Source: Vulcanimicrobiales bacterium (lineage in GTDB: Bacteria > Vulcanimicrobiota > Vulcanimicrobiia > Vulcanimicrobiales > Vulcanimicrobiaceae). From it: 64,000 nucleotides of DNA. The stretch covers positions 388,988-452,987 of the forward strand of contig JBBRLI010000001.1 in NCBI GenBank assembly GCA_038231455.1, in the 5' to 3' direction. Each line of letters begins with the position of its first letter. Within the stretch, counting starts at the first letter, position 1. Of the stretch, positions 1 to 64,000 are shown piece by piece. The notes under the pieces were generated by a model, which did not search any database, was not told where the DNA came from, and saw only the letters and a list, made by a program, of their open reading frames with translations. Made by a program: the position numbers and the translations under genes.

Positions 1-2397
1 GAGCGCTTTGCCTCAAACGATCTCGTCGCCGGCGGCGTGCGGTTCTATGCTGGGGCCCCACTGTTGACCCCGGACGGTTTTGCCATCGGCGCCTTGGCAT
101 TGCTCGACGTTACGCCACGGGCATTCGATGAAACCGCGCGCCGCGCGCTCGAAGATTTCGCGACGATCGTCCTCGACGAATTGGAGCTTCGGCGAACGTA
201 CCTGCGCGAGCATCGCGACGGCGGACGTCTGCGCTCGATTCTCTCCGCCTCGCCGCTGGCGATCTACACCTGCGATATGACCGGGCGCGTGCTGACGTGG
301 AACCCGGGAGCCGAAGCGATGTATGGGTGGGCGGCAGCGGAGATCATCGGCAAACAGCTGCCAATCCTGGACGATCGCAATCCCGAGCACCTCGCAACGC
401 GGGCGCGCATCATTTCGGGGGAATTGCTGCACAGCTTTCGTGCATGCGGCAGGATGCGCCGCGACGGGACGACGATCGACCTCAATCTCTCGAGCGCGCC
501 GATCCGCGACGAAAACGATGCCATCACAAGCGTCGTCATCATCGCAGAAGACATCACCGAACGGATGCGCACCGAGCGCCGCGACCATCACCGCAGCCGC
601 GTCCTCGAACTCGCCGCGACCGGCGCACCACGGCGCGAGGCCCTCGATGAAATTATTGCGATGGTCGAAGAGCAATTTCGGGGATCGATCGCGAGCATCT
701 CGCTTACGGACGGCGACCGATTGCAGTTTGCCGCTGCCGGCCCGGCCATGCCGCCGAGCTATGCCGACGCCGTAAATGCGATCGTGATCGGTCGCGATTG
801 CGTTCCGTGCGCGGTAGCGGCCTCCGAAAAAACGACGATCGTCGCCTACGACCTGCTCGGCGAACCGCGCTGGGAGCCGTGCCGCGAGAGCGCCCGAGAT
901 TTGGGCATCCGCTGCACGTGGTCGGAACCCATCGTTGACCGCGATGACACGGTGATCGGAACGATCGCGCTTCATTTTAGCAAGCCCGCCCATCCGCGCG
1001 AAGAAGATCTGCGCGAACTCGCGGACGCCGCAAACCTCAGCGAGATCGTCCTCGAGCGATACAGCGATCGCGACAATCTCGAATTGCTGGCGCTTTACGA
1101 TAGTCTCACGTCGCTGCCCAATCGCGTTCTCTTTACGAACCGGCTTCGCCAGTCACTTCAAATCGCCGAGCGTGTGGGGCATCCGATTGCCGTCGGCATG
1201 ATCGATCTCGACCGTTTCAAAGTCGTCAACGATACCTACGGTCACCGCATCGGTGATGACGTGCTCGTGCGCGTCGCGGCGTTGCTCTCGAGCGTGTTGC
1301 GCCCCGGCGACACGCTCGCTCGACGCGGAGGTGACGAATTCTTATTACTCCTTCCCGACATCCGTTCGTCCGCAGCGGCGCAAGAGATCGGCGATCGTTT
1401 GCGGGATGCGATGCGAGCCGAGCTTGGCGTCGAAACCCTCGATATCTTCATGCGCGCGTCGATCGGGATCGCGTTGATCGATCCGATGAAAGCGATTGGC
1501 TCGATCGACGAGGTGATCGATCGTGGCTTGCAAGAGGCCGACCTTGCGATGTATGAAGCAAAGAAGCGCGGCGATTCGATCGTTGTCTACACGCCGGATA
1601 TCGGATCACCGAAAAACTATACGCTCGAGCCGATGCTCGTTCGGGCACGAACGCTCGGCGAACTCGTGCTCCACTACCAACCGCAGATCGATTCGCGCAC
1701 GGGGACGCTTGTCGGATGCGAGGCGCTTCTACGATGGGATAACCCGCGACTCGGTCTGCTCTATCCCGGCGACTTTCTCAACTTGGCCGAAGACACCGGA
1801 CTCATCGTTCCGATCGGTGCGACCGTCCTCGAGGACGCCTGCATTGAAGCGGCGCGCTGGCATGGCGCCGGCGAGCGCATTAGCGTCTCGGTCAATCTCT
1901 CACCGCGCCAGTTTGAAACAGACGAACTCTTCGATGTGGTACGCGGGGCACTCGAGCGCTCGGGACTCGTTCCGGAATTCCTGGAACTCGAAATCAGCGA
2001 GAAGCTGGTCGTGGGAGCAAACGACCGCGCAAGCCACCTCTTGCGACGTCTCAAAGATCTCGGTGTTCGTCTGAGCATCGACGACTTTGGAACCGGCTAC
2101 TCGAACCTCGCCTCTCTGCACGAGTTCAACCTCGACGCACTCAAGATCGACAAGAGTTTCGTCGATCGCATCGCAGGAGACATCTCCGACCGAACGCGAG
2201 CGATTGAGATCATCCGAACGATCGCATCGCTCGCGCGGACGCTTGGCATGAGCACCATCGCCGAAGGCGTCGAAACGCTCGAACAGCGCGACATCCTCCA
2301 GTCGGTCGACTGCCCGATCATGCAAGGATATCTGTGGTCGCCGGCGCTTAGCGCGAGCGCCTTCAACGCTTGGCGTCAGTCCTTCGCGCGGGCGTAA
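1..2397 (+). CDS. GAF-PAS-GAF-GGDEF-EAL diguanylate cyclase/phosphodiesterase (5'-truncated by window)
   Basis: Frame is open from base 1. RFYAGAPL (GAF), WNPGAEAMYGW (PAS), RPGD I-site with GGDEF, EALLRW, DDFGTGYS and AEGVE are all intact. Confidence 0.92.
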   Translation, partial: ERFASNDLVAGGVRFYAGAPLLTPDGFAIGALALLDVTPRAFDETARRALEDFATIVLDELELRRTYLREHRDGGRLRSILSASPLAIYTCDMTGRVLTWNPGAEAMYGWAAAEIIGKQLPILDDRNPEHLATRARIISGELLHSFRACGRMRRDGTTIDLNLSSAPIRDENDAITSVVIIAEDITERMRTERRDHHRSRVLELAATGAPRREALDEIIAMVEEQFRGSIASISLTDGDRLQFAAAGPAMPPSYADAVNAIVIGRDCVPCAVAASEKTTIVAYDLLGEPRWEPCRESARDLGIRCTWSEPIVDRDDTVIGTIALHFSKPAHPREEDLRELADAANLSEIVLERYSDRDNLELLALYDSLTSLPNRVLFTNRLRQSLQIAERVGHPIAVGMIDLDRFKVVNDTYGHRIGDDVLVRVAALLSSVLRPGDTLARRGGDEFLLLLPDIRSSAAAQEIGDRLRDAMRAELGVETLDIFMRASIGIALIDPMKAIGSIDEVIDRGLQEADLAMYEAKKRGDSIVVYTPDIGSPKNYTLEPMLVRARTLGELVLHYQPQIDSRTGTLVGCEALLRWDNPRLGLLYPGDFLNLAEDTGLIVPIGATVLEDACIEAARWHGAGERISVSVNLSPRQFETDELFDVVRGALERSGLVPEFLELEISEKLVVGANDRASHLLRRLKDLGVRLSIDDFGTGYSNLASLHEFNLDALKIDKSFVDRIAGDISDRTRAIEIIRTIASLARTLGMSTIAEGVETLEQRDILQSVDCPIMQGYLWSPALSASAFNAWRQSFARA

Positions 2398-2468
2398 GCG
2401 AGTTTACCAGCGCGCTGGCTAGTACGGCGATGAGCTAACTGCCGACTCCGAGCTCTCCGATGAATTCG

Positions 2469-3806
2469 CTATCCCAAACCGGAAACCGTCATCTCGGCGA
2501 CGCGGAACGACGGCGAGACAATCGAGCTATCGAAGCGCAGGTCGTTTGCCACACGATCGATCGCCGCGAGCATGTCGATGAAGTTCCCAGCGATGGTAAA
2601 GCCGTCAACGGGGCCTGCAAGCGCACCATTCTCAATGAGCAGACCGCGCGCGCCGCGGCTGTAGCCGCCGCTTGCATTTTCCGTCGCGAAGCCGATCGTA
2701 TCGAGAACGAGAATCCCGCGCGGCGTCGCGGCGATGAGTTCTTCGAGCGACCCGTTTCCCGCGCGAAGATACAGATTGTTCACGCCGATCGCGCCGCCGC
2801 CACCCGCGTTGCCGGTGCTCGCAGCGCCAAGTTTGCGCCCGTAATACGTATCGTACAGATACGTCGTAAGAACACCCGCATCGAACACCGTCGTCGTCCG
2901 TGTGGCGACGCCTTCGGCATCGAACGGTGAGGTGCCGAGTCCACCGACAAGACGGCCGTCATCCACGATCGTCACGAGGTCCGAACCGATTTTTTCTCCG
3001 ACCTTGCCGACGAGGTACGAATTCCCCACCGCAACGTTCGATGCAGAGAACGCATTGAACAAATCGCCGAGCACGCTTGCAGCAACGTCCCGTTCGAACA
3101 CGATCGGCATCGTCTGCGTTGGCGGCGTACTCGCGCCGCACATCGCGATCGCCCGGCGCACGGCTTCGCTTGCGACAAACTCGGTCGAGTCGAGACTCGC
3201 ATACGAACGGCCGCCGGTTCCATAATACGAGATACGCTTGTGTTCGCCATCGCGCGCGACGGGGCTCGTTCCAAGCGAAGCGGATGTCGAGCGGAACGTG
3301 CCGCGGAAGCCGCGCGAATTGGCAAGCGCGGTTTCTCCCGAGCCGTCACCGATGCGCGAGCCGTTCGAATTGTCGATTCGCGCATCACCCGCGCGGATGC
3401 GCCGCTCGAGGTCGAGGATGTCGGCGACCTTCGCATCGGCCGTCCGCGCGCTCACATCGTCCGATGCGATCTTTAGCGGCAGTGCATCGAGATCGGTTGC
3501 GAACGCCTCGGGCAATCCACCAAATTCGTCTTCTGCAACGAATCGCGCCGCCTCGACCGCCCGTGCGCAAAGTTCCCGAATTCCCGCGGTCGTAAGATCG
3601 CTCGTCCCGAGTTGGGCGCGGCGCGTTCCGACAAAGACCCGCACCGAGAGCGAGCGCGAGCGCGACTGTTCGAGCTTCGTGATGGTCGCGTCGCGCGCTT
3701 CGGCGGAAAAACGGTCGGCAATCGATGCGGTTGCCTCGGCGTCGGTCGCTCCGGCCGCGATCGCGGCTTCAACCGCGGCGACGGCGAACGTAAGACTATC
3801 CGACAC
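2469..3806 (-). CDS. pmbA: PmbA/TldE family metalloprotease partner
   Basis: PFDAEG, GEKIGSDLVTIVDD and TIAGNF motifs, no HExxH, directly downstream of tldD. GTG start with GGAGG RBS. Confidence 0.88.
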   Translation of the reverse strand: MSDSLTFAVAAVEAAIAAGATDAEATASIADRFSAEARDATITKLEQSRSRSLSVRVFVGTRRAQLGTSDLTTAGIRELCARAVEAARFVAEDEFGGLPEAFATDLDALPLKIASDDVSARTADAKVADILDLERRIRAGDARIDNSNGSRIGDGSGETALANSRGFRGTFRSTSASLGTSPVARDGEHKRISYYGTGGRSYASLDSTEFVASEAVRRAIAMCGASTPPTQTMPIVFERDVAASVLGDLFNAFSASNVAVGNSYLVGKVGEKIGSDLVTIVDDGRLVGGLGTSPFDAEGVATRTTTVFDAGVLTTYLYDTYYGRKLGAASTGNAGGGGAIGVNNLYLRAGNGSLEELIAATPRGILVLDTIGFATENASGGYSRGARGLLIENGALAGPVDGFTIAGNFIDMLAAIDRVANDLRFDSSIVSPSFRVAEMTVSGLG

Positions 3807-5196
3807 GCGAACCTCCAACGATGCAGCTCGAAAGTTTGACCGTCGGCATGCCCACGCCGACGGGGACGTACTGCCCGCCTTTGCCGCAGGTATACGAACG
3901 ATTGGCCAAGCGCGCGTCGTTGCCGACCATCGTCACTTTGGTCATGGCTTCCGGGCCGTTACCGATCAGCGTTGCACCGCGAATCGGCGCCGTGATCTTG
4001 CCGCCTTCGATCAAGTACCCTTCGGCGACCATGAAGACGAAATCGCCTTTGCTGATCTCGACTTGCCCACCGGCAAACGATGTCGCGTACACGCCGCGAT
4101 CGACCGATGCGATGATCTCTTCGAACGTCGAGTCACCTGCGGGCATATGCGTGTTGCACATCCGCGGCTGCGGCATCACGCGAAACGACTGGCGGCGTCC
4201 GCTGCCGGTCGAGGGAACGCCCATCAGCGTGCCGTTGAGATGATCTTGCATGTACCCGCGCAAGATGCCGCGCTCGACGAGCACCTTGTGTTGGCCGGGC
4301 GTGCCTTCATCGTCGACCGCCAGCGAACCGCGTTCGCCGTGCAAATTACCGTCATCGTAGATCGTGACGAGATCGCTTGCGACGCGTTCACCGACGCGAC
4401 CGCTATAGAGTGAGGTGCCGTGGCGGTTGAAATCGGATTCGAGGCCGTGCCCGACCGCCTCGTGCAAGAGCACGCCGCCGCCGCCACCGCCGACGACGAC
4501 GGGCATTTCACCGGCCGGCGCTTCGCGTGCATCGAGATTCGTTGCAGCGATACGGCCCGATCGCTGGGCGATCGACTCCGGCGTCGTCGTGAGGAAGAAA
4601 TCGATGCCGGTCCGTCCGCCGTCGCCATAGTATCCGTTCGCGCGGCGACCTTCGTGCGTGCCGAGAGCCTGCACGCCGAGCGTCATGAGCGGACGGCGAT
4701 CGTACACCAGTCGCCCATCGCTTGCCGCGATCTGCACTTCTTGCAGCTCGCTTGCGAACGAGACGTTGACCGCATCGATACGGGCGTCAATCGCGCGCGC
4801 AGCCGTGTCGGCGCGATGCAGATAGTCGACGATGATTGCCGCGTCGATCGGGGCTTCATCGAAACGATCGTACATCGCCGGCACCGTGCGCGCGACGATC
4901 GCGATGCTCCGCGCCGGGGCGTTCGGATCATCGGCGATGAGCGCCGCGACGTCGGCCGCGGAGGCAAGCGATTCCGGCGAGAGATCGTCGCTGTGCGCGT
5001 ATCCCGAGCGCTCGCCGCTGATCACACGGATCCCCGCGCCCATCGTCATCCCAACGGAGGCTTCGTGGATTTTACCGTCTTGCAAACGGAAGCTCTGCGA
5101 GCGTTTCCGTTCGAAAAAGATATCCGCATAATCGCCGCCGCGGCGTAATGCGCGCGCGAGCAGAGACTCTAAGAGTGCGGGATCAAGGCCGGTCAT
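3796..5196 (-). CDS. tldD: TldD metalloprotease
   Basis: LLHEAVGHGLESDFNR, PRMCNT and CGKGGQYVPVGVG motifs. Start set at ATG 5196. Confidence 0.93.
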   Translation of the reverse strand: MTGLDPALLESLLARALRRGGDYADIFFERKRSQSFRLQDGKIHEASVGMTMGAGIRVISGERSGYAHSDDLSPESLASAADVAALIADDPNAPARSIAIVARTVPAMYDRFDEAPIDAAIIVDYLHRADTAARAIDARIDAVNVSFASELQEVQIAASDGRLVYDRRPLMTLGVQALGTHEGRRANGYYGDGGRTGIDFFLTTTPESIAQRSGRIAATNLDAREAPAGEMPVVVGGGGGGVLLHEAVGHGLESDFNRHGTSLYSGRVGERVASDLVTIYDDGNLHGERGSLAVDDEGTPGQHKVLVERGILRGYMQDHLNGTLMGVPSTGSGRRQSFRVMPQPRMCNTHMPAGDSTFEEIIASVDRGVYATSFAGGQVEISKGDFVFMVAEGYLIEGGKITAPIRGATLIGNGPEAMTKVTMVGNDARLANRSYTCGKGGQYVPVGVGMPTVKLSSCIVGGSRVG

Positions 5197-5206
5197 GGCT
5201 GCTTCC

Positions 5207-6661
5207 TCATGATGCCGCGAGTGCATCGAGACTGCGGTCGATTCCATTTTCGATCGCTTCGGTTTCGGGGTTGGCCGCGTTGACGATGACGGCAAAGGCG
5301 ACGCGCCCATGGTGATCGGTACTCACGTACCCAACGAGCGCGTTGACGCCCGCGATGTGTCCGCTCTTGGCGCGCACCCGACCTAAGGCTTTGGAAAGGC
5401 GACGGTAGCGGACCGTTCCCTCAATTCCCGCACGCGGCAGGCCGCGAAGCAAATCGCCCGCGATCGCTTCGTGCTGAACGCGTGCGAGGAGCAGTGCGAA
5501 GGTGATCGGCGCGACGCGATTCGTCGGCGCAAGGCCGCTGCCATCGACAACATGCAGTCCGCTCGTATCGACGGCATCGCGAGCGAGCATCGCGCGTTCC
5601 ACGAGCGCGCCGCTCGCTTCGGTCGCGCTTCCGCGTTCGGCGCCGATCGTGCGCAGCAACTGTTCGGCGTAATGATTGTCGGAGGTCACGAGCATGCGCG
5701 CGATCAGGTCACGTAAGGGCGCGGAACGATGCAGCCACAGCGCGTGCGCGGCGAGCGGGGCGACGCCGACGCGGATGTCCGGCGCCGTTTCGATCCCGCG
5801 TGCGCGCAGCATGGAATGCAAAACGCGGCCCGCATACGCCGGCAAATCGACGACGGGGCGGTAGAACGTTTGCTCTGCGCCCACGTTGATTCTGCCGTCG
5901 ATCGTAAATGCATTACGTTTGGGATCGCGTTCGATCGTGAGCGAGGTTCCATAACCGGTGAGCGCGTGTCCGCTCACGCTTACGGCGTCGCCCGCCGGTT
6001 CGACTTTGACGCGCGCTGCCGCACCGGGACTAGTCGGTTGCAGCGTGATTGCAACGGTGCCCTCGTCGAGGGAGAGCGCGCTTGTCCCAGCGGCGTATCC
6101 GTACTGGAGATCGTCCGGGTCCCATTCGGGATTAATCTCGCGCTCTGCGAACGCACTCGCATCCACGATCGTGCGACCCAGCACGCGCACGATTCCGGCG
6201 CGCGCAAGCGCTCCGGCACCGCCGCGCAAATCGTCGCTTGTGAGTGATGGATCGCCGCTGCCGACGAAATACAGATCCTCGATCGAACCGTCGCGCGGCG
6301 CGCCGCTCGAGAGAAGCTCCGTCGGAAAACGAAACGAAGCCCCGAGCGTTTCAAGCGAGGCCGCGGCAACGAGCGTTTTGAGGGTGGACGCGGGAACGAA
6401 CGCCGTGCGCTCGTGTCGACCGTAGAGCAACGTCCCGTCGGATGCGACGATTGCAACGCCGGCTCCAGCAAGCGGCGCTGCCGTCTGCGCGAGCCGTTCG
6501 CGCAGCGCGCGGCGGTCGCGTTCGGACCACACCGGGCTTGGGCGCGCGTTCGATCGTGGAATCGCCGCGACGAATGGCGCGACCGTGCGCGGCGGATCGG
6601 CCCGACGAGCGCATGCAGCGACGACCACGCAGGCAAGCGCCGTGGCAAAGAGGCGCCTCAC
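5207..6661 (-). CDS. dacB: D-alanyl-D-alanine carboxypeptidase/endopeptidase (peptidase S13, PBP4), lipoprotein
   Basis: PASTLK (SxxK), SDN, KSG and DGSGL motifs, with lipobox-like VAAC. Confidence 0.9.
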   Translation of the reverse strand: MRRLFATALACVVVAACARRADPPRTVAPFVAAIPRSNARPSPVWSERDRRALRERLAQTAAPLAGAGVAIVASDGTLLYGRHERTAFVPASTLKTLVAAASLETLGASFRFPTELLSSGAPRDGSIEDLYFVGSGDPSLTSDDLRGGAGALARAGIVRVLGRTIVDASAFAEREINPEWDPDDLQYGYAAGTSALSLDEGTVAITLQPTSPGAAARVKVEPAGDAVSVSGHALTGYGTSLTIERDPKRNAFTIDGRINVGAEQTFYRPVVDLPAYAGRVLHSMLRARGIETAPDIRVGVAPLAAHALWLHRSAPLRDLIARMLVTSDNHYAEQLLRTIGAERGSATEASGALVERAMLARDAVDTSGLHVVDGSGLAPTNRVAPITFALLLARVQHEAIAGDLLRGLPRAGIEGTVRYRRLSKALGRVRAKSGHIAGVNALVGYVSTDHHGRVAFAVIVNAANPETEAIENGIDRSLDALAAS

Positions 6662-9162
6662 TTGGTCGTAAGTTCGTCGATACGGGCCCGCATCGCTTGC
6701 ACTTCTTCACGCAACGTTCCGAGTTCCGTGCGCATGCGACTCACTTCGGCCGGGACCGTCTGCGCTTCACGAACGCGAATCGCCGCCTCAGCGGCATCGC
6801 GCTTGAGCCGACCGTCGATCTCCGTTTGTGCTGCACGGTCCAGCGCGCCGAGCAGACGTGCATCACCCAGCGCTTCAGCAGCCGAGATCGTTGAGTAGCG
6901 AATGAAGTAGGCCGGATCGTCGAAGAGCGGCGCGAGCGCATCGACGATCCGCGCGCGTTCGCTCTCGACGAGCGCTCCGGCGCGGGCGAGCGCTTTGATC
7001 GCCGCGCGCCGGTGCGGCTCGGCATGCACCGCACGCGTCGCATCGATGAGCGGCGTGAGGGCACTCGGCTCGGCAAGCTCCGCAAGTCCGCGTAGCGCTC
7101 CCGCGCTGATGGTCGAAAGCCACGACGCGAGGGCGCAACCGGCAACCAGGGCGTCGAACGCGCGCGGATCGCGCGTCTTTCCAAGCGACTCGTAGGCAGC
7201 CGCGACAACGAAGTATGAGGCGTCAGCTCGCATCGCAAGCAACGCATCGGCGACCTCTGTGCCGCGATAATTGCCGAGTGCCGCGGCGATCGCACGTCGA
7301 ACTTTGGGATGCGTGTGGCTCGTATTCGCGATGAGTGCCGCTCGAGCCGCGGGTGCGTGCATCGAACCAAGGACGGTCGCCACTTCGGCGGCGACGCCCC
7401 AGAACGGTTCGTCGCGCAGTGCGGCCGCGAGGGTTTCACGCGCAACGCGCGCGCCGTCTTTGCCCAACGCCTCGGCCGCGCGAATGCGCGCAGACGGATC
7501 GGGATCGCCGGTAAGGATCGTCGCGAGCATGTCGGCGGAGAACGTGTACGTCACCTCGGCCAAGATGTAGGCGCCGGGGTCGAACCGCACGAACGCGGGT
7601 TCGCTCTGGCACGGAATCACGAAGGATTCCAGGGCGCGCGACACATGAATTCGCGAGCGCGTCTCCGTCGGCAACGGTCCCTCACCGAAGTTCGGCGTGA
7701 AGCCGGTCGATTTCGTTGCAACCACGCCCACCGTTACATCAAAGACGTAAGCTGGTGTCTGCTCGTCGATTGTCTGCTTTTGCGCGATATCGAGCACGAG
7801 CAGCTTCTTCTCGGCATCGTACTTCGAGGAGATCGAGAGCTGCGGATGGCCGCCACGGTCGATCCACTGCGCGAAGAACTGGCGCAAATTACGTCCGGTC
7901 GTATATTCGATTGCACGAACGAGGTCGATCGTCTCGACGCTCAGCGTCGCGTTGTCCTCAACGTAACGGCGCAGCGACCGTTGCATACGCTCCCAACCAA
8001 GTTCCCCTCGCAGCATGTGCAACACCGCGCCGCCCTTTTGATAGAGATGCGCATCGAAGAGTTCGATCGGATCGCGGTACTGGTTGCACACGATCGGCCG
8101 GCGATAGCGGTCGCCGTCTTCGTGCACGTAGTCCGCGACCAAACCGTGGATATCGTAGCAGTACTCGTCCCATCCGAGATCCGCTTCTTTGAATACCGCC
8201 TCGAAGTAGGTCGCGAAACCTTCGTTGAGCCAGCCTTGGGACCAGTCGCGGCAGGTGAGCAGATCGCCGAACCACTGGTGTGCGAGTTCGTGCGAGACGA
8301 GCGGCTCGCTTGCAAAATCGAGATGCGCGCGTTCGTCGTGCAGCGTGCGATCCGTTTGCGTCGTCGCGCCGGTATTTTCCATGCCCCCGAATATAAAGTC
8401 GGAGACGGCGATCTGCGAATAGCGCTCGTACGGATACGGCACGCCGATCACGCGCTCGAAGGTCTCGATCATCTTTGCCGTTTTTCCGAACGACCGTTCA
8501 CCTTCGGCCTCACGTCCGGGATGCACGTAATACCACAGCGGGACGCTGGCCTGCTGTTCGACCTCGGCGAACGGGCCTGCGACCATCGTCATCAGATATG
8601 TCGCGTGCGGGATCCGCTGTTCGTAGCGAAAGATCGTCGTTGCGCCTTCGTCATGCCGCTCGACGAGCGCGCCGTTGCCAAGTGCAAAGAGCCCCTTGGG
8701 CACCACGATCGTCGTCGAGGTCGTCTGCTTTTCCGAAGGATAGTCGACGCACGGAAACCAGAATCGCGCGTCCGAGTCTTGGCTCTGCGTCCACACGTGC
8801 TGCGGTTCGTCGATGAAGTACAGTCCGCGTCGCGGCTGCTCGACCCGATAAGCGACGACGATCGTCGCCGATTCGCGCGCCGCGAGCGGCGCAGCGAACG
8901 TCACCACGAGCGCTTCGCTCGTCGAACGGTAGGCGAGCGTCTTGCCGGTCTCATCGCGCACGCCCTCGATCGTAAGATCGACCGCGTCGAACCGCAGTTC
9001 GCGCACGCCCGCGTCGATCGCCTCGACGGTCGTCGTGCAGACGCCGGCGAGGGTCTTGCGCTCCAAGTCCGGTGTCACATGCAGATCGATGTGGAGAATG
9101 TCAACGGATTTATCGGGCCCGTATTGCGGGCGCGAACCGGGAAGCGGAAACGAACGACTCAC
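6658..9162 (-). CDS. pepN: M1 family aminopeptidase with HEAT repeats and C-terminal coiled coil (cytoplasmic)
   Basis: GGMEN, HELAHQW...WLNEGFATY, YQKGG and HEAT-like repeats. Confidence 0.9.
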   Translation of the reverse strand: MSRSFPLPGSRPQYGPDKSVDILHIDLHVTPDLERKTLAGVCTTTVEAIDAGVRELRFDAVDLTIEGVRDETGKTLAYRSTSEALVVTFAAPLAARESATIVVAYRVEQPRRGLYFIDEPQHVWTQSQDSDARFWFPCVDYPSEKQTTSTTIVVPKGLFALGNGALVERHDEGATTIFRYEQRIPHATYLMTMVAGPFAEVEQQASVPLWYYVHPGREAEGERSFGKTAKMIETFERVIGVPYPYERYSQIAVSDFIFGGMENTGATTQTDRTLHDERAHLDFASEPLVSHELAHQWFGDLLTCRDWSQGWLNEGFATYFEAVFKEADLGWDEYCYDIHGLVADYVHEDGDRYRRPIVCNQYRDPIELFDAHLYQKGGAVLHMLRGELGWERMQRSLRRYVEDNATLSVETIDLVRAIEYTTGRNLRQFFAQWIDRGGHPQLSISSKYDAEKKLLVLDIAQKQTIDEQTPAYVFDVTVGVVATKSTGFTPNFGEGPLPTETRSRIHVSRALESFVIPCQSEPAFVRFDPGAYILAEVTYTFSADMLATILTGDPDPSARIRAAEALGKDGARVARETLAAALRDEPFWGVAAEVATVLGSMHAPAARAALIANTSHTHPKVRRAIAAALGNYRGTEVADALLAMRADASYFVVAAAYESLGKTRDPRAFDALVAGCALASWLSTISAGALRGLAELAEPSALTPLIDATRAVHAEPHRRAAIKALARAGALVESERARIVDALAPLFDDPAYFIRYSTISAAEALGDARLLGALDRAAQTEIDGRLKRDAAEAAIRVREAQTVPAEVSRMRTELGTLREEVQAMRARIDELTTK

Positions 9163-9204
9163 GGCCGTCGATTTGCCGATGCCGCCGGGCGATTCCCCTT
9201 ACTT

Positions 9205-9747
9205 CTAAATACCGGCACCATCAGAAAAGAGCGGCGGTTCGGCCGCGACGCTCGCGACGAACGCCATCCGCTCCAAGATCGCGATCCAGGCAGCGTCCGG
9301 AACGTGGTCGCGCAGGCGACGCGCGGGTCGCGAGGTCCGCAGCGCGTCTTGCGGCTGCATGCGGAAGCCGTAACGCCGGTTGGCCATCATTTTCTCAAAT
9401 GCCGGGCTGCCGTACTCGATCAGCCCCACCTCACGCGGCAATTCCCAGCGTTGCACGATGCCAGCCGCACACACGATGCTAAAATGCGTGCAGTACGCAA
9501 GATATTTTTCCCATTTGGAATCGCGCAGAAAATCAGCGCGCGAGGCCTTGATCTCGTAGATCCGGACTTGGCGCGTGTAACGGCCAAGACCGATCACATC
9601 GAACCGGCAGCCGCTGCCGTTAGGCGAGAACTCCGTTGCAACGTACGGATAGCCAACATCGGACATCCGCTGGCTTGCGAGCAGCCGCAGCTCCGCCGTC
9701 GTCCGCTTTGCGCCGGCCGTGACCGTGAGCGGAATGTAGTCGATCAT
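9205..9747 (-). CDS. MmcB-family PD-(D/E)xK DNA repair protein
   Basis: RFDVIG...IYEIKASRADF.RD.KW..YL.YC...ELP.EVGLI pattern. ATG overlaps the upstream TGA (ATGA). Confidence 0.75.
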   Translation of the reverse strand: MIDYIPLTVTAGAKRTTAELRLLASQRMSDVGYPYVATEFSPNGSGCRFDVIGLGRYTRQVRIYEIKASRADFLRDSKWEKYLAYCTHFSIVCAAGIVQRWELPREVGLIEYGSPAFEKMMANRRYGFRMQPQDALRTSRPARRLRDHVPDAAWIAILERMAFVASVAAEPPLFSDGAGI

Positions 9748-11237
9748 CGCGCGCGTGCAGCCGTCGCGATTTTCTCTTCGCCCGGCGCCTCCCACCGCAA
9801 AAGACGAATGCCCTCGGGTTTCATTCCCTCGCACCACGTCAGGTAATACGCGCGCGGCGGCACGCCCGCATAACTGTACGATAGCGACGGCGCCGGCACG
9901 ACACGTTCGCACGCAAGCGCAAGTCGCGCGGCAAAGTCGGGTCGACTGGCCAGCGTTTCTTTATCGACGAACAGCGCGTGCCGGGGCCGATTGCTTGCCG
10001 GATACCAGCGACGTGATTCGCGCCCTTGCCAGTTGTAACCGATGACGACCGGCGCGACGCCCGCATTGAAATCGAGCAGTGCCGAGAGCCCGTAGCCATC
10101 GGTCATCACGACCGCATCGTTCTTATCCGCGATCTTCCGCACGTCTTGCGCGAGCGGCCAGAACGTGAAGATCTCAAAGGGCCCGGTATTGCGCAGCGAC
10201 GAGCCGGTATTCCGGAACGCCTGATAGATCGGTCCCGGAGCCACCGCCGCAACGAAGATCATCGGGACAAGAATCATCGCCGGAACGACCGACGCACACG
10301 CCCACACCACGCGCAACCGCGAAGAGAGTTTGACGTATGCGAGGCCAAGCGCAACGCACAGGGAGGCATACGGGCCGAACACCCAATGGATTTCGACCGG
10401 CTCGATAAACGCAAGGAGCGTCAAGAGGCCGAGCAGCGGAATTGACGTCCAGGCGAGTAGCGCGCTGCGCGGCCGAATCGCGCAAACGATCGCACCGATC
10501 CAGAGCCCCGGCGAGTACGCGCCCGCATTGATCGCGTAGAGCGTGAAGGCACCTTTCCACGAAAGATGCGGCACGTGCCGGCCCACGAACGTGAAATCGA
10601 ACGTCACCCAGTCGTGCATTGCATTCCACACGATGAACGGCGCATACACGACGCCAGCAATCACAAACGCAATCCAGAGCCCCGCCTGCCAGAGCATTCG
10701 GCGCGCAGGCGCAAACGCGTACATCGCGATGCCGAACACAAGAGCGGCGGCGAAGAAACGCGTGAGCAGCGCGATTCCCATCGCAACACCAAGCAGCGCA
10801 AAATCGATCGGCTGCCGCGATTTGAACGCGCGAACCGCAAGCCACAGCGAGACGGTCCACGCGGCAAGATACGGGCCGTCCGGCGTCGCGCTGCCGAAGG
10901 CAAGCGAAAAGAGCGGGGTGAGCGAGAACGCAACCGCCGTCACGGCGCCTGCACGTCGATCGCCGCCGGCAAGATCGGTCGCCGTCGCCGCGCCCGCGAG
11001 CGTTGCGATCAAGCCGCACGCGACGAAACCGAGTCGAATCGCGCCCGGACTTAACCCGATCGGCGAAAACAGCGCGATCGTCCAGGCGACCATCGGCGGA
11101 TGATCGACATAGCCGAACGCCAGGTGCCGACTCCACTCCCAATAGTACGCCTCATCGCCCGTCAGCGGCACGTGGTACGCGGCGATGATGCGCATCAGCG
11201 TGATCGCTGCAACGATCGCGTAGACGAAGATCATCAT
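9744..11237 (-). CDS. ArnT/GT39-like GT-C membrane glycosyltransferase
   Basis: DEAYYWEWS..LAFGYVDHPP motif, TPD motif and many TM segments. Confidence 0.85.
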   Translation of the reverse strand: MMIFVYAIVAAITLMRIIAAYHVPLTGDEAYYWEWSRHLAFGYVDHPPMVAWTIALFSPIGLSPGAIRLGFVACGLIATLAGAATATDLAGGDRRAGAVTAVAFSLTPLFSLAFGSATPDGPYLAAWTVSLWLAVRAFKSRQPIDFALLGVAMGIALLTRFFAAALVFGIAMYAFAPARRMLWQAGLWIAFVIAGVVYAPFIVWNAMHDWVTFDFTFVGRHVPHLSWKGAFTLYAINAGAYSPGLWIGAIVCAIRPRSALLAWTSIPLLGLLTLLAFIEPVEIHWVFGPYASLCVALGLAYVKLSSRLRVVWACASVVPAMILVPMIFVAAVAPGPIYQAFRNTGSSLRNTGPFEIFTFWPLAQDVRKIADKNDAVVMTDGYGLSALLDFNAGVAPVVIGYNWQGRESRRWYPASNRPRHALFVDKETLASRPDFAARLALACERVVPAPSLSYSYAGVPPRAYYLTWCEGMKPEGIRLLRWEAPGEEKIATAARAR

Positions 11238-11980
11238 TATTCGTGCGATTCCACAAGGCCGCCGTTCACACCGAGCACCATGCCGTTCAGATATCCGGCA
11301 TCATCGGCGACGAGGAACCGCACCGCATCACCGATGTCTTCCCACGACCCCGAGTGTCCGGTCGGATTATTTGCTTCAATCGCGCGCGCGGTCGCACGAT
11401 CGGCGTTTTTATCGCGGATATCGCCCGGCTCGATCACGTTACTCGTAATCCCGTACGCGGCTTCTTCGAGGGCGAGAGCGCGTGCAAACGTGACGACACC
11501 GGCCTTTGCCGCACCGTAGAGCGACATGCCCCGCGCGGGGAGCGTGTCGTGCGAACCATTCATGCCAAAAAAGACGAGCCTCCCGAAGCGCCGCTCGCGC
11601 ATTCCGGGGGCAAGCGCGAATGCCAGCTCCACCGCGGAATCTAAATTTCCGGCGATCATTGCGTGATAATCGGCTAGCGTCGATTTTTCAAAACGCCGAA
11701 CGACGATCGGTCCGACGGCATGGACGAGCACGTCGATGGGTCCGCGCGCGCGTTCGACCGCGTCCACAACCACCGCACCCGTCCCCGGCGCGCTGTGATC
11801 GGCGGCGAGGGCAAGTGCCTGCGGGTCGTGCGCGCGGAGATGCGCGAGCGTCGCCTCGGGTGATGTGCCGCCGGGACGGTAGGTGAACGCGATACGGTAT
11901 CCCGAGCGTGCGAGCGCAAGAGCAACACCGCGCGCAAGACCGGCCGCAGCGCCGGTTACGAGTGCAAGTCGAGAGGACAT
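11237..11980 (-). CDS. SDR family oxidoreductase
   Basis: LVTGAAAGLA, YGAAK, NVIEPG and VNGG motifs. Confidence 0.88.
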   Translation of the reverse strand: MSSRLALVTGAAAGLARGVALALARSGYRIAFTYRPGGTSPEATLAHLRAHDPQALALAADHSAPGTGAVVVDAVERARGPIDVLVHAVGPIVVRRFEKSTLADYHAMIAGNLDSAVELAFALAPGMRERRFGRLVFFGMNGSHDTLPARGMSLYGAAKAGVVTFARALALEEAAYGITSNVIEPGDIRDKNADRATARAIEANNPTGHSGSWEDIGDAVRFLVADDAGYLNGMVLGVNGGLVESHE

Positions 11981-12009
11981 ACCTTCGCTTCATGCGTAGC
12001 TTCGGCAAA

Positions 12010-12711
12010 ATGAGTTTCGTGTCGCAAACGCCTGACGCGCATGCGCGAAGTGTTACGTTCCTTACGGACGATAGCGTGCATTTGCGTGGGACCTATTGGG
12101 ATCCGCGAGAGAACGGCCATACGTCCGTTTTGCTGCTGCATGACTTCCGTTCCGATCGTTCCGTTTGGGACCCGTATGTCGCGGCGTTCCGCTCGCGCGG
12201 GTGGGGGGTTCTTGCCGTCGATCTGCGCGGACACGGCGAATCTGTCCGTCAAGATATGCGAGCCGACCTGCTCCAACCGAATGACTCAGACTTGCGTTCG
12301 CCGCTAAGTTATCCGAACGACGTGCGGGCATCGCTTGCTTTTCTCGCGCGTCAACCAAAGAGCGACGCCGGTCGGCTTGCCATGATCGGCGTGGGTCTCG
12401 GTTCTGACCTTGCCTATGCGGCATCCGGCCGCGGCTGGGGTTCCGCCTCGACCGTCCTGATCAGCCTCGATGAAGGCCGGGCGCGGGAAGTCGCCGGCAG
12501 CGGGCCGTTTGCGCCGCGTTCGATCTATCTTGTGTACGGTGCCGGCGACGCGCTGAGTGCCGGAGCGGTTCCGTCGTTCTTACAATCCGCGTCCTATCCG
12601 GCTGAAGCTCATGCCTACGAAGAAACATCCTCGTCCGGTATGACGCTCTTTAACGAAAAAAATCCGGAAATACTCGCGCGCTCGATCGCCTGGATCGAAC
12701 GCACAATATGA
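12010..12711 (+). CDS. alpha/beta-hydrolase-fold protein (catalytic residues apparently absent)
   Basis: VLLLH and LAVDLRGHGES motifs. Nucleophile elbow reads GVGLG. Confidence 0.75.
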   Translation: MSFVSQTPDAHARSVTFLTDDSVHLRGTYWDPRENGHTSVLLLHDFRSDRSVWDPYVAAFRSRGWGVLAVDLRGHGESVRQDMRADLLQPNDSDLRSPLSYPNDVRASLAFLARQPKSDAGRLAMIGVGLGSDLAYAASGRGWGSASTVLISLDEGRAREVAGSGPFAPRSIYLVYGAGDALSAGAVPSFLQSASYPAEAHAYEETSSSGMTLFNEKNPEILARSIAWIERTI

Positions 12712-12741
12712 GTTTGGACCCGCCTACGCGGGTCCAAACTC
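12710..12741. terminator. Perfect 14-bp hairpin between convergent genes
   Basis: gagtttggacccgc-ctac-gcgggtccaaactc. Confidence 0.6.
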
Positions 12742-12765
12742 TCTGGGTCAAGCTCTGCTTGGCTC

Positions 12766-13845
12766 CTACTTGCTGAGGAGGCGTCGCGTGGCGCGGGCTG
12801 AGGACTTGGTTTGGGGTTCGGTTGAGGTAACGACCAGGTTGATCGATCCGCCGGAGATGGTGTTGATCGTGACGTCCTGGCTGAAGTTGCCGCTCGCATC
12901 CGAGGTCGTGTCGCCGGTGTAGTTGCCGGTGCCGAAGGCGAAGATGCCTCCAACTTGGGCGCTCGCACCAGCCACGATGTGGATGCGCGAATTCGGCAAC
13001 GTGTGACCGCTCACGGTGAACGTTCCGCCGACTTGCGTGTCCTGAGCGGGGGACAGTTTGTCGATCACGTTCATCGCTGCCGCCGTGCCCGAAGTGAAGG
13101 ACCACGACTGGTCGATCGGGGCGCCGTTCGTATCCTTACCGGTCACGCGAACGGTGTGCTTCTGCACGAGCAGATCGGACGGCGGCGAGTAGACGATGCC
13201 GTCGCCGGAACGCGTGCTCGACGACGTTACGTCGAGTCCATCGACGCTGACTTTGAGCGTGTTCGGGTCGGCCGATCCGTTTTTGAATCGCGCTTCGATG
13301 GTCGGGCGTTTCGATTCCACGAAGGCGCCATTCGCCGGCAGCTCTGCGGAGAGTCGTACGGCGCTGCCGGCGGCCGGCGCATTCGGCGTGATTGTCGGCA
13401 GCGGAGCGGTTGAGACTTGACCGTTGGTGGAAATCGCAACGATCCGGTTCGCACCGTCGTAATTGACGTTCGCGCCGAGGGCTTGCGAGACGAAGCGCAG
13501 CGGCACGTAGGTGCTGGCGCCGATGATGAACGGTGCGACATCGAGCGTCTGCGCCACGCCGCCGACGTCTGCTTGATTGGAACCGATCTTCAGCGAGATC
13601 GTCCGATTGTTTCCGGTTGCATTGATGACGCCGTTTGCGTACACGACGCTTGCGCCGAGCTTTTCGAAAATTCCGCGCAGCGGCACGAACACGCGTCCGG
13701 CGCGTGAGATCGGCGGCGGCGAAACGTTGATCGGATTTCCGTTGACGCTTACCGACACATCGGCCGCCGACACAGCGGCACTCACGGCAAGAGATAACGT
13801 ACCGGCAATAGCGGCCGTTCTGGTGATAGTAGAGAGACGCGGCAT
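12766..13845 (-). CDS. Secreted copper amine oxidase N-terminal (stalk) domain protein with Ig-like domains
   Basis: Signal peptide, GRVFVPLRGIFEKLGA and TYVPLRFVSQALGA repeats, GGAGG RBS. Confidence 0.85.
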   Translation of the reverse strand: MPRLSTITRTAAIAGTLSLAVSAAVSAADVSVSVNGNPINVSPPPISRAGRVFVPLRGIFEKLGASVVYANGVINATGNNRTISLKIGSNQADVGGVAQTLDVAPFIIGASTYVPLRFVSQALGANVNYDGANRIVAISTNGQVSTAPLPTITPNAPAAGSAVRLSAELPANGAFVESKRPTIEARFKNGSADPNTLKVSVDGLDVTSSSTRSGDGIVYSPPSDLLVQKHTVRVTGKDTNGAPIDQSWSFTSGTAAAMNVIDKLSPAQDTQVGGTFTVSGHTLPNSRIHIVAGASAQVGGIFAFGTGNYTGDTTSDASGNFSQDVTINTISGGSINLVVTSTEPQTKSSARATRRLLSK

Positions 13846-13966
13846 AACAACCTCCGAGCGATAGTGCACAGTCGCACCGGAAGGGTCATACCCACACTTG
13901 CTTAGCCTTACAGGTAGGGCTCGCTTGCTTGAGACGAATTTCTCGGGGGGGGGGGCGGGGGTTCGG

Positions 13967-16900
13967 TCAGTCGCCCATCGTCCCGGCCGGAATCGCGACT
14001 TCGCGCGGAAGTTCGAGCGCTGGTTCGGTTTTGCGGAAACGGCGACCGATGGCCGAGTGCATGCGCAACATCGTCGTGTACACGACCGGCACGAGAAAGA
14101 GCGTGAGGATCAGCGAACTGATCAGGCCGCCGATGAGCACGGCGCCCATCGAGCGGCGGAACTCCGCACCCTCGGCAAGGCCGAGCGCGAGCGGCAACAT
14201 CCCGAAGACCATCGCCGCCGTCGTCATCACGATCGGACGCAAGCGCGTTCCGGCTGCAGCGAGCATCGCATCGTGCGGATTCATTCCGCGCTTACGCATC
14301 GTGTTCGCGTAGTCGACGAGCAGGATGCCGTTCTTCGCAACGAGTCCCATCAGCATGATCATCCCGATATCGGAGAGCAGGTTGAGCGACTGGTGGCTAA
14401 CCCACAGCGCGAGGACCGCGCCGACGAGCGCAACCGGGACCGAGAACATGATCACAAACGGCGTAAGGAACGAACCGTACAGAATGACGAGCAGCATATA
14501 CACCAGCGCGATCGAGGTGAGAACCGAAATCCCAAACGCGGCGTTCGTCTCGCCTTGAAGTTGCGAGTCGCCTTGCACGAACGTGTGCACACCCGATGCA
14601 AGAAAGCCCGGCTGATCGACTTTCGCATTGATTTGCGCCGTGATCGATCCGAGCGATCCTTGCGCGCGATCGACGTCGGCGCTCACACTGATGATCCGCT
14701 GACGCGACGAGCGCTCGATTTTCGTCGGCGCGAGGCCCTCGGAGAAATCGGCGACGTCTTCCAAATTGACGATCGAGCCATCTTGCGCGCGGATGTGCAC
14801 GCGCTTAACGTTGTCGATCGAGGTCCGGAATGACGCCGGAAGCTCAACGCGAACATCGACTAAACCGCTTGCGGTCCGCACCTTCGTTGCAACCGCGCCG
14901 CCGAGTGCGGTGCGGGCCGCAATCGCTGCCGCGCCGGGCGAAACGCCCAGCGCCATCGCGCGCCGCGGATCGATATGAATGTTTAAGCGCGGCGCAGCGC
15001 TCTCAGCACCGGTCTGCACGTTAATCGTGCCTTTGACGCTGCGGATATAGTCGGCGAGTTTGTTCGCCGATGCGTCGAGTTCGCTATCGGGGCCGGAAAG
15101 ATCGTAGGAAATCGCAACGCCGCTGCCGCCGCCGCCGCGCGCGCCGACAATCACGAGCGCCCCTTTGGCATACGCGGCGATGTTTTGGCGCAACGTCGTA
15201 ATCGTTGCTTTGGTTTCTTTACGGCGGCTCTCGGCCATCTGAATTTGCACGCGTCCAAGATTCCCGCCGATCAAGTTCCCGCGGCCGGACTGCTTCGCGC
15301 CGGTGGTCGAAAACACGCGGTCGACACCGGGGAGGGTGAGCGCGTATGTCTCGATCCGATCGATGCCGGCTTGGGTAACGTGCAGCGGCGTCCCGGTCGG
15401 ATACGTCACGCTCATCGCGATCGATCCCGATTCCATCTCCGGGATGAATTCCGAGGTGACCATGCCCGTTGCGATCATCGCAATCGAGCCGACGAAGAGC
15501 GCGAAGCAGCCAAGACCGATAAACCAGCCGCGGCGCATCGCCCAGCCGAGTGCCTTATCGCGATACCAGCGCGTGAGCGCATCGAAACCGGATTGGAACC
15601 ATTCGAGGAATTTGGGCGGCGCGGACGAGCGTTTGAGCACGGACCACTTCGCCGCGAGCATCGGCGTGAGCGTAAACGAAACGAAGAGCGAGAACAGCGT
15701 CGCGACGACGACGACCACGCCGAACTCTTTCATGTACTTGCCGACGAAGCCCGAGAGAAACGCCATGGGTAAGAAAACGACGACGTCGACGAGCGTGATC
15801 GCAATCGCCGCGCCGCCGATTTCGTTGCGGCCACTGATCGCTGCGTCGACCGGATTCTGACCGAGGTCGCGGTGACGCGTAATGTTCTCGAGCACGACGA
15901 TCGAATCGTCGACGAGGATACCGATCGTAAGCGAGAGGCCCATCAGCGAGATATTATCGAGATTGAAGTTGAGGAGCTTCATCACGATAAACGTCGCGAG
16001 CAGCGAGCTTGGGATCGCGAGCATCACGACGACGGCGTTGCGCCACGCGTGAAGGAAGAACATCAGCACGATGGCGGTGAGGATGATGCCCTCAAAGAGA
16101 CTTTGCAGCACGCCCGTAAGCTGCGACTGCGTGAAATCGGCCGGCGCGTCGATCTCTTTGAAGTTCACCATCGGATAGCGCGCGATGATGTCTTTCATTG
16201 CGGCGCGCGCGACTTTCGTCGTCTTGATTTCATCGGCGGCAACGTTACGCGAGATGTCGATGATGACGCCCGAACGGCCGTTGAAGTGCGTGATCCGACG
16301 CTGTTCTTTATGACCGTCCACGACCGCGGCGACATCGCCAATGCGCACGATTTTCTGACCCGGAACGCTCATCGGGATCATCGTGATATCGATCGGATTG
16401 ACGATATCGGCGTGCACCGAAACGCTGGTCTCTTTATTCGGTGCATCGAGGCGCCCGCCCGGAAGATTCGCGTTGTTCTGCGAGACGGCACTAAAGATAT
16501 CGGGCAGCGTCGCGCCGACCGCCATCAAACGCAGCGGATCGGGATAGACTTGAATCTCGCGCGCAGCATCGCCGCGCGAATCGACGCCGGTAACGCCCGG
16601 AATGGCTTTGATCTCCGGGATCAGCCGGTCGTTGACAAGATCGCCGAGCGCGCCGCCGCTCAGCGATTTCGAACTGAGCGCGTAGGTGAGAATCGGATCG
16701 TCGGAGCCGTTTTTCTCAACCGTCGGCGGATCGAGGTCGCTTGGCATAAAGACGCGGGCCGTATCCACTCGACGTTGCACATCGATGGCCGCGAAATCAA
16801 GGTTCGTGTCGAGTTTGAACTGGACGACGACGGTCGCGACGCCCTCTTGGGCCGTCGCGCGCAACTGATCGAGATTGGCGAGGCCGTCGAGCTGATCTTC

Positions 16901-17101
16901 GATCGGCTTGATGACCAGCTTCTCCATCTCTTGCGGCGAGGCGCCCGGGTAGCCCGCGAAAACGATAACGACCGGGAAAGCGACGTTCGGCTGTGCCGAG
17001 GAGCCGAGGCGGCTATACGAGAGCATCCCGTACACCGCGAGCCCAATGAAGAGCATCGCGGTGATGATGGGGCGCGAAATCGCAAATCGAGTCAGCCACA
17101 C
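13967..17101 (-). CDS. RND efflux transporter, AcrB-like permease
   Basis: About 1044 aa with ILVDDSIVVLEN, KNGILLVD and RLRPIVMT motifs. GTG start with GAGG RBS. Confidence 0.93.
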   Translation of the reverse strand: MWLTRFAISRPIITAMLFIGLAVYGMLSYSRLGSSAQPNVAFPVVIVFAGYPGASPQEMEKLVIKPIEDQLDGLANLDQLRATAQEGVATVVVQFKLDTNLDFAAIDVQRRVDTARVFMPSDLDPPTVEKNGSDDPILTYALSSKSLSGGALGDLVNDRLIPEIKAIPGVTGVDSRGDAAREIQVYPDPLRLMAVGATLPDIFSAVSQNNANLPGGRLDAPNKETSVSVHADIVNPIDITMIPMSVPGQKIVRIGDVAAVVDGHKEQRRITHFNGRSGVIIDISRNVAADEIKTTKVARAAMKDIIARYPMVNFKEIDAPADFTQSQLTGVLQSLFEGIILTAIVLMFFLHAWRNAVVVMLAIPSSLLATFIVMKLLNFNLDNISLMGLSLTIGILVDDSIVVLENITRHRDLGQNPVDAAISGRNEIGGAAIAITLVDVVVFLPMAFLSGFVGKYMKEFGVVVVVATLFSLFVSFTLTPMLAAKWSVLKRSSAPPKFLEWFQSGFDALTRWYRDKALGWAMRRGWFIGLGCFALFVGSIAMIATGMVTSEFIPEMESGSIAMSVTYPTGTPLHVTQAGIDRIETYALTLPGVDRVFSTTGAKQSGRGNLIGGNLGRVQIQMAESRRKETKATITTLRQNIAAYAKGALVIVGARGGGGSGVAISYDLSGPDSELDASANKLADYIRSVKGTINVQTGAESAAPRLNIHIDPRRAMALGVSPGAAAIAARTALGGAVATKVRTASGLVDVRVELPASFRTSIDNVKRVHIRAQDGSIVNLEDVADFSEGLAPTKIERSSRQRIISVSADVDRAQGSLGSITAQINAKVDQPGFLASGVHTFVQGDSQLQGETNAAFGISVLTSIALVYMLLVILYGSFLTPFVIMFSVPVALVGAVLALWVSHQSLNLLSDIGMIMLMGLVAKNGILLVDYANTMRKRGMNPHDAMLAAAGTRLRPIVMTTAAMVFGMLPLALGLAEGAEFRRSMGAVLIGGLISSLILTLFLVPVVYTTMLRMHSAIGRRFRKTEPALELPREVAIPAGTMGD

Positions 17102-17192
17102 AGTCAATTCCTCGGGCGCTAAGCTACCCCTGATACGGATTGCAGTCGACGCTTGTTTCGCCGCTTTTCAGCGCGCGCGGCGATGCGGTCCG

Positions 17193-17230
17193 AAAGAAGA
17201 GCCCGGCGTCGTTTCCGAAGCCAGGCTCTC
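17193..17230 (-). terminator. Rho-independent terminator after tRNA-Leu
   Basis: Minus strand gagagcctggc...gccgggctct followed by tcttt. Confidence 0.55.
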
Positions 17231-17234
17231 AATA

Positions 17235-17321
17235 TGGTGCGGGAGACTGGATTTGAACCAGCACGCCCTTGCGAGCGCTAGCACCTCAAGCTAGTGCGTC
17301 TACCAATTCCGCCACTCTCGC
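17235..17321 (-). tRNA. tRNA-Leu (anticodon GAG)
   Basis: GCGAGAGTGGCGGAATTGGTAGACGCACTAGC-TTGAGGT-GCTAG, long variable arm, GGTTCAAATCC T-loop, encoded CCA. Confidence 0.95.
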
Positions 17322-17420
17322 CCATGAGGTTTTTGCCCGTGGCCGGTGCCGCTGACAACTAAGGGATTGTAGAGCATCCGGGCTCGCTCCGCAAGACACC
17401 CGGCGAAGAGGGGTTCCTGC

Positions 17421-18344
17421 TTATTTCATCTTGGGATCGAGCGCGTCGCGCAGGCCGTCGCCCAGATAATTGATGGAGAGCGTCACGATCACGATGCAGA
17501 GGCCCGGGAAGATCGCGACCCAGGGCGCGATCGACATGTTGGTCTGGGAGTTGGCGAGCATGCTGCCCCAGGACGCCGTCGGCGGCTGGATGCCATAGCC
17601 CAAGAACGAGAGCGTCGACTCGAGGATGATGACGTTGGCGACCTCAAGGGTCGCCTGGACGATGATCGGTGCGATGGCGTTAGGCAAGAGATGCCGGAAG
17701 ATAATCCGCCCGTCGCGGTTTCCAAGCGCCCGCGCGGCTTCGGCGAATTCGCGTTCGCGCAGACTAAGGAACGACGCGCGCACGAGTCGCGCGACGGCGG
17801 GCCACGAGAGTCCACCGATCAACACAACGATGAGCAGAAAACTCAAACTCGCCTTCTGCGAGGTCGCCGAGACGATCGCGGTGAGCACGAGCAAGAGCGG
17901 CAAGAGCGGGATCGAGAGCACGACGTCGGTGACGCGCATGATGACAAAGTCGATCCAGCCACCGTAGTAGCCGGCGATCGCGCCGAGCACGGTACCGATC
18001 GAGATCTCCATGATGACGGCGAACAGCGCGATCGTGAGCGAAATCTGTGCGCCATAGATGAGGCGCGAGAGCAAATCGCGGCCGTTTTCATCGGTGCCGA
18101 GAAGATGTCCGGCGACGCCGGGTGCAAGCGGTGTTCCGCTCCAATTCGTTTGATCGATGAAATTCGGATCGGCCGGTGCGACGAAGTGCGCGAAGATTGC
18201 GGCCAGCGCCATAAGCGTGAGGACCACGGCTCCGATGAGCGCGACGCGGTGACGGCGGAAGCGTTTCCAAACGCCATGGCGTTCTTCTTCGAAGTCGCCA
18301 TCGGCCAACGCAGGCAGATTTGCGTAGTGACTGTCGCGCACCAT
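17421..18344 (-). CDS. dppC: Peptide/nickel ABC transporter permease (DppC/OppC)
   Basis: HLLGTDENGRD, EAARALG and LGDGLRDALDP motifs. Confidence 0.9.
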   Translation of the reverse strand: MVRDSHYANLPALADGDFEEERHGVWKRFRRHRVALIGAVVLTLMALAAIFAHFVAPADPNFIDQTNWSGTPLAPGVAGHLLGTDENGRDLLSRLIYGAQISLTIALFAVIMEISIGTVLGAIAGYYGGWIDFVIMRVTDVVLSIPLLPLLLVLTAIVSATSQKASLSFLLIVVLIGGLSWPAVARLVRASFLSLREREFAEAARALGNRDGRIIFRHLLPNAIAPIIVQATLEVANVIILESTLSFLGYGIQPPTASWGSMLANSQTNMSIAPWVAIFPGLCIVIVTLSINYLGDGLRDALDPKMK

Positions 18345-19318
18345 TAGTTGTACTTCACGCGCGGATCGAGCCAGGCGTACGTGACGTCGGCGATGAGATT
18401 GAAAATCACGACGAGGAACGACACGAGCATCAAATAGCCCATGAGCAAAGCAAAATCAAACTGTTGCAGCCCGTTGTAAAACAGTCGACCCATCCCCGGC
18501 CAGGCGAAGATCGTTTCCGTGATAACGGCACCGGCGACGATGCCGGGCATCGAGAGCGCGATGATCGTCACGAGCGGAATGAGCGCGTTCTTGAGCCCGT
18601 GTTTGAGGATGACGTCGCGTTTCTCTAAGCCTTTTGCCGAGGCCGTGCGCATGTAGTCGGTACGCACGACTTCGAGCATCGAGGAGCGCATGAAGCGGCT
18701 CCACTGCGCGATGTAGAGCAGCGAGAGGACGAGCACCGGCAAGATGAGATGCCGAATGCGATCGCCGAGATTGAAGGCATCGTCGCTCGATATTCCAGCC
18801 GACGGCAACGTGATGTGGTACCCGAATCCCAGCGGAATTCCGATCACCGAAAAGAGCAACTGAAACATCAGCGCAAACCAGAAGACCGGCATCGACTGGC
18901 CGAAAAATGCAAACGTCGTGACACCGTAGTCGAGCCACGAATACGGTTTAAGTGCGGAGAAAATTCCCGCGCTCACGCCGAGGATCAGCGAGAACACAAA
19001 CGAGGTGCCCATCAGCTCGAGTGTGGCGGGCATGCGATCGAGGATCGCATCGATCACGTTCATCGAGTTCGATGTGGAGTAGCCGAAGTCGCCGGTCGCG
19101 ACTTTACCGAGCCACTTGAAATACTGCACGTACGTCGGCTGGTCGAGGCCGAGATTGTGTTTGAGGCGCGCGATATCGGCTTCGGTAATATGGGGATTCT
19201 GCAAATAGGGCGCGAGCGGTCCACCCGGCGCGTTGCTCAGGATCGCAAAGATAATGATCGAGATGAGGAACAGAAGCGGAATGTTTTGCAGACTTCTGCG
19301 GATGACGTACGTGAGCAG
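18344..19318 (-). CDS. dppB: Peptide ABC transporter permease (DppB/OppB), probable CTG start
   Basis: YMRTASAKGL, ETIFAWPGMG and LDPRV motifs. The conserved N-terminus (L)LTYVIRRSLQNIPLL extends to CTG 19318 with GGAGG 7 nt upstream. Confidence 0.88.
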   Translation of the reverse strand: MLTYVIRRSLQNIPLLFLISIIIFAILSNAPGGPLAPYLQNPHITEADIARLKHNLGLDQPTYVQYFKWLGKVATGDFGYSTSNSMNVIDAILDRMPATLELMGTSFVFSLILGVSAGIFSALKPYSWLDYGVTTFAFFGQSMPVFWFALMFQLLFSVIGIPLGFGYHITLPSAGISSDDAFNLGDRIRHLILPVLVLSLLYIAQWSRFMRSSMLEVVRTDYMRTASAKGLEKRDVILKHGLKNALIPLVTIIALSMPGIVAGAVITETIFAWPGMGRLFYNGLQQFDFALLMGYLMLVSFLVVIFNLIADVTYAWLDPRVKYN

Positions 19319-19375
19319 CGGCGGGCCTCCGGGCTGGCAGAACTGGGGAACAATACGGTGCCCCTCATAATGGTC

Positions 19376-20224
19376 CTACGCGTTCGACGTCGTCGAGCCA
19401 GCACGCGGCGCTCGTTCCGGTAAGCGCAGCATGCGTCGCGCTTCGGCGGGGGTCGCAATCGGACGGCCGAGTTCATTTGCTACCCGCACAACGCGCGCGA
19501 CTAGCTCCTCGTTTGTGGCGAGGCGCCCTTTTGAGTAATAAATATTGTCTTCAAGGCCAACGCGTACGTGTCCACCCATCGCGATTGCGACCGCGGCGAG
19601 AGGGAGTTGCTGGCGTCCGATGCCGGCAACCGTCCACGAACATCCGGCGGGCAGCGCGTTCACGCAGGCGACCAGGTTCTCGACGGTGGCTTCGAGCGCG
19701 CCTGGGACGCCCAGCACGAAGTCGGCGTGCGCCGGTAAGGCAAGCAAGCCTTCTGCGGCAAGGCGTTTGGCGTTTGCGATGTGGCCGAGATCGAAAATTT
19801 CCAGTTCCGGCGTGACACCGTAGCGCGCCATACCGGCGAGAATTCCGCGCATGATCGGAAAGCTGTTCTCGAACACGTCGTCGCCGAAATTCACCGTACC
19901 GCAGGTGAGCGTCGCCATGTCGGGACCAAGTTCCAGAGGAGCCGCACGTTCCTGCGGCGTCATCCCGATCGCCCCACCGGTCGAAAACTGGACGATCAGG
20001 TCGCTCTCGCGACGAATCGCTTCGTACGCCTCGCGGAAACGGCCGACGTCATGCGTATTGGTCCCATCATCGTTCCGGCAGTGAACGTGGATCATCGAGG
20101 CGCCGGCCGCACGAATGCCCCGAGCGACGGCTCCGAGCTGAGCGGGCGTCACCGCTAGGTGCGGGGTTTGCTCCGGAGTGAGTTCGGCCCCCACCGGAGC
20201 GACCGTAATAATGAGGGGATCCAT
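19376..20224 (-). CDS. kce: 3-keto-5-aminohexanoate cleavage enzyme (DUF849/BKACE)
   Basis: LIITVAPVGAE, IHVH, QFSTGGA and HVRVGLEDN motifs. Confidence 0.88.
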   Translation of the reverse strand: MDPLIITVAPVGAELTPEQTPHLAVTPAQLGAVARGIRAAGASMIHVHCRNDDGTNTHDVGRFREAYEAIRRESDLIVQFSTGGAIGMTPQERAAPLELGPDMATLTCGTVNFGDDVFENSFPIMRGILAGMARYGVTPELEIFDLGHIANAKRLAAEGLLALPAHADFVLGVPGALEATVENLVACVNALPAGCSWTVAGIGRQQLPLAAVAIAMGGHVRVGLEDNIYYSKGRLATNEELVARVVRVANELGRPIATPAEARRMLRLPERAPRAGSTTSNA

Positions 20225-20227
20225 CCG

Positions 20228-21835
20228 CTAGCCGTTCGACGCGGACGGCGCGCCGCTCCGCTTGCGCCGCAACGCCGCTCGAGCTGCGGCGATGAGGCTT
20301 GGATCGAGTCCGAGCAGCTCGGCCAGCGCAATTGCATCCGCGTGCGGTTCGTCGTCGGGACCGACCGCGACCACGCGGTAGTCCATTGCCTCGCCCAAGG
20401 CCGCAAGCGCGGCATCCAAGTCGCACGTCGCACCGATCGGCAACGCGTGCAGCAGACCCGCGATCGCAAGGTGCGTCGTTTTGGTTTCGCGGGCGATTCC
20501 CGCGAAATGCGTTGCGACGAGTGCGCGCATCCCGCGTGCAGCCAGAGTCTGCACGAGTGCCACCAAGAGTGCGCGGCCTTCACTGGGACTCGTCGTGCGA
20601 GCGAATTCATCGACGAGCGCAAGCGTCGATTCCGCTCCCGCAAGTAAACCGCGCACGCGCACGACTTCGCCACCAAAGGCCGAGAGCAGGGCGGCGCGGT
20701 CGTCGCGATCGTCGGCGCCGATCCAAGCGATCCGCGCAACGAGCGGCACGCGTGCAGAACTCGCCGGGACCGGCAAACCTTGCGCTGCGCAAAGCGCGAT
20801 GAAACCGGCCGTTTGCATCGCTGCGGTTTTGCCGCCCATATTCGGTCCGGTCAGCACCGCGACGCCGTCCCATGCAAACGACAGCGGAGCATACCGGCGG
20901 CCGCGCTGGACGAGCGCTTCAGCAAGCGGCGGAAACGAGGCGTTCTCCCAGCCAATCGCGCCCGAGGTGTACGTCGGGACGCAAGCGTTCCACGCAAGCG
21001 CAAACGCTGCGCGCGCGCACTCGCGTTCGCACTCGCCGAGCCGTTCGGTCACTGCGACGATCGCGCGCGCGTGCACACCGATCGCCGCGGAGAGGGTCCC
21101 ACGCGCACGCTCTTCGACGCGCGCGACGTTGCTGTGCGCATCATCGCGCGCGGAAAGCGCGGCGAGCGTTCGATCGTCGTAGACGAGTTCGCACACAATG
21201 TAGGTCGCCGCTTCGCGTATAACGCGAACGTTCGGCGGGAGCGAAGCCGCCCTGCCGTCACGCATGAGAATGAATTCGCCATCACGTACGCTCGCACCAA
21301 CCATTGCCGCGACGCTCGCCTCAAACGCGCTGCGCGCGGAGTCGAGCACGGCTTGACGTTCGGCGGCGAGTCGCCGCACCGTTTCGAGTTCGGCATCGAA
21401 GCGGTCGGCAAGGTAGAATCCGCGTCGCTCGCGACCCGGCGCAAGCGCAGCAGCAACGGCGTCGAGCGCGGACGGCGGCGCAAGCGGCACGCCCAAAGGC
21501 CACTGCGAGCGAACGAGCTCGAGTGCATCGACGAATCGGCCGAGTTCGAAGAAATCGGCGTCCGCCAGGGGATCGCCTGCGGCGGCGCGTGCAGCGATCG
21601 CCGTTGGATCGGGACACCAGCGGATCGCCTCGCGCACGCGTTCCAGCGTCGCCGCATCGAACGCCGCCGCAAGCGCGACGGTCGTACGCGCCCGCTCCGA
21701 TGCGAGGTCTTCTTCACCGGGCACGTATGCGCGCTCGCGTGCGGCGGCACGTCGGCCAAAATCGCTGCGCGGTGCGAGCACAGCATCGAGCCACGCGCCA
21801 CCAATCGCGGCGTGCGTTGCCGCATCGACCATCAT
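20228..21835 (-). CDS. kamC: MutS-like ATPase, KamC-type lysine 5,6-aminomutase reactivase subunit
   Basis: GPNMGGKT, LVDEFARTT..EG and VATHF motifs. No mismatch-binding or Smr domain. Lies between a kamB-like gene and kce. Confidence 0.7.
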   Translation of the reverse strand: MMVDAATHAAIGGAWLDAVLAPRSDFGRRAAARERAYVPGEEDLASERARTTVALAAAFDAATLERVREAIRWCPDPTAIAARAAAGDPLADADFFELGRFVDALELVRSQWPLGVPLAPPSALDAVAAALAPGRERRGFYLADRFDAELETVRRLAAERQAVLDSARSAFEASVAAMVGASVRDGEFILMRDGRAASLPPNVRVIREAATYIVCELVYDDRTLAALSARDDAHSNVARVEERARGTLSAAIGVHARAIVAVTERLGECERECARAAFALAWNACVPTYTSGAIGWENASFPPLAEALVQRGRRYAPLSFAWDGVAVLTGPNMGGKTAAMQTAGFIALCAAQGLPVPASSARVPLVARIAWIGADDRDDRAALLSAFGGEVVRVRGLLAGAESTLALVDEFARTTSPSEGRALLVALVQTLAARGMRALVATHFAGIARETKTTHLAIAGLLHALPIGATCDLDAALAALGEAMDYRVVAVGPDDEPHADAIALAELLGLDPSLIAAARAALRRKRSGAPSASNG

Positions 21836-22722
21836 GCGACGAGTCCAGCGAAGAGATCGAACGTCGATAAACGCGTTGCACGCGCGACGGCACGCACGAG
21901 CGCGCGCGGATCGAGCGCGCCTTCGCGTCCGTACGAGGAAACGGTGCAGGCGACCACGCGGATCGGTGCCGTCGTGCGCAGTTCGAGCCGCTCGTTCAGC
22001 TGGTCGAAAAGTTTTCCGCGTACGGTTACGCGTGTTGGATCGGTGACGACGACGCGCGCGCCGCGATGCTCGGCGATAAGTTCGCTTGCGCGCTCGGGTC
22101 CAAGCGCTCCATCGATGTGGATCGCATCGGCGCGCGAGCCGTCATCGCGCGCGATCGAGAGCCGCCGTACCAAATCGCCCGCCACGGCAGCAACGCGGTC
22201 GATCGTTGCGCCGCTCTGCGCCCCGGTCGCGACGATCACCGCATCGTCTCCGCCGGCCAGCGCGGCGATGCGGTCGATTGCGCCGTCAAGAAAAATCGGG
22301 CCATCGGCGATCCGTGCAAGCTGCTCGAGCGTCCGTCGGACGCCGCTCGCCGTCGGCGGTCCGCCGATCTCAAAGCGCGATGTGGCTCGGACGCGCACAA
22401 ACGCGATCGCGCCGAGCGCGCTGCGTTCACCCAACTCCAGAATCTCACATGCGGGCGAACGCGGTACGAGGTCGCGCGCCGTCGCTACGATCGTCCCGGG
22501 CGGCAGCGTCAATTGCGGTTTGGGCAGTGCATCAAGTGCGTCGCTCGTTTCGCCATCGCGACCGATCGAGGTGATCGCATAGGCGATGCCGCGCGCGCGT
22601 GCAGATTCACAGAGCGCGCGCACGCCGACCGTCTTACCGACGTTCTTCGCCGTTCCGACAATCGCAATCGTACGCGTCCCCGCCGCACGCGCGCAATCGA
22701 AGAGATCGAAGGCAACGCTCAT
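21832..22722 (-). CDS. kamB: KamB-like lysine 5,6-aminomutase reactivase subunit
   Basis: IVGTAKNVGKT, TSIGRDGE..D, DGAIDR and VATGA motifs, coupled to kamC. Confidence 0.68.
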   Translation of the reverse strand: MSVAFDLFDCARAAGTRTIAIVGTAKNVGKTVGVRALCESARARGIAYAITSIGRDGETSDALDALPKPQLTLPPGTIVATARDLVPRSPACEILELGERSALGAIAFVRVRATSRFEIGGPPTASGVRRTLEQLARIADGPIFLDGAIDRIAALAGGDDAVIVATGAQSGATIDRVAAVAGDLVRRLSIARDDGSRADAIHIDGALGPERASELIAEHRGARVVVTDPTRVTVRGKLFDQLNERLELRTTAPIRVVACTVSSYGREGALDPRALVRAVARATRLSTFDLFAGLVA

Positions 22723-24083
22723 CCGGGCGACCGCGCGATGAGTCGCACCCCATCATCGATCGTCACGACGTGCGCTTGTCCGGCCGCAAGTTCGCCTTCG
22801 ACTTGCGCGCGCACGGCATCCCAGGTCCTCGAGTGATACGTAAGATCGTCGAGGATCGTCGGCCGCAAGGCCTTCGCACTCGAATAGGCGTTGGGATCGG
22901 CGCCGAGATGCGCGTACGCCTCATCGAACGTGCCGACATCGATCCCCGCCGGCAGCGCGGCGATGGCGCGATCGAGCGTTGCATCGTGCGCCGTGCGCGC
23001 ACGCAAGAAATGACCCCAGTGCGTGGGACTTGCGACCGCAAGGTCGAGCACGCAGAGAACGGCGCACGTTCGAACGAGCAACAGCGCGCGTTTGCGGTCA
23101 CGCGCGGCGACGCGCGCGATGCCCAGGGCAAACGCGACGAGGATGGGGCCGATCCAGACGGCGGCGTAGTGCTGTCCCATCGTATACGTGATCGAGAGAT
23201 GCGATCCGAGCACCTCGGTAACGCCGGGGAGCGCCAGTAGAATCGCGGGTGTCGTCAGCGGCACGAACGCAAGCGGGACGAGCGCTTCGAGCGAATACGT
23301 CATACGCCCGCGCAGATCGAGCCCGGCGGAATCGCCGCGGCCGCCGTTCCAGGCGTAAAAATGCAGCGGATCCCACGCTGCGGTTGCGCCCGCCAGCGGC
23401 CGCACGAGCAGAAAGTATGATGTGAAAACCGCCACGGCAACGCCGCCAGCGGCGAGCGAAAACACGACCGCACGCCGTTCGCCGCGCCGCCAAAACCAGA
23501 CCGCGGCGATGAGTCCGAGAAACGCGACGATCGGGGCTTCATCTTCTTTCGTCCCGAGTAGGACGGCCGCACAAAGCGCAGCGAGCAAGAAATTCCGCCG
23601 GTCGAGGGCTGCGATTAGCCACGCCGCTCCGGCTGCGGCGAACGCGTTTTCGTGAAAGTCAGTGAACGTCACACCGGCGAGAGCCGGATACACGAAGGCA
23701 ATCGAGGCCACGCCAAGCGCGAGCCGTTCATCCATCCGCGTGCGCGCAAGCGAAAAAATTGCGGGGGCGACAAGTGCGCACGCCAGCGCCTGCACGAAGA
23801 TCAGCACGAACGGTCCGTGCGTGAGACGTACGAGTGGTGCGAGCAATTCGAGAATCGGCGAGAAATGAAAGAGATAATGGCTGCCCGCTTCAAGCGTATT
23901 GCCAAAGTGCACGACCGGGTTTAGCAGCGACTGCATAAAAATCCCGAGGTCTGCGCCCGAATGATACGTCGCATACCGGTCCAGTCCGAGCAAGGTGTAG
24001 GTGACGGCGAAGGCCAGGGTTCCCAACCACACCCAACGCGGCGGATCAGCCGATGTGAAAATATTTTGTCGCGGCAAATGCAA
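22719..24083 (-). CDS. DUF2079 family membrane protein (GT-C-like)
   Basis: DLGIF.Q, HFSPIL, DFHE and KED motifs. Start uncertain (TTG 24083 or GTG 24032). Confidence 0.75.
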   Translation of the reverse strand: MHLPRQNIFTSADPPRWVWLGTLAFAVTYTLLGLDRYATYHSGADLGIFMQSLLNPVVHFGNTLEAGSHYLFHFSPILELLAPLVRLTHGPFVLIFVQALACALVAPAIFSLARTRMDERLALGVASIAFVYPALAGVTFTDFHENAFAAAGAAWLIAALDRRNFLLAALCAAVLLGTKEDEAPIVAFLGLIAAVWFWRRGERRAVVFSLAAGGVAVAVFTSYFLLVRPLAGATAAWDPLHFYAWNGGRGDSAGLDLRGRMTYSLEALVPLAFVPLTTPAILLALPGVTEVLGSHLSITYTMGQHYAAVWIGPILVAFALGIARVAARDRKRALLLVRTCAVLCVLDLAVASPTHWGHFLRARTAHDATLDRAIAALPAGIDVGTFDEAYAHLGADPNAYSSAKALRPTILDDLTYHSRTWDAVRAQVEGELAAGQAHVVTIDDGVRLIARSPG

Positions 24084-24609
24084 GACCCGTCAGGACGAGC
24101 ACGATGCCGGCCCATCGCGCCGAACCGGCCTCCGCGCGCGCCCCGAGCCGTTTGCCCAGCGTGAGTCCAGCAGTCGTTGCGATGACCGACGCGACCGCGA
24201 TGAAGATCAGCGACGTGTAAATGGGCACGCCAATGAAAAGGATCGAAAAGCCGATGCCGAGCGAATCGAGGCTGATCGAGAGCGCCCCAATGAACAGCCC
24301 CCAGCCGCGCGAGAGATCCATTTTCCCGGACTCCGGGCCATCGCCCAGGGTCTCGTAAATCATGTAGAGGCCGACGCCGACGAGCGCCGTGAATCCGAGG
24401 TACCCCGCGATATCGCCGAGCAGTTTGCCAACCGTCGCGCCGAGGAGCGCGCCGATGACATTCATCGAAATCTCGGCGGTCGCGAACGCCGCGCCGATGC
24501 GGATTTTTGTCATGCGATCCGTGCCGCGCATGCCAACGCCGATGCAGACGGCAAAAACATCAAGCGCCAGTGAAAGCGCGACGATCGCGATCTTAATGAA
24601 CGAAATCAT
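24046..24609 (-). CDS. mntP: Manganese efflux pump MntP family
   Basis: ALSLALDVFAV and ALSISLDSLGIG repeated motifs in a 187 aa membrane protein. Confidence 0.85.
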   Translation of the reverse strand: MISFIKIAIVALSLALDVFAVCIGVGMRGTDRMTKIRIGAAFATAEISMNVIGALLGATVGKLLGDIAGYLGFTALVGVGLYMIYETLGDGPESGKMDLSRGWGLFIGALSISLDSLGIGFSILFIGVPIYTSLIFIAVASVIATTAGLTLGKRLGARAEAGSARWAGIVLVLTGLAFAATKYFHIG

Positions 24610-24619
24610 GGTCGCTAGG

Positions 24620-25018
24620 TTAAAGCGAGGTCGGGATCATCGGCCCCTGCAAAAGCGTCGAGACGGTCGTCCGCAATTGCGAGAGGGTGAACGGTTTGTT
24701 CAGGAAGGCGTTGGCGCCGGCGCTCTTCGCGCGCGCGTCCATCGCGTAGTTGTTGTGACCGCTGATCATGACGATCGGCGTGGTCGACGTCGTGCGGTTC
24801 GTCCGGATCTGCGTGATCAGATCGATCCCCGAAATGCCGGGGAGCATGAAGTCGCAGATGATGATGTCGAACGATGAATCGCGCTGCAAGTGGACCAGCG
24901 CACTCTCGGCGTCGTTGCAGGTCGTGACGAGATACGGTCCGCTTTTAAGGATCGTGTTGATCAGCATGCAAATTTCAGGGTCATCGTCCGCGACGAGGAC
25001 GCGCCAAGGTGCGGCCAT
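24620..25018 (-). CDS. Single-domain response regulator (receiver)
   Basis: VLVADDD, DIIICDFMLPGISG and KPF motifs. Confidence 0.88.
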   Translation of the reverse strand: MAAPWRVLVADDDPEICMLINTILKSGPYLVTTCNDAESALVHLQRDSSFDIIICDFMLPGISGIDLITQIRTNRTTSTTPIVMISGHNNYAMDARAKSAGANAFLNKPFTLSQLRTTVSTLLQGPMIPTSL

Positions 25019-25084
25019 CGAAATGCCCTTCCCACTTAACCGGCCGCACGCCTCGATCCGGGTGTTTACGATGCGTAAAGATTG

Positions 25085-25840
25085 ATGCGGCCGTTCTTCA
25101 TGATCGCGGCACTGCTCGTGCTCGTTCTCGGCGTACCGCCGCTGTGGCTCGTCGGCAGCGTCCCGCCCGCGAGTGCACTCGCCGTGCTGCTCGCACCGGA
25201 CGTCGCGCCTGCCCTCGCCGTCTCGCTTGCGGCGTCGCTCTTGGCGCTTTTGGCAAGCGTGTTCCTGGGCGTCCCCGCCGGCTATGCGCTGGCGCGCGGG
25301 CGCGGCTGGTGGCGCGGCCCCGCGACGTTTGCGGTGGCCTTGCCGCTCGTCTTCCCGCCGATCGCGACCGGCGTGATGCTTCTCGCGCTCGTCGGCACGC
25401 GCACACCGTTGGGTACTGCACTTGGCGCAATCGGTTTGCAAATCGTGGATCGGTTGGGTGGGGTTGCGCTCGCCGAATTCTTCGTAAGCGCGCCCTTCAT
25501 CGTTATCGCTGCGGCGGCCGCGTTCGGCGAGGTGGACGTTCGTCTTGAGGAAGCCGCGCGCACCCTCGGCGCGACGACGCTGCGGACATTCTTCGTCGTC
25601 TCGCTCCCGCTCGCCGCGCCGACGATCTCAGCCGGCGTGCTACTTGGTTGGCTGCGGGCGCTGGGAGAATACGGCGCGACGAGTATCGTCGCATATCACC
25701 CGACGTCGCTCCCGGTCGCGCTCTACGTCGTGCTTTCATCCGATGGTTTGCAGCGTGCGCTTGCGATCGCATACGCGTTCATCGTCTTCGCAGCGCTCGT
25801 TGTTGCCGCGCAAGCAGCCCTCCGAAGGCGCCTCTTGTAA
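25085..25840 (+). CDS. Molybdate/oxyanion ABC transporter permease (ModB-like)
   Basis: LPLVFPP, EEAARTLGA and RALGEYGAT motifs. Confidence 0.82.
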   Translation: MRPFFMIAALLVLVLGVPPLWLVGSVPPASALAVLLAPDVAPALAVSLAASLLALLASVFLGVPAGYALARGRGWWRGPATFAVALPLVFPPIATGVMLLALVGTRTPLGTALGAIGLQIVDRLGGVALAEFFVSAPFIVIAAAAAFGEVDVRLEEAARTLGATTLRTFFVVSLPLAAPTISAGVLLGWLRALGEYGATSIVAYHPTSLPVALYVVLSSDGLQRALAIAYAFIVFAALVVAAQAALRRRLL

Positions 25841-25862
25841 ACGGCGCGAAGCGCCTTTACTC

Positions 25863-26756
25863 ATGGCCATTCTCGATCGTTTTCTCACGCCGGAATCGTC
25901 GTTTCAACAACGGTTTTTCTTTCTCGCCAAACGTTTCGTCGCTGGCGAGACCGCGATCGAGGCAATGGACGCGATTCGTTCGCTCAATGCAGCGGGAATG
26001 GCCGCCACGCTCGACTTCCTGGGCGAAGATGTCACCTCGCGGGATGAAGCGCTGCGCACGCGTGATGCATACTTCGACCTCCTCGACCGGATCGAGAGCG
26101 CTGGTGTCAAGTCGAACGTCTCGGTGAAACTGACCGCCTGCGGAATGCTCATCAGCGAAGACTTCGCTTACGAGAATCTTCAAGCAATTGTCGAGCGGGC
26201 CGCTCGCAACGCCGATCCGTTCGTACGCATCGACATGGAAGGCTCGGCGCTCGCCGAGGCAACGCTGCGCGTCTTCCAACGCGTCTACGCCGAAAACACA
26301 AACGTCGGCCCGGTGCTGCAAGCCTATCTCAAACGTACGCCCGACGATGTCGCTGCGGCGATCGCGCAAGGTGCACGCGTGCGACTTTGCAAAGGCGCCT
26401 ACAAAGAGCCGCCCACGGTCGCGCATCAAGAGATGCCAATCATCCGCCGCGAGTATCTGCGCCTAGCCGAATCGCTCTTAACCGACGGCACGTATCCCGG
26501 AATTGCAACCCACGACGAGCGAATCATCGCCGCCATCAAGGCGTTCGCACGCGAACGGGGCATCGGCAAAGAACGCTTCGAATTCCAAATGCTTTACGGT
26601 GTGCGCACCGATCTGCAGAGATCGCTTGTCGAAGAAGGATACAACGTGCGCATCTACGTGCCGTACGGCACGCACTGGGCGGGCTATTTCTATCGCCGCA
26701 TCAGCGAGCGCAAAGAGAACGCGTTCCTCGCTTTGCGCGCGCTGGTTCAAAAATAA
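25863..26756 (+). CDS. Monofunctional proline dehydrogenase
   Basis: RFVAGE, DFLGE, SVKLT, IDME, RLCKGAY, IATHD, FQMLYG and YVPYG...RR..E motifs. Confidence 0.92.
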   Translation: MAILDRFLTPESSFQQRFFFLAKRFVAGETAIEAMDAIRSLNAAGMAATLDFLGEDVTSRDEALRTRDAYFDLLDRIESAGVKSNVSVKLTACGMLISEDFAYENLQAIVERAARNADPFVRIDMEGSALAEATLRVFQRVYAENTNVGPVLQAYLKRTPDDVAAAIAQGARVRLCKGAYKEPPTVAHQEMPIIRREYLRLAESLLTDGTYPGIATHDERIIAAIKAFARERGIGKERFEFQMLYGVRTDLQRSLVEEGYNVRIYVPYGTHWAGYFYRRISERKENAFLALRALVQK

Positions 26757-26759
26757 TCC

Positions 26760-28244
26760 TCAGTCCTCGGTGATGCGCTCGACGCGCGTCATGCGATCGG
26801 TTTCGATCAATCGGCCGAGCGTATCGAAGCCGCTTTCGATGTCACCAAAGACGGTGAAGTCGCGGTTGAGGTGCAGTGCGGGTGAGATCGTGATATAGAA
26901 CTGCGTGCCTGCGGAGTCGCGCTGCGGGCCGTTCTTATCGTAGTTCAGTCCCATGGAGATCACGCCGCTCCGCTGTTCGAGTGGGTTTTCTTCTGCGGGA
27001 ATCATGTAGCCCGCGTCCCCTTCGCCGCTATCGGTGATATCGCCGGTCTGCACGACAAAGTCGGGGACGATGCGAAACCAGCGCAGGTTGTCGAAATAAC
27101 CGCGATCGACAAGCCCTAGGAAATTGGCGACGGTGAGCGGCGCCCACTCGGGAAAGAGCCGAACGACGATCGTGCCTTTGGTCGTGCCGATCCGCACGCG
27201 AGGATGCTTGCCCGGCAAAGGCGCGCCAAACGCGACTGCGGTGCGCGGCAAAAGCGGAAGGTCGAGGCGTGCGTCTCCGGAACGAGGCGCGCGCGGGTTA
27301 CCGAGTGCATGCGGTCTCGCAAGCGGCGCGGTTGTGTCCTGCGGCCCGGGTGCCGGAACGTTCAGCGCGGTTTGCAATTGCTTGAGATGGTCGGTGCGTT
27401 TGCCGCCCGCGAGGATCTGCAGCGATTCGTGCGCTTCTTCTTGCACGCGCCAAGCGCGGTCGTTCAATCGAGCGCGAACCGCCGGCACGATCGCCGCGGT
27501 TCCCGCGCGTCCCGCAGCGCGAACCATGCCGATGCGGACCTGTTCGTCGCCATCGTTCATTCCATCGCGCAATGCGGCAAGCGGAATCACGTTGCCGTAT
27601 GCACGGCCCGTCGACCACGCGATATGCATGCGCACGTCCGCGTTCTTCTCGTTCCGCAGATCCGAAAGGAGCACGGCGGCGATCGCCCGCGCTTGAACGT
27701 CTTTGCCGTAGTAGCCGAGCGCCGTTGCGGCCCGCCCGCGCACGGCCGGATCGGGATCGTTTGCAAGCACGCGTTCGAGCGGCGCGATCAACCCCGGACG
27801 AGAGACTAGCTGGAAGAGGTTTGCGCGCGGATTCAAACTCAGCGCGGCAACGCGCGCGGCGACGTCAGCCGCCGCCGCACGTACCATCGGCATGCGGTCA
27901 TGCAGGCCTACGAGCGCATCGCCTGCGACATTTGTCTTCTCCGCGAGCAACCCGAGCGCAAAGAGCGCAAGGCCGCGAACGGCGGGATCGCTAGCATGCG
28001 CGACCCGATCTCGCAAAACCGATGCGCCCGCAACGTTCTTCGTCCGCCCAATTGCGAGAACCGCTCGCGAAGAAAGAACGGGGTCGCTTGATTTTGCGCT
28101 TGCGATCATGAGCGGCGTCAACATCCGCTGCGACTCTGCCGCGACGAGCCCACGGTACGTCGGAACGTCATCTGCAGCGTGTGCTGACGCACAAAGCAGG
28201 GCCGAAGTAAGGAAGCCCACGGTTAATTCGCGATAAAACTTCAC
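26760..28244 (-). CDS. Secreted HEAT-repeat cyclophilin-type peptidylprolyl isomerase
   Basis: Signal peptide and HEAT repeats, then APLTVANF, FRIVPDFVVQTGD, QFYIT and FTVFG. Confidence 0.88.
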   Translation of the reverse strand: MKFYRELTVGFLTSALLCASAHAADDVPTYRGLVAAESQRMLTPLMIASAKSSDPVLSSRAVLAIGRTKNVAGASVLRDRVAHASDPAVRGLALFALGLLAEKTNVAGDALVGLHDRMPMVRAAAADVAARVAALSLNPRANLFQLVSRPGLIAPLERVLANDPDPAVRGRAATALGYYGKDVQARAIAAVLLSDLRNEKNADVRMHIAWSTGRAYGNVIPLAALRDGMNDGDEQVRIGMVRAAGRAGTAAIVPAVRARLNDRAWRVQEEAHESLQILAGGKRTDHLKQLQTALNVPAPGPQDTTAPLARPHALGNPRAPRSGDARLDLPLLPRTAVAFGAPLPGKHPRVRIGTTKGTIVVRLFPEWAPLTVANFLGLVDRGYFDNLRWFRIVPDFVVQTGDITDSGEGDAGYMIPAEENPLEQRSGVISMGLNYDKNGPQRDSAGTQFYITISPALHLNRDFTVFGDIESGFDTLGRLIETDRMTRVERITED

Positions 28245-28339
28245 AATTGAGGAGCTCCTTCAGTCAACTTTACCGGATGCGCTTACGTTAGAGAGATAGG
28301 CCACTTCATAGTGGCGATTACACGAAACGAGGAACCTTC

Positions 28340-28690
28340 ATGTCGGACCCCACGACCCCAGAGAAAAAGCCCGGCGGCGGGATGAGCGTGCGCGAAGCAG
28401 GCCAAAAAGGCGGCGAAACCGTCAAGAAAAAATACGGCCCCGAATTTTACGAGGCCATCGGCCGCAAGGGCGGCCAAGCCACCAAAGCTGCGCACGGCCA
28501 TGCCTTCTACGAGCAAATCGGAAAGAAGGGCGGCAAGAAGGGCGGCGAAGCCACGCGTGACCGTTACGGACCGACGTTCTACGAAGAAATCGGCCAAAAG
28601 GGCGGCCAGAAGGTCAAAATGCTGATCGAGCAAGGCAAAAAGGCTGCAGCCGACGCCGCTGCCGCTGAAGCCGAGAAGAAGGCTTCCTGA
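28340..28690 (+). CDS. KGG-repeat general stress protein (GsiB/Em-like)
   Basis: MSVREAGQKGG followed by repeated FYE.IG.KGG units. GAGG RBS. Confidence 0.85.
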   Translation: MSDPTTPEKKPGGGMSVREAGQKGGETVKKKYGPEFYEAIGRKGGQATKAAHGHAFYEQIGKKGGKKGGEATRDRYGPTFYEEIGQKGGQKVKMLIEQGKKAAADAAAAEAEKKAS

Positions 28691-28719
28691 AAACCCGGCC
28701 CGCCGCGATTCTAGCGGCG

Positions 28720-29310
28720 ATGCTCCTCATCGGGGCTATCGCCGTCGCGACGGACCCCGCGCGCTCGCAGAGCGCGCCGACGCTCGTCGCGGGAACGCCC
28801 CTTGCGTTCTCGCTCGACGACACCGTCACGATCGCCTCGGTGCGGGTCGGAACGACGTTTCGGCTCCACCTGGTGAACCAACTCGATCTCGGCGCGGCGC
28901 GTGTAGCCGATGCCGGGACCCGGGCGCGTTTGCGCGTCCTGAGCCTCATTAAACCGACGACCGAGGACCCGCGCCATGGCGCCGTGATCGCGATCGAAGA
29001 TTTTCGGACGAACCCCGGCACGTTGCCGGTCCGCCCGCTCCAGACCATCATCCGTGAGGACCTGGCCTCGGGCGCGTCGATCGCAGCAAAAACCGAAGCA
29101 TCGCTCGTTACCGATGGACCGCGGATCGCGATCCAGATTCCGCTTCCCTTTGCGCTCTCGGGCGACCGGCCGTACAACGACTTTACGCCGATCCCGATGA
29201 AGACCGCATCGAGCTCGAAAAACGCGACTCCCTCGCCAAAGCCGACGCCTGCACCCACAGTGGCGCCGACCTCGGCTGCGAGTGAAACTCCGACTCCCGC
29301 TGCTACGTAG
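28720..29310 (+). CDS. Hypothetical secreted protein with Pro/Thr-rich tail
   Basis: Hydrophobic N-terminus and PTPAPT tail. Fills the gap between neighbouring genes. Confidence 0.55.
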   Translation: MLLIGAIAVATDPARSQSAPTLVAGTPLAFSLDDTVTIASVRVGTTFRLHLVNQLDLGAARVADAGTRARLRVLSLIKPTTEDPRHGAVIAIEDFRTNPGTLPVRPLQTIIREDLASGASIAAKTEASLVTDGPRIAIQIPLPFALSGDRPYNDFTPIPMKTASSSKNATPSPKPTPAPTVAPTSAASETPTPAAT

Positions 29311-29366
29311 CCCGAGCATCTCGCATTCGTCCGCTTTCGGACGTACAATCGAAAGGTGATCCGACC

Positions 29367-30053
29367 ATGATCCGACGTTCTGCGCTCGCAGTCTTTACTG
29401 CGCTGCTCTTCACCGCGAATGCGGCCTTTGCCGATGACAAAGACGCCCCCAAACTTTCTTCGATGCCGACGGCAACCGAAGCCAAAGTCGTCGCGCAAAT
29501 CCAATCCGAGCTTCCGAAATTCTACGCCACGACCGCGATGGCCGAAAAAGCCGGCTACACGCGCTATACGAACGAAGATAAAACCGGCGCGATCAGCTAC
29601 GCGAGCAGCAAGTCGTGGGAATCGACCGATATCAAATATCCCGCGCAGCTCTGGTACGATGTCAAAGGCAAATTGATCGGCGCCGACTACGCGCAGCTCA
29701 AAGCAAACCACCCAACGGCAACATCGATCCTCGGCCTGGAAGCCGCCCGCGGCGAATCATTCCCCGCACACGTTCACTACGTGACCAAGTCCGAAGGCGC
29801 GATGACGTACGGCATGGCGACGCGCGTGAAGAAATATGAAGAAGCCAACGGCGTCGGCTCGAGTGCGAAGCCGACCGCTGAAGGTCTCGTGAAAGCCGAA
29901 GCCAAGGGCGTCAAAGCCGCGAGCGACGTTGCTTTCGTCTTTCTGTTCCCGGCGATCTGGAACGTCTCGGTCTGGATTGTCCCCAATCCCAGCGGTGCGT
30001 TTGCCGACAAGAATCCGAACGTCAAAGCAACGGCGACCGCCAAAGACGAATAA
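29367..30053 (+). CDS. Hypothetical secreted protein
   Basis: Sec signal (AAFA), AAGGTG RBS, strong codon bias and its own terminator. Confidence 0.75.
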   Translation: MIRRSALAVFTALLFTANAAFADDKDAPKLSSMPTATEAKVVAQIQSELPKFYATTAMAEKAGYTRYTNEDKTGAISYASSKSWESTDIKYPAQLWYDVKGKLIGADYAQLKANHPTATSILGLEAARGESFPAHVHYVTKSEGAMTYGMATRVKKYEEANGVGSSAKPTAEGLVKAEAKGVKAASDVAFVFLFPAIWNVSVWIVPNPSGAFADKNPNVKATATAKDE

Positions 30054-30069
30054 CCGCGCGGCGCGCAAC

Positions 30070-30108
30070 AAAAAGCCGACCGGTGATTGCATCATCGGTC
30101 GGCTTTTT
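30070..30108 (+). terminator. Rho-independent terminator (potentially bidirectional)
   Basis: aaaaagccgaccggtgat-tgc-atcatcggtcggcttttt. Confidence 0.85.
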
Positions 30109-30163
30109 CGTTTCGGTAGGTCGGCTTACACGAGCGAACGCGAGCGCGTGTTAAGACATCGGT

Positions 30164-30631
30164 ATGATAACTGCACAATCGCGGGAGCGCATCGAACGCT
30201 TCTCCCTCGCCGCGGGGGCAATCGTCACCCGCTATTCCATCGTGACCCTGTTGCTGCTTTTTGGCGCGATGAAATGGACGCCGGCAGAAGCGCACGGCAT
30301 CGAATCGCTCATCCGTCATAGCCCACTTTGGAGTTGGCTGTACGGTCCGCTTGGCGTGCAGGGCACCTCGATTTTCTTCGGCGTCTTCGAAGTCGCCGCG
30401 GCCATTGCAATCGCACTGCGTCCCTGGTTGCCGCTCGTTTCCGCCGCGGGCAGCGCGTTTTGCATCGTGATGTTCTTGACGACGCTCTCGTTCTTGATCA
30501 CGACCCCGGGATTGATCGCCGATCCCGGCGCCGGTTTCATCATGAAGGACGCCGTCCTGCTCGGCGGTTCGGTTTGGACGCTCGGTGAGGCGCTCCGCGC
30601 CGTCCGCGAACGCCGCGCGGGAATCCGGTAA
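30164..30631 (+). CDS. DUF417 (YkgB/RclC-like) membrane protein
   Basis: FGAMKW...EA.GI..LI..SP, TTLSFLITTPG and F.MKD motifs. Confidence 0.85.
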   Translation: MITAQSRERIERFSLAAGAIVTRYSIVTLLLLFGAMKWTPAEAHGIESLIRHSPLWSWLYGPLGVQGTSIFFGVFEVAAAIAIALRPWLPLVSAAGSAFCIVMFLTTLSFLITTPGLIADPGAGFIMKDAVLLGGSVWTLGEALRAVRERRAGIR

Positions 30632-30675
30632 TGCGGCCCACATTCGTTTCGAAAGTCTGCGCGTATGATGGCGCC

Positions 30676-31755
30676 ATGAAACGCATTGCATTCGCCTCCA
30701 TCGCTCTTGCTGCAGCGACCGTCATTGCAGCTCCCTCCATCGCATCTGCCGCGCCGCTCGAACGATCCAAAGTCGTTTTACCCTCGGCACTCAGTGTCGA
30801 TCTTGCGGCCAACACCGTCACCGTCAAACTCCATCGCGGGACGGCAAACGGCGCAACCGTTTGGTATACCATTACCGACATCTCCGATGCCGCCGCGGCG
30901 CAGCGCGAAGGCGCGATTTTTTCCGCAGCGCTCGCCGAAATCGGCGATGCCCAGGATGTTCAAGGCGACCCGACGTCATTCAAATTCAGCGGGACCGTCG
31001 ACTTCTCACCGAAACGCGTGCTCGAATCTTCCGCCGATGGGAATGTCACTGGAGCCCAGCCGGGTAGCGTCGGAAGCAGCACCTATTCCCCGTTCGTGCG
31101 CGTTGCCGGAACGAAAACGATCTACAACGCACCGATCGTTGCAAGCGGCGAACATCCGCACGACGTCACGACGCACACCGACACGCTCGATCGCATCGTT
31201 GCGATCGATACCAAAGACGCAGCAAACGCGCATGCGACGCTCGTTCTCGCCCGCGGATTTACGGCCGGAAAACCGATCGCCTACATCTCGACGGACGCAT
31301 CGGATGCGGGCGCCGCAGCGATCGAACGTTGCACCTACGCGCCGCGACTTGCCAAGGCATCGAACGCCGCACGCGTGCCGATCTTCGTCTTCTTCAGCGG
31401 CAAAAACGATGCCGACGGTCAAGGCGTAGCCTTCGCCGCGATCCACGGACACCTCGGTACCGATGCGACGCAAGCGAATGCCGCGACACTTGGCTCTCCG
31501 CTGAATATCCAATCGACATTCCCCGGAAGCGCGACGGAAGAAACCGGCTACACGCCACTCTGGAATGTCGAAGCCGGCGTCTGGACATCGACGGCAAGTA
31601 AAGACGGCAAAGCGCGCGTGCTCCGTTCACCCGAAGCCGTGACTGCCGAAGTTCGTTCGGGCTCCGTTACGGGACCCGGCGGCAAGCCGTTCGGAACCGT
31701 TGGCATCGCGGTCAACTGCCCCGTGGTCGCGTACGTTGCAGATCGCCCGCGCTAA
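30676..31755 (+). CDS. Hypothetical secreted protein with internal two-fold repeat (YSPF/YTPLW)
   Basis: Sec signal, repeated Y..TD.SD and Y(S/T)P motifs, C-terminal VNCP. Confidence 0.7.
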
Positions 31756-33778
31756 AGGCCGGATCGGCACGCGCATCGCGCTTGCCTTTTCGATCACGTT
31801 GGGTCTTGCGAGCGCAGCGATGGTCGTTGCTTTCGTGGCCCTAGGACTCATCGACCAAAGTGCGATCGCTCTTAGCGATCTCGTTGCGGCAACGCAAACG
31901 ATCGACGATGCGCAATTGCGCTTGGTCGAAGCAGAGTCGGCGGCACGCTCGTATGTCGATACGGGAGATCCGCGCGAACGCAAGGTCACAAATGATGCCG
32001 TCACCCAGGCGCGATCCGACTTTTCCGCCGTACTCGCGCTTCCGGGACTGCCCGCAGAACTCACGGCGGCCATCCACGACGTGCAACCGCGCGCCGACGC
32101 TGCGCTCACCTTTTACGCAAGCCAAGTCGCACTCGTCGACGCGGGAAAAAAGAACGACGCGATCGATCATCTTTCCGACGGGAAGGCGTTCGCGGATGAG
32201 TTGCGTCTCAAATTTGCCGCGGTTGCGACGACGACGCGCAGCGTGATCGATTCGAAGCGTGCGCAATCGCAACGCACGCTGACGGTCTCGGTATTCGTTC
32301 TGCTCGCCGCCGGGTTGCTCGCGATCGGCATCGGAATTCTCGTCGCGCGCCGCATAAGTTCCGACATCGCACGACGCCTGCAACGTGTCGACACCGCAAT
32401 CCGTGACGCCGTCGACGGCGAGATCGCCCGGTTTGCCGAAGCATTCGGCCGGCTCGCCGAGGGCGACCTTACGGCCGCCGTCGCAACATCGGCGCGGCCG
32501 ATCGGGCCGCTTGGCTCCGATGAAATCGGCTCGCTTGCCGCGAGTTACGACGCGCTCGGCACCGGCCTTGAGCGCATGGTCGCCGGCTACGCTGTGACGA
32601 CGACGCGACTCGGCGAAACGCTCGCCCATGTCGCAGCGACGGGACGCGAAATTACCACGTCCTCCGGCGACCTTGCCGTCGCATCGACCGCAACCCGTCA
32701 AGCCGCGCACGAAATCGCCGAGGCGATGCGCTACCTTGCAGAAGGCGCGCGCGAACAAACGGATATCGCCGGTCGGATTGAGAGTGCGACGCATCAACTG
32801 CAAGACATCTCGGCCTCGATCGCCTCCGGTGCACGCGAGCAAGAAAGCGAAGTGAGCGCCGTGCTCGTCGCCGTGCGTGAAACGCAAGGGGAGATCACGA
32901 CGGTCTCGCGTGTGAGCGCCGAACTCGCCGAAACGGCACGCACGGCAAACGGCGCCGCGCTCGAAGGTCGGGAGAAAGTCGAGCGGTCACGCGAAGCGCT
33001 CGACCGACTCTCAATCTCAACGGGAGCCGTGCAACGCACGATCGCAGAACTAGCGGAACGGTCGGCCGCGATCGAATCGATCGTCGAAACGATCGAAGAC
33101 ATCGGCGCGCGCACGAACCTGCTCGCGCTCAATGCCGCAATCGAAGCCGCCCGCGCGGGCGAGCACGGCCGCGGATTCGCGGTCGTCGCCGATGAGGTCG
33201 GGAAGCTCGCCGTCAGTTCGCAGGCATCGGCCCGCGAAGTCGCGCAGATTCTCTCCGGAATCCGCACGAACACCTTGCACGCAACCCAAGTGATGGGTGT
33301 CTCAGCTGCGGAGATTGCAACCGGCGTGGAACTCGCAAAGGCAAGTGCGGCGGCGTTCGACACCTTCGAGCGCACCGCCGGGATCGCCGACCGCACCGCA
33401 GGCGCACTCGATGCGCGTTCCGCCGCGATCCGGAGTTCGATCGAGTCGCTCGCCGCGCACATGGATGGATTCTCGGTCGTCGCCGAGGCGAACGGCGAGG
33501 CGGCCGTTTCGCTTAAGAGCGCCCTCACCGACCTCGCCGCCATCGTCACGGCGATCGCCCGCGGCACGGCAAACCAGCAAGTCATCTCCGAAGAGGTGGC
33601 GGCTTCCGGTGCAGCCCTCGGCGATCAGACCGCCACGGTTCAAAAAGCGGCGGACTCGCTCTACATGAATGCTGAAAAACTTGCCGCTCTCGTTGGGCGG
33701 TTCCGCACGGACACCGAGGTGCGAGCCATCGACGCTGAGCCGAACGATGTTCGAGCCTTACGAGCGGTCGCGAGTTAG
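31736..33778 (+). CDS. Methyl-accepting chemotaxis protein (CHASE3-like sensor, HAMP)
   Basis: Two TM helices, DEIGSL HAMP motif, [29 protein letters not shown]. Start uncertain. Confidence 0.9.
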
Positions 33779-33828
33779 TGGGTCTCTACGCGCAACCTCG
33801 GCACGGTCTCGAGCGTCAGGAGCGATGG

Positions 33829-34209
33829 ATGCTCGCCATTTCCTTCGCCAAAGACTCGGCTCTCACAGGCCTCGCTGCCGAGAACACGATCGCGCAGCTG
33901 GAGGCGCTCGGAATCCGTGTCGCTGCAGACGAATCGCCTCCGGTCGAACGGATCGCCCCACGGTTCGGCCTGCCGCCTTCGTGTGTCTGGTTCGTCACTG
34001 CGCAGCATGCCGATGCCGTAGCGGCTCGTGCAGGCGGCCTCAACGTCATCCTCATCGATGCGCAGGCACCGCTCACACTCGAACCGAACGCCGACGGCCT
34101 GCATCACGCGCCAGGTATCGAGGACGTCTTGGAAATCGTGCGCATACCCTACACGCGCTCAGCGCTCAACATGCGTTATATCATGCGTACCGTGCTTTCA
34201 TTCGATTAG
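33829..34209 (+). CDS. Hypothetical protein resembling a degenerate HAD-fold C-terminus
   Basis: AGGAG RBS. FGLPPSCVWFV...DAVAARAGGL resembles the HAD motif IV region. Confidence 0.5.
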   Translation: MLAISFAKDSALTGLAAENTIAQLEALGIRVAADESPPVERIAPRFGLPPSCVWFVTAQHADAVAARAGGLNVILIDAQAPLTLEPNADGLHHAPGIEDVLEIVRIPYTRSALNMRYIMRTVLSFD

Positions 34210-34216
34210 CGCCGCG

Positions 34217-34894
34217 ATGATCGAGAACGCTGTCTGGTATCTCAAGCGCAATCGCCTTTTCGATCGCATCAGCGATGAAGTCGTGCGCGGCATATCACAT
34301 CTCTTCGTCCAGACCGAATATCCGCGCCGCACGGTTCTTTTCGATCAAGGCGATCCTGCCCGCATGGTGTACCTCGTTAAGCGGGGGAAAGTTCGCATCA
34401 GCAGACTCAGCGAAGACGGAAAAGAAATTACAATTGCGGTGCTTGGCGCAGGCGACCTCTTCGGCGAGGAAGTCGTCTTCTCACAGAACGTCGAGCGCAC
34501 GACGCAAGCAACGTGTATCGAAGATTCGTTCATCTGCGTATCGCGCATGCAAGACCTCTATGGCATCATGTCGAGCAATCCGATCGTCGCTCTCAACATC
34601 GCTAAATACCTCGCCGAACAGCGCGACGACGCCCTCGCCTCGATGGAAGATATCGCATCGCTGCGCGTTCCCGAGCGGCTCTTGAAAATGTTTGCGCGGC
34701 TAGCGGAAGATCACGGCGTGCCGACGGACGCCGGCACGCGCATCGACGTACGTCTCACGCATGCGCAAATGGCATCGCTCGTCGGAAGCACGCGCGAGAC
34801 CGTCTCCCTAGAACTTGCGAATCTCGTCCGCGCCGGACGCATCATTAGCGAGGGCCATACCTACGTGCTGCCCGCACTAGCTGCTGCCGGTTAA
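34217..34894 (+). CDS. Crp/Fnr family transcriptional regulator
   Basis: cNMP domain (GDLFGE) and HTH LTHAQMASLVGSTRETVS. Confidence 0.92.
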   Translation: MIENAVWYLKRNRLFDRISDEVVRGISHLFVQTEYPRRTVLFDQGDPARMVYLVKRGKVRISRLSEDGKEITIAVLGAGDLFGEEVVFSQNVERTTQATCIEDSFICVSRMQDLYGIMSSNPIVALNIAKYLAEQRDDALASMEDIASLRVPERLLKMFARLAEDHGVPTDAGTRIDVRLTHAQMASLVGSTRETVSLELANLVRAGRIISEGHTYVLPALAAAG

Positions 34895-34900
34895 CTACGC

Positions 34901-35377
34901 TTACATCTGCTGAAGCAACCGTTTCAGAACGGCGATCGCCGTGTCACCGTTAGATTTGCCGCCCATCGTTCCAACGACGACGGCCTTCGTGCCTTTGATC
35001 GCCGCTGCGGTGTAGCCGAAGTACGACGTTGATACGAAGGCCTGCTCGCCGATCCCCGAGAGCGTTCTAAACCCTTTGTAGCTTTTGTATTCGCTCGGCG
35101 GATAGTAGCGCGCCGGAACGATTTGCACGTTCAATGCAGCGTCGCTGCGGCCGGGACTATCCCAGTGGCACGAGTTCGACTGTGGAATCGGCACGACGAT
35201 GGTCGAGACGTGGAGATCCAAGCCCCACCACGCTCGTAGCTCGTTTGCGGAGAGCATCGTGCAAACGTTTTTCGCGGCTAATGCGGGAGACGTTGCGCCC
35301 GCGGCGATTACTGCAGAACAGAGCGTGAAAAGCGCTGCGAAACGCAACGTCCATCGCCGGGCTATCCGATTCATCAT
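34901..35377 (-). CDS. Hypothetical secreted protein (two Cys)
   Basis: Signal peptide (PALA), VCTMLS...CHW and LSGIGEQAF. Confidence 0.6.
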   Translation of the reverse strand: MMNRIARRWTLRFAALFTLCSAVIAAGATSPALAAKNVCTMLSANELRAWWGLDLHVSTIVVPIPQSNSCHWDSPGRSDAALNVQIVPARYYPPSEYKSYKGFRTLSGIGEQAFVSTSYFGYTAAAIKGTKAVVVGTMGGKSNGDTAIAVLKRLLQQM

Positions 35378-35441
35378 GTTGGTGGCCTTTCTTGAGTGAG
35401 GTAGAAGCATGGGGCGGTGACGGTCTTCGTGAAGATCGACC

Positions 35442-36566
35442 TTACCATGATGGGAGACATCCGCGCGGTCCCGCGATCGTGACGTAAAGCAAATACGAGC
35501 CGTCGTAATATGTCCCGTATTCCGGATGGCCGTCCTTGAGGGCATCCGGACGATGCATCTCGATCGACTGCCAGCGAACCGACCAACTTACGTGCGTCGG
35601 ATCCATCGTCGAATCGAATCTCACTTCGCCGCTTCCTCCGACCATCTGCACGCTGTCGAGAACGAAACCGCGGTTGAGCGCAATGCGGTACGAGTCGGTA
35701 CCGGCCCCTGCGGATTTTCGAAGATGGAACGCGCTGAAGCATTGGCCTTGAACGCAATTCGCCCCGAGAATCCAGCCCGATTTGTCAGCGCCCAGCGGTC
35801 CATCGCAATAGTCGTCCGCCGCGCTATGCAGCACATCACCGTGTTCGCAGCTAACGTTGTCCACCGGTCCGATGCCTTCAATTTTTTCCCGTGCCGCAAT
35901 AAATCGCAGTTGGATCGGCTCGGAGTACAATCGGGGATCGGTGACGTGCCTCCCGTCGACTGCTCGACCCGTCACGAGTTGAACGCGGACCGTTTGGTCA
36001 AGAGCGCCGGAGATATCCGGGATACGCGCCGTTACGCGGTTCTCGGTCCATGACAGAACCTGGAGTGTGGTGCTCTGCATCGCCTGCGGTGCATCGAGAC
36101 TTGCGATCGACGATGCCGTGAAGTTGATCGACATCGGTATCTTGCCGCTGGAGCCCATACAGATTCCCGTGAACGTCAGCGTCCCACCCGCGGTAACCTC
36201 ACCGCTCACCTGGTCCACTTCCACCCCGCGCTTCGCGCAATAGTCGAGGGCGGCGTTACTTGGGCGACTCGAATGCGAGACGATCTGAACATTCTGATAG
36301 GACGCTGGTTTCGCACTCGCCGGCGCACTGAATCGCCGCGGCTTCGTCCGTGCCAACTCGGTGATGCGCGCCTGTTTGAACTCGATGATATCCATCACCC
36401 GCCGAATTTGGTTTTTACTGGGAAGCGACACCGGCTTTACCTCCGGCGACGGCGACGGCGCAGCGAGAATTGCGCGCTGAGCCGGGACGTCGGCCGTGGC
36501 GCGCGCGCCAAACGCGAGCGATGCAATGGCGATCGCAAGCGCAAAGGCGGAGCCGCCCGATCTCAC
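35442..36566 (-). CDS. Hypothetical secreted protein with IPT/TIG-like segment
   Basis: GTG overlaps the upstream TGA. Signal peptide, VLSWTENRVTARIP and several Cys. Confidence 0.6.
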   Translation of the reverse strand: MRSGGSAFALAIAIASLAFGARATADVPAQRAILAAPSPSPEVKPVSLPSKNQIRRVMDIIEFKQARITELARTKPRRFSAPASAKPASYQNVQIVSHSSRPSNAALDYCAKRGVEVDQVSGEVTAGGTLTFTGICMGSSGKIPMSINFTASSIASLDAPQAMQSTTLQVLSWTENRVTARIPDISGALDQTVRVQLVTGRAVDGRHVTDPRLYSEPIQLRFIAAREKIEGIGPVDNVSCEHGDVLHSAADDYCDGPLGADKSGWILGANCVQGQCFSAFHLRKSAGAGTDSYRIALNRGFVLDSVQMVGGSGEVRFDSTMDPTHVSWSVRWQSIEMHRPDALKDGHPEYGTYYDGSYLLYVTIAGPRGCLPSW

Positions 36567-37753
36567 GGATTCACCGCGGACACTTGACGCATGCCGCTTG
36601 GAATATCGAAGGGCGATGTATCGGTTCCGCTTCGCTGCTGCAAGTTGCCGCGCTCGATCACAACGGTGTACCGGTCGTTGCCTTCGGCCGTTTTCTTTTC
36701 GACCGTATTGGCTTGGTACACCAGAAGCCGATCGCTCGGAATTTTCGTTCCGGCGTGTCGCACGGTACTCGCCGGCTCGCAGCCGTCGTCGTCCGCACGT
36801 TGCGTGGCGGGCGATTCGTTTGCGGCATCGGATGCGACATGCACCGGCGCAAAATATTCGACCCGGGTGGAGGTAACGGTCGTATCCGGGCACGCACTTC
36901 CGCCGTTGGCTACCCGCAACGTCGATTGCGTGCGAAAGCCCGTCGCCTGAACGCCGTCGAGCGTTGTTTGACCGAGGGCATCGATTCGATCCGCGACGGC
37001 CGCCGTTGCATTCCCACCCGTCGTGGACATTGCGGTAGCGGCTGGAGCGCGCGTATATGTCGTCGACCGCACGGTCATCTGACCGATATCGATGAGGTAC
37101 ATCTTGCCGGCATCCGGCTTGATGATCACGATGAACTTCGTGTTGGGATCGTCGATGCGAACCCAACCGTTCGAAGCGATCGTATAGTGACGCAGCGTCC
37201 CTTTTGCATACACGGCCAGTTGTTCGGGCGGCGCCGCGCCCGCAGACTGTTGCCGCGTATCGAAGTGATTCTTGTACTCCGTTTGCGCTGCAAGGAAGCC
37301 CTGTAACATGACCGCGCCGGTCGGACTGACGCGCGGGAGCATATACGTTTGCAAGAGCGTATCGAACTGCCGGTTTCCCGCCATCCCGAGCGCGGTCGTT
37401 AACGGGGCGACCTTCGCGACATCGTCGGTAATCTGAAGGAAGCGTCCGATTTCGCCGCTCGCGGAAACGACGCTGCCGACACCGCTCAGCACGCTACTCG
37501 CGCGGCTCAGCGCGCCGAAGATCGGACTGGCCTTCTTCGGAGCGGCCGGTGCCGGCTGTGCGACCAGCCCCGCATCTTGGCGGAACGATCCCGGCGGCGG
37601 CACCACCGCATTCATAGCGTAGACGTGATCGATCTCGTCGAATTCGACCGCCGTGAAATCCGCGGGTGCCGCTTGCCCCGCTGCGGGAAGCGTCGCTCCG
37701 ACCCCAAGCGAGAGCAGGAACGCGAGGGCAAAACGGACTTGGTTTCTCAGCAT
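36563..37753 (-). CDS. Hypothetical secreted protein
   Basis: GGAGG RBS and signal peptide. RIDD/IIKPD..KMYLID and C-terminal FDIPSG recall DUF4412/LolA-like folds. Confidence 0.65.
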   Translation of the reverse strand: MLRNQVRFALAFLLSLGVGATLPAAGQAAPADFTAVEFDEIDHVYAMNAVVPPPGSFRQDAGLVAQPAPAAPKKASPIFGALSRASSVLSGVGSVVSASGEIGRFLQITDDVAKVAPLTTALGMAGNRQFDTLLQTYMLPRVSPTGAVMLQGFLAAQTEYKNHFDTRQQSAGAAPPEQLAVYAKGTLRHYTIASNGWVRIDDPNTKFIVIIKPDAGKMYLIDIGQMTVRSTTYTRAPAATAMSTTGGNATAAVADRIDALGQTTLDGVQATGFRTQSTLRVANGGSACPDTTVTSTRVEYFAPVHVASDAANESPATQRADDDGCEPASTVRHAGTKIPSDRLLVYQANTVEKKTAEGNDRYTVVIERGNLQQRSGTDTSPFDIPSGMRQVSAVNP

Positions 37754-37914
37754 CGGTTGATCCTCCACGATTGCATGTTGCGCGCCCGTCGACGAGCGCG
37801 CCAGCACCGATGCTAGTTGTGCGGGTTAGTTGTGTGAGTGGTCTCTGGTGAAGGGCCGCACGCCGTGAGATCGTACCGTTGCGCCGTTGTCTGCGCGGAA
37901 CAGAGGATCTCACG

Positions 37915-39456
37915 ATGAAGCTCAGTCGGATTTGGGTGCCACTCGCATGCATGGTCGCCGCGGCCCTCGCCATTACCGCGCCCGCACTGGCCGCGCCGAA
38001 GTTCACCGTGGCATTCGCGGAACACCCCTACACGTTTGCAACGCCGTGCGATCCGGCGAAATCCCTCGTCTTCGTCAATATGGTGCTTCGAAACGGCGCT
38101 GATACGCCGACCGGGCCGGTTCATATTCTCGCGCAGGACGGCGCGCACGCGCTCGAAGGCGACCTGACATTGCCGCAAATTCCAGCCCACATGGACGTCC
38201 AGGTTGCCGTATCGCTCCATCGCAGTGCCGCGAGCGTCGCACCGCTGGTCGGAACGCATCCGATCGCCCTCACCATCGACGCTTCGGGCACCGGCGGCAA
38301 ACAGAACCTGGCTCCGCTCGACGTCGCGATCCCCGCAACGTTCTGCGTTGCCGCCCTCGCAACGCCTACGCCAGCTCCGGCAGCCGCACCGGCGAGCTTC
38401 ACTCCAATTCACTCGCGCGTTCCGATCGCCGCTCTCACAACGCCGACACCGCTACCGCGCTTCGGTGCGAACGCTTCGAAGGTAGCGAATATCAGCGTCC
38501 TCGCTCGCCCTGCCGTTCCTACCAACGTGAAGAACGTCGCGGCCGCAACGGACTGCGGTGCGCACGTTGGCGTACTCGGCGCACTGACGTGTCCCGCAAT
38601 GATCGCCTCGGGCGACCTGCTTTTGATTTGGGATTGGAAAGGCGAGGGCGCACTCACCGATATCGACGGCTACCATATTTATCGCGTCGATTCCGGGCTC
38701 AAAACGCTCGTCGCAACGCGGTCGAACGGCAAAGACCTTACGCTCTTCGACATCGCGCCGCCGGCAGGCGGCTACAGCGGCAAGTGTTACTCCATTACCG
38801 CGTATACGGCGAAAGCGGAGTCTGAATCGAGCTCCGCATTCTGCGCGTCGGGAGGCGCAGTTGCGAAAACCGTTCGCATGCCGGCGAGTCAAGCACGCTC
38901 GTCGACGAAGCGGCATGATGATGCCGGCAACACGATCACCGGAATTGGATCGCTTGCCGGCCGCGGCGCGCCGCCCGCGTTCACAAACGTGATGGTCGGC
39001 TATAGCTACGCATCGGAGAAGCATACGCTCGGCGATTCCGTCTTGAACGTTATCTATCGAGGCGCAGTCGCATTCGACCTAACGACACTAGCGAAGCGCC
39101 GCGTCGTTTCGGCGCGTCTCCATCTCCAGATCGCCGACTCGAAGTGCTTGGGCTGCGTAAAAGCCGGCGGGATATCCGTCGGTAACAACTATTCGTGCAT
39201 CACCACGATTGGATCCGGGAACGAGTTTTGGTGGAGGAATGGCAACTGGATCGAGATCCAACCCAGCGACATCGAGCCAAACGACGTCGGTCCCGACATC
39301 TCGGCGGACGTAACCAAACTGGTCGCCTCATGGGTCGCAGGCGAGCCAAATTACGGATTCGTGCTCTTAAATCGCGATGAACGACTCGGCGCGTTCGATA
39401 ATCGGCAATGTCAGACGTCGTATAGCAATCCCGTTCTTGAAATAACGTATTACTGA
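37915..39456 (+). CDS. Secreted multidomain protein, paralog 1 (Ig/FN3-like plus DNRLRE-like C-terminus)
   Basis: Signal peptide, GAGG RBS, W.W...IDGYHIYR (FN3-like) and ADVTKLVASW..GEPNYGFVL. Confidence 0.7.
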   Translation: MKLSRIWVPLACMVAAALAITAPALAAPKFTVAFAEHPYTFATPCDPAKSLVFVNMVLRNGADTPTGPVHILAQDGAHALEGDLTLPQIPAHMDVQVAVSLHRSAASVAPLVGTHPIALTIDASGTGGKQNLAPLDVAIPATFCVAALATPTPAPAAAPASFTPIHSRVPIAALTTPTPLPRFGANASKVANISVLARPAVPTNVKNVAAATDCGAHVGVLGALTCPAMIASGDLLLIWDWKGEGALTDIDGYHIYRVDSGLKTLVATRSNGKDLTLFDIAPPAGGYSGKCYSITAYTAKAESESSSAFCASGGAVAKTVRMPASQARSSTKRHDDAGNTITGIGSLAGRGAPPAFTNVMVGYSYASEKHTLGDSVLNVIYRGAVAFDLTTLAKRRVVSARLHLQIADSKCLGCVKAGGISVGNNYSCITTIGSGNEFWWRNGNWIEIQPSDIEPNDVGPDISADVTKLVASWVAGEPNYGFVLLNRDERLGAFDNRQCQTSYSNPVLEITYY

Positions 39457-41018
39457 TGCCGAGCCGTACACATCACGCGACCGCCAACACCTCGAGCCGA
39501 AAGGCGCAGTTCGTTTGCTCGGCAATCGCGATGCTTGCAATTTCTACACCGGCGCTTGCGACGCCGGAGTTCACAGCCGCCTTTGCGGAGCATCCGTACA
39601 CGTTCGCAACGCCGTGCGATCCCGCCAAACCCGTCATCTTCGTCAATATCGTTCTCCGAAACAGCACGGACGCTCCGACCGGTCCGGTTCATATTTTCGC
39701 CGAGGACGGCAGGCGTGCGTTCGAAGGCGACCTGAGGTTGCCGCACGTCTCAGCCCATGCGGACGTCCCGGTAGCCGTCGCACTCCATCGCACAACCTCG
39801 AGCGCCGGACCGCTCGCCGGAACGCATCCGATCGCCGTGACGGTCGACCGCGCGGGAAGCGGCGGTAAAGAGCACTTGACGCCGCTCGACGTCGCGATCC
39901 CCGCAACGTTCTGCATTCCCGCAGTCGCGACGCACACGACCGCCCCGGGCGCGGGCACCATGTCAGTAACGCCCGTACGAACACATGTTCCGATCGGACT
40001 TCTCGTCACGCCGACGCCGTTGCCCAACGTCGGGGATAACGCAGCGAAAGTCGCAAATCTCTCGGTTCTCGCGCGCCCGGCCGTCCCCACCAGCGTGCGA
40101 AATGTAACCGTTGCGACCGACTGCGGCTCGCACGTTGGCGCGCTCGGCTCACTCACGTGTCCGGCGATGATTGCCTCTGGCGATTTGCTCTTGGTCTGGG
40201 ATTGGAAAGGCGAGGGCGGACTTACCGATATCGATGGCTACCGTATCTATCGGGTCGACTCGGGGCTTAAAGCGCTCGTTGGAACGCGATCGAACAGCAA
40301 AGACCTCACGCTCTTCGACATCGCACCGCCCACCGGAGGCTATAGCGGAAAATGTTACGCGATAAGCGCGTATACGACGAAGGCAGAGTCCGAACTCAGC
40401 TCCGCATTCTGCGCATCGGGTGGATCGGTTGCGAAGACCGTTCGCTTACGGGCGTTCCAATCGCGTTCGTCCACGAAGAGCCATGCCAATTCTGGAAACC
40501 CGATATTCTCCGGCTCATATGTAAAGATCAACATGCCTGCGCCCACAAATGTAATCGTGGGTTACGCGTATGCATTCGAAGAGCATACCTTCGGCGATAG
40601 TGTCGCCAATATGATCTATCGCGGGGCCGTCGCGTTCGATGTCTCAGACCTTGCGAAGCGGCGTCTGGTTTCCGCACGACTTCATCTCCAGATCGCAGAC
40701 TCGAAATGCAAGGACTGCGTGAGGGCGGGTGGCGATCCCGTTGGCAATAACTACTCGTGCACTACGAGCATCCGCTCGGGGACGGAGTTTTGGTGGCGCA
40801 ATACCGATTGGATTGAAGTTCGATCCGCCTCAATCGAGCCGAACGATGTCGGTCCCGACATCTCGGCCGACGTCACCAATCTTGTCGCCTCGTGGATGGC
40901 GGGCGAACCGAATTATGGATTCGTCCTCATCAATAACGACGAACGACTGGGCGTTGCCTTAAACAAACAATGTCAGACGTCGTATAGCAATCCCGTTCTC
41001 GAAATCACTTATTATTAA
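39456..41018 (+). CDS. Secreted multidomain protein, paralog 2 (tandem duplicate)
   Basis: Aligns end to end by eye with 37915-39456. Start overlaps the upstream stop. Confidence 0.7.
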   Translation: MPSRTHHATANTSSRKAQFVCSAIAMLAISTPALATPEFTAAFAEHPYTFATPCDPAKPVIFVNIVLRNSTDAPTGPVHIFAEDGRRAFEGDLRLPHVSAHADVPVAVALHRTTSSAGPLAGTHPIAVTVDRAGSGGKEHLTPLDVAIPATFCIPAVATHTTAPGAGTMSVTPVRTHVPIGLLVTPTPLPNVGDNAAKVANLSVLARPAVPTSVRNVTVATDCGSHVGALGSLTCPAMIASGDLLLVWDWKGEGGLTDIDGYRIYRVDSGLKALVGTRSNSKDLTLFDIAPPTGGYSGKCYAISAYTTKAESELSSAFCASGGSVAKTVRLRAFQSRSSTKSHANSGNPIFSGSYVKINMPAPTNVIVGYAYAFEEHTFGDSVANMIYRGAVAFDVSDLAKRRLVSARLHLQIADSKCKDCVRAGGDPVGNNYSCTTSIRSGTEFWWRNTDWIEVRSASIEPNDVGPDISADVTNLVASWMAGEPNYGFVLINNDERLGVALNKQCQTSYSNPVLEITYY

Positions 41019-41029
41019 TGGGAGATCAC

Positions 41030-41557
41030 ATGAAAATCCGAAACGTTGCAAAGGTGTTCACGATGCTGTTGGCATTTTTGCTCGGAGGCAACGCGCTTCT
41101 TGCCAATGCTGCTCCAACGCCGGTCCCTGGCGGAGCGAATCAAACCACTGGCGTGAGCGGCTCGATGTCGCAGACGCTCTTTAACGGGACGCTTCGCATC
41201 AAGGCAATGTCTTTAAAAGACGCACAGCCGGACGACCACATCCGACCGAATGCCCCAACCGAACGCGCGCTCGTTTTTCGCACGATCGTCAGCAACGGAA
41301 CCAAACACGAGAATCACGGCTATTTCGACGCGTCGCTGGCGGACGCTGACGGCATTACCATAGCTGGCCGACCACTCGATGGCGGCTGGAGCTTAGAGCC
41401 GGGCGCGGCAACGCATGCCATTATGGGGTTCTCGGTTCCCAGTACTTTCGTGCCCGTCCGCTTGGTGCTGATCCAAGCCGCAAAGTCGAAACCGGTTGCA
41501 TTTCGCGTCGCCGTGCGGCCAAGTGACGTAGCTCCGGCTCCGATACCAAGCCCATAA
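41030..41557 (+). CDS. Hypothetical secreted Ig-like protein
   Basis: GGAG RBS, signal peptide and LADADG...LEPGA...FSVP pattern. Confidence 0.6.
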   Translation: MKIRNVAKVFTMLLAFLLGGNALLANAAPTPVPGGANQTTGVSGSMSQTLFNGTLRIKAMSLKDAQPDDHIRPNAPTERALVFRTIVSNGTKHENHGYFDASLADADGITIAGRPLDGGWSLEPGAATHAIMGFSVPSTFVPVRLVLIQAAKSKPVAFRVAVRPSDVAPAPIPSP

Positions 41558-41600
41558 TCGACTTCAAAGTGAAACCGAGGTAGCGGTCACTCCGAGAGAA

Positions 41601-41645
41601 CGAAACGCACCCTTGCTTTTGACCGTTTGCAAGGTGTGCGTTTTG
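41601..41645 (+). terminator. Probable terminator hairpin after the secreted-protein operon
   Basis: aaacgcacccttgc ... gcaaggtgtgcgtttt. Confidence 0.5.
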
Positions 41646-41717
41646 TCTCTCCGATAGGCCCCGCCGTATCAATTCCCAGGCATCGGCGCGCAAACCCACG
41701 AAAATTTTGCGCCTACG

Positions 41718-44153
41718 ATGAATAACCGCGCCTTTGGCGAGTTACTGCGCGACTTTCGATTCGCGGCGGGTCTTTCACAAGAGCAGCTTGCTGAGCGCGC
41801 GCGGTTGAGTCCCGGCGCGATCAGCAGTCTCGAGCGCGCCGCGCGCCGCGCGCCACAACACCAAACGCTTGGGCTTTTGACGGAAGCACTTCGTCTCAAC
41901 GAACACGAACGAGCGTTGCTCGAAGCAGCCGCTCAAGCCGGGCGCCATCGTACGGTACGCGGCGCGGCCGCGATCGACAAACACCATCATAACCTTCCGA
42001 CCCCACTGACGTCGTTTCACGGCCGAAGCGCCGAAGTCGCCGGGCTCGCACGGCTCATGGAGTCACGTCGACTGATCACCCTACTCGGAGCGGGCGGCGT
42101 CGGGAAGACGCGCTTGGCGCTCGAGTCCGCTCGCTCGCAAACGACGACATCGGTTTTCAGCGACGGGGTGCGGTTTGTCGACCTCGCCTCGCTCGGCGCG
42201 CCGCAACTCGTCGGGGGCGCGATCGCTCGTCTGCTCGACGTGCGCGAAGCGGTAAACGTGCCGCTCATGGATACGCTCGTTGCAGCTATCGCCGAGAAGC
42301 GCATTCTGCTAGTGTTCGACAACTGCGAGCACGTCCTCGAGGAGTGTGCGGTCGTTGCCGAACGCCTCTCGAGGACATGTCCCAATGTCACCGTGCTCGC
42401 AACGACCCGCGAAGCGCTCCGCATCGATGGCGAATGCGTCGTCCGCGTCGAGCCCTTAGATTGCGAAGATGGTCCAAACTCTGCACCGGCAGTCGATCTC
42501 TTCATCGATCGGCTCGCTGAGGCCGACTATGCGCGATACGCTCACTTGACAGGCGAAGACCGCGTGCAGGCAGTCGCTATCTGCAAACGGCTCGACGGCA
42601 TCCCCCTTGCAATCGAGCTTGCCGCCGGACGAGCGCGCGATCTCGGACTCGCGCAGATTCTCGCCGGTTTGGACGAACGATTCACGTTGCTTGCCCAGGG
42701 CCGCCGGACGGCGAGCCCGCGTCATCATACCTTGCGCGGGACGATCGACTGGAGTTTTGCCTTACTCACGGAGTCAGAACGGATGCTCTTTGCACGATTA
42801 GGCATCTTCGCGCAGGCATTCACCCCCGAGGCAGCAGCCGACGTTTGCTCCGACGATCTCGTAAGCGTTCGGGACGGTCTGGCGGCATTGATCGGAAAGT
42901 CACTTGTAACCGTTGTAGAAAACGCTCAGGGTCGGTTACGATATCGACTGATCGAAACGATGCGTGCCTATGCACTGGATCGACTCCGCGAGAGCGGCGA
43001 TTTTGATGCGTCCGCGCGGCGCTTCGCACAGTACTTTCGTTCCCTCGCCGTTGCCGCCGACGCGCGCTTCGGCCGCATATCCAATCGCGATTTTCTCGCA
43101 CTGGTCGAATCGGATCTCGACAATTTTCGGGCCGCGCTCGATTGGACGTTGGCACAACGTGGCGATCCCGCACTCGGTGCAGAACTCGCCGGCGCGCTCG
43201 GTTGGGTCTACCGGCAAAGTTCGCTCTTCGCCGAGGGCGCACGTTGGTGCGAACGTGCGCTTGCGGACAACGACCGGCTCGACGCTTCGATCGCCGGGCG
43301 CTTGCACATGGCGCTTAGCTTCTTTTTCTTCAATATGGGTGAAATGACGCGGTCGCTCGATTCTGCCGCACGAGCAACCGCGCTGTACGAGAACGTCACG
43401 GCGCAATCGGAGTTGGCCTGGTCGCTCGCTCAAGAGGCAAATTGCCTGTACCTTCTTGGCCGCATCGAGGATTCGCGCATGAAAGCGCAAAGCGCGGTTG
43501 CGGTCGCGCAACAAAAGTCAGACACGCTGCGCCTTGCCGGCGCACTCAACGCGCTAGCCCTAACCATTCCGATCGAGCACGTCGCCGCGCGTTTCGAGGC
43601 ATTGGAAGAGTCGATCCGTTGCTACCGCGCCGCGGGCGATGAGGGCGCGATCGTGCCGCTCGCAAATCTCGCAGAAACGCACTTTGCGATCGGGAATTTC
43701 GATTCGGCGCTGACCTACGGCCGCGAAGTCGTTGAGATTACCCGCGGGAAACAAGAGCGTTCCAACCTCGCCGCCGCACTGACGAACGTGGCCGCGTACG
43801 CCCTTGCTCTGGGCGAGGTCGACGAAGCCGCGCGCGCCGCACAGGAAGCGCTCGCGCTTGTCCGCGACTTAGGAAAAACGCTGTACGCGATGTGCGCGAT
43901 CCAGCATATGGGAACGGTCGCCGCTCGGATAGGCGATTTTGTTCGTTCCGCTCGGTTGAGCGGTGCATCGAATCGACTGTACGCCGAGTTTGGCATGCAA
44001 CGAGAATTCACCGAGGAATCGCTGTATAACAGTACGCTCTCAGAGATCGAACGCGCACTCGGCATCGAGCTACGCGACAAACATTTTGCGGAGGGCGGTG
44101 TCATGTCGCTCGACGCGGCGTTCGATGAAGCACTCACCGTTCAGATGACTTGA
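41718..44153 (+). CDS. XRE-HTH + STAND (NB-ARC-like) ATPase + TPR regulator
   Basis: GLSQEQLAERA HTH, GAGGVGKT Walker A, LVFDNCEH Walker B, LDGIPLAIELAA and TPR-like C-terminus. Confidence 0.88.
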   Translation: MNNRAFGELLRDFRFAAGLSQEQLAERARLSPGAISSLERAARRAPQHQTLGLLTEALRLNEHERALLEAAAQAGRHRTVRGAAAIDKHHHNLPTPLTSFHGRSAEVAGLARLMESRRLITLLGAGGVGKTRLALESARSQTTTSVFSDGVRFVDLASLGAPQLVGGAIARLLDVREAVNVPLMDTLVAAIAEKRILLVFDNCEHVLEECAVVAERLSRTCPNVTVLATTREALRIDGECVVRVEPLDCEDGPNSAPAVDLFIDRLAEADYARYAHLTGEDRVQAVAICKRLDGIPLAIELAAGRARDLGLAQILAGLDERFTLLAQGRRTASPRHHTLRGTIDWSFALLTESERMLFARLGIFAQAFTPEAAADVCSDDLVSVRDGLAALIGKSLVTVVENAQGRLRYRLIETMRAYALDRLRESGDFDASARRFAQYFRSLAVAADARFGRISNRDFLALVESDLDNFRAALDWTLAQRGDPALGAELAGALGWVYRQSSLFAEGARWCERALADNDRLDASIAGRLHMALSFFFFNMGEMTRSLDSAARATALYENVTAQSELAWSLAQEANCLYLLGRIEDSRMKAQSAVAVAQQKSDTLRLAGALNALALTIPIEHVAARFEALEESIRCYRAAGDEGAIVPLANLAETHFAIGNFDSALTYGREVVEITRGKQERSNLAAALTNVAAYALALGEVDEAARAAQEALALVRDLGKTLYAMCAIQHMGTVAARIGDFVRSARLSGASNRLYAEFGMQREFTEESLYNSTLSEIERALGIELRDKHFAEGGVMSLDAAFDEALTVQMT

Positions 44154-44184
44154 TTGGCAACGATCGATTCCATCGACCTTCGTG

Positions 44185-45354
44185 TTATTCGTTCGACCAG
44201 TAGTCCTTGAGGGCTTTACCGCGCGAGGGATGCCGGAGTTTCCGTAGCGCCTTCGCTTCGATCTGCCGAATGCGTTCGCGCGTAACGCCGAACTCTTGTC
44301 CGACTTCTTCGAGCGTGCGCTGGTGGCCGTCTTCGAGACCGAACCGCAGCACGAGCACTTTTCGCTCGCGTTCGGTAAGGTTTTTTAAGACGTCCGCCAT
44401 CTTCTCTTTAAGCAACATGACCGAGGCGGCTTCCGCCGGTGCGACGGCTTCCTGGTCTTCGATGAAGTCGCCAAGATGCGAGTCTTCTTCTTCACCGATC
44501 GGCGTCTCGAGCGAGATCGGTTCTTGCGAAATCTTGATGACTTCGCGCACCTTCTCGGGCGTCAGGCCCATTTCGGCGGCGATTTCTTCAACCGAAGGAT
44601 CGCGACCGAATTCTTGGAGCAGCTGACGCGAGATTTTGATCAGGCGATTGATCGTCTCGACCATATGGACCGGAATACGAATGGTGCGCGCCTGATCGGC
44701 GAGCGCCCGCGTAATCGCCTGACGGATCCACCAGGTCGCGTAGGTCGAGAATTTGTAGCCTTTGCGGTAATCGAATTTCTCAACCGCACGGATCAACCCG
44801 AGATTGCCTTCTTGAATGAGATCCAAGAAGAGCATGCCGCGGCCAACGTACTTTTTCGCAATCGATACGACGAGGCGAAGGTTGGCTTCGGTCAGGCGGC
44901 GTTTGGCTTCGTCGCCTTCATAGATGACGGAACTGCGGCCGGTGCCATTTTTAAGCAGCTCTTTCTCGCCGGCTTCGATGGCCATCGCGAGCGTCTTCTC
45001 ATCTTCCATCGAGAGGAGCGGAACGCGGCCGATCTCTTTGAGATACATCCGGACCGGATCGTCGAGCGCAAGACCTGCGGGCACGACATGCTCGGTCTCT
45101 TCTGAGGCCTCGGCTTCCGGCTTTTCTTCCTTTGCCTGCTCTTCTACGATCTCGATGCCCATCGCGGCGATCTCTTCGAAGAGGTCGTCGACGCGTTCGG
45201 GACTGACGTCTTCGGCATTGTCGAAAACGGCGTTGATTTCTTCATACGTGAGCGAGCCGCGCTTCTTGCCGCGCTCGGTCAGCTTTTTGATCAGCTCTTC
45301 GAGCGGGATCTGCGGTGCATCGGTCGTTGCCGCTGCGGATTTTTTGCGTGCCAT
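44185..45354 (-). CDS. rpoD: RNA polymerase primary sigma factor
   Basis: [23 protein letters not shown] and [12 protein letters not shown] motifs. Strong GGAGGTGA RBS. Confidence 0.97.
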
Positions 45355-45416
45355 GGTTGTTCCATCACCTCCCTTCAAATTTTCGTCGACGGGCATTCTC
45401 AGTTGAGACGGAGGGT

Positions 45417-47195
45417 TTATCCTTTCAATTTGGCCGTTAGAGCGGCCAGCTCATCGCGTAACTCGTGTGGCACGGGCTGACCCGCCTCGTAGAGTTCCGT
45501 TATTGTCTTATCGACTTCTCGACGGCGAATTTCATCGTCGCCGCGCCGAAGCCGGACTTTCACTTGGTTCAACAACTCGCGACGCGAATCGGTGTCGACG
45601 AAGCGTCGCGTGGCCGACCGCTCGCTCCCACCGAGTGCCGCGAGGGTTGCGGAGGCGTTTTGATCCTCGGCAAAGAGCGCAAGCACGTCGCCCGTCGTGG
45701 AAAGTCCGGAGACATTCGCACAGATGACTTCGTAGATGCGCCGTAAACCCGCGCTGGCAAACCGATCGGGTGTGATTGCGCTTGCATACTCGGCGATGAG
45801 CGCCGGTTCTTCGAGAGCAATCGCGATCACGTCGCGTTCGAACGTGGGGGCTTCGAGCGTAACGGCCGCGTGACGCGTGAATCCGGCACCGCCCCGGGGG
45901 GCAAAGTGCGCCGAATTGTACACCAGGCGGCTCTTCCGCAAATCGTCGACGTTGACGCCAAGGCGTCCGGCGACGTAGACGCGCCAGCGGTCCCACTCTT
46001 CACGCGGGGAGAGATCGTGAACGATCTCCTCCGCCTTTCGTGCGACGTCCGCCGGCCGGTCGAATCCCGGGCGGATCCCCTCGATCGCAAGATCGAGTTT
46101 GTACTGCACGGCCGGAATTGCTTTTCTCAGCAAGTCCGTGAAGGCAGCGTTTCCGCGGTTGCGGACGTAGGTATCCGGATCCTCGCCTTGCGGCAAGGGG
46201 ACGACCTGGCCCACGCACCCCGCCTCCCTCAACACCTCAAGAGACTTGGCGGTTGCGCTGCGTCCGGCGCCGTCGGCATCGAAGCACAAATACACGTTCG
46301 ACGTGACTTTTTTGAGCTCGCGCGCCTGTTCGGGCGTGAACGCCGTCCCAAGCGAGGCAACGGCATTACCGAAGCCCGCTTGGTGCAGCGCGATGCAATC
46401 GAGGTACCCTTCGACAACAATCATCGCATCGGCGGTGGCGGCGGCGCGGCGCGCAAGGTTCATCGCATAGAGGAAGCGGCCCTTGGTGTAGACGGGCGTC
46501 GTTGAGGTATTCAGGTATTTGGGTTCTTTATCACCAAGCGCGCGGCCGCCAAACGCGATCGTTTCGCCCGTGCTTGCATACGTGGGCACCATCAGGCGCT
46601 CGCGATAAAAGTCGCGATAGCCGCCGCGCTGATTCTCGCGCACGAGCCCCGCGCGCTGAGCGACGGGCATCGGGACGTTCTCGCGCTGGAGCTCGCGCAC
46701 GAGATTTTCCCAGCCCTCGGGTGCATAGCCGAGCTTGAATCGCTCGATCATCTCGCGCGTAATGCCGCGCTTTTCTGCATACGCGCGTCCGGTCGCACCC
46801 GATGCCTCGATCATCAAGACGCGATGGAAGTAGGCTGCGGCGATCTCGTTTGCATGATAGATCGCTTCTTTTTCGGAGCGCGCGCGCGCGGCGGCCGGAT
46901 TCTCCGGTTCGAGTTCGACGTTCGCGCGTTTCGCGAGGATCCGCAGTGCGTCCATGAAGGGGACACTCTCGTGTTCCATTACAAAGGTGATCACGTCGCC
47001 GGTTTTTCCGCAACCGAAACACTTGTAGAATCCGCGATCGGGGTGCACGCGAAACGAGGGCGTCTTCTCGCCGTGAAACGGGCAGAGACCCACAAGATCG
47101 CTATTGACTTTGCGAAGCGTTACGACCGCACCGATGTATTCGCCGATATCGATCCGGGATAAAATCTCGCGTTTGACACCGTCGTCGATGCGCAC
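45417..47195 (-). CDS. dnaG: DNA primase
   Basis: [11 protein letters not shown]...CFGC zinc finger, KYLN, VEGYLD, FDADGAG and DPD motifs. Confidence 0.96.
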
Positions 47196-47255
47196 GTTTG
47201 TTCGATTCGACGCGCGCGCCCGGGCAACTTGTGGATAAATGGCGAACGCCGACTC

Positions 47256-48476
47256 GTGGCCCAAGCCAAACGGATCTTCGATCCGATCCACCACTTCATC
47301 GAACTCGATCCGGGTGAGAGCGAACTGCTCGGTGCACCGGCGCTGCAGCGATTGCGGCGGCTGCGTCAGCTCGGGCTTGCGTATTTGGCCTATCCCTCGG
47401 CCGAGCACTCGCGCTTCTCACATGCGCTCGGAGCACTCGCGGTGGGAACGCGCGCGCTCGATGCGATCTACCGCAATTCGCCGGACGCCTTCGAGGACGT
47501 GCACGATTTTGAAGCACAACGGCGGCTCCTGCGCGCGGCGCTCCTCTTACACGACATCGGCCACGGGCCGTTCAGCCACGCGTGCGAGTCTGTCCTCGGC
47601 GTCCGCCACGAGTTACGCACGGAGCAAATTCTTGCGCTGCCCGAAATCGCGGAGCGGCTCGATGCGCTGAGTCTCGACCGGCGCGACGTGGTAAATCTCA
47701 TCGTTGGCGGAGGCGGCGACGATCGCTATCCGATCCTGCGAGAACTGGTGCGAGGGCCCAACCTCGACGCCGATCGCATGGATTATCTCTTGCGCGATTC
47801 GTATTTCACGGGCGTTTCGAACGGCAGCTACGACGTCGAGCAGTTGATCGTCTCGCTGCGCGCGTACGACGTGAATGGGAAGCGCGAACTCGGCGTCGAC
47901 GGCCGCGGCGTCGTTGCGCTCGAATCATTCGTGCTGGCGCGCTACATGATGTTCGCCGTCGTCTATTTCCACCACACGACCCGCATGTTCGAGCGCGTGC
48001 TGCAAGACTGGCTGCGCGAACTGTGGCCCGATCCGCGCCGCCTCGATGACATCGGCGAGTTCTTGGAGTGGGATGACTTTCGCGTCGTCGATTCGATTCG
48101 CGGAGCCGCATCGGATGCAGCGCGCGCGCTGCGCGACCGGCGCACGCTCTACGGCTTGGCCTCGGAATTCAACGCTGAGAGCGACCTGCTCACGTTCGAT
48201 GCCTGTAACCATGCGCTGCGCGAGCGCTACGGCGATGCGGTGTGGAGCGACTCGCAGGAGCAGTTGCTGCACCGCTTGCCCCTGGGCGCCGACAACGACG
48301 ATCCCACCGTCTACGTCGGACTGACCGGACGCATCGTGGATGCGCGTGAGGCCTCCGATTTGATTCGACGGCTCAGCGGCAAAGCGTACTGGCGCAAACT
48401 CTTCGTCGACAAGCGCGTCGCGCGCACGGATGATGCGCGTGCGATCTGCCGGGAAATTATCGGCCGAGCGCTGTAA
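47256..48476 (+). CDS. HD-domain phosphohydrolase (SAMHD1/dNTPase-like)
   Basis: QRLRRLRQLG, HSRFSH, LLHDIGHGPFSH, DADRMDYLLRD and VYFH motifs. Confidence 0.88.
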   Translation: MAQAKRIFDPIHHFIELDPGESELLGAPALQRLRRLRQLGLAYLAYPSAEHSRFSHALGALAVGTRALDAIYRNSPDAFEDVHDFEAQRRLLRAALLLHDIGHGPFSHACESVLGVRHELRTEQILALPEIAERLDALSLDRRDVVNLIVGGGGDDRYPILRELVRGPNLDADRMDYLLRDSYFTGVSNGSYDVEQLIVSLRAYDVNGKRELGVDGRGVVALESFVLARYMMFAVVYFHHTTRMFERVLQDWLRELWPDPRRLDDIGEFLEWDDFRVVDSIRGAASDAARALRDRRTLYGLASEFNAESDLLTFDACNHALRERYGDAVWSDSQEQLLHRLPLGADNDDPTVYVGLTGRIVDAREASDLIRRLSGKAYWRKLFVDKRVARTDDARAICREIIGRAL

Positions 48477-48486
48477 CCTTTGCCTC

Positions 48487-50985
48487 ATGCGTGCTTTGAT
48501 GCGACCGTTCGCTTTGCTTGTGCTCGTGGCGCTCGGCGCAGGGAGCGCCTCGGCCCAGACCGAGCCAAATCGTAAACCGCGGCCGTATGGACGCGGTAAA
48601 GCAACGCTCCATCGCACGGTCGCGCCACCGTATCACATCACCAACGAATCGATTGCCCTGGCGTTCGACTTCGATGCGGGATCGATCCAGGCAACGACGA
48701 TCATCGACGTTCAGCCGAAGAATGCAAACCTAGCTACGCTTCCATTCGATTCGGTCGGCCTGAAGTACACGTTCGTCGCCGTGAACGGCACGGCCGTCCG
48801 CTATACGACCGATGCCGAGCATTTGTACGTGACCCTCCCGACGCCGGTCGATACAACAAAACCAATCCAAATTACGACGCAATACGTCGCCAAGCCGACG
48901 CGGGGCATCTATTTCGTCCGTCCCAACGCCGCCTATCCGAATCGTCAGCCGCAAATCTGGACGCAGGGCGAAGAAGAAGACAACCGGCGCTGGTTCCCCA
49001 CGTGGGATGAACCCAACGAAAAATTTACCACGACCTTGAGCGCGCTCGTGCCGGCCGACTGGACGGTGATTTCCAATGGCACGCTCGAGAACACGATTAA
49101 GTCGCCGGATGAAAAGCTGATGACGTACATCTGGCGTGAGGCGCGACCGCACAGTGCGTATCTCACCTCGTTTGTCGCAGGCCCGTACGTTAAAACCCAC
49201 GATACACTCGGATCGCTCGACGTCGACTACTACACCTCGGCCAAAGACGAGCCGCTTGCAAAGCAGTGCTTCGGCCGCACGCCCGAAATGATCGCGTTCT
49301 TTCAAGACATCACGAAAACCGCATACCCCTGGGAAAAGTACGCGCAGACGACCGTCTCGGAATTCACCGCGGGCGGTATGGAGAACGTCTCTGCAACGAC
49401 GCAGACGCAGTTTGCCATTCATCCGCCCGAATACGAATTGACCAACTCCTGCGACAGCTTGGTCTCGCACGAACTTGCCCACCAGTGGTTCGGCGATGAC
49501 GTCACCGCCATCGATTGGCCGAACATCTGGATCAACGAGGGCTTCGCGACCTACTTTCAGGAGCTTTGGAGCGAGCACCACTTCGGCAAAGACCGCTTCG
49601 ACTACGAGCGCAAACATGCGCAGGACGCGTATTTCGGCGAGACCAAACGCTACTGGCGCCCGATTGTGGAATACACGTATGGAATCGCACATGATGCGTT
49701 CGATTCATCGGGCTATCCCCGTCCGGGGCAAGTGCTCAACATGTTGCGCTACGTGCTCGGGGATGAAGCATTCTTCAAGGCGATCCATGACTATCTCGTC
49801 GAGCGTCAGTATACGAACGTGGATACGCGGCAGTTCGAAGCCTCGGTCGAGAAATCGAGCAAGACCGATCTGAAGTGGTTCTTCGATGAGTGGTTCTACA
49901 AGGCAAGCTATCCGGAATACACCGTCACGCAGAAGTACGATGCACAAGCAAAACGCCTGACACTCGGCGTGAGCCAAAACAACCACGCCGGAGTCGTCTT
50001 CCGCATGCCGGTGACGATTGAGGCATACGATGAAAGCGGCGCCGTCATCGGCAGCAAATCGGTGACGATCGACCGGACAAGCGAAACGGTGGAGGTCGAC
50101 AATCTCCCGACAAAGCCGGCGCTCGTCCTCATCGACCCGCGCCAGCGCATCATTCGCAAACTCACGATGAATAAAACGCTTGCAGAACTCGCGTGGCAGG
50201 CCACCAAGGCGGCAAGCGTGCCGGATCGCCTGTGGGCAATCGAGCGGCTCGGCGAACATATTGGGACCGATCGCGCGGCGGCGCGCACCGCGGTACGCGC
50301 GGCGCTCGGCGATCCATTCTACGGTGTGCGCGTCGATGCGCTCGATGCCGCAGCCGTACTCGATGACGCAGACGCCCTGCGGACCGCGCTCGGCGACGCC
50401 GATCCGCGCGTGAAGATCGCCGCCGCCGATGCGGTTACGAAACTCAAAAACAAGCCTGCCGCGCTCGCCGAGTCGCTGAGTTTGCTAGCAGACAATTCGA
50501 ACGGGGTGGTCGCCGGTGCGGCGCTCCGCGGACTCGGCAGCGTCGGCGGCGCGGCAGTGTACGCGCGCCTGATCGCTGCGCTCGATACACCTGCGCCAAG
50601 CGACGCCGTCGCCGTCGGCGCCGCGAGTGGCCTTGCGGATTTGGGTGACGCTCGCGCGATCGACGCGCTCAAAGCGCACGCCGCATACGGTCAGCCAGAA
50701 CGCTTACGTGCCGCGGCGATCGCGGCGCTCGGCAAACTCGGCAAGAAAAATCCAACCCTCGTCGTGCCCACGCTCCTGGCACTCGCTCAAAGCGATCCGT
50801 ATTTCCGCGCGCGCAGCACGGCGGTCTCTGCGCTCGGAAAACTGGGACAGCGTGCGACGCTCGAACCGCTCGGCAAAATCCAATCGAGCGACACCGAAAT
50901 AAGCGTCGCCAACGCCGCATACGACGCCATTTCGGACATCAACGATGCCCTGGCGGCAAAACCCGCAGCACGACCCTCGCCCTAG
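48487..50985 (+). CDS. Secreted M1 family aminopeptidase with HEAT repeats
   Basis: Sec signal (ASA-Q), GGMEN, HELAHQW...INEGFATY and HEAT repeats. Confidence 0.88.
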   Translation: MRALMRPFALLVLVALGAGSASAQTEPNRKPRPYGRGKATLHRTVAPPYHITNESIALAFDFDAGSIQATTIIDVQPKNANLATLPFDSVGLKYTFVAVNGTAVRYTTDAEHLYVTLPTPVDTTKPIQITTQYVAKPTRGIYFVRPNAAYPNRQPQIWTQGEEEDNRRWFPTWDEPNEKFTTTLSALVPADWTVISNGTLENTIKSPDEKLMTYIWREARPHSAYLTSFVAGPYVKTHDTLGSLDVDYYTSAKDEPLAKQCFGRTPEMIAFFQDITKTAYPWEKYAQTTVSEFTAGGMENVSATTQTQFAIHPPEYELTNSCDSLVSHELAHQWFGDDVTAIDWPNIWINEGFATYFQELWSEHHFGKDRFDYERKHAQDAYFGETKRYWRPIVEYTYGIAHDAFDSSGYPRPGQVLNMLRYVLGDEAFFKAIHDYLVERQYTNVDTRQFEASVEKSSKTDLKWFFDEWFYKASYPEYTVTQKYDAQAKRLTLGVSQNNHAGVVFRMPVTIEAYDESGAVIGSKSVTIDRTSETVEVDNLPTKPALVLIDPRQRIIRKLTMNKTLAELAWQATKAASVPDRLWAIERLGEHIGTDRAAARTAVRAALGDPFYGVRVDALDAAAVLDDADALRTALGDADPRVKIAAADAVTKLKNKPAALAESLSLLADNSNGVVAGAALRGLGSVGGAAVYARLIAALDTPAPSDAVAVGAASGLADLGDARAIDALKAHAAYGQPERLRAAAIAALGKLGKKNPTLVVPTLLALAQSDPYFRARSTAVSALGKLGQRATLEPLGKIQSSDTEISVANAAYDAISDINDALAAKPAARPSP

Positions 50986-51026
50986 AAGGCAAACGTGCTC
51001 TGGGGCAGTAAGGTCTGCCTAACACA

Positions 51027-52079
51027 ATGATTAGGAAAACCTTACTGATCGGTACGCTCGCGCTTTCCGCCGTCGCCTTTTCGAGCGCTCCCGCCTCGGC
51101 AATCCCCGTCTTCGCCCACCGCTACGGCCTCTCGTGCCAAGTGTGTCACACGACGGTGCCCCACTTGAACGCGCTCGGGGAAGAATTTTTGGCCGGGGGA
51201 TACGCGCTGCCTGGCGCAAAGCCCGGCCCGGTTTTTCCCTTGGCGATAAAAGTGAACCTCGCCTATTCAAGCGAGCCGACGGGCTCGTCACTTCCCAAAG
51301 CCGTCGTCGACGAAGTCGAGCTGCTCACCGGCGGCCACGTCGGTAAAGCGGGCAGTTACTTTGCCGAAGTCTATGCGATCGACGGCGGTCACATCGGTGC
51401 GGTACGCGACGCCTGGTACGCGCAGCGCTTCGGTCAAGTCGAAGCGACCGGCGGACAATTCACCTTACCGCTTCCGGTCGATCCGGAGACGTTTCGCGAG
51501 ACCGGCGCGCACTACGCGATCTACGATCAGCGGGTCGGCACGAACCCGTTTAATTTTTTCGACCCAAAACAGGGTCTGAGCGTCCGCTTTGGTGGCGTGC
51601 AGAGCGGCATCTCCGTCTCTGCGCTCGGCGGTCACGACAAACAGTCGGGCCTCGCCTCACACGGAATCGATCGCATGATCGCCGCGCAAACCGCGCGCGG
51701 CGCATTTTCCGCGAGCGCCTATCGATACGATGGAGCGCGCACGCTTGCGGCCGGCACCGATCGCTTCTGGCGTGAGGGTGTCGGTGTGGGCTTTACCGCA
51801 GCACGCTTGCGCGTCGAGGCGACCCTCCAAACCGGCAACGATGCGGGCTTGGGGATCCGTTCGAGCGGCGGTTTCGTCCAGGCGCGCTTCGCGTTCACAC
51901 CCGCGCTTGCAGCGATCGTCCGGTACGACGGCACGCAAGATACGCAGTTCGCGCGCACGCTGCTGGTCGGCGCGAGTCACCGCGTGAGCCGCAATGCCCG
52001 GTTCACGATCGAAGACCTTATCGCGCACGTGCCGCAAACCAAGCACACGCTCGATGCAGCATATCTGTTCGCGTACTAA
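51027..52079 (+). CDS. Cyc2-like monoheme cytochrome c-porin fusion (copy A)
   Basis: Signal peptide, then IPVFAHRYGLSCQVCHTTVPHLN..G..F...GY, amphipathic beta strands and aromatic C-terminus YLFAY. Confidence 0.75.
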   Translation: MIRKTLLIGTLALSAVAFSSAPASAIPVFAHRYGLSCQVCHTTVPHLNALGEEFLAGGYALPGAKPGPVFPLAIKVNLAYSSEPTGSSLPKAVVDEVELLTGGHVGKAGSYFAEVYAIDGGHIGAVRDAWYAQRFGQVEATGGQFTLPLPVDPETFRETGAHYAIYDQRVGTNPFNFFDPKQGLSVRFGGVQSGISVSALGGHDKQSGLASHGIDRMIAAQTARGAFSASAYRYDGARTLAAGTDRFWREGVGVGFTAARLRVEATLQTGNDAGLGIRSSGGFVQARFAFTPALAAIVRYDGTQDTQFARTLLVGASHRVSRNARFTIEDLIAHVPQTKHTLDAAYLFAY

Positions 52080-53731
52080 CGCAACCCGATGCCGAGCGTC
52101 GTCACGCGCACACCGGCTTGCATTGACGAGCCCAGCGTCGCAGCGTACGCGCCAAAAGGGAGGCGAATATCGCCTTCGAGCGGACCGCCGCGCGCGAGCA
52201 GGTCGACGCGGAGCGCCTCACCTGCAGTGAACCACACGACTTGACGGTGAGCGTTTTGCGGCGCGAGCGACAATCGCGGATACGCAGCATCGCTCGAGGT
52301 TGCGGTCGCCAGCGTCCATGCGCGCACGGCGAGCGCCGGCGCGATCTGCCACGTCCCGTCGATGCCAATTCCGCTGAGATGACGCCCCGCTGAACTTGCG
52401 ATTCGTTCGCTATACGCAACCGCTCCCACGCGCAAGCGCGCGTTGTCCGTGTAGGTTGCACGCGTCTGAATCAGCACGCTGCGATCTCCGAGGATCGCGC
52501 TCTCCGATTCAAGTAACGTCGGCGTCCGTAGGGCCGTGAGCACGCCGCCCTGCACGCTGAACCGTTCTCCGATCCGAACTTCTTCGCTGGCGCTTGCGGT
52601 CAAAGCCGATCCGATTGTCGATCCAAATGCGAGCGCGTTGCTGCCCCGTTCGTAGGCAATCGCAACGCGCGTCTCGGTCGCGACTCCGTGTGACTCGGCG
52701 CCAAGGGAAAGCGCCTGCGTGGACTGCGTCCCCGTGCTTCCGTCCGGCAAGATCCCCGTCGAACGTGTGGCGCGGACGGACAATTCGACCGGAATCATCC
52801 CGCGCGAACGCAGCGAAGCCGCGCCGTCCACAAGCGAGTTATCGACACTCGAGCGCACCGCAAGATGACTCAAAAGAAGCGTCCGACGTGAAGCCGTCGC
52901 ATAGCCGAGCATCGCGCCCTCGAGCGATCGAGTTGCATCTCCAAGCGCGAGCGCGCGCGCACTGAGCATTCCACCCGCAAAGGGGACGTCCGCTGCGACG
53001 ATGCCGTTGCTCCGATGATCGCCCGTGTCACTCGCCGCTGCGAACGTCGCGTGAAACGCGCGTGCACCAATGCGTGCTTCGAGGTCGGATGCATCTCCGC
53101 CGTCGATGCGCGCGCTCGGCGAACCGATCGCGCGAACGGCAAAGAGGCCACCCTGTGCGTAGGTTCCATAGCGCGGTGCCTCGAGGGGCGAGAGCGCGAG
53201 GATATCAGCTAGTGCGAATGGGACGATCGATTCGGACGCACTCGCACCGTCGGTCGATCGATAGAGCGGGATGCCCTCGAGCACGAGGGCACCGTGGCCG
53301 CGATCGAGTCCGCGATCCGAAATCTCGCTTCCATTCGCGACGACGTACGGTACGAGCGTCGCGATCTGCAAGAGACGCCGGTACGGCAGCGCAGCGAGGT
53401 CGGCGGGCGCGAGCGGCGCGTCTCGTAGAACGGCATACCGCCGTACCAGGATGACGATCGTCTCATCTGCTCGGGCGATCGCGCGCGTTGTCACGCAGTA
53501 CGCGCAACTAACTTCAAGCACGGTCGGCTCGCCATCGGTATCGAGAGCGAACGTACCATCGGGCGCGGCGCGATCCGACCCGATCGTGCGGCCCGCCGCA
53601 TCGATCGCCCGCACGCGCGCTTGAGCGATCGCGGCGCCGTCGGTATCGCGAACGATGCCGGTCCGCAGCGTCCCGGCTTCCGCAGCGAGCGGAACGAAGG
53701 CGAGGAGCACGAGGATGAGCGTCGCCTTCAC
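52076..53731 (-). CDS. Secreted carboxypeptidase-regulatory-like domain plus short TonB-dependent-receptor-like barrel
   Basis: Signal peptide, GIVRDTDGAAIAQARV, plug-like DRGL...LVLEGIP...RYG and a beta-rich remainder. Confidence 0.55.
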   Translation of the reverse strand: MKATLILVLLAFVPLAAEAGTLRTGIVRDTDGAAIAQARVRAIDAAGRTIGSDRAAPDGTFALDTDGEPTVLEVSCAYCVTTRAIARADETIVILVRRYAVLRDAPLAPADLAALPYRRLLQIATLVPYVVANGSEISDRGLDRGHGALVLEGIPLYRSTDGASASESIVPFALADILALSPLEAPRYGTYAQGGLFAVRAIGSPSARIDGGDASDLEARIGARAFHATFAAASDTGDHRSNGIVAADVPFAGGMLSARALALGDATRSLEGAMLGYATASRRTLLLSHLAVRSSVDNSLVDGAASLRSRGMIPVELSVRATRSTGILPDGSTGTQSTQALSLGAESHGVATETRVAIAYERGSNALAFGSTIGSALTASASEEVRIGERFSVQGGVLTALRTPTLLESESAILGDRSVLIQTRATYTDNARLRVGAVAYSERIASSAGRHLSGIGIDGTWQIAPALAVRAWTLATATSSDAAYPRLSLAPQNAHRQVVWFTAGEALRVDLLARGGPLEGDIRLPFGAYAATLGSSMQAGVRVTTLGIGLR

Positions 53732-53765
53732 GTTCGCTTCACGATTCGATGGTACGATTGCACGG

Positions 53766-54017
53766 ATGGGACGCTTACGGAGTCGATGGACGATCCTCCT
53801 GACGCTGCTGGCGACGCTTGCGGCGGCCGGCGGCATCGGCATCGCAGCGGAAGTCAGCCTCGAAGAACTCAGCCGACCGCACCTTGCCCCGAGTTCCGAG
53901 GCCGGCCTGCTCGCTCCCATCACCGGCGCCGGCCGAACCGGCTGGGACTGTACGCCGGAAAAAGCCGCGCGGGCAACCACCGCGCGGGCAGCCGAGCTTC
54001 CCGCGAGCGACCGCTAA
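53766..54017 (+). CDS. Small hypothetical exported/membrane protein
   Basis: TGnTACGAT -10 element 7 nt before ATG, N-terminal hydrophobic helix, stop abuts the next ATG. Confidence 0.45.
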   Translation: MGRLRSRWTILLTLLATLAAAGGIGIAAEVSLEELSRPHLAPSSEAGLLAPITGAGRTGWDCTPEKAARATTARAAELPASDR

Positions 54018-54821
54018 ATGCGCGTTGCCGCCGCTTGCGTTGCGGCGCTTCTGGCCGCACTCCCGGCAACGTCCTTCGCACAGACGTATAGCGCGCCGAC
54101 CGAGGCGCCACGCACGACCGATCGCAAAACGCTCGGTGCGCTCGCGGCCGAACGCGAGATTCACGAACGCTTCGCGCGCGGAATCGCGGCGGAGGCACGC
54201 GCCGCCTGGTCCGATGCCGTCGCGGAGTTCACGCGCATCATCGCACTCGATCCGCCCGAGCCGCGCGGTTCCACCGCACGCTACGATCTGGCAATCGCCA
54301 AAGCCCGCCTCGGCGACTTTCGCGCTGCGCGAACGCTGTTGACCGAGGCCCTGTCTCGCGATCCCGGCTTTACGGCCGCGGCTGCGAACCTCGTCACGGT
54401 CAACGTGATGGCAGGCGATTTGCGCGAAGCGCGGTTGAGCGCGGATCGATTCATCGCGCTTGCACCCGCGTCCGCTCGCGCGCGATACGCACGCGGGTTG
54501 CTCGCACTGCGCACGGGCGACCTCGCAACGGCACGGGCCGACTTCCGCGTTCTCATCGCCGACGATCCCGCGTATGCCATCGCGCACTACGATCTCGCGC
54601 TCGTCGAGCTGCGCGAAGGGCGTCTGGATGCCGCCGAACTCGAACTCACGCGGGCGCTTACGCTTGCGCCCGGATACGCGCGCGCACGCTTCGCCTTAGG
54701 AACGGTGCTCGTGCGCGCAGGACGAACGGTTGAAGCCCGCGCCGCGTTCGATCGAGTTGCTGCCGATGCATCCGACATCACGTTGCGCACGATTGCGGGA
54801 ACGCTGCGCGACCGGCTATGA
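54018..54821 (+). CDS. Secreted tetratricopeptide repeat protein
   Basis: Signal peptide (SFA-Q) and repeated A.YDLA / DP.YA.A TPR units. Confidence 0.85.
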   Translation: MRVAAACVAALLAALPATSFAQTYSAPTEAPRTTDRKTLGALAAEREIHERFARGIAAEARAAWSDAVAEFTRIIALDPPEPRGSTARYDLAIAKARLGDFRAARTLLTEALSRDPGFTAAAANLVTVNVMAGDLREARLSADRFIALAPASARARYARGLLALRTGDLATARADFRVLIADDPAYAIAHYDLALVELREGRLDAAELELTRALTLAPGYARARFALGTVLVRAGRTVEARAAFDRVAADASDITLRTIAGTLRDRL

Positions 54822-55355
54822 GGTCGCGCGTAGCCATGCGCGCACGTCGGCTTCGGCGTGGTCGGAGAGCAGCACGGTTTTCGCGAGGCGCCCTGCACGA
54901 TCCAAGCAGTAGATCATCGTGCTGTGAACCTGCGGTGCTTCTTTCGTCGTGACGTGCGGGCGGTCGACTCCGAGCGAGTCGAGCAATGCGTTCACACGCG
55001 CGGGCGAGCCGCTCGCGACGCGCCACGAGCGCGCGTCGGCGTTCAGCATGCGCGCGTACTGGGCCATCACGAATGGCGTATCGTAGCCCGGATCCAGCGT
55101 GATCGTGACCAAGCGCGCACGGACGTGCGTCTGAACGAGATGTTCGAAGAGCGCGTCGCTCATCGGGCATGTATCGCCGCAGCGCGAAGCGACGAACGTC
55201 AGGATCGTCGGCCTACCGCGAAGAGCGTGAAGCGAGAAGTGCGCACCGCCTTGATCGACAAGTTCGATACGTGTGGGGTCGGATGCCGCGCCCGCATTGC
55301 CGCCGGTCGTAAGACCCAGCAGCAGTGCGAGCGCGGCGATTCCCGCGCGAAGCAC
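54816..55355 (-). CDS. SCO1/SenC family copper chaperone
   Basis: LVDQGG..FS, CGDTC (CxxxC), ITLDP..DTP and HST motifs. GTG overlaps the upstream TAG. Confidence 0.88.
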   Translation of the reverse strand: MLRAGIAALALLLGLTTGGNAGAASDPTRIELVDQGGAHFSLHALRGRPTILTFVASRCGDTCPMSDALFEHLVQTHVRARLVTITLDPGYDTPFVMAQYARMLNADARSWRVASGSPARVNALLDSLGVDRPHVTTKEAPQVHSTMIYCLDRAGRLAKTVLLSDHAEADVRAWLRATS

Positions 55356-55969
55356 TAGTAGTTGCCGCCGCCTTGACCGGGTGGGGTACTTGTGGATCCG
55401 GGCGCGGGGGTTGCACTCGGTCCGGGCGTTGCATTCGCGGCAACGTTGAGGACGGTGCGCATGGCATTCGAGGCGTAGTGGAACGCGCAACCGATGTAAT
55501 ACGTCCCCGTCGAAAGCGTGAACGGGCCGGCGAGCGCGCCGCCGGAAAGTGTCCCGGATGCAAAGGTTGCGTTGATCGTTGCGCTACCGCTACTCGTCGT
55601 CGAGATACTGGGGCTTGTGGGAAAGCTGGTCGTCGAGATCACGTTGAACGTGTGCGGCACGGATAATTGTCCGTTGCGGATCATCACCTGGGATCCGGGC
55701 GCGAATCCGAGCGTTTGCGAGTACGCATTTTGCGTGTAGCCGCCGATAAGTCCGTAGGTTGGATCGGTCGTGGCGCCGATTGCCGTCGTTGGCAACGCGG
55801 CTGTGATGACTTGCTGGCTCGACGCCGGTGGCGTCGCGGTCGGCGCAACCGTCGGAGTTGCCGTCACGGTTGGCGGCGTGACGGAGCTGCCACCGCTGCT
55901 GCCGCCACCGCCGCATGCAGCCAAGAGTGCCGCGGCTACGAAGCACGCAGCGAATACGGGTTTGTTCAT
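55355..55969 (-). CDS. Cupredoxin (type-1 blue copper) lipoprotein
   Basis: Lipobox LAAC, Gly/Ser/Pro/Thr linker, PHTF and GTYYIGCAFH....AM. Confidence 0.8.
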   Translation of the reverse strand: MNKPVFAACFVAAALLAACGGGGSSGGSSVTPPTVTATPTVAPTATPPASSQQVITAALPTTAIGATTDPTYGLIGGYTQNAYSQTLGFAPGSQVMIRNGQLSVPHTFNVISTTSFPTSPSISTTSSGSATINATFASGTLSGGALAGPFTLSTGTYYIGCAFHYASNAMRTVLNVAANATPGPSATPAPGSTSTPPGQGGGNY

Positions 55970-56020
55970 TAGTCGTCGCTTTCTGGCAAAATGAAGTGAC
56001 TGCCGCGAGCGTAGAACCTC

Positions 56021-56075
56021 GTTCTGAAGCATTCATGAAGCGCACGCCGGTCCGCATTCAGAATCGCTTCACAAT
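56021..56075. promoter_or_regulatory. Two oppositely oriented TTCA-N7-TTCA direct-repeat boxes in a divergent promoter
   Basis: Minus strand: cttca-tgaatg-cttca (56040-56025). Plus strand: attca-gaatcg-cttca (56056-56071). Confidence 0.45.
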
Positions 56076-56094
56076 TCAAGGCTAGCGTTACGGG

Positions 56095-56550
56095 ATGAGA
56101 GCACTGCTCGTCCTTGTCACGATCGCGCTTGCGGGCTGCACCTACGGTGCGCCAAGTGCGTCTGGCAGCGGCTCCGACGCCGGTGTCACGACGATCGACG
56201 TTAGCTTGACCGCGCATGCGGCAAGCGCGATCGGCGCCGGGAGCTCCGGCGGCTACGCGCCTGCCGTCCTGACGATCGCCGCTGGGAGTCGCGTGCAATT
56301 CCTCAATGCCGACTCATTCGCGCATACCGCATCGCTTGTTTCAAACGCCCAAAAGTTTCCGACGAGTTCGCCGCTGGGTGCAAGCGCACTGACCGCAGCG
56401 GGGACGACACTCTCGAGCGGATGGTCGAGCGGCAATCTTACCGCAGGAGCGCGTTCTCCGGTGTTGCTCGCCGATACGCCCGGAACGTATCTCTACGGCT
56501 GCTTCTATCACTATGGCGCGCCGATGCGGGGAGCGATCGTTGTTCGGTAA
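56095..56550 (+). CDS. Cupredoxin (plastocyanin-like) lipoprotein
   Basis: Lipobox LAGC, NADSFAHT and PGTYLYGCFYHYGAPMRG (Cx2Hx4M). Confidence 0.85.
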   Translation: MRALLVLVTIALAGCTYGAPSASGSGSDAGVTTIDVSLTAHAASAIGAGSSGGYAPAVLTIAAGSRVQFLNADSFAHTASLVSNAQKFPTSSPLGASALTAAGTTLSSGWSSGNLTAGARSPVLLADTPGTYLYGCFYHYGAPMRGAIVVR

Positions 56551-57658
56551 ACGCGCCCTCGCGGCGCTCGTCGTGTTCTTCGCCGCAGCGAGTTTGCGCG
56601 CCGATGCGATGCCGATCTTCGCGCAGCGCTACGCGATGACGTGCGGCGCGTGTCATTCGGTCTTGCCCGAACTCAACACGTTCGGGAATTATTTCCGGAA
56701 TCACGGTTATCGGCTACCCGCACCAAAACACGGCACGACGATCGCCGCGATCCGCTATCAGATGGAATACGACCGCGATCCGCAAGCAAACGCGCCGCGG
56801 TACGTCCCGGGTGGCGTGCTGCTCTCCAATGCCGACATCGGCGCGATCTCGGGCTTTCTTCATTACAACATCGGCGCGCAAGGCGGCCCTTCGGGAACCT
56901 ACCTTGGCTATCTTACCCGCTACGACGCAGCGACGAAATCGCAGTATCGCGTTGGTCTCTACGAGTTGCCACTCGTCCACTCGCCCGGCCAGCGCCTGGA
57001 CGATCTCGCACCGTACGGTTACGAACAGGCCCACGTCGGGCTCAACGATTTGACCCTCGCGCAGCCGCGCTGGGGTGTCGAAGGCGAACGAGAAATCGGC
57101 CCGACGCGCGTCGCGCTCTCGATTGCGTTCGCTGAATTCAAAGGCGCCGCATACGGCGGGCGCCCGATCGATACGGGGATCACGACGCGTCCCCAACACC
57201 CGGAAGTAGGCGTTTTCGTCCGCGCGCCATTTGGCTCGTCGATCACGCTTACGGCCGACGCGCTCGCCGGTGCCAGGGCTACTGCACCGGCGGGCCGTTC
57301 CTCGTTCACCGATGCGTATTCGCGCGATGCTTTGGGCATCGAGGCGCACGCGCACCGGTTGAGTCTGCTCGCTCAGCAATGGTGGGGCGTCGACACCAAT
57401 AGCGACGGGTTTGGTACCCGAGCCGGTTCGAGCGGCGGTTTCACCCGATTGCGTTACGCACTTGGCGATCACGCGTATCTTGGCGTGCGCTTCGATGCGA
57501 CCGCCGCGCCGACGGCCGTGCGCGATACCGTGGTCTACGCGGCGACACACCTCGGGCGCCACGTCCGTCTGTTGATCGAAAACCGGCGGATTCAAAACGG
57601 CCGTTCGAGCGTTGAGGGGGCGCTGACGGTCGGCGTGCCATGGCCGGCGAACCACTGA
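56540..57658 (+). CDS. Cyc2-like monoheme cytochrome c-porin fusion (copy B)
   Basis: TTG start with GGGGAG RBS, signal peptide, MPIFAQRYAMTCGACHSVLPELNTFGNYFRNHGY and a beta-barrel-like remainder. Confidence 0.75.
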   Translation: MFGKRALAALVVFFAAASLRADAMPIFAQRYAMTCGACHSVLPELNTFGNYFRNHGYRLPAPKHGTTIAAIRYQMEYDRDPQANAPRYVPGGVLLSNADIGAISGFLHYNIGAQGGPSGTYLGYLTRYDAATKSQYRVGLYELPLVHSPGQRLDDLAPYGYEQAHVGLNDLTLAQPRWGVEGEREIGPTRVALSIAFAEFKGAAYGGRPIDTGITTRPQHPEVGVFVRAPFGSSITLTADALAGARATAPAGRSSFTDAYSRDALGIEAHAHRLSLLAQQWWGVDTNSDGFGTRAGSSGGFTRLRYALGDHAYLGVRFDATAAPTAVRDTVVYAATHLGRHVRLLIENRRIQNGRSSVEGALTVGVPWPANH

Positions 57659-57661
57659 TTC

Positions 57662-58330
57662 GTGCGCATTCTCCTGATCGAGGATAATCCGGATATCGCC
57701 GCGGCGGTTCGGACGATGCTCGAACGCCGGAAATTCTCTGTCGATGTTGCCACCGACGGTGACCGAGGACTCGACGCACTCTTGGATGCAAGCTACGATG
57801 CCGCCGTCGTCGATCTGGTCCTCCCCGGGCGCGACGGCTTCTCGATCTGCCGCGCCGCGCGAAGCGAGGGTATTCAGACGCCCGTGCTGATCCTCACCGC
57901 ACGCGATGCCGTCGAAGATCGCGTGCGCGGCTTGGATGCGGGCGCCGACGACTACCTTGTCAAACCGTTCGTCGAGGAAGAGCTCGCTGCGCGCCTGCGT
58001 GCGCTCTTACGCCGCGGTCGGATGCCGGTGCATGCGACGATCGTGCGCGGCGATCTCATCGTCGATCAAGGCGGACGCGTTGCAACCTACAAAAGTAAAA
58101 CGATCGAACTTGGCGCGACGGAATTTCGCGTGCTGGAATATTTAGCAATTAACGCGGACCTCGCGCTCACACGCCAGCAAATTCTGGATTCGGTGTGGGG
58201 TGAATCGTTCGATGGCGAAAGTAACATCGTGGATGTCTACATCAGCGCGATTCGGCGCAAACTCGATGCGCTTGGCGCGCACGGTCGCATCACGACCGTA
58301 CGCGGCGTCGGCTATAAATTAACCGGGTAG
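57662..58330 (+). CDS. OmpR-family response regulator
   Basis: ILLIED, DLVLPG, GADDYLVKPF, SNIVDVYI and TVRGVGY motifs. Confidence 0.94.
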   Translation: MRILLIEDNPDIAAAVRTMLERRKFSVDVATDGDRGLDALLDASYDAAVVDLVLPGRDGFSICRAARSEGIQTPVLILTARDAVEDRVRGLDAGADDYLVKPFVEEELAARLRALLRRGRMPVHATIVRGDLIVDQGGRVATYKSKTIELGATEFRVLEYLAINADLALTRQQILDSVWGESFDGESNIVDVYISAIRRKLDALGAHGRITTVRGVGYKLTG

Positions 58331-59229
58331 TCCTTCGCCTCACCGCCTCCTATCTCGGGATTTTTCTTGCGGTGCTCACCGCGCTGAGCGTCGGCGCGTA
58401 CGTGTACCTCGCAAATATCGCGCGCGAAACGGTCGAACCGCTCTTGCAATTGTCGATCGGTCAAGATGTCTTGCGTGCGACGACGAGCCATGTCGCGTTC
58501 ACGATTCTCTTGGCCGACATCCCGCTCGTCCTCGTGGTCGGTGTGGCGGCGTACGTGATGGCGACGGTCTCCGTTCGACCGCTGGCCGCGGCCCGGGAGC
58601 GCGAAGAACGCTTTACGGCTGAAGCCGCCCACGAACTGCGCACGCCGCTTGCGACCATCGCCTCGGTCGCGCAAGCGGCGCAAGGCGGGGCGGACCAAGA
58701 CGTTGCGCTCGCCAAGATCGCTCGCACCGCGATCGAGGCATCGACCCTTGTGGGTGACTTACTCCTATTGATGCGCGAATCGCCCGAAGGCACGCGATTG
58801 CACGAGCCGGTCGATTTGAACGCCATCGCGGGCTTTGCGGCAGCCGATGCGCGTACGCTCCACCCGGAACTCGAAGTGACGCATGCGGTGGGGATGAACG
58901 GCGCCTACGTCATCGGTGATGTGGGAGCACTCCGGCGTCTGGCGATCAATCTTGTTGCGAACGCCGTCGAACATGCGCGCTCGATCGTCGAAATCGAGGT
59001 CAAACGCGAAGGCGAGAACGTGATGCTCGCAGTTTCGGACGATGGCCCGGGTGTGGCGGATGCGGACCGCGAGCGTATCTTCGATCGATTCGTGAAAGCG
59101 AATCCGGCGGCGGGCGGCGCCGGCCTCGGCCTTGCGATTTGTCGCAAGATCGCGTCCACGCACGGGGGAACGATCGTGCTGGAAGATCGGGCGCGCTTCA
59201 TCGCCCGATTTCCAGCGGCACCAATCTAA
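58318..59229 (+). CDS. Sensor histidine kinase (two TM helices, short periplasmic loop)
   Basis: AAHELRTPL, NLVANA, DDGPG, FDRF and GAGLGL motifs. Start uncertain (ATT 58318 or GTG 58372). Confidence 0.88.
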   Translation: MNRVVLRLTASYLGIFLAVLTALSVGAYVYLANIARETVEPLLQLSIGQDVLRATTSHVAFTILLADIPLVLVVGVAAYVMATVSVRPLAAAREREERFTAEAAHELRTPLATIASVAQAAQGGADQDVALAKIARTAIEASTLVGDLLLLMRESPEGTRLHEPVDLNAIAGFAAADARTLHPELEVTHAVGMNGAYVIGDVGALRRLAINLVANAVEHARSIVEIEVKREGENVMLAVSDDGPGVADADRERIFDRFVKANPAAGGAGLGLAICRKIASTHGGTIVLEDRARFIARFPAAPI

Positions 59230-59948
59230 CGCGTCGTTCCATCGAGCGGACGTCTCGCCTCGGCTGCGCGTGAGGTGTCCGGACCAACGCCAAGCGCTGC
59301 CAGTAATGCCGAACGATCGACGGCCGGAATTCCGCCGCGCACTTGCGTTGCAACGATGTGCGAGGGCGATCCGCCAAGCACGACGATGCGGTTCGCAAGT
59401 TCGAGTGCTTCATCGATATCGTGCGTGACGAGAATCGCCGTTGCGCCGCTCACCGCGACGATCCGTGCGAGAGCCGCACGTAGTTCGATGCGTTTGAGCG
59501 CATCGAGTGCCGCGAGGGGTTCGTCGAGCAAGATGATTTCCGGCGCGCGAACGAGGGTGCGCGCAAGTGCCGCGCGCTGTGCCATGCCGCCCGAGAGGGC
59601 TTTGGGAAGCCGGCCCGCAGCCGCTTCGAGTCCCACAAGCGCAATGACCTGATCGACGCGCGCGCGTTCGGCATCGTCACGCGCCGCAAACGCGACGTTT
59701 TGACGCACGGTCAACCACGGAAAGAGCCGCGGCTCTTGGAAGACGTAGCCCACTTCACCGCTGACCGCAACGCTGCCGCCATCCGGCTGCGTGAGACCCG
59801 CGATGCAGCGTAGCAGCGTCGATTTGCCGCATCCGCTCGCACCGAGGATCGCCAGCGTTTCGCCGCGCGCGACGGTGAGATCGAGACCGGCGAATACCGG
59901 CGTGCCGTGATAGGTCTTGCGCAACCCCGCAAGTGTTACCGCGCTCAT
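59226..59948 (-). CDS. ssuB: Sulfonate ABC transporter ATP-binding protein
   Basis: GASGCGKST, VFQEPRLFPW, LSGGMAQR and LLDEP motifs. Confidence 0.85.
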   Translation of the reverse strand: MSAVTLAGLRKTYHGTPVFAGLDLTVARGETLAILGASGCGKSTLLRCIAGLTQPDGGSVAVSGEVGYVFQEPRLFPWLTVRQNVAFAARDDAERARVDQVIALVGLEAAAGRLPKALSGGMAQRAALARTLVRAPEIILLDEPLAALDALKRIELRAALARIVAVSGATAILVTHDIDEALELANRIVVLGGSPSHIVATQVRGGIPAVDRSALLAALGVGPDTSRAAEARRPLDGTTR

Positions 59949-60694
59949 GCCGGCACCGTATCGACCCAGCCGGTCAAGCGGCGTTCGATTGCGCGCATGC
60001 CGAGTTCCGAAAGTTTCCCGCACAGCGCAAAGAGCAGGATCGCGACGAGAATCTCATCGGTGCGCTGGACCTGCTGACCATCGGTGAGTAAGAACCCGAT
60101 GCCGCGGCTTGCCGCGAGCAACTCGGCAGCGACGAGGAAGAGCCATGCTTGTGTAAGGCCGATCCGCGCACCGACGAGCAGTTCGGGGAGCGTTGCGGGA
60201 ACGAGCACGCGTGCGATGAGCGGTAAACCGCGCACACCGAGCACTTGCGCGACTTCGATCAGCTTGCGGTCGATGCCGCGAATCGCGGCGTGCAGGCTAA
60301 CGTAAATCGGAAAAAACGCGCCGATTGCGACGAGCGTAATTTTCGCCGATTCGCCGATGCCAAGCCAGAGTAAAATAAGCGGCACCCACGCGAGACTCGG
60401 GACTGCGCGAATCGCCTGAAGCGTCGGATCGACAGCCCGTTCCACAACGCGCGAACTCCCGACGAGCGCGCCGAGAACCACCGCGAGCGCCAGCGCAATC
60501 GCGAAACCCGCAAAGACGCGCGCGATGCTGGCGCCGAGATCGCGCGCGAGTTCGCCCGGCACCGCAAGATCGACGAGTTCGGCGATCACCGCTTGCGGCG
60601 ATGCGAGCTGATACGGCTTGAGCACGCCGCTCGCGGTGCTGCCGAACCAAGCTGCAAGCAGCGAGAGCGGAAGCAACAACCTAACCACGGGCAA
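59945..60694 (-). CDS. ssuC: Sulfonate ABC transporter permease
   Basis: PSLAWVPL..LWLGIGE and LVAAELL motifs. Confidence 0.85.
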   Translation of the reverse strand: MPVVRLLLPLSLLAAWFGSTASGVLKPYQLASPQAVIAELVDLAVPGELARDLGASIARVFAGFAIALALAVVLGALVGSSRVVERAVDPTLQAIRAVPSLAWVPLILLWLGIGESAKITLVAIGAFFPIYVSLHAAIRGIDRKLIEVAQVLGVRGLPLIARVLVPATLPELLVGARIGLTQAWLFLVAAELLAASRGIGFLLTDGQQVQRTDEILVAILLFALCGKLSELGMRAIERRLTGWVDTVPA

Positions 60695-61664
60695 GGTGTT
60701 TTGCCGGCTGCGCGTCGATCAGCGATCCCAGCGCCCGCTCGAGATCGGTGCCCGGCTGCGTGAGGCGTTCTGCCCGCACGATATCGACCACGCCCGCGAC
60801 GGCATCGCGGAACGCCGCGCCCGGAACCGGATCGGGATACTGCGTGCGATCCCGCACTTCAACCGTTGCAACGCGGAGTTCGAGTTTCGATGCCTCGGCG
60901 AGGATTTTCGCCGTCTCATCGGGATGCGCGATGGCATACGCGCGGGCACGCTGGTACTGATCGAGTACGACGCCGACGAGATCGGGATGTTCGGCGAGAA
61001 AATCTTCGCGCGTGTTCAGTGCGCCGAACGTATTGAAGTTCACGTTGCGGTACAGCAGTTTGGAACCCGCGTCGAGTTCGGATGCCGCCATGTGCGGATC
61101 GAGACCGGCCCACGCATCGACGTTGCCCCGTTCGAGTGCGGCGCGACCATCCGGATGCTGCAGGTCGACGATCTCGACATCGGCTTGATCGAGACCGTTC
61201 GCACGCAGCGAGCGGATCAGGAAGAACCACGGATCGGTCCCACGCGTCGCGGCAATCTTCTTGCCTTGAAGATCTTTAACGGATTTTAGCGGGGAATTCT
61301 TGCCGATCACGATCGCCGTCCATTCCGGACGCGAATACAAGAACACCGTTTTGATCGGCGAGCCATTGGCGCGCGCGAGAAACGCGGCACTGCCGGCAGT
61401 CGAGCCGAATTGAACGGCGTTTGCGCCGAGGAAACTATTGGCTTTATTCGAGCCAAGCGAGAGCACCCAATTTACTTTTGTGCCGCGCCTGCCGAGCGCT
61501 TCCTCAAGCCAGCCTTTTTCTTTGAGAACTAAACTCACGGGGTTGTAATACGCATAATCGACACCAATGGAGTCGACGGCGGCCGCAAACGAGCGACTTG
61601 GGTAGAGGGCGGCCGCAGCGGCGGCGCCGGCTGCGGTCAGGAACGAACGACGATCGAGTGACAA
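60681..61664 (-). CDS. ssuA: Aliphatic sulfonate ABC transporter substrate-binding protein (Tat signal)
   Basis: DRRSFL Tat motif, DYAYYNP, GSNKA, ATRGTDP and WAGLDP. TTG start with AAGGAG RBS. Confidence 0.88.
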   Translation of the reverse strand: MSLDRRSFLTAAGAAAAAALYPSRSFAAAVDSIGVDYAYYNPVSLVLKEKGWLEEALGRRGTKVNWVLSLGSNKANSFLGANAVQFGSTAGSAAFLARANGSPIKTVFLYSRPEWTAIVIGKNSPLKSVKDLQGKKIAATRGTDPWFFLIRSLRANGLDQADVEIVDLQHPDGRAALERGNVDAWAGLDPHMAASELDAGSKLLYRNVNFNTFGALNTREDFLAEHPDLVGVVLDQYQRARAYAIAHPDETAKILAEASKLELRVATVEVRDRTQYPDPVPGAAFRDAVAGVVDIVRAERLTQPGTDLERALGSLIDAQPAKHLARG

Positions 61665-61699
61665 TGTAGTCTCCTTGGTGAGAGAGGAAGACGGGAAAC

Positions 61700-61731
61700 A
61701 AAAAAGCCCCCGCCGAGATCGGCGCGGGCTT
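61700..61731 (-). terminator. Attenuator terminator in the ssuA leader
   Basis: Minus strand agcccgcgccg-atct-cggcgggggc followed by tttttt, 36 nt before the ssuA start. Confidence 0.8.
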
Positions 61732-61771
61732 CACAGTGTGACGGTGGGACCGTCAGGCCAATGTGAATTCG

Positions 61772-61831
61772 CTACCGATCCCCTGTGGGGCGGCACATAA
61801 TACACATCGTGCAGCAAACGGTAACGGACAT
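61772..61831 (-). CDS. Cys/Met-rich leader peptide MSVTVCCTMCIMCRPTGDR
   Basis: 19 aa with 4 Cys and 3 Met. TGcTAGGCT extended -10 lies 7 nt before the ATG. Precedes the terminator and ssuA. Confidence 0.75.
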   Translation of the reverse strand: MSVTVCCTMCIMCRPTGDR

Positions 61832-61864
61832 CGGCCCTAGCCTAGCATCCGGCCGGGGGTCACG

Positions 61865-62257
61865 TCAACTGGCAAAGATCGACTGCACAGAATATTTGGT
61901 TATCTGCGGGTCGACGGTGACGAGCGTTAAGCTCTCGGCGATCCCCTGTGCAATCAGCAACCGATCGAACGGATCGCGATGGAGCATCGGCAACTGCGCA
62001 ACGCCGGCTGCATGAACGAAACTAATATCGAGCGGCGTAATCCGCAGTCGCTTACAGCGAGATTCGGCGAATGCGCCGGGCTCCATCGGTAGGAGGATCT
62101 TCCCGAGCGAATACTTGATCGAGAGTTCCCAAGCCGATGCAGCCGAGAGAAAGACAGCATTGTCCGGATTGCGAATCGTTTGCAATACGTCGGTTTTCAA
62201 ACGTTCCGGCGTTTGCGTTAGCCAGAGAAAAACGTGCGTATCGAGGAGCAGCCTCAA
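61865..62257 (-). CDS. vapC: PIN-domain toxin (VapC family)
   Basis: LLLDTHVFLW, SAASAWE and HRDPFDRLL motifs. Confidence 0.92.
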   Translation of the reverse strand: MRLLLDTHVFLWLTQTPERLKTDVLQTIRNPDNAVFLSAASAWELSIKYSLGKILLPMEPGAFAESRCKRLRITPLDISFVHAAGVAQLPMLHRDPFDRLLIAQGIAESLTLVTVDPQITKYSVQSIFAS

Positions 62258-62490
62258 TCGCGTCCCTCGAAATCCGCGAGCATTTCATCGGAGAGTGGCG
62301 CGTCGAAGTCGTCGGGGACTACAAAGAGACCACGGTCAAAACCGACCTCACGTAACCCCGCCTGCACGATTGGGAGGAGACGAACCACCGGCTTTCCATC
62401 GCGAGCGATCACGACGTCTTCCCCGTTGAGTGCGGACTCGATTAGAAATGAAAGCTTAGCTTTTGCTTCGGCAACGTCTAATTTGACCAC
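62254..62490 (-). CDS. Phd/YefM family antitoxin
   Basis: EAKAKLS.LI....GEDVVIARDGKPVVRL and DDFDAPL. 4-nt overlap with vapC. Confidence 0.9.
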   Translation of the reverse strand: MVKLDVAEAKAKLSFLIESALNGEDVVIARDGKPVVRLLPIVQAGLREVGFDRGLFVVPDDFDAPLSDEMLADFEGRD

Positions 62491-62574
62491 GCTATAGACT
62501 ATTACAGATAGACCAATCTAGTCAATTTGATTGGACCACTTGGGGAGCATTGAGATACGACTCCCGTCTCAAGC

Positions 62575-63714
62575 TTACGATTTTGGCGGCAGGACGCTCA
62601 GTTGGGCGCCTTCGCCAATGTTGCGCTCGACTAACTCATCGAGGACGACGGTCGGCTTCTCGATTTCCAGCGTCTTTGGCGTGAACTCCGAATATTCACC
62701 GACGCGGGGGCGAATAAACACGACGTGGCGGAGACTCGCCGAAAGATACGGCGCCAGTCCACCGGAAAATGAATCGCCGAAAACGACTAAGCGAGTCGCC
62801 CCGCTGGCGGAACTCTCGGTCGCGCTTACCGGAATTTCGGCCAGTTCGCCTTTGTCTCCGATGCTCGCGGATGGAATTTCATGGGAGCTGTTCGGAAAGT
62901 CATACGCAACCCAACGATTTTGCAGGACATCTTCGATGCCAGCCAAGCGATAGAGATCGGCATCCTCGATTTGGATGCTTGCATGGATCGTTGCGGGGTC
63001 AATCGCGTCGACGTGGATCGCGCGGCTCTTCAAAGCATTTGCAATTGCCGTATAACCGATGTACGCCCCAGCCGCATTCCAGTGCGTGTCTCCGAGTGAA
63101 TACATCTCCCCGGTTCCTCGGGCGGCTTTGAGAGCCGGCCGAACATCGATCGTGAAGACGCCGCGTTTGCGCAGGATCGGAAGCAAACGATCGAGCGGAC
63201 TCGGTAGTGCAACGGCAAGACCTGCCGGCAGGAACTCGGGGTAGATCGTGCTTTTATTTGGCGCGAAGACAAGTGCGTATGCGATATTCCTCCGACGGCA
63301 CCAGCGCGCGCGCGATGCATAGACGTCGGCGACGTGGCTCAATTCAGCATTACCAATAGCGCCCGTGATGTACTTGCGTTCGTCGAGAAAGTACCAACCG
63401 CCGCGCCCCTGGATGACCTGGTCCGAATGCAACTCGTTGAAGACGCGAAATTGAAGTCGGTTGTATGCACGAATGATCGCCGTGCGCATTGGGAACTGGT
63501 CGGCGACTTGACGGTCCAGATCGCGCTCCCATCCGCCGGTGACGAGTGCGCCGCTACTAACCATCGGCGCTACGAATGCGTGTCGACGCTCCGTCCGTTC
63601 GATGAATGGGACATCGGCGCCAGCATGCCCCGTTACCGTCAGAATTCCCGGGATTGCGAGCAGCGTCAAGAAAGCTATGAGCGTAACATAATTGGCCACG
63701 TTCTTTGCGCTCAT
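62575..63714 (-). CDS. AlgJ/AlgX-like SGNH polysaccharide O-acetyltransferase
   Basis: G..GWYFL, APNK.TIYPE.LP, DTHWN, GDSF and ELVER motifs. Confidence 0.85.
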   Translation of the reverse strand: MSAKNVANYVTLIAFLTLLAIPGILTVTGHAGADVPFIERTERRHAFVAPMVSSGALVTGGWERDLDRQVADQFPMRTAIIRAYNRLQFRVFNELHSDQVIQGRGGWYFLDERKYITGAIGNAELSHVADVYASRARWCRRRNIAYALVFAPNKSTIYPEFLPAGLAVALPSPLDRLLPILRKRGVFTIDVRPALKAARGTGEMYSLGDTHWNAAGAYIGYTAIANALKSRAIHVDAIDPATIHASIQIEDADLYRLAGIEDVLQNRWVAYDFPNSSHEIPSASIGDKGELAEIPVSATESSASGATRLVVFGDSFSGGLAPYLSASLRHVVFIRPRVGEYSEFTPKTLEIEKPTVVLDELVERNIGEGAQLSVLPPKS

Positions 63715-63717
63715 AAG

Positions 63718-64000
63718 CTAGAACCGAAAATAGATGAACGGCGTATACGATCCACCCACAAGTTTGAAAACGCTCAAAGCGAAAATCACGACGAGCGACG
63801 CGGGGATGAGGAACGAAGAGAGAACGGCGGGGACTACGCCCCTTTCGGGCTGCACGAGCAAACGGATTCGACTCGCCACGAGCGGCGTTGCAAGAACAGA
63901 TCCGATGATAAACATTGCGACCGTTTCGGGTTCAACGGCATTCAACAATGCCGCCTGAGGCACGGGATTCGGATGAATCATCGCGCCGAGATACGCAAAG
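63718..64000 (-). CDS. AlgI-like MBOAT O-acyltransferase, C-terminal fragment (runs off window)
   Basis: C-terminal SYTPFIYFRF motif, directly upstream of the algJ-like gene. Confidence 0.8.
   Translation of the reverse strand, partial: FAYLGAMIHPNPVPQAALLNAVEPETVAMFIIGSVLATPLVASRIRLLVQPERGVVPAVLSSFLIPASLVVIFALSVFKLVGGSYTPFIYFRF

Follow-up and report, generated by a model that had tools for sequence, protein, structure and literature searches.

Gene content of the cluster

The window analysed here is a 64-kb stretch of a genome from the soil phylum Eremiobacterota (Vulcanimicrobiota), near Candidatus Velthaea. A reading made from the sequence alone had listed in it a candidate set of cytochrome-porins, copper proteins and regulators, and every gene of that list was found at 51027-59229 (Table 1). 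The 851-aa gene directly upstream is an M1 aminopeptidase and lies outside the cluster. Some of the open reading frames leave a choice of start: that of the TonB-like protein extends to 53980, with a likely start at 53740, and that of CupA extends to 56032. By its first start CycP2 would run from 56513, but translation probably begins at the TTG at 56540, which gives 372 amino acids and matches the length of the closest relatives; the final 11 nucleotides of CupB overlap this likely start. The kinase probably starts at the ATT at 58318, its first common start being the GTG at 58372. Because the Sco frame overlaps CupA, the true start of Sco is probably downstream of 55490.

Table 1. Genes of the cluster, with positions in the window
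Feature	Position	Strand	Description
CycP1	51027..52079	+	350-aa secreted monoheme cytochrome and predicted 16-strand porin; CycP2 paralog
TonB-dependent-receptor-like outer-membrane protein	52076..53740	-	N-terminal CarboxypepD_reg, invariant CxxC
TPR protein, secreted	54018..54821	+	Leads the conserved block of co-directional genes
Sco1/SenC copper chaperone or thiol-disulfide protein	54816..55490	-	CGDTC and downstream His
CupA, lipoprotein cupredoxin	55355..55969	-	Gly/Pro/Thr-rich tether; type-1 copper ligands
CupB, plastocyanin-like lipoprotein cupredoxin	56095..56550	+	Lipobox Cys15
CycP2	56540..57658	+	Secreted monoheme cytochrome and predicted 16-strand porin; module core
OmpR-family response regulator	57662..58330	+	Begins 4 nt past the CycP2 stop
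Histidine kinase	58318..59229	+	Two membrane helices, HisKA, HATPase

Domain searches verified the identities of the TPR protein (TPR_16, E 6.1e-25), the OmpR-type regulator and the kinase. In the kinase, HisKA and HATPase were found and HAMP gave no match, and the loop of about 30 residues between its membrane helices has no conserved His, Cys or Met. The regulator and kinase both score best against metal-sensing families (RppA/RppB, then the CopR/CusR type), with 206.3 and 186.5 bits, and 129.1 and 96.1 bits, all of which lie below the curated cutoffs of 250, 279.2, 400 and 292.55. The designation 'TonB-receptor-like' held only in part, since the window copy matches CarboxypepD_reg alone, and that below cutoff, while a Plug domain was matched in 8 members of a 19-protein alignment (the window protein, itself lacking the Plug match, and 18 orthologs); CarboxypepD_reg is found in all 19.

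A lipobox Cys and the ligands His/Cys/His/Met are found in each cupredoxin (His106, Cys161, His164 and Met170 in CupA; His77, Cys136, His139 and Met144 in CupB), and these type-1 copper ligands are conserved. CupB exceeds the Pfam Copper-bind cutoff (26.8 bits against 21.2) and is closest to plastocyanins, while CupA, for which the Pfam search returned no match, matches CupB at E 3e-08. Neither is rusticyanin-like; the two cupredoxins resemble plastocyanins instead. Sco scores 54.1 bits against PF02630, above the cutoff of 22.8, and its CxxxC is retained in relatives. CupA and Sco form one fused ORF in 8 of 14 aligned loci, and Sco is inverted in the window relative to most relatives.

CycP1 and CycP2 as divergent members of the Cyc2 superfamily

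In a six-frame translation of the window the pattern P.FA.RY...C..CH...P.L has exactly two matches, at 51105-51167 and 56612-56674, and C..CH occurs four times across all six frames. The matches read AIPVFAHRY...CQVCH...PHL in CycP1 and AMPIFAQRY...CGACH...PEL in CycP2, and an alignment of the two proteins covers 334 columns with 28% identity (E 2e-23). Each carries a signal peptide, a single CxxCH and a PxL at the Cyc2 spacing. One CxxCH is present in all 44 aligned members of the CycP2 family and in all 43 of the CycP1 family. The two families are 24-29% identical to each other, and throughout both of them the two Cys, the His, the Pro and Leu of PxL and other positions of the motif do not vary. 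The spacing of A.P.FA..Y and PxL matches that of Cyc2 in the available text of Keffer et al.

A profile built from both families yields 4118 representatives at E<=1e-3, and its matches to proteins bearing the strict Cyc2 motif have E values of 1e-22 to 1e-38, from which we conclude that CycP1 and CycP2 are divergent members of the Cyc2 superfamily. AlphaFold2 models of both proteins have 16 strands (pLDDT 72.4, pTM 0.70 and pLDDT 75.3, pTM 0.75), with the heme domains below pLDDT 50 in each. A structure search with Foldseek retrieved 16-strand porins, among them OprP (2o4v), which is of the type that Keffer et al., in the part of their text available, matched to Cyc2. Homology thus exceeds CxxCH, extending to profile, motif and barrel, and the assignment of both proteins as fused monoheme cytochrome-porins is borne out.

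Among the nearest known systems are Cyc2 of Acidithiobacillus ferrooxidans, Cyc2PV-1 of Mariprofundus and Cyt572 of Leptospirillum, with which CycP1 and CycP2 share the signal peptide, the single N-terminal CxxCH, the A.P.FA..Y and PxL at equal spacing, and a predicted 16-strand barrel of OprO/OprP-type likeness. Unlike Cyc2, however, they are short (350 and 372 aa, versus mostly 400 or more), and where the Cyc2 signature has Arg, CycP2 has Gln and CycP1 has His, with Arg in place of the [Q/K]. The published Cyc2 filter, which as described in the available text combines the strict motif with a 365-aa length limit, is passed by neither, CycP1 also falling under the limit, so that the published screen would remove both. 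The strict FAR[QK][TY] occurs in 12 of the 58 full-length proteins bearing the motif region among the best 150 of the 4118; in a quick tree the CycP1 and CycP2 families form separate clades outside the group that contains all 12.

Conservation of the CycP2 operon

A relative is encoded in at least 215 stretches among one-genome-per-species contigs, many with record titles that name peat or soil MAGs; such breadth of the module would be odd for a dedicated lithotrophic pathway. Linkage was counted in 80 related loci, each denominator being the loci with enough flanking DNA. The usual order is a TonB-like outer-membrane protein, divergent from the operon (42/60 loci), and then TPR (67/70, every time on the CycP2 strand), CupA (44/72), Sco (72/77, 68 of them on the CycP2 strand), CupB (78/79), CycP2, response regulator (70/75, all on the same strand as CycP2) and kinase (65/69). 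This order is retained though protein identity falls to about 50%, and because the module recurs in 80 related loci the grouping is not due to chance. A CycP1-type second Cyc-like gene, on the other hand, is found at a distance of 10 kb or less in just 7 of the 80. Thus, the CycP2 operon is conserved across Eremiobacterota and CycP1 is outside the conserved module: the proposed linkage to cupredoxins, Sco and a two-component system stands for CycP2 and fails for CycP1. A predicted barrel, the homology and the conserved linkage, the lack of any of which the sequence-only reading had set against itself, all emerge from the computation. We found no published description of the operon, and neither the window (ORFs of 170 aa or more) nor the flanks of two related loci contain a cytochrome c4, oxidase or maturation gene.

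Some CycP1-type genes are joined to chemoreceptors. A CHASE3-HAMP-MCP gene overlaps the CycP1-type gene in loci L024 and L016, the two form one continuous 1040-aa ORF in L035, and two representatives (1035 and 1043 aa) have a layout like that of L035. The link covers three of the seven loci with a second Cyc-like gene, L034 and L067 being outside the scan, and the two representatives.

Possible functions of the module

An outer-membrane cytochrome-porin is joined with two copper proteins also in the Acidithiobacillus rus operon (cyc2-cyc1-cup-coxBACD-rus), in which the copper proteins are, in the available text, periplasmic electron carriers. Unlike the rus operon, the window cluster has neither Cyc1 nor aa3 oxidase, its CupA and CupB are plastocyanin-like lipoproteins and not rusticyanin, and it contains a Sco chaperone, a TPR protein and a two-component system. 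A cluster of Sideroxydans lithotrophicus ES-1 with a cupredoxin, SCO1/SenC (SenC and PrrC being names in use for Sco-like chaperones) and a cytochrome is reported as up on magnetite; compared by description only, Slit_1812-1818 differs from the module in that its available description includes no fused cytochrome-porin or two-component system.

The reading that we prefer is an electron path from the outer membrane to a cupredoxin, for which we put the chances at close to even. A small redox-active solute would enter the CycP2 pore and give an electron to the CycP2 heme, a single c-type heme presumably attached in the short N-terminal domain; the electron would pass to membrane-tethered CupB, perhaps also to CupA, and from the cupredoxin on to acceptors of respiration or photosynthesis whose genes lie in other parts of the genome. 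Sco, fused to CupA in some genomes, would load or maintain the cupredoxin copper, and the presumably co-transcribed two-component system would set expression of the operon. By analogy with Cyc2 the leading candidate for the solute would be Fe2+, with another metal outside the cell as the alternative; as a claim of its own, Fe(II) as the electron donor seems to us rather unlikely.

CycP2 and a tethered cupredoxin might also be an input device and not an energy pathway, a live rival to which we give a low probability. The kinase, almost devoid of a periplasmic domain, would sense the redox state that Fe(II) or another redox-active external solute imposes on them, and the chemoreceptor would sense that of the CycP1-type paralog. 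The regulator and kinase genes follow CycP2 directly and co-directionally in most loci, although a two-component system beside its targets is the ordinary layout for plain regulation too. The kinase itself, with two helices, a short loop free of conserved ligand residues and no HAMP match, has a minimal build, and kinases of this kind usually rely on accessory proteins. The Rhodobacter PrrBCA/RegB-SenC-RegA cluster, which acts in redox signalling, likewise encodes a Sco homolog (PrrC/SenC) with a histidine kinase and response regulator; RegB, however, is multi-span, the window kinase reaches 71.7 bits against the ActS/PrrB/RegB model (cutoff 350), and we know of no cytochrome-porin or cupredoxin in the Rhodobacter cluster. 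The overlaps and fusions with CHASE3-HAMP-MCP further favour sensing but are confined to the few cases described above, while two cupredoxins and a chaperone would be a heavy investment for a sensor. The lack of an oxidase or soluble cytochrome in the window and in the flanks of the two related loci counts for it, as does the suggestion, in the available text of the Sideroxydans authors, that iron sensing is a possible role of Cyc2.

A role of the module in the acquisition, buffering or detoxification of copper is the other live rival, to which we give the same low probability. The TonB-like protein or the porin would admit copper, the heme would convert between Cu(II) and Cu(I), Sco and the cupredoxins would bind the metal and hand it on, and the two-component system would respond to it. 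Three module genes encode copper proteins, and the invariant CxxC of the TonB-like protein would suit such a role. Copper-induced cupredoxins under two-component control have a precedent in CinA and the copper-responsive CinRS of Pseudomonas putida, and copper receptors one in OprC; with CinRS-CinA and the CopRS/CusRS family the window shares an OmpR-type regulator and kinase beside a small blue-copper protein. The best regulator and kinase scores point to metal-sensing pairs but are all under the curated cutoffs and, unlike CopRS/CusRS, the window kinase lacks a periplasmic sensor domain and a conserved metal ligand in its loop. Moreover, the module has no P-type ATPase, multicopper oxidase, CusCBA, CopC/D or PCuAC, its complete type-1 sites (Cys-x2-His-x4/5-Met) are typical of electron carriers, with CupB nearest to plastocyanins, and to our knowledge a conserved heme-porin has no part in copper handling. 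In favour of copper, Sco-type chaperones matter chiefly at low copper according to the available text of a review, which also mentions CopI, and Eremiobacterota were very abundant in Cu/Ni tailings. Finally, the genes could be neighbours by descent only, the cytochrome-porins serving as plain diffusion porins whose N-terminal segment is vestigial. The barrel models do resemble general porins, the heme domain is poorly modelled and CycP1 is unlinked to the module in most relatives, but the invariance of the heme-motif and PxL residues between such distant families, a gene order that outlasts the drop in identity, the overlapping genes and the CupA-Sco fusions make this highly improbable.

Taken as a whole, the electron path from CycP2 to a cupredoxin remains the best explanation, held tentatively and at a little under even. 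Of the chain first proposed, porin-cytochrome to cupredoxin with its own chaperone and regulator, the gene linkage survives with CycP2, and CycP1 drops out. What the sequences establish is the architecture, the homology, the ligand sets and the linkage, whereas heme attachment, the direction in which electrons flow, the donor and the contacts between partners are inferred. A complex prediction weakly supports the pairing of CycP2 with CupB: with heme it scored 0.53, versus 0.22 for the best control. Among solved complexes 116 of 157 attained the mark for such scores, and among mismatched pairs 2 of 215; only 18 of the 157, and both passing mismatches, did so at 0.60 or under. The runs gave 0.53, 0.57 and 0.00, with a contact agreement of at least 0% and a partner pLDDT of at least 87. 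The departures from the Cyc2 signature, the place of both families outside the strict-motif group in the quick tree, the breadth of the module, the metal-sensing-like regulator and kinase scores, the absence of an oxidase, c4 or maturation gene from the window and the examined flanks and the poorly modelled heme domains speak against the electron path. The lineage, to the sequence-only reading one not known for Fe(II) oxidation, is not new to this idea, since FeGenie has already been used in print to call Cyc2 or iron oxidisers in Eremiobacterota MAGs; in the available text on tailings proteomes we found no statement on detection of an Eremiobacterota Cyc2 protein. In favour of the electron path, the one member of the phylum in culture has, according to the available part of its description, an outer membrane of ordinary type together with a cbb3 oxidase and a bc1 complex.

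Gene content and conservation of the module

All of the genes that the sequence-only reading had named were found between positions 51027 and 59229 (see the table below), and six-frame translation of the whole window gave exactly two matches to P.FA.RY...C..CH...P.L, the cytochrome-porins CycP1 and CycP2, with C..CH occurring in only four places. The 851-aa gene directly 5' of CycP1 encodes an M1 aminopeptidase with HEAT repeats and lies outside the cluster; this gene (48430-50985, forward strand) stops 42 nt 5' of CycP1 and is one of two such paralogs with C-terminal HEAT repeats in the window, the other being at 6658-9162 on the reverse strand. Elsewhere the window carries ordinary chromosomal genes (dnaG, rpoD, transporters), and scanning ORFs of at least 170 aa revealed no cytochrome maturation or oxidase genes in it. 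The nearest relatives of CycP2 are 372 aa long and their N-terminus aligns with the TTG at 56540, a start that overlaps the final 11 nt of CupB, the second lipoprotein cupredoxin; CycP2 thus measures 372 aa from its likely start and 381 aa from the first one. The kinase frame is open 5' of its first GTG, up to the ATT at 58318 directly after a stop, and translation from this ATT aligns with the longer N-termini of the relatives and completes the first membrane helix, most of which would be removed by the first ATG, GTG or TTG start. As judged from these alignments, the kinase most likely starts at ATT 58318, 13 nt before the regulator stop. A promoter scan returned 0 sites, and terminator-like sites stood at chance level (9 against 7.3 expected).

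Features of the cluster, with the number of related loci in which each gene was detected by tblastn with the window protein (E<1e-5, query coverage of one half or more; 80 loci, counting only those with sufficient flank)
Feature	Position	Strand	Description	Loci with gene
CycP1	51027-52079	+	cytochrome-porin	
TonB-like outer-membrane protein	52076-53740	-	554 aa, CarboxypepD_reg domain	42/60
TPR protein	54018-54821	+	secreted	67/70
Sco	54816-55490	-	Sco1/SenC, CGDTC	72/77
CupA	55355-55969	-	lipoprotein cupredoxin	44/72
CupB	56095-56550	+	lipoprotein cupredoxin	78/79
CycP2	56540-57658	+	cytochrome-porin	
Regulator	57662-58330	+	OmpR-type	70/75
Kinase	58318-59229	+	histidine kinase	65/69
Fused CupA-Sco (L042, L052, L054, L059, L065, L076, L078, L079)	~8000-9600 in each locus		cupredoxin, Pro/Gly-rich linker, Sco	

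A one-genome-per-species scan gave 243 pattern matches, 215 of which encode a CycP2 relative. The best 80 of these 215 come mostly from Eremiobacterota/Vulcanimicrobiota, some being titled only 'uncultured bacterium' or 'bacterium', and throughout these 80 loci the linkage to CycP2, which was to be checked by synteny in relatives, proved to be conserved. Typically, the TonB-like gene lies on one strand and TPR, CupA, Sco, CupB, CycP2, regulator and kinase follow in this order on the opposite strand, and the flanks outside the module vary from locus to locus and hold housekeeping genes. Since the TonB-like protein is only ~27% identical between loci, some of its absences may be detection failures. 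Three loci (L002, L003 and L019) carry CupB and CycP2 with no TPR, regulator or kinase detected. In the window the CupA-Sco segment, 54816-56032, is inverted relative to most relatives, with no inverted repeats found flanking it, and L001, L002 and L023 have Sco on the opposite strand too. Only 7 of the 80 loci have a second Cyc-like gene less than 10 kb from CycP2, which argues against CycP1 and CycP2 as a working pair and indicates that CycP1 is a paralog placed near CycP2 here by happenstance. In L003 such a second gene, 50% identical to CycP1, is located immediately 3' of CycP2. Four module contigs (L028, L031, L051, L073), whose CycP2 relatives are 50-53% identical to that of the window, are labelled Acidiferrales, Verrucomicrobiia or Acidoferrum; these labels are probably due to mis-binning, the alternative being that horizontal transfer may have carried the module into those lineages.

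Relation of CycP1 and CycP2 to Cyc2

Keffer et al. (2021) define Cyc2 by a signal peptide, one CxxCH and a 16-strand porin, with the motif AXPXFAR[Q/K][T/Y] upstream of CxxCH and PXL four residues past it; their screen discarded sequences without PXFAR[Q/K][T/Y], and the FeGenie rule for Cyc2 adds a minimum length of 365 aa. Both window proteins begin with a signal peptide, read by eye as a hydrophobic N-terminus ending immediately before the motif (ASA/I in CycP1, ADA/M in CycP2), and contain a single CxxCH, as do 44 of 44 CycP2-family and 43 of 43 CycP1-family members. PXL stands at the Cyc2 position, as PHL in CycP1 and PEL in CycP2, its Pro and Leu being invariant in the joint alignment. 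The strict AXPXFAR[Q/K][T/Y] is absent from both: CycP1 has AIPVFAHRY and CycP2 AMPIFAQRY, so that A, P, F, A, Y and the spacing to CxxCH are kept, and it is the replacement of Arg by His (CycP1) or Gln (CycP2) and of [Q/K] by Arg in both that takes the two proteins out of the strict motif. By length, CycP1 (350 aa) falls below the 365-aa limit and CycP2, from either start, lies above it.

To relate the two proteins to each other and to strict-motif Cyc2, we compared them at the level of family profiles. CycP1 and CycP2 align over their full length with 28% identity (E 2e-23), and a profile of both families found 4118 representatives at E<=1e-3, 1582 at <=1e-10 and 87 at <=1e-30. The motif region is present in 94 of the 150 best profile matches, the other 56 being mostly fragments, and among the 58 of these best matches that carry the motif and are at least 330 aa long, 24 have FAR, 12 FAH (the CycP1 type) and 8 FAQ (the CycP2 type), with the strict FAR[QK][TY] in 12. 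The strict-motif proteins include members of 377-514 aa that the joint profile reaches at E 1e-22 to 1e-38, some aligned across most of the profile, and thus the homology to Cyc2 that had been proposed from the N-terminal motif extends beyond CxxCH. A quick tree of 56 rows, built after 85 rows had been excluded by length and another 13 because the motif was absent or came late, showed three groups, namely FAQ proteins with CycP2, a well-supported FAH group of 17 rows with CycP1, and a third of 32 rows inside which all 12 strict-motif proteins fall. Judging from profile and tree, CycP1 and CycP2 most likely form a divergent branch of the Cyc2 superfamily. A word-based search with one strict-motif representative (P0310) gave 176 matches, the few named ones being 'hypothetical protein' of Acidobacteriota or Thermoanaerobaculia, with no named iron-oxidiser Cyc2 among them. 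Searches with CycP2 and CycP1 gave 633 and 719 homologs, respectively, at E<=0.001 among 8000 scored candidates each; these are almost always annotated 'hypothetical protein', and the named ones, for both porins, belong to Candidatus Velthaea, Elarobacter, Baltobacteraceae, Vulcanimicrobiaceae and 'Eremiobacteraeota', with one CycP1 row from Candidatus Acidoferrum. Pfam and NCBIfam hold no family for either protein, CycP2 scoring 21.1 bits for Cytochrom_C, just under the cutoff of 21.3; protein-atlas look-alikes were unnamed clusters only, with a Porin_O_P lead on 20% of the members of one cluster.

The sequence-only reading had beta-barrel-like sequence fused to the cytochrome segment, and structure prediction agrees with it, each AlphaFold2 model having a 16-strand barrel (CycP1, pLDDT 72.4 and pTM 0.70; CycP2, 75.3 and 0.75). 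The N-terminal domain is short, helical and of low model confidence in both, as expected for a model without heme. Searching the PDB for solved structures with the joint profile returned nothing significant at the sequence level (best E 0.099, a redoxin); with the models as Foldseek queries, both matched 16-strand general porins such as OmpF, Omp32 and OprP, CycP1 with E down to 6.3e-11 and a TM-score up to 0.66 (Omp32; OprP 2o4v among the matches), and CycP2 with E down to 2.6e-07. A 2026 review likewise treats Cyc2 itself through predicted models only, with the heme at the periplasmic face.

Copper proteins, TonB-like protein and two-component system

The two cupredoxins had been read as blue-copper lipoproteins in a chain analogous to that of Cyc2 and rusticyanin; the lipoprotein nature and the type-1 ligand sets stood, and the likeness turned out to be to plastocyanin instead. 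CupB matches PF00127 at 26.8 bits (cutoff 21.2), its nearest solved structure is plastocyanin (E 1.4e-05), and the NCBIfam and Pfam matches agree. Across 23 sequences its lipobox Cys is conserved, and of its ligands His77 and Met144 are invariant and Cys136 and His139 are present in at least 90%. CupA has no Pfam match but is related to CupB at E 3e-08, and it combines a lipobox with a long flexible tether; across 14 sequences His106 and His164 are invariant and Cys161 and Met170 occur in at least 90%. With complete ligand sets in their sequences, CupA and CupB are predicted to be type-1 (blue) copper cupredoxins. Sco matches PF02630 at 54.1 bits (cutoff 22.8) and has a His downstream of its CGDTC, and its relatives likewise contain CxxxC, most commonly as CTDAC. 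Of 14 aligned loci, 8 have CupA and Sco joined in a single lipoprotein ORF of ~350-365 aa, the Sco domain of which was confirmed by Pfam; this fusion is an argument that Sco acts on the cupredoxin or together with it. Prediction of a cytochrome-cupredoxin complex, as had been suggested, lent weak support when CycP2 was modelled with CupB and heme: the score was 0.53 against 0.22 for the best control. Of 157 solved complexes, 116 reached that mark, as did 2 of 215 mismatched pairs; at 0.60 or under it was reached by just 18 of the 157 together with both of the mismatches that passed. The individual runs scored 0.53, 0.57 and 0.00, with contact agreement of at least 0% and a partner pLDDT of at least 87.

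One gene product had been described as TonB-receptor-like, TonB-dependent receptors being characterised by a Plug domain within a 22-strand barrel. Among 19 aligned proteins all have CarboxypepD_reg and 8 have Plug (best E 3.2e-05); the window protein has no Plug at E<=0.1 and matched no barrel family, and a sequence search found no significantly related solved structure. A CxxC at residues 79-82, just past CarboxypepD_reg, is invariant in the 19 proteins, where it may bind a metal or form a disulfide. For the TPR protein, a CcmI/NrfG-like role was considered and rejected, no such family being among its listed matches. Elsewhere, at L056:13231-16848, the 5' side of a CycP1-type gene is occupied by genes for an ECF sigma factor, a metallophosphoesterase and a further cupredoxin (Cupredoxin_1, E 1.8e-10).

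Regulator and kinase scored best against RppA/RppB and then against CopR/CusR-type families, all under the cutoff (regulator, 206.3 bits with cutoff 250 and 186.5 with 279.2; kinase, 129.1 with 400 and 96.1 with 292.55), and by these scores the pair falls short of the heavy-metal two-component families (CopRS/CusRS/CzcRS, RppAB). The kinase has two membrane helices and no HAMP match, and it contains no periplasmic metal-binding sensor domain, the loop being of ~30 residues without conserved His, Cys or Met. Some CycP1-type genes also adjoin signalling genes: in L024:13114-16205 and L016:7403-10074 a CHASE3-HAMP-MCP chemoreceptor gene overlaps the start of the CycP1-type gene, and in L035:12746-15868 (reverse strand) the two make one 1040-aa ORF, a layout that recurs in two representatives of the profile search, P0248 (1035 aa) and P0258 (1043 aa). 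Since a true chemoreceptor-porin fusion is topologically unlikely, the probable case is that the two genes overlap and that a stop has been lost or is missing. The chemoreceptor-linked CycP1-type proteins form a supported subclade in the quick tree. A CHASE3-MCP gene in the window (31700-33778), 33% identical to the L024 chemoreceptor, is not adjacent to CycP1.

Possible function of the module

Eremiobacterota occur in large numbers in mine wastes as well as in acidic soils, peat and tundra. FeGenie-based predictions of Cyc2 or of iron oxidisers, resting on automatic Cyc2 matches, appear in two papers on Eremiobacterota MAGs, the supplements of which contain no text with 'Cyc2'. Most likely, these published matches would represent the divergent Cyc2 branch in an operon with copper proteins, chaperone and regulator and with no adjacent oxidase. 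In the freely searchable full-text literature (preprint supplements excepted) on Cyc2 or iron oxidation in Eremiobacterota, or on Cyc2 with cupredoxin and Sco1, we found no description of the operon, the Sco fusion, the kinase or the link to a chemoreceptor. The sole cultured member of the phylum is described as having an LPS-containing outer membrane of the usual kind, along with a bc1 complex and a cbb3 oxidase.

The extracytoplasmic parts of the module are an outer-membrane heme-porin, a TPR protein, a copper chaperone and the two type-1 copper proteins on their tethers. The best-supported reading, which we hold tentatively and at a little under an even chance, takes Cyc2 and the rus operon as analogues: these parts would make up an electron path in which a solute in the pore would give an electron to the CycP2 heme, the heme would pass it to CupB and CupA, and Sco would keep the cupredoxin copper sites loaded. 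Fe2+ would be the likeliest donor, an assignment that is itself rather doubtful. In the rus operon, cyc2 is encoded with two copper proteins; the rus type, however, comprises cyc2, rusticyanin, an aa3 oxidase and the cytochrome c4 gene cyc1, whereas the present module has plastocyanin-like cupredoxins, and neither cytochrome c4 nor oxidase was found in the window or in the 21-kb loci L052 and L005. A partial precedent is a Sideroxydans cluster of cupredoxin, SCO1/SenC and cytochrome, which is reported to rise during solid Fe(II) oxidation. If the module does oxidise Fe(II), a widespread soil phylum enters the iron cycle via cupredoxins, a route described until now from acidophiles.

Against a dedicated respiratory pathway speak the lack of carrier and oxidase genes nearby, the altered Cyc2 motif, the very broad distribution of the module in the phylum and its close coupling to signalling proteins, and these same points keep two other explanations alive. 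One is sensing, in which cytochrome-porin and tethered cupredoxin would serve the cell as an antenna for redox state or metals at the outer membrane, whose heme-copper oxidation state, set by Fe(II) or another external solute, is read by the kinase with its near-zero periplasmic domain and, in CycP1-type paralogs, by the overlapping chemoreceptor; we consider this unlikely. Were it true, 'Cyc2' matches here, and perhaps in many non-iron-oxidising bacteria, would mark sensing or taxis and not lithotrophy. The other, that the module handles copper, which the sequence-only reading had named as its alternative, we regard as improbable too. Under either, the use of Cyc2 genes to mark iron oxidation would need qualifying, and under any reading the operon consists of defined parts that are open to testing, in a phylum with a cultured member.

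Two further Cyc2-like representatives from the joint-profile search, P0311 (652 aa) and P0319 (600 aa), have cytochrome c domains (Cytochrome_CBB3, Cytochrom_C) past the barrel, which suggests that in other lineages the carrier may be fused to the porin.

Follow-up and report, generated by a model that had tools for sequence, protein, structure and literature searches.

The window analyzed here is the whole 64,000-nucleotide stretch of DNA, on the minus strand of which an ssuACB operon is preceded by a compact leader consisting, in order, of a promoter, a short upstream open reading frame (uORF), a GC hairpin followed by six U residues, and a Shine–Dalgarno (SD) sequence, then ssuA-ssuC-ssuB (Table 1). 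The operon has Pfam matches to NMT1, BPD_transp_1, and ABC_tran, and matches the NCBIfam model TIGR01728 (SsuA_fam) with 224.8 bits against a cutoff of 163.5. By these matches, the genes 3′ of the leader encode an SsuA-family binding protein, a permease, and an ATPase, in agreement with the ssuACB assignment made in a preliminary description of this DNA. That description had also placed on the minus strand an extended −10 sequence (TGcTAGGCT) 7 nt before an ATG, a Cys/Met-rich leader ORF (61831-61772), and a GC hairpin with U6 before ssuA; all of its element positions agree base for base with those found here.

Table 1. Features of the ssuACB leader and operon (positions are those of the window).
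Feature	Position	Strand	Details
−35 hexamer TTGACG	61868-61863	−	sequence match; 18-nt spacer to hexamer TAGGCT of TGcTAGGCT
Extended −10 TGcTAGGCT	61839..61847	−	TG 61847-61846, hexamer TAGGCT 61844-61839
Leader ORF MSVTVCCTMCIMCRPTGDR	61772..61831	−	19 codons and stop TAG 61774-61772; ATG at 61831
Putative regulatory codon run, codons 6-13	61793..61816	−	Cys6, Cys7, Met9, Cys10, Met12, Cys13
Segment 1 (anti-antiterminator strand) UGCCGCCCC	61787..61795	−	Cys13 codon and next two; pairs with GGGG..CGGUA of segment 2
Segment 2 (antiterminator 5′ strand) GGGGAUCGGUAGCG	61770..61783	−	spans codons 17-19 and stop codon
Helices enclosed by antiterminator	61739..61767	−	UUCACA 61767-61762 (partner UGUGAA 61735-61730); hairpin UGACGGU-CCC-ACCGUCA 61755-61739
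Segment 3	61715..61732	−	terminator 5′ arm 61732-61720, loop 61719-61716, first 3′-arm base 61715
Antiterminator 3′ strand	61726-61715	−	within segment 3
Terminator hairpin	61732-61703	−	−23.4 kcal/mol; U6 61705-61700
Segment 4	61696..61715	−	terminator 3′ arm 61715-61703, U6 61705-61700, then GUUU
SD AAGGAG and ssuA start TTG	61662..61676	−	SD 61676-61671, TTG 61664-61662; SD region conserved across leaders
Operon ssuACB	59226..61664	−	ssuA 60681-61664, ssuC-like permease 59945-60694, ssuB-like ATPase 59226-60023

The promoter–uORF–terminator layout recurs in 46 of 60 related ssuA loci with upstream DNA, mostly from Eremiobacterota MAGs, so that the search for Cys-rich uORFs among relatives that the preliminary description had proposed gave a positive answer. 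Because the layout is conserved in this way, a chance origin is excluded. The leader-bearing relatives are uncultured MAGs, and the leader statistics given below cover n = 47 leaders; the closest SsuA relatives (86–95% identity, P0002-P0010) come from metagenome sources and lie outside the leader comparison. One close relative (L001) has the terminator and lacks the uORF. In the leader-bearing loci, ssuC follows ssuA in 44/46 and ssuB in 43/46, the exceptions being cut by contig ends. Because the upstream neighbours are unrelated, belonging to many families on either strand, while ssuC and ssuB follow, the element travels with ssuA. In the window, the same strand carries a PIN-domain gene of a vapBC-like pair that ends 135 nt upstream, with no other terminator between, and the hairpin might thus be the mere terminator of that pair and the ORF a chance frame. 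This reading is barely credible, however, as the promoter–uORF–terminator unit is kept before ssuA in related loci, where upstream genes are unrelated and no PIN gene is present (among the upstream ORFs scanned, Pfam matches were obtained for 24/44, and a PIN domain in none).

A TTGAC-like hexamer is located 17–18 nt from the −10 sequence, by regular-expression match, in 42 of the 60 related loci as well as in the window, and a TAnnnT hexamer lies 7–11 nt 5′ of the uORF start in 47/47 leaders. The interval between the −10 sequence and the ATG in the window is the 7-nt AGGGCCG; across the 47 leaders, it is 7 nt (n = 15), 8 nt (n = 1), 9 nt (n = 10), 10 nt (n = 16), or 11 nt (n = 5), and is too short to hold an SD site. 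Judged solely by this spacing, translation of the uORF probably starts at, or almost at, the 5′ end of the transcript (leaderless or near-leaderless). Strict leaderlessness is in doubt because the spacing is 8–11 nt rather than 7 nt in 32/47 leaders and because the start codon is GTG in 18/47. The upstream PIN-domain gene ends within the −35 hexamer TTGACG (61863..61868), which contains its TGA stop codon.

The window uORF contains four Cys and two internal Met codons among its 19 codons. Over the leaders as a whole, Cys accounts for 15.7% and Met for 11.0% of uORF residues (940 residues, 41 distinct peptides), or 27% of the frame together, compared with backgrounds of 0.3% and 0.6%, respectively, in four window proteins (1216 residues). 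ATG triplets in the uORFs are confined almost entirely to the reading frame (103 in frame, 0 and 1 in the other two frames), and both Cys codons are in use (TGC 85, TGT 63). The 13 B-subfamily leaders have just two Cys and two internal Met codons each. The N-terminal residues vary freely among leaders, with the Cys/Met run retained, and the peptides, which are 19–27 residues long, fall into four unalignable classes. In these comparisons, conservation of the short ORF extends to its frame and its richness in Cys and Met but not to the sequence of the peptide. Apart from the target, no further dense Cys/Met short ORFs are present behind promoter-like sites in the 64-kb window, and none with such a layout is present in the flanks of 61 loci. 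Cys-rich small proteins exist, and an ORF conserved in 46/60 loci could in principle encode a functional Cys-rich micropeptide (for example, metal- or redox-active), co-transcribed with or separate from ssuACB, with the hairpin as its ordinary terminator. Against this highly improbable reading, 41 distinct peptides are encoded by the 47 leaders, the peptide sequence is conserved only at Cys/Met codons and at residues whose codons lie in the antiterminator strand, a Pfam scan of five representative leader peptides gave zero matches, and ssuA would be left without a promoter of its own in the 30–52 nt after the terminator.

The terminator is found in all 47 leaders, 30–52 nt before ssuA. On alignment A2, 95.1% of cells are paired at the terminator and compensatory changes occur in 7/13 pairs, a result reached by 0/500 shuffles; the U tracts are interrupted in many A-subfamily terminators. 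The tract between the terminator and the SD is strongly conserved across leaders, and in the window this interval is 38 nt, with no room for a separate ssuA promoter.

The preliminary description had proposed that the last codons of the uORF pair over 12 bp, with two G–U pairs and one bulge, with the 5′ arm and loop of the terminator, and that this stem encloses ttcaca/tgtgaa and tgacggt/accgtca helices. ViennaRNA recovers the same structure: 61782-61770 pairs with 61726-61715 as 9 bp including two G–U pairs, a bulged A, and then 3 bp, both enclosed helices are predicted, and the whole antiterminator (61783-61715) has an energy of −33.8 kcal/mol. Equivalents of the enclosed helices are predicted in three other leaders (L005, L024, and L029), their columns being poorly aligned by MAFFT (56–71% paired). 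For the antiterminator itself, 74.8% of cells are paired in the aligned leaders, compared with 32–46% when the partner is slid, and the covariation score is 0.168, compared with 0.03–0.08 for slid partners and with 0/500 shuffles reaching it. In the A subfamily (23 members), uORF column 17 and loop column 84 switch together (A–U in 10, G–C in 7, and G–U in 1), and the terminator-loop base at column 84 plays no part in the terminator stem. Covarying stems, for which the preliminary description had recommended a search in relatives, are therefore present at both the terminator and the antiterminator, the latter covarying also at loop bases. Segment 2 starts 9–14 nt past the last Cys codon in 31/47 leaders, which is about where the 3′ edge of a stalled ribosome would lie. 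The stop codon lies inside segment 2 in the window and, in some relatives, beyond the antiterminator 5′ strand.

Two further analyses bear on the pairing of the uORF tail. Duplexes of this tail with cognate terminator arms have a mean energy of −19.86 kcal/mol, compared with −17.61 kcal/mol for non-cognate arms, and a median z of −1.87 against shuffles; the cognate terminator is rarely the best partner, and for one leader (L002) the strand selected in the duplex was not the homologous one. Because a GC-rich core is common to all arms, this test supports the pairing weakly. When the entire MAFFT alignment, in which the inner helices are misaligned between subfamilies, is given to RNAalifold, only a portion of the terminator and a small number of long-range pairs are recovered.

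Segment 1, at the Cys13 codon, can pair with the antiterminator 5′ strand, and the leader therefore has a four-segment design. The segment 1:2 hairpin (61795-61770) has an energy of −11.2 kcal/mol, and in pre-terminator transcripts segment 2 is predicted to be paired with upstream sequence (P>0.5) in 42/47 leaders. On A2, 78.3% of cells are paired at segment 1:2, compared with 37–58% when slid, and covariation is weak (3/9 pairs, fewer than in shuffles). In equilibrium folds, segment 3 outcompetes segment 1 for segment 2. The segment 1:2 pairing does not appear in the preliminary description.

From these parts, from the extent to which they are conserved, and from the covariation of the two competing helices, all identified computationally, we infer the site of transcription start, translation of the uORF, ribosome stalling, and the response to sulfur. 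The leader likely controls the ssuACB sulfonate-uptake operon as a ribosome-mediated (leader-peptide) transcription attenuator, reading the charging of Cys-tRNA and probably of Met-tRNA, the sensing of Met beside Cys being suggested by codon content. Transcription would begin on the uORF start codon or no more than a few bases from it, and a 70S ribosome would therefore load without an SD site. Segment 2 would have two alternative partners, the Cys13-codon region (segment 1) or the terminator 5′ arm and loop (segment 3), the latter giving the long antiterminator. When Cys-tRNA (and probably Met-tRNA) is well charged, the ribosome would reach the stop codon inside segment 2 and mask this segment during synthesis of segments 3 and 4 by RNA polymerase; these would then pair as the terminator (3:4), and transcription would stop at about 61700. 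Under scarcity of sulfur amino acids, the ribosome would stall on the Cys/Met codons and mask segment 1, leaving segment 2 free to pair with segment 3, so that no terminator would form and ssuACB would be transcribed. The operon is thus most likely switched on when sulfur amino acids are short.

Folding with a ribosome placed on the leader was carried out both on full leaders at equilibrium and on transcripts cut before the terminator 3′ arm. For a window transcript ending at the terminator loop, the fold predicted with a ribosome on Cys6, Cys7, or Cys10 is the antiterminator, which a ribosome on the stop codon abolishes. The terminator 5′ arm is more often paired with the ribosome on Cys/Met codons than with the ribosome on the stop codon in 43/47 leaders (mean 0.76 vs. 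0.55). Once the terminator is complete, it prevails at equilibrium in most leaders, stalled ribosome included, and a stalled ribosome flips the full-length terminator (P<0.5) in 18/47 leaders only. Because the terminator dominates at equilibrium in most leaders, full-leader equilibrium folding cannot alone show switching, and the model therefore relies on co-transcriptional kinetics. Folds of naked transcripts that end at the terminator loop also give the antiterminator (mean 0.73), and by these folds an untranslated leader might give read-through rather than termination.

The strong conservation of the tract from the terminator to the SD would also suit a translational attenuator of the mycobacterial type, in which a ribosome stalled within the Cys tract would expose the ssuA ribosome-binding site, regulation not being exerted at the hairpin and its U tract. 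Leaderless poly-Cys short ORFs are described as acting in this way in Mycobacterium smegmatis (Canestrari et al., 10.1101/834739), and RNAalifold on A2 pairs uORF columns 48–51 (UGCU of the Cys codons), and also a C/U tract, with the SD region. The SD pairings show no compensatory change, however, save one sequence each at two pairs, and the contact between Cys tract and SD is an invariant 4 bp only; in the window MFE fold, the SD forms part of a small local hairpin and makes no pairs with the Cys tract. In addition, a strong, covarying terminator with a T-rich tail is present in 47/47 leaders, and the competing helix employs terminator-loop bases. Translational control of this type is accordingly very improbable.

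The full window leader is highly structured (MFE −73.7 kcal/mol; z = −3.09; 0/200 shuffles as good), conserved helices lie between the uORF and the terminator, and GAUCGGCG is conserved at the nucleotide level. These features would be expected of a metabolite- or protein-binding, riboswitch-like leader RNA that controls the terminator, with the short ORF incidental. A search of the window leader with Rfam 15 gave 0 matches at gathering score (best 19.6 bits vs. 55), and the sulfur-related riboswitches (SAM, SAH, T-box) and amino-acid leaders likewise had no gathering-score match in the window leader or in 14 leader-bearing loci; in nine loci without the leader, no known Rfam family is found upstream of ssuA. 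The Leu, Thr, and rnk leader models match the window leader at E = 1.4–4.8, below half their gathering scores, and the best E-values of about 1 belong to leader/terminator look-alikes. Furthermore, conservation is phased to the one frame in which ATG triplets are concentrated, the Cys/Met-rich frame always opens 7–11 nt after the −10 sequence, and the two competing helices account for the conserved nucleotides, all of which makes a riboswitch-like RNA very improbable.

To our knowledge, members of Eremiobacterota (WPS-2) have hardly been cultured and gene regulation has not been described in this phylum, for which a leader-peptide attenuator of ssuACB would provide a concrete, testable candidate regulatory mechanism. 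It would extend leader-peptide attenuation to sulfur scavenging, to a transporter operon, and to a mixed Cys and Met codon sensor, and would form a bridge between the mycobacterial leaderless poly-Cys sensors, which act on translation, and the classical terminator design. The 47 leaders form a ready seed alignment for a new RNA/leader family, and the family of 19–27-codon ORFs, overlooked by gene callers, is marked for annotation. A broader and rather doubtful proposal is that, in Eremiobacterota, a leaderless four-segment attenuator reading Cys-tRNA and Met-tRNA together serves as the primary sulfur-scavenging switch, replacing CysB/Cbl/SsuR-type regulators, the protein regulators of sulfur scavenging known elsewhere, and that the same leader possibly heads other sulfur genes. 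If true, this would represent a direct read-out of total sulfur amino-acid supply and the first terminator-type attenuator shown to act on a nutrient-uptake transporter and to respond to two different sulfur amino acids together, and a phylum-wide, ribosome-run sulfur regulon would be possible.

Among leader-peptide attenuators, ilv leaders sense more than one amino acid. In the trp, his, leu, thr, and ilv attenuators of Proteobacteria, as outlined in two reports (10.1101/834739, PMC4007540), the short ORF is rich in the sensed codons, as here. These attenuators choose between mutually exclusive antiterminator and terminator by ribosome position through four segments (1:2, 2:3, and 3:4), to which the predicted layout of the present leader corresponds. 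Unlike in these attenuators, the codons here are those of Cys and Met, the operon concerned encodes a transporter taking up a sulfur source and is not biosynthetic, and the stop codon lies inside the antiterminator 5′ strand (or, in relatives, beyond it) and not before segment 2.

The kind of attenuator is therefore known, and a Cys/Met leader family, a sulfonate-transporter target, and mixed Cys and Met codons are absent from Rfam and from the literature searches, which returned no report of such a leader peptide ahead of a sulfonate transporter or from Eremiobacterota. The preliminary claim of novelty needs qualifying, as terminator-type Cys leaders have been predicted before cysS (PMC8632094, PMC4007540). 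As given in the available parts of these reports, the uORFC-8-2 motif upstream of cysS in Rhodobacterales is a predicted Cys leader peptide with two Cys codons and a terminator (Brewer et al., PMC8632094), and the predicted cysS leader of Deinococcus deserti has 10 residues, two of them Cys, with a terminator downstream, and is leaderless because its start lies exactly at the mapped transcription start site (de Groot et al., PMC4007540). These leaders share with the present ones a predicted Cys-codon leader peptide and a downstream terminator; they control a Cys-tRNA synthetase gene in unrelated lineages, and no Met run is mentioned in those parts (PMC8632094, PMC4007540). Two further published cases each share one feature with the present leader: Cys-codon runs in the leader ORF of sulfur-metabolism operons, a case lacking terminators, and a premature terminator before a sulfonate transporter, not described there as a leader peptide.

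A close parallel is provided by the polycysteine leaderless short ORFs of mycobacteria, the 'Cys ribulon', which have consecutive Cys codons and lie upstream of operons related to sulfur or cysteine (Canestrari et al., 10.1101/834739) and bear out the preliminary statement that Cys-rich leaderless regulatory ORFs exist in mycobacteria. The words 'sulfonate' and 'ssu' are absent from the main text of that report, which describes a repressive RNA structure that sequesters the SD and shows that termination is not involved (10.1101/834739). Common to both systems are a Cys-codon ORF, leaderless there and probably so here, before a sulfur operon and stalling that relieves, or here would relieve, a repressive RNA structure (10.1101/834739), whereas the leaders described here have a conserved, covarying terminator and antiterminator and interleaved Met codons, and belong to another phylum.

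The leader lies on the minus strand of the window between a PIN-domain gene and ssuA, and all coordinates assigned to it in the preliminary description agree with the window sequence. The ssuA product belongs to the SsuA family of sulfonate-binding proteins (NCBIfam TIGR01728, 224.8 bits, cutoff 163.5), also matches Pfam NMT1, and has a twin-arginine-like N-terminus; the next genes downstream encode a permease and an ABC ATPase. Directly upstream on the same strand is a vapBC-like pair (61865–62490), comprising a Phd/YefM-like ORF (62254–62490; Pfam 29.7 bits, slightly below the 29.8 cutoff) and the PIN-domain ORF (61865–62257), whose stop codon falls inside the −35 hexamer of the leader. No terminator is present in the window between this pair and the short Cys/Met-rich leader ORF (uORF), so that read-through from vapBC would likewise stop at the attenuator terminator.

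Features of the ssuA leader in the window
Feature	Position	Strand	Remark
−35 TTGACG	61868–61863	minus	overlaps TGA stop of PIN gene
Spacer between −35 and −10		minus	18 nt
Extended −10 TGcTAGGCT	61847–61839	minus	
Gap, −10 to start codon		minus	7 nt
Leader ORF MSVTVCCTMCIMCRPTGDR	ATG at 61831, TAG at 61774–61772	minus	19 codons
Small hairpin	61755–61739	minus	UUCACA and UGUGAA on its flanks
GC-rich hairpin (terminator)	61732–61703	minus	overlaps U6
U6 tract	61705–61700	minus	
Pyrimidine-rich stretch		minus	between U6 tract and AAGGAG
AAGGAG	61676–61671	minus	
TTG start of ssuA	61664	minus	327-residue protein

A search of GTDB contigs (one genome per species) with an SsuA alignment yielded 61 loci, 60 of which retain the DNA upstream of ssuA (L056 is cut). 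A Cys/Met-dense short ORF is located about 130–200 nt upstream of ssuA in 46 of these 60; a promoter-plus-ORF regular expression found 42, and L027, L039, L059, and L061 were added by eye and confirmed by translation. These loci come mostly from MAGs titled Vulcanimicrobiota, Eremiobacteraeota, Elarobacter, Velthaea, or Baltobacteraceae, and a few are titled Acidoferrum, Acidiferrales, Alphaproteobacteria, Limnocylindria, or Armatimonadota. A strong hairpin with a T-rich tail is found 30–52 nt before the ssuA start in all 47 leaders (window included), and ssuC and ssuB come next in 44 and 43 of the 46 loci, the exceptions being cut by contig ends. The ORFs closest upstream come from many unrelated families and lie on either strand (including pyridoxamine-phosphate oxidase, PPDK, class I tRNA synthetase, NUDIX, ScpA, glutamine synthetase, and GGT); 24 of the 44 scanned have Pfam matches, none of them to a PIN domain. 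The promoter–uORF–terminator unit travels with ssuA, and it is very unlikely that the hairpin is nothing but a terminator of the vapBC-like pair.

No Cys/Met leader ORF was found in the remaining 14 of the 60 loci, namely L001 (Vulcanimicrobiota), L008 (Binatia), and 12 more distant loci (SsuA identity 50–58%) with titles such as Thermomicrobium, Chloroflexota, Dehalococcoidia, HR26/HR27, Armatimonadetes MAG, and beta-proteobacterium. Ahead of ssuA (2740–3000), L001, a close relative (SsuA identity 71%), has a promoter (TTGACC, 17 nt, TACGGT) and a short hairpin plus a T7 tract; because it lacks a Cys/Met ORF, its leader is different or degenerate. Four loci without the leader, from Thermomicrobium, HR27, and HR26 (L043, 2535–2795; also L045, L046, and L052), have in common a conserved ORF end, ...PPCPAMVGVFAFWPRICECPRSA, which is located about 200–300 nt upstream of ssuA and has no Rfam match. 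In L050 (Armatimonadetes MAG), the region downstream of the ssu genes contains two tandem c-di-GMP-I-GGC riboswitch aptamers (5848–5933 and 6084–6169, minus strand; 71.6 and 69.4 bits against a gathering score of 59).

In every one of the 47 leaders, a TAnnnT hexamer closely precedes the first in-frame start codon (ATG in 29, GTG in 18), and most leaders have a TG upstream of the hexamer and a TTGAC-like −35 at 17–18 nt. The distance from hexamer to start is 7 nt in 15 leaders (window among them), 8 nt in one, 9 nt in 10, 10 nt in 16, and 11 nt in five, which leaves insufficient space for a Shine–Dalgarno (SD) site before the uORF. This −10-to-start spacing fits a leaderless or near-leaderless (0–4 nt) uORF mRNA. 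L027, L039, and L061 lack the TTGAC −35, and their TG-extended −10 box is separated from ATG by 7 nt; a terminator-like hairpin of the upstream gene lies about 20–45 nt upstream of their uORF, ahead of the −10.

The leaders encode 41 distinct peptides of 19–27 residues, which fall into four classes that are mutually unalignable as proteins: ...CLMAMCICCLPxGDRRASA, MSNLHIMCHMC..., MTSRAMMSMCMAMCCTSRCR, and a window-like set (e.g., MTALMCCCCCIMCLPTGAGAALH). What is conserved among them is limited to the Cys/Met run, the reading frame, and those residues that the antiterminator strand encodes. Start codons aside, Cys accounts for 148 of 940 residues (15.7%) and Met for 103 (11.0%), against 0.3% and 0.6% in four neighboring window proteins (1216 residues). 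ATG occurs 103 times in frame and 0 and 1 times in the other frames; the counts for TGY are 148, 87, and 1, the 87 in the +1 frame being due to ATG-TGY dipeptides. Both Cys codons are used (TGC 85, TGT 63). At least two internal Met codons are present in 40 of the 41 peptides, from which we infer that Met is sensed as well as Cys. Residues ahead of the Cys/Met run vary freely, as expected of a sensor ORF and unlike a functional peptide, and the five leader peptides tested have no Pfam match; a functional micropeptide is accordingly given little credence. The B-type leader (MSNLHIMCHMC...; L024–L028, L030, L031, L033, L038, L039, L060, and L061) is near-identical across MAGs titled Eremiobacteraeota, Acidoferrum, Acidiferrales, and Alphaproteobacteria, which suggests either faulty binning or labeling or a recent transfer of the leader together with ssuACB.

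On the MAFFT alignment of the 47 leaders, the terminator is 95.1% paired (43–63% when slid), with compensatory changes at 7 of 13 pairs, and none of 500 shuffles reaches the observed values. The antiterminator, taken from each sequence's own fold under a ribosome mask and then counted on the alignment, is 74.8% paired (32–46% slid; outer helix 82.8%) with a covariation score of 0.168 (0.03–0.08 slid; 0/500 shuffles reach it), figures in which some bias towards the antiterminator is expected because the structure derives from the same sequences. An independent RNAalifold run on the 23 sequences of the A subfamily, cut at the terminator loop, predicted the same helix. Here, uORF column 17 and terminator-loop column 84 co-vary (A-U 10, G-C 7, G-U 1, unpaired 5), which is the cleanest evidence for the antiterminator and is independent of the fold-derivation step; three of the seven helix pairs use loop bases without a role in the terminator stem. 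A further hairpin, between segments 1 and 2, pairs Cys codons with the antiterminator strand and is predicted in 42 of 47 pre-terminator transcripts (78.3% paired against 37–58% slid; covariation weak). Rfam 15 contains no family matching the leader, and a riboswitch-like RNA is improbable.

The stretch from terminator to ssuA (61677–61699, minus strand; alignment columns ~193–222), a C/U-rich tract followed by CAGGAGGC, is strongly conserved in the 47 leaders. In the RNAalifold prediction, the SD is paired with the C/U tract and the SD flank with uORF columns 48–51, but covariation is almost absent. This stretch may be a second, translational layer or merely a strong ribosome-binding region; that SD masking, as translational attenuation, explains the element is judged highly unlikely.

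In the window leader, ViennaRNA without the terminator 3′ arm pairs 61782–61770 with 61726–61715, reproducing the 12-bp pairing (two G-U, one bulge) of the preliminary description. Predicted energies are −33.8 kcal/mol for the antiterminator (61783–61715), −23.4 for the terminator, and −11.2 for a hairpin absent from that description, in which Cys13 and the two codons after it (61795–61787, segment 1) pair with the antiterminator 5′ strand (segment 2); the full leader folds at −73.7 kcal/mol (z = −3.09, 200 shuffles). With transcripts cut at the terminator loop, the RNA present at decision time, in 43 of 47 leaders the terminator 5′ arm is more often paired when the ribosome sits on Cys/Met codons than when it sits at the stop (mean 0.76 vs. 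0.55). Folding of both ribosome states in the window likewise predicted the antiterminator upon stalls at Cys6, Cys7, and Cys10 and its loss at the stop codon. In 31 of 47 leaders, segment 2 begins 9–14 nt past the final Cys codon, roughly where a stalled ribosome would end on its downstream side. When the terminator is complete, it wins at equilibrium in most leaders (predicted in 45/47 naked and 46/47 with the ribosome at stop), a stall flips the fold in only 18 of 47 (window included), and naked cut transcripts form the antiterminator too (mean 0.73); switching must accordingly depend on kinetics, as it does in other attenuators, and an untranslated leader might read through instead of terminating.

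The comparative evidence (conserved uORF, covarying terminator and antiterminator) thus favors the attenuator interpretation originally proposed, whereas equilibrium folds do not show a simple switch, and the element is probably a ribosome-mediated transcription attenuator of ssuACB. When Cys-tRNA and Met-tRNA are plentiful, the ribosome would reach the stop codon inside segment 2 and block this segment, so that the terminator would form and transcription would stop near 61700. When sulfur amino acids run short, it would stall at codons 6–13, covering segment 1 and leaving segment 2 free to capture the terminator 5′ arm, and RNA polymerase would read into ssuACB.

Leader-peptide attenuation is an established mechanism, familiar from the trp, his, leu, and ilv leaders, and the logic here is the same. 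In the accessible parts of the sources, candidate Cys leader peptides without terminators are described in Actinobacteria (PMC1262725), as are experimentally shown leaderless poly-Cys ORFs that act on translation, explicitly not via termination, in M. smegmatis (10.1101/834739). Two further cases precede cysS: a uORF with two Cys codons and a terminator, predicted in Rhodobacteraceae relatives (PMC8632094), and, in Deinococcus deserti, a leaderless leader of 10 residues, two of them Cys (PMC4007540). In bacilli, an attenuator, not described further, lies before a sulfonate transporter (PMC2965389). The literature searched, in the parts accessible, contains no Cys/Met leader peptide before ssuA and none in Eremiobacterota; Table 1 of 10.1101/834739 or the supplements of PMC4007540 and PMC2965389 may hold a sulfonate-transporter case. 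New here are the Cys-plus-Met codon set, the target class (uptake of an alternative sulfur source), the phylum, and the combination of an intrinsic terminator with a start that, from its spacing, appears to be leaderless.
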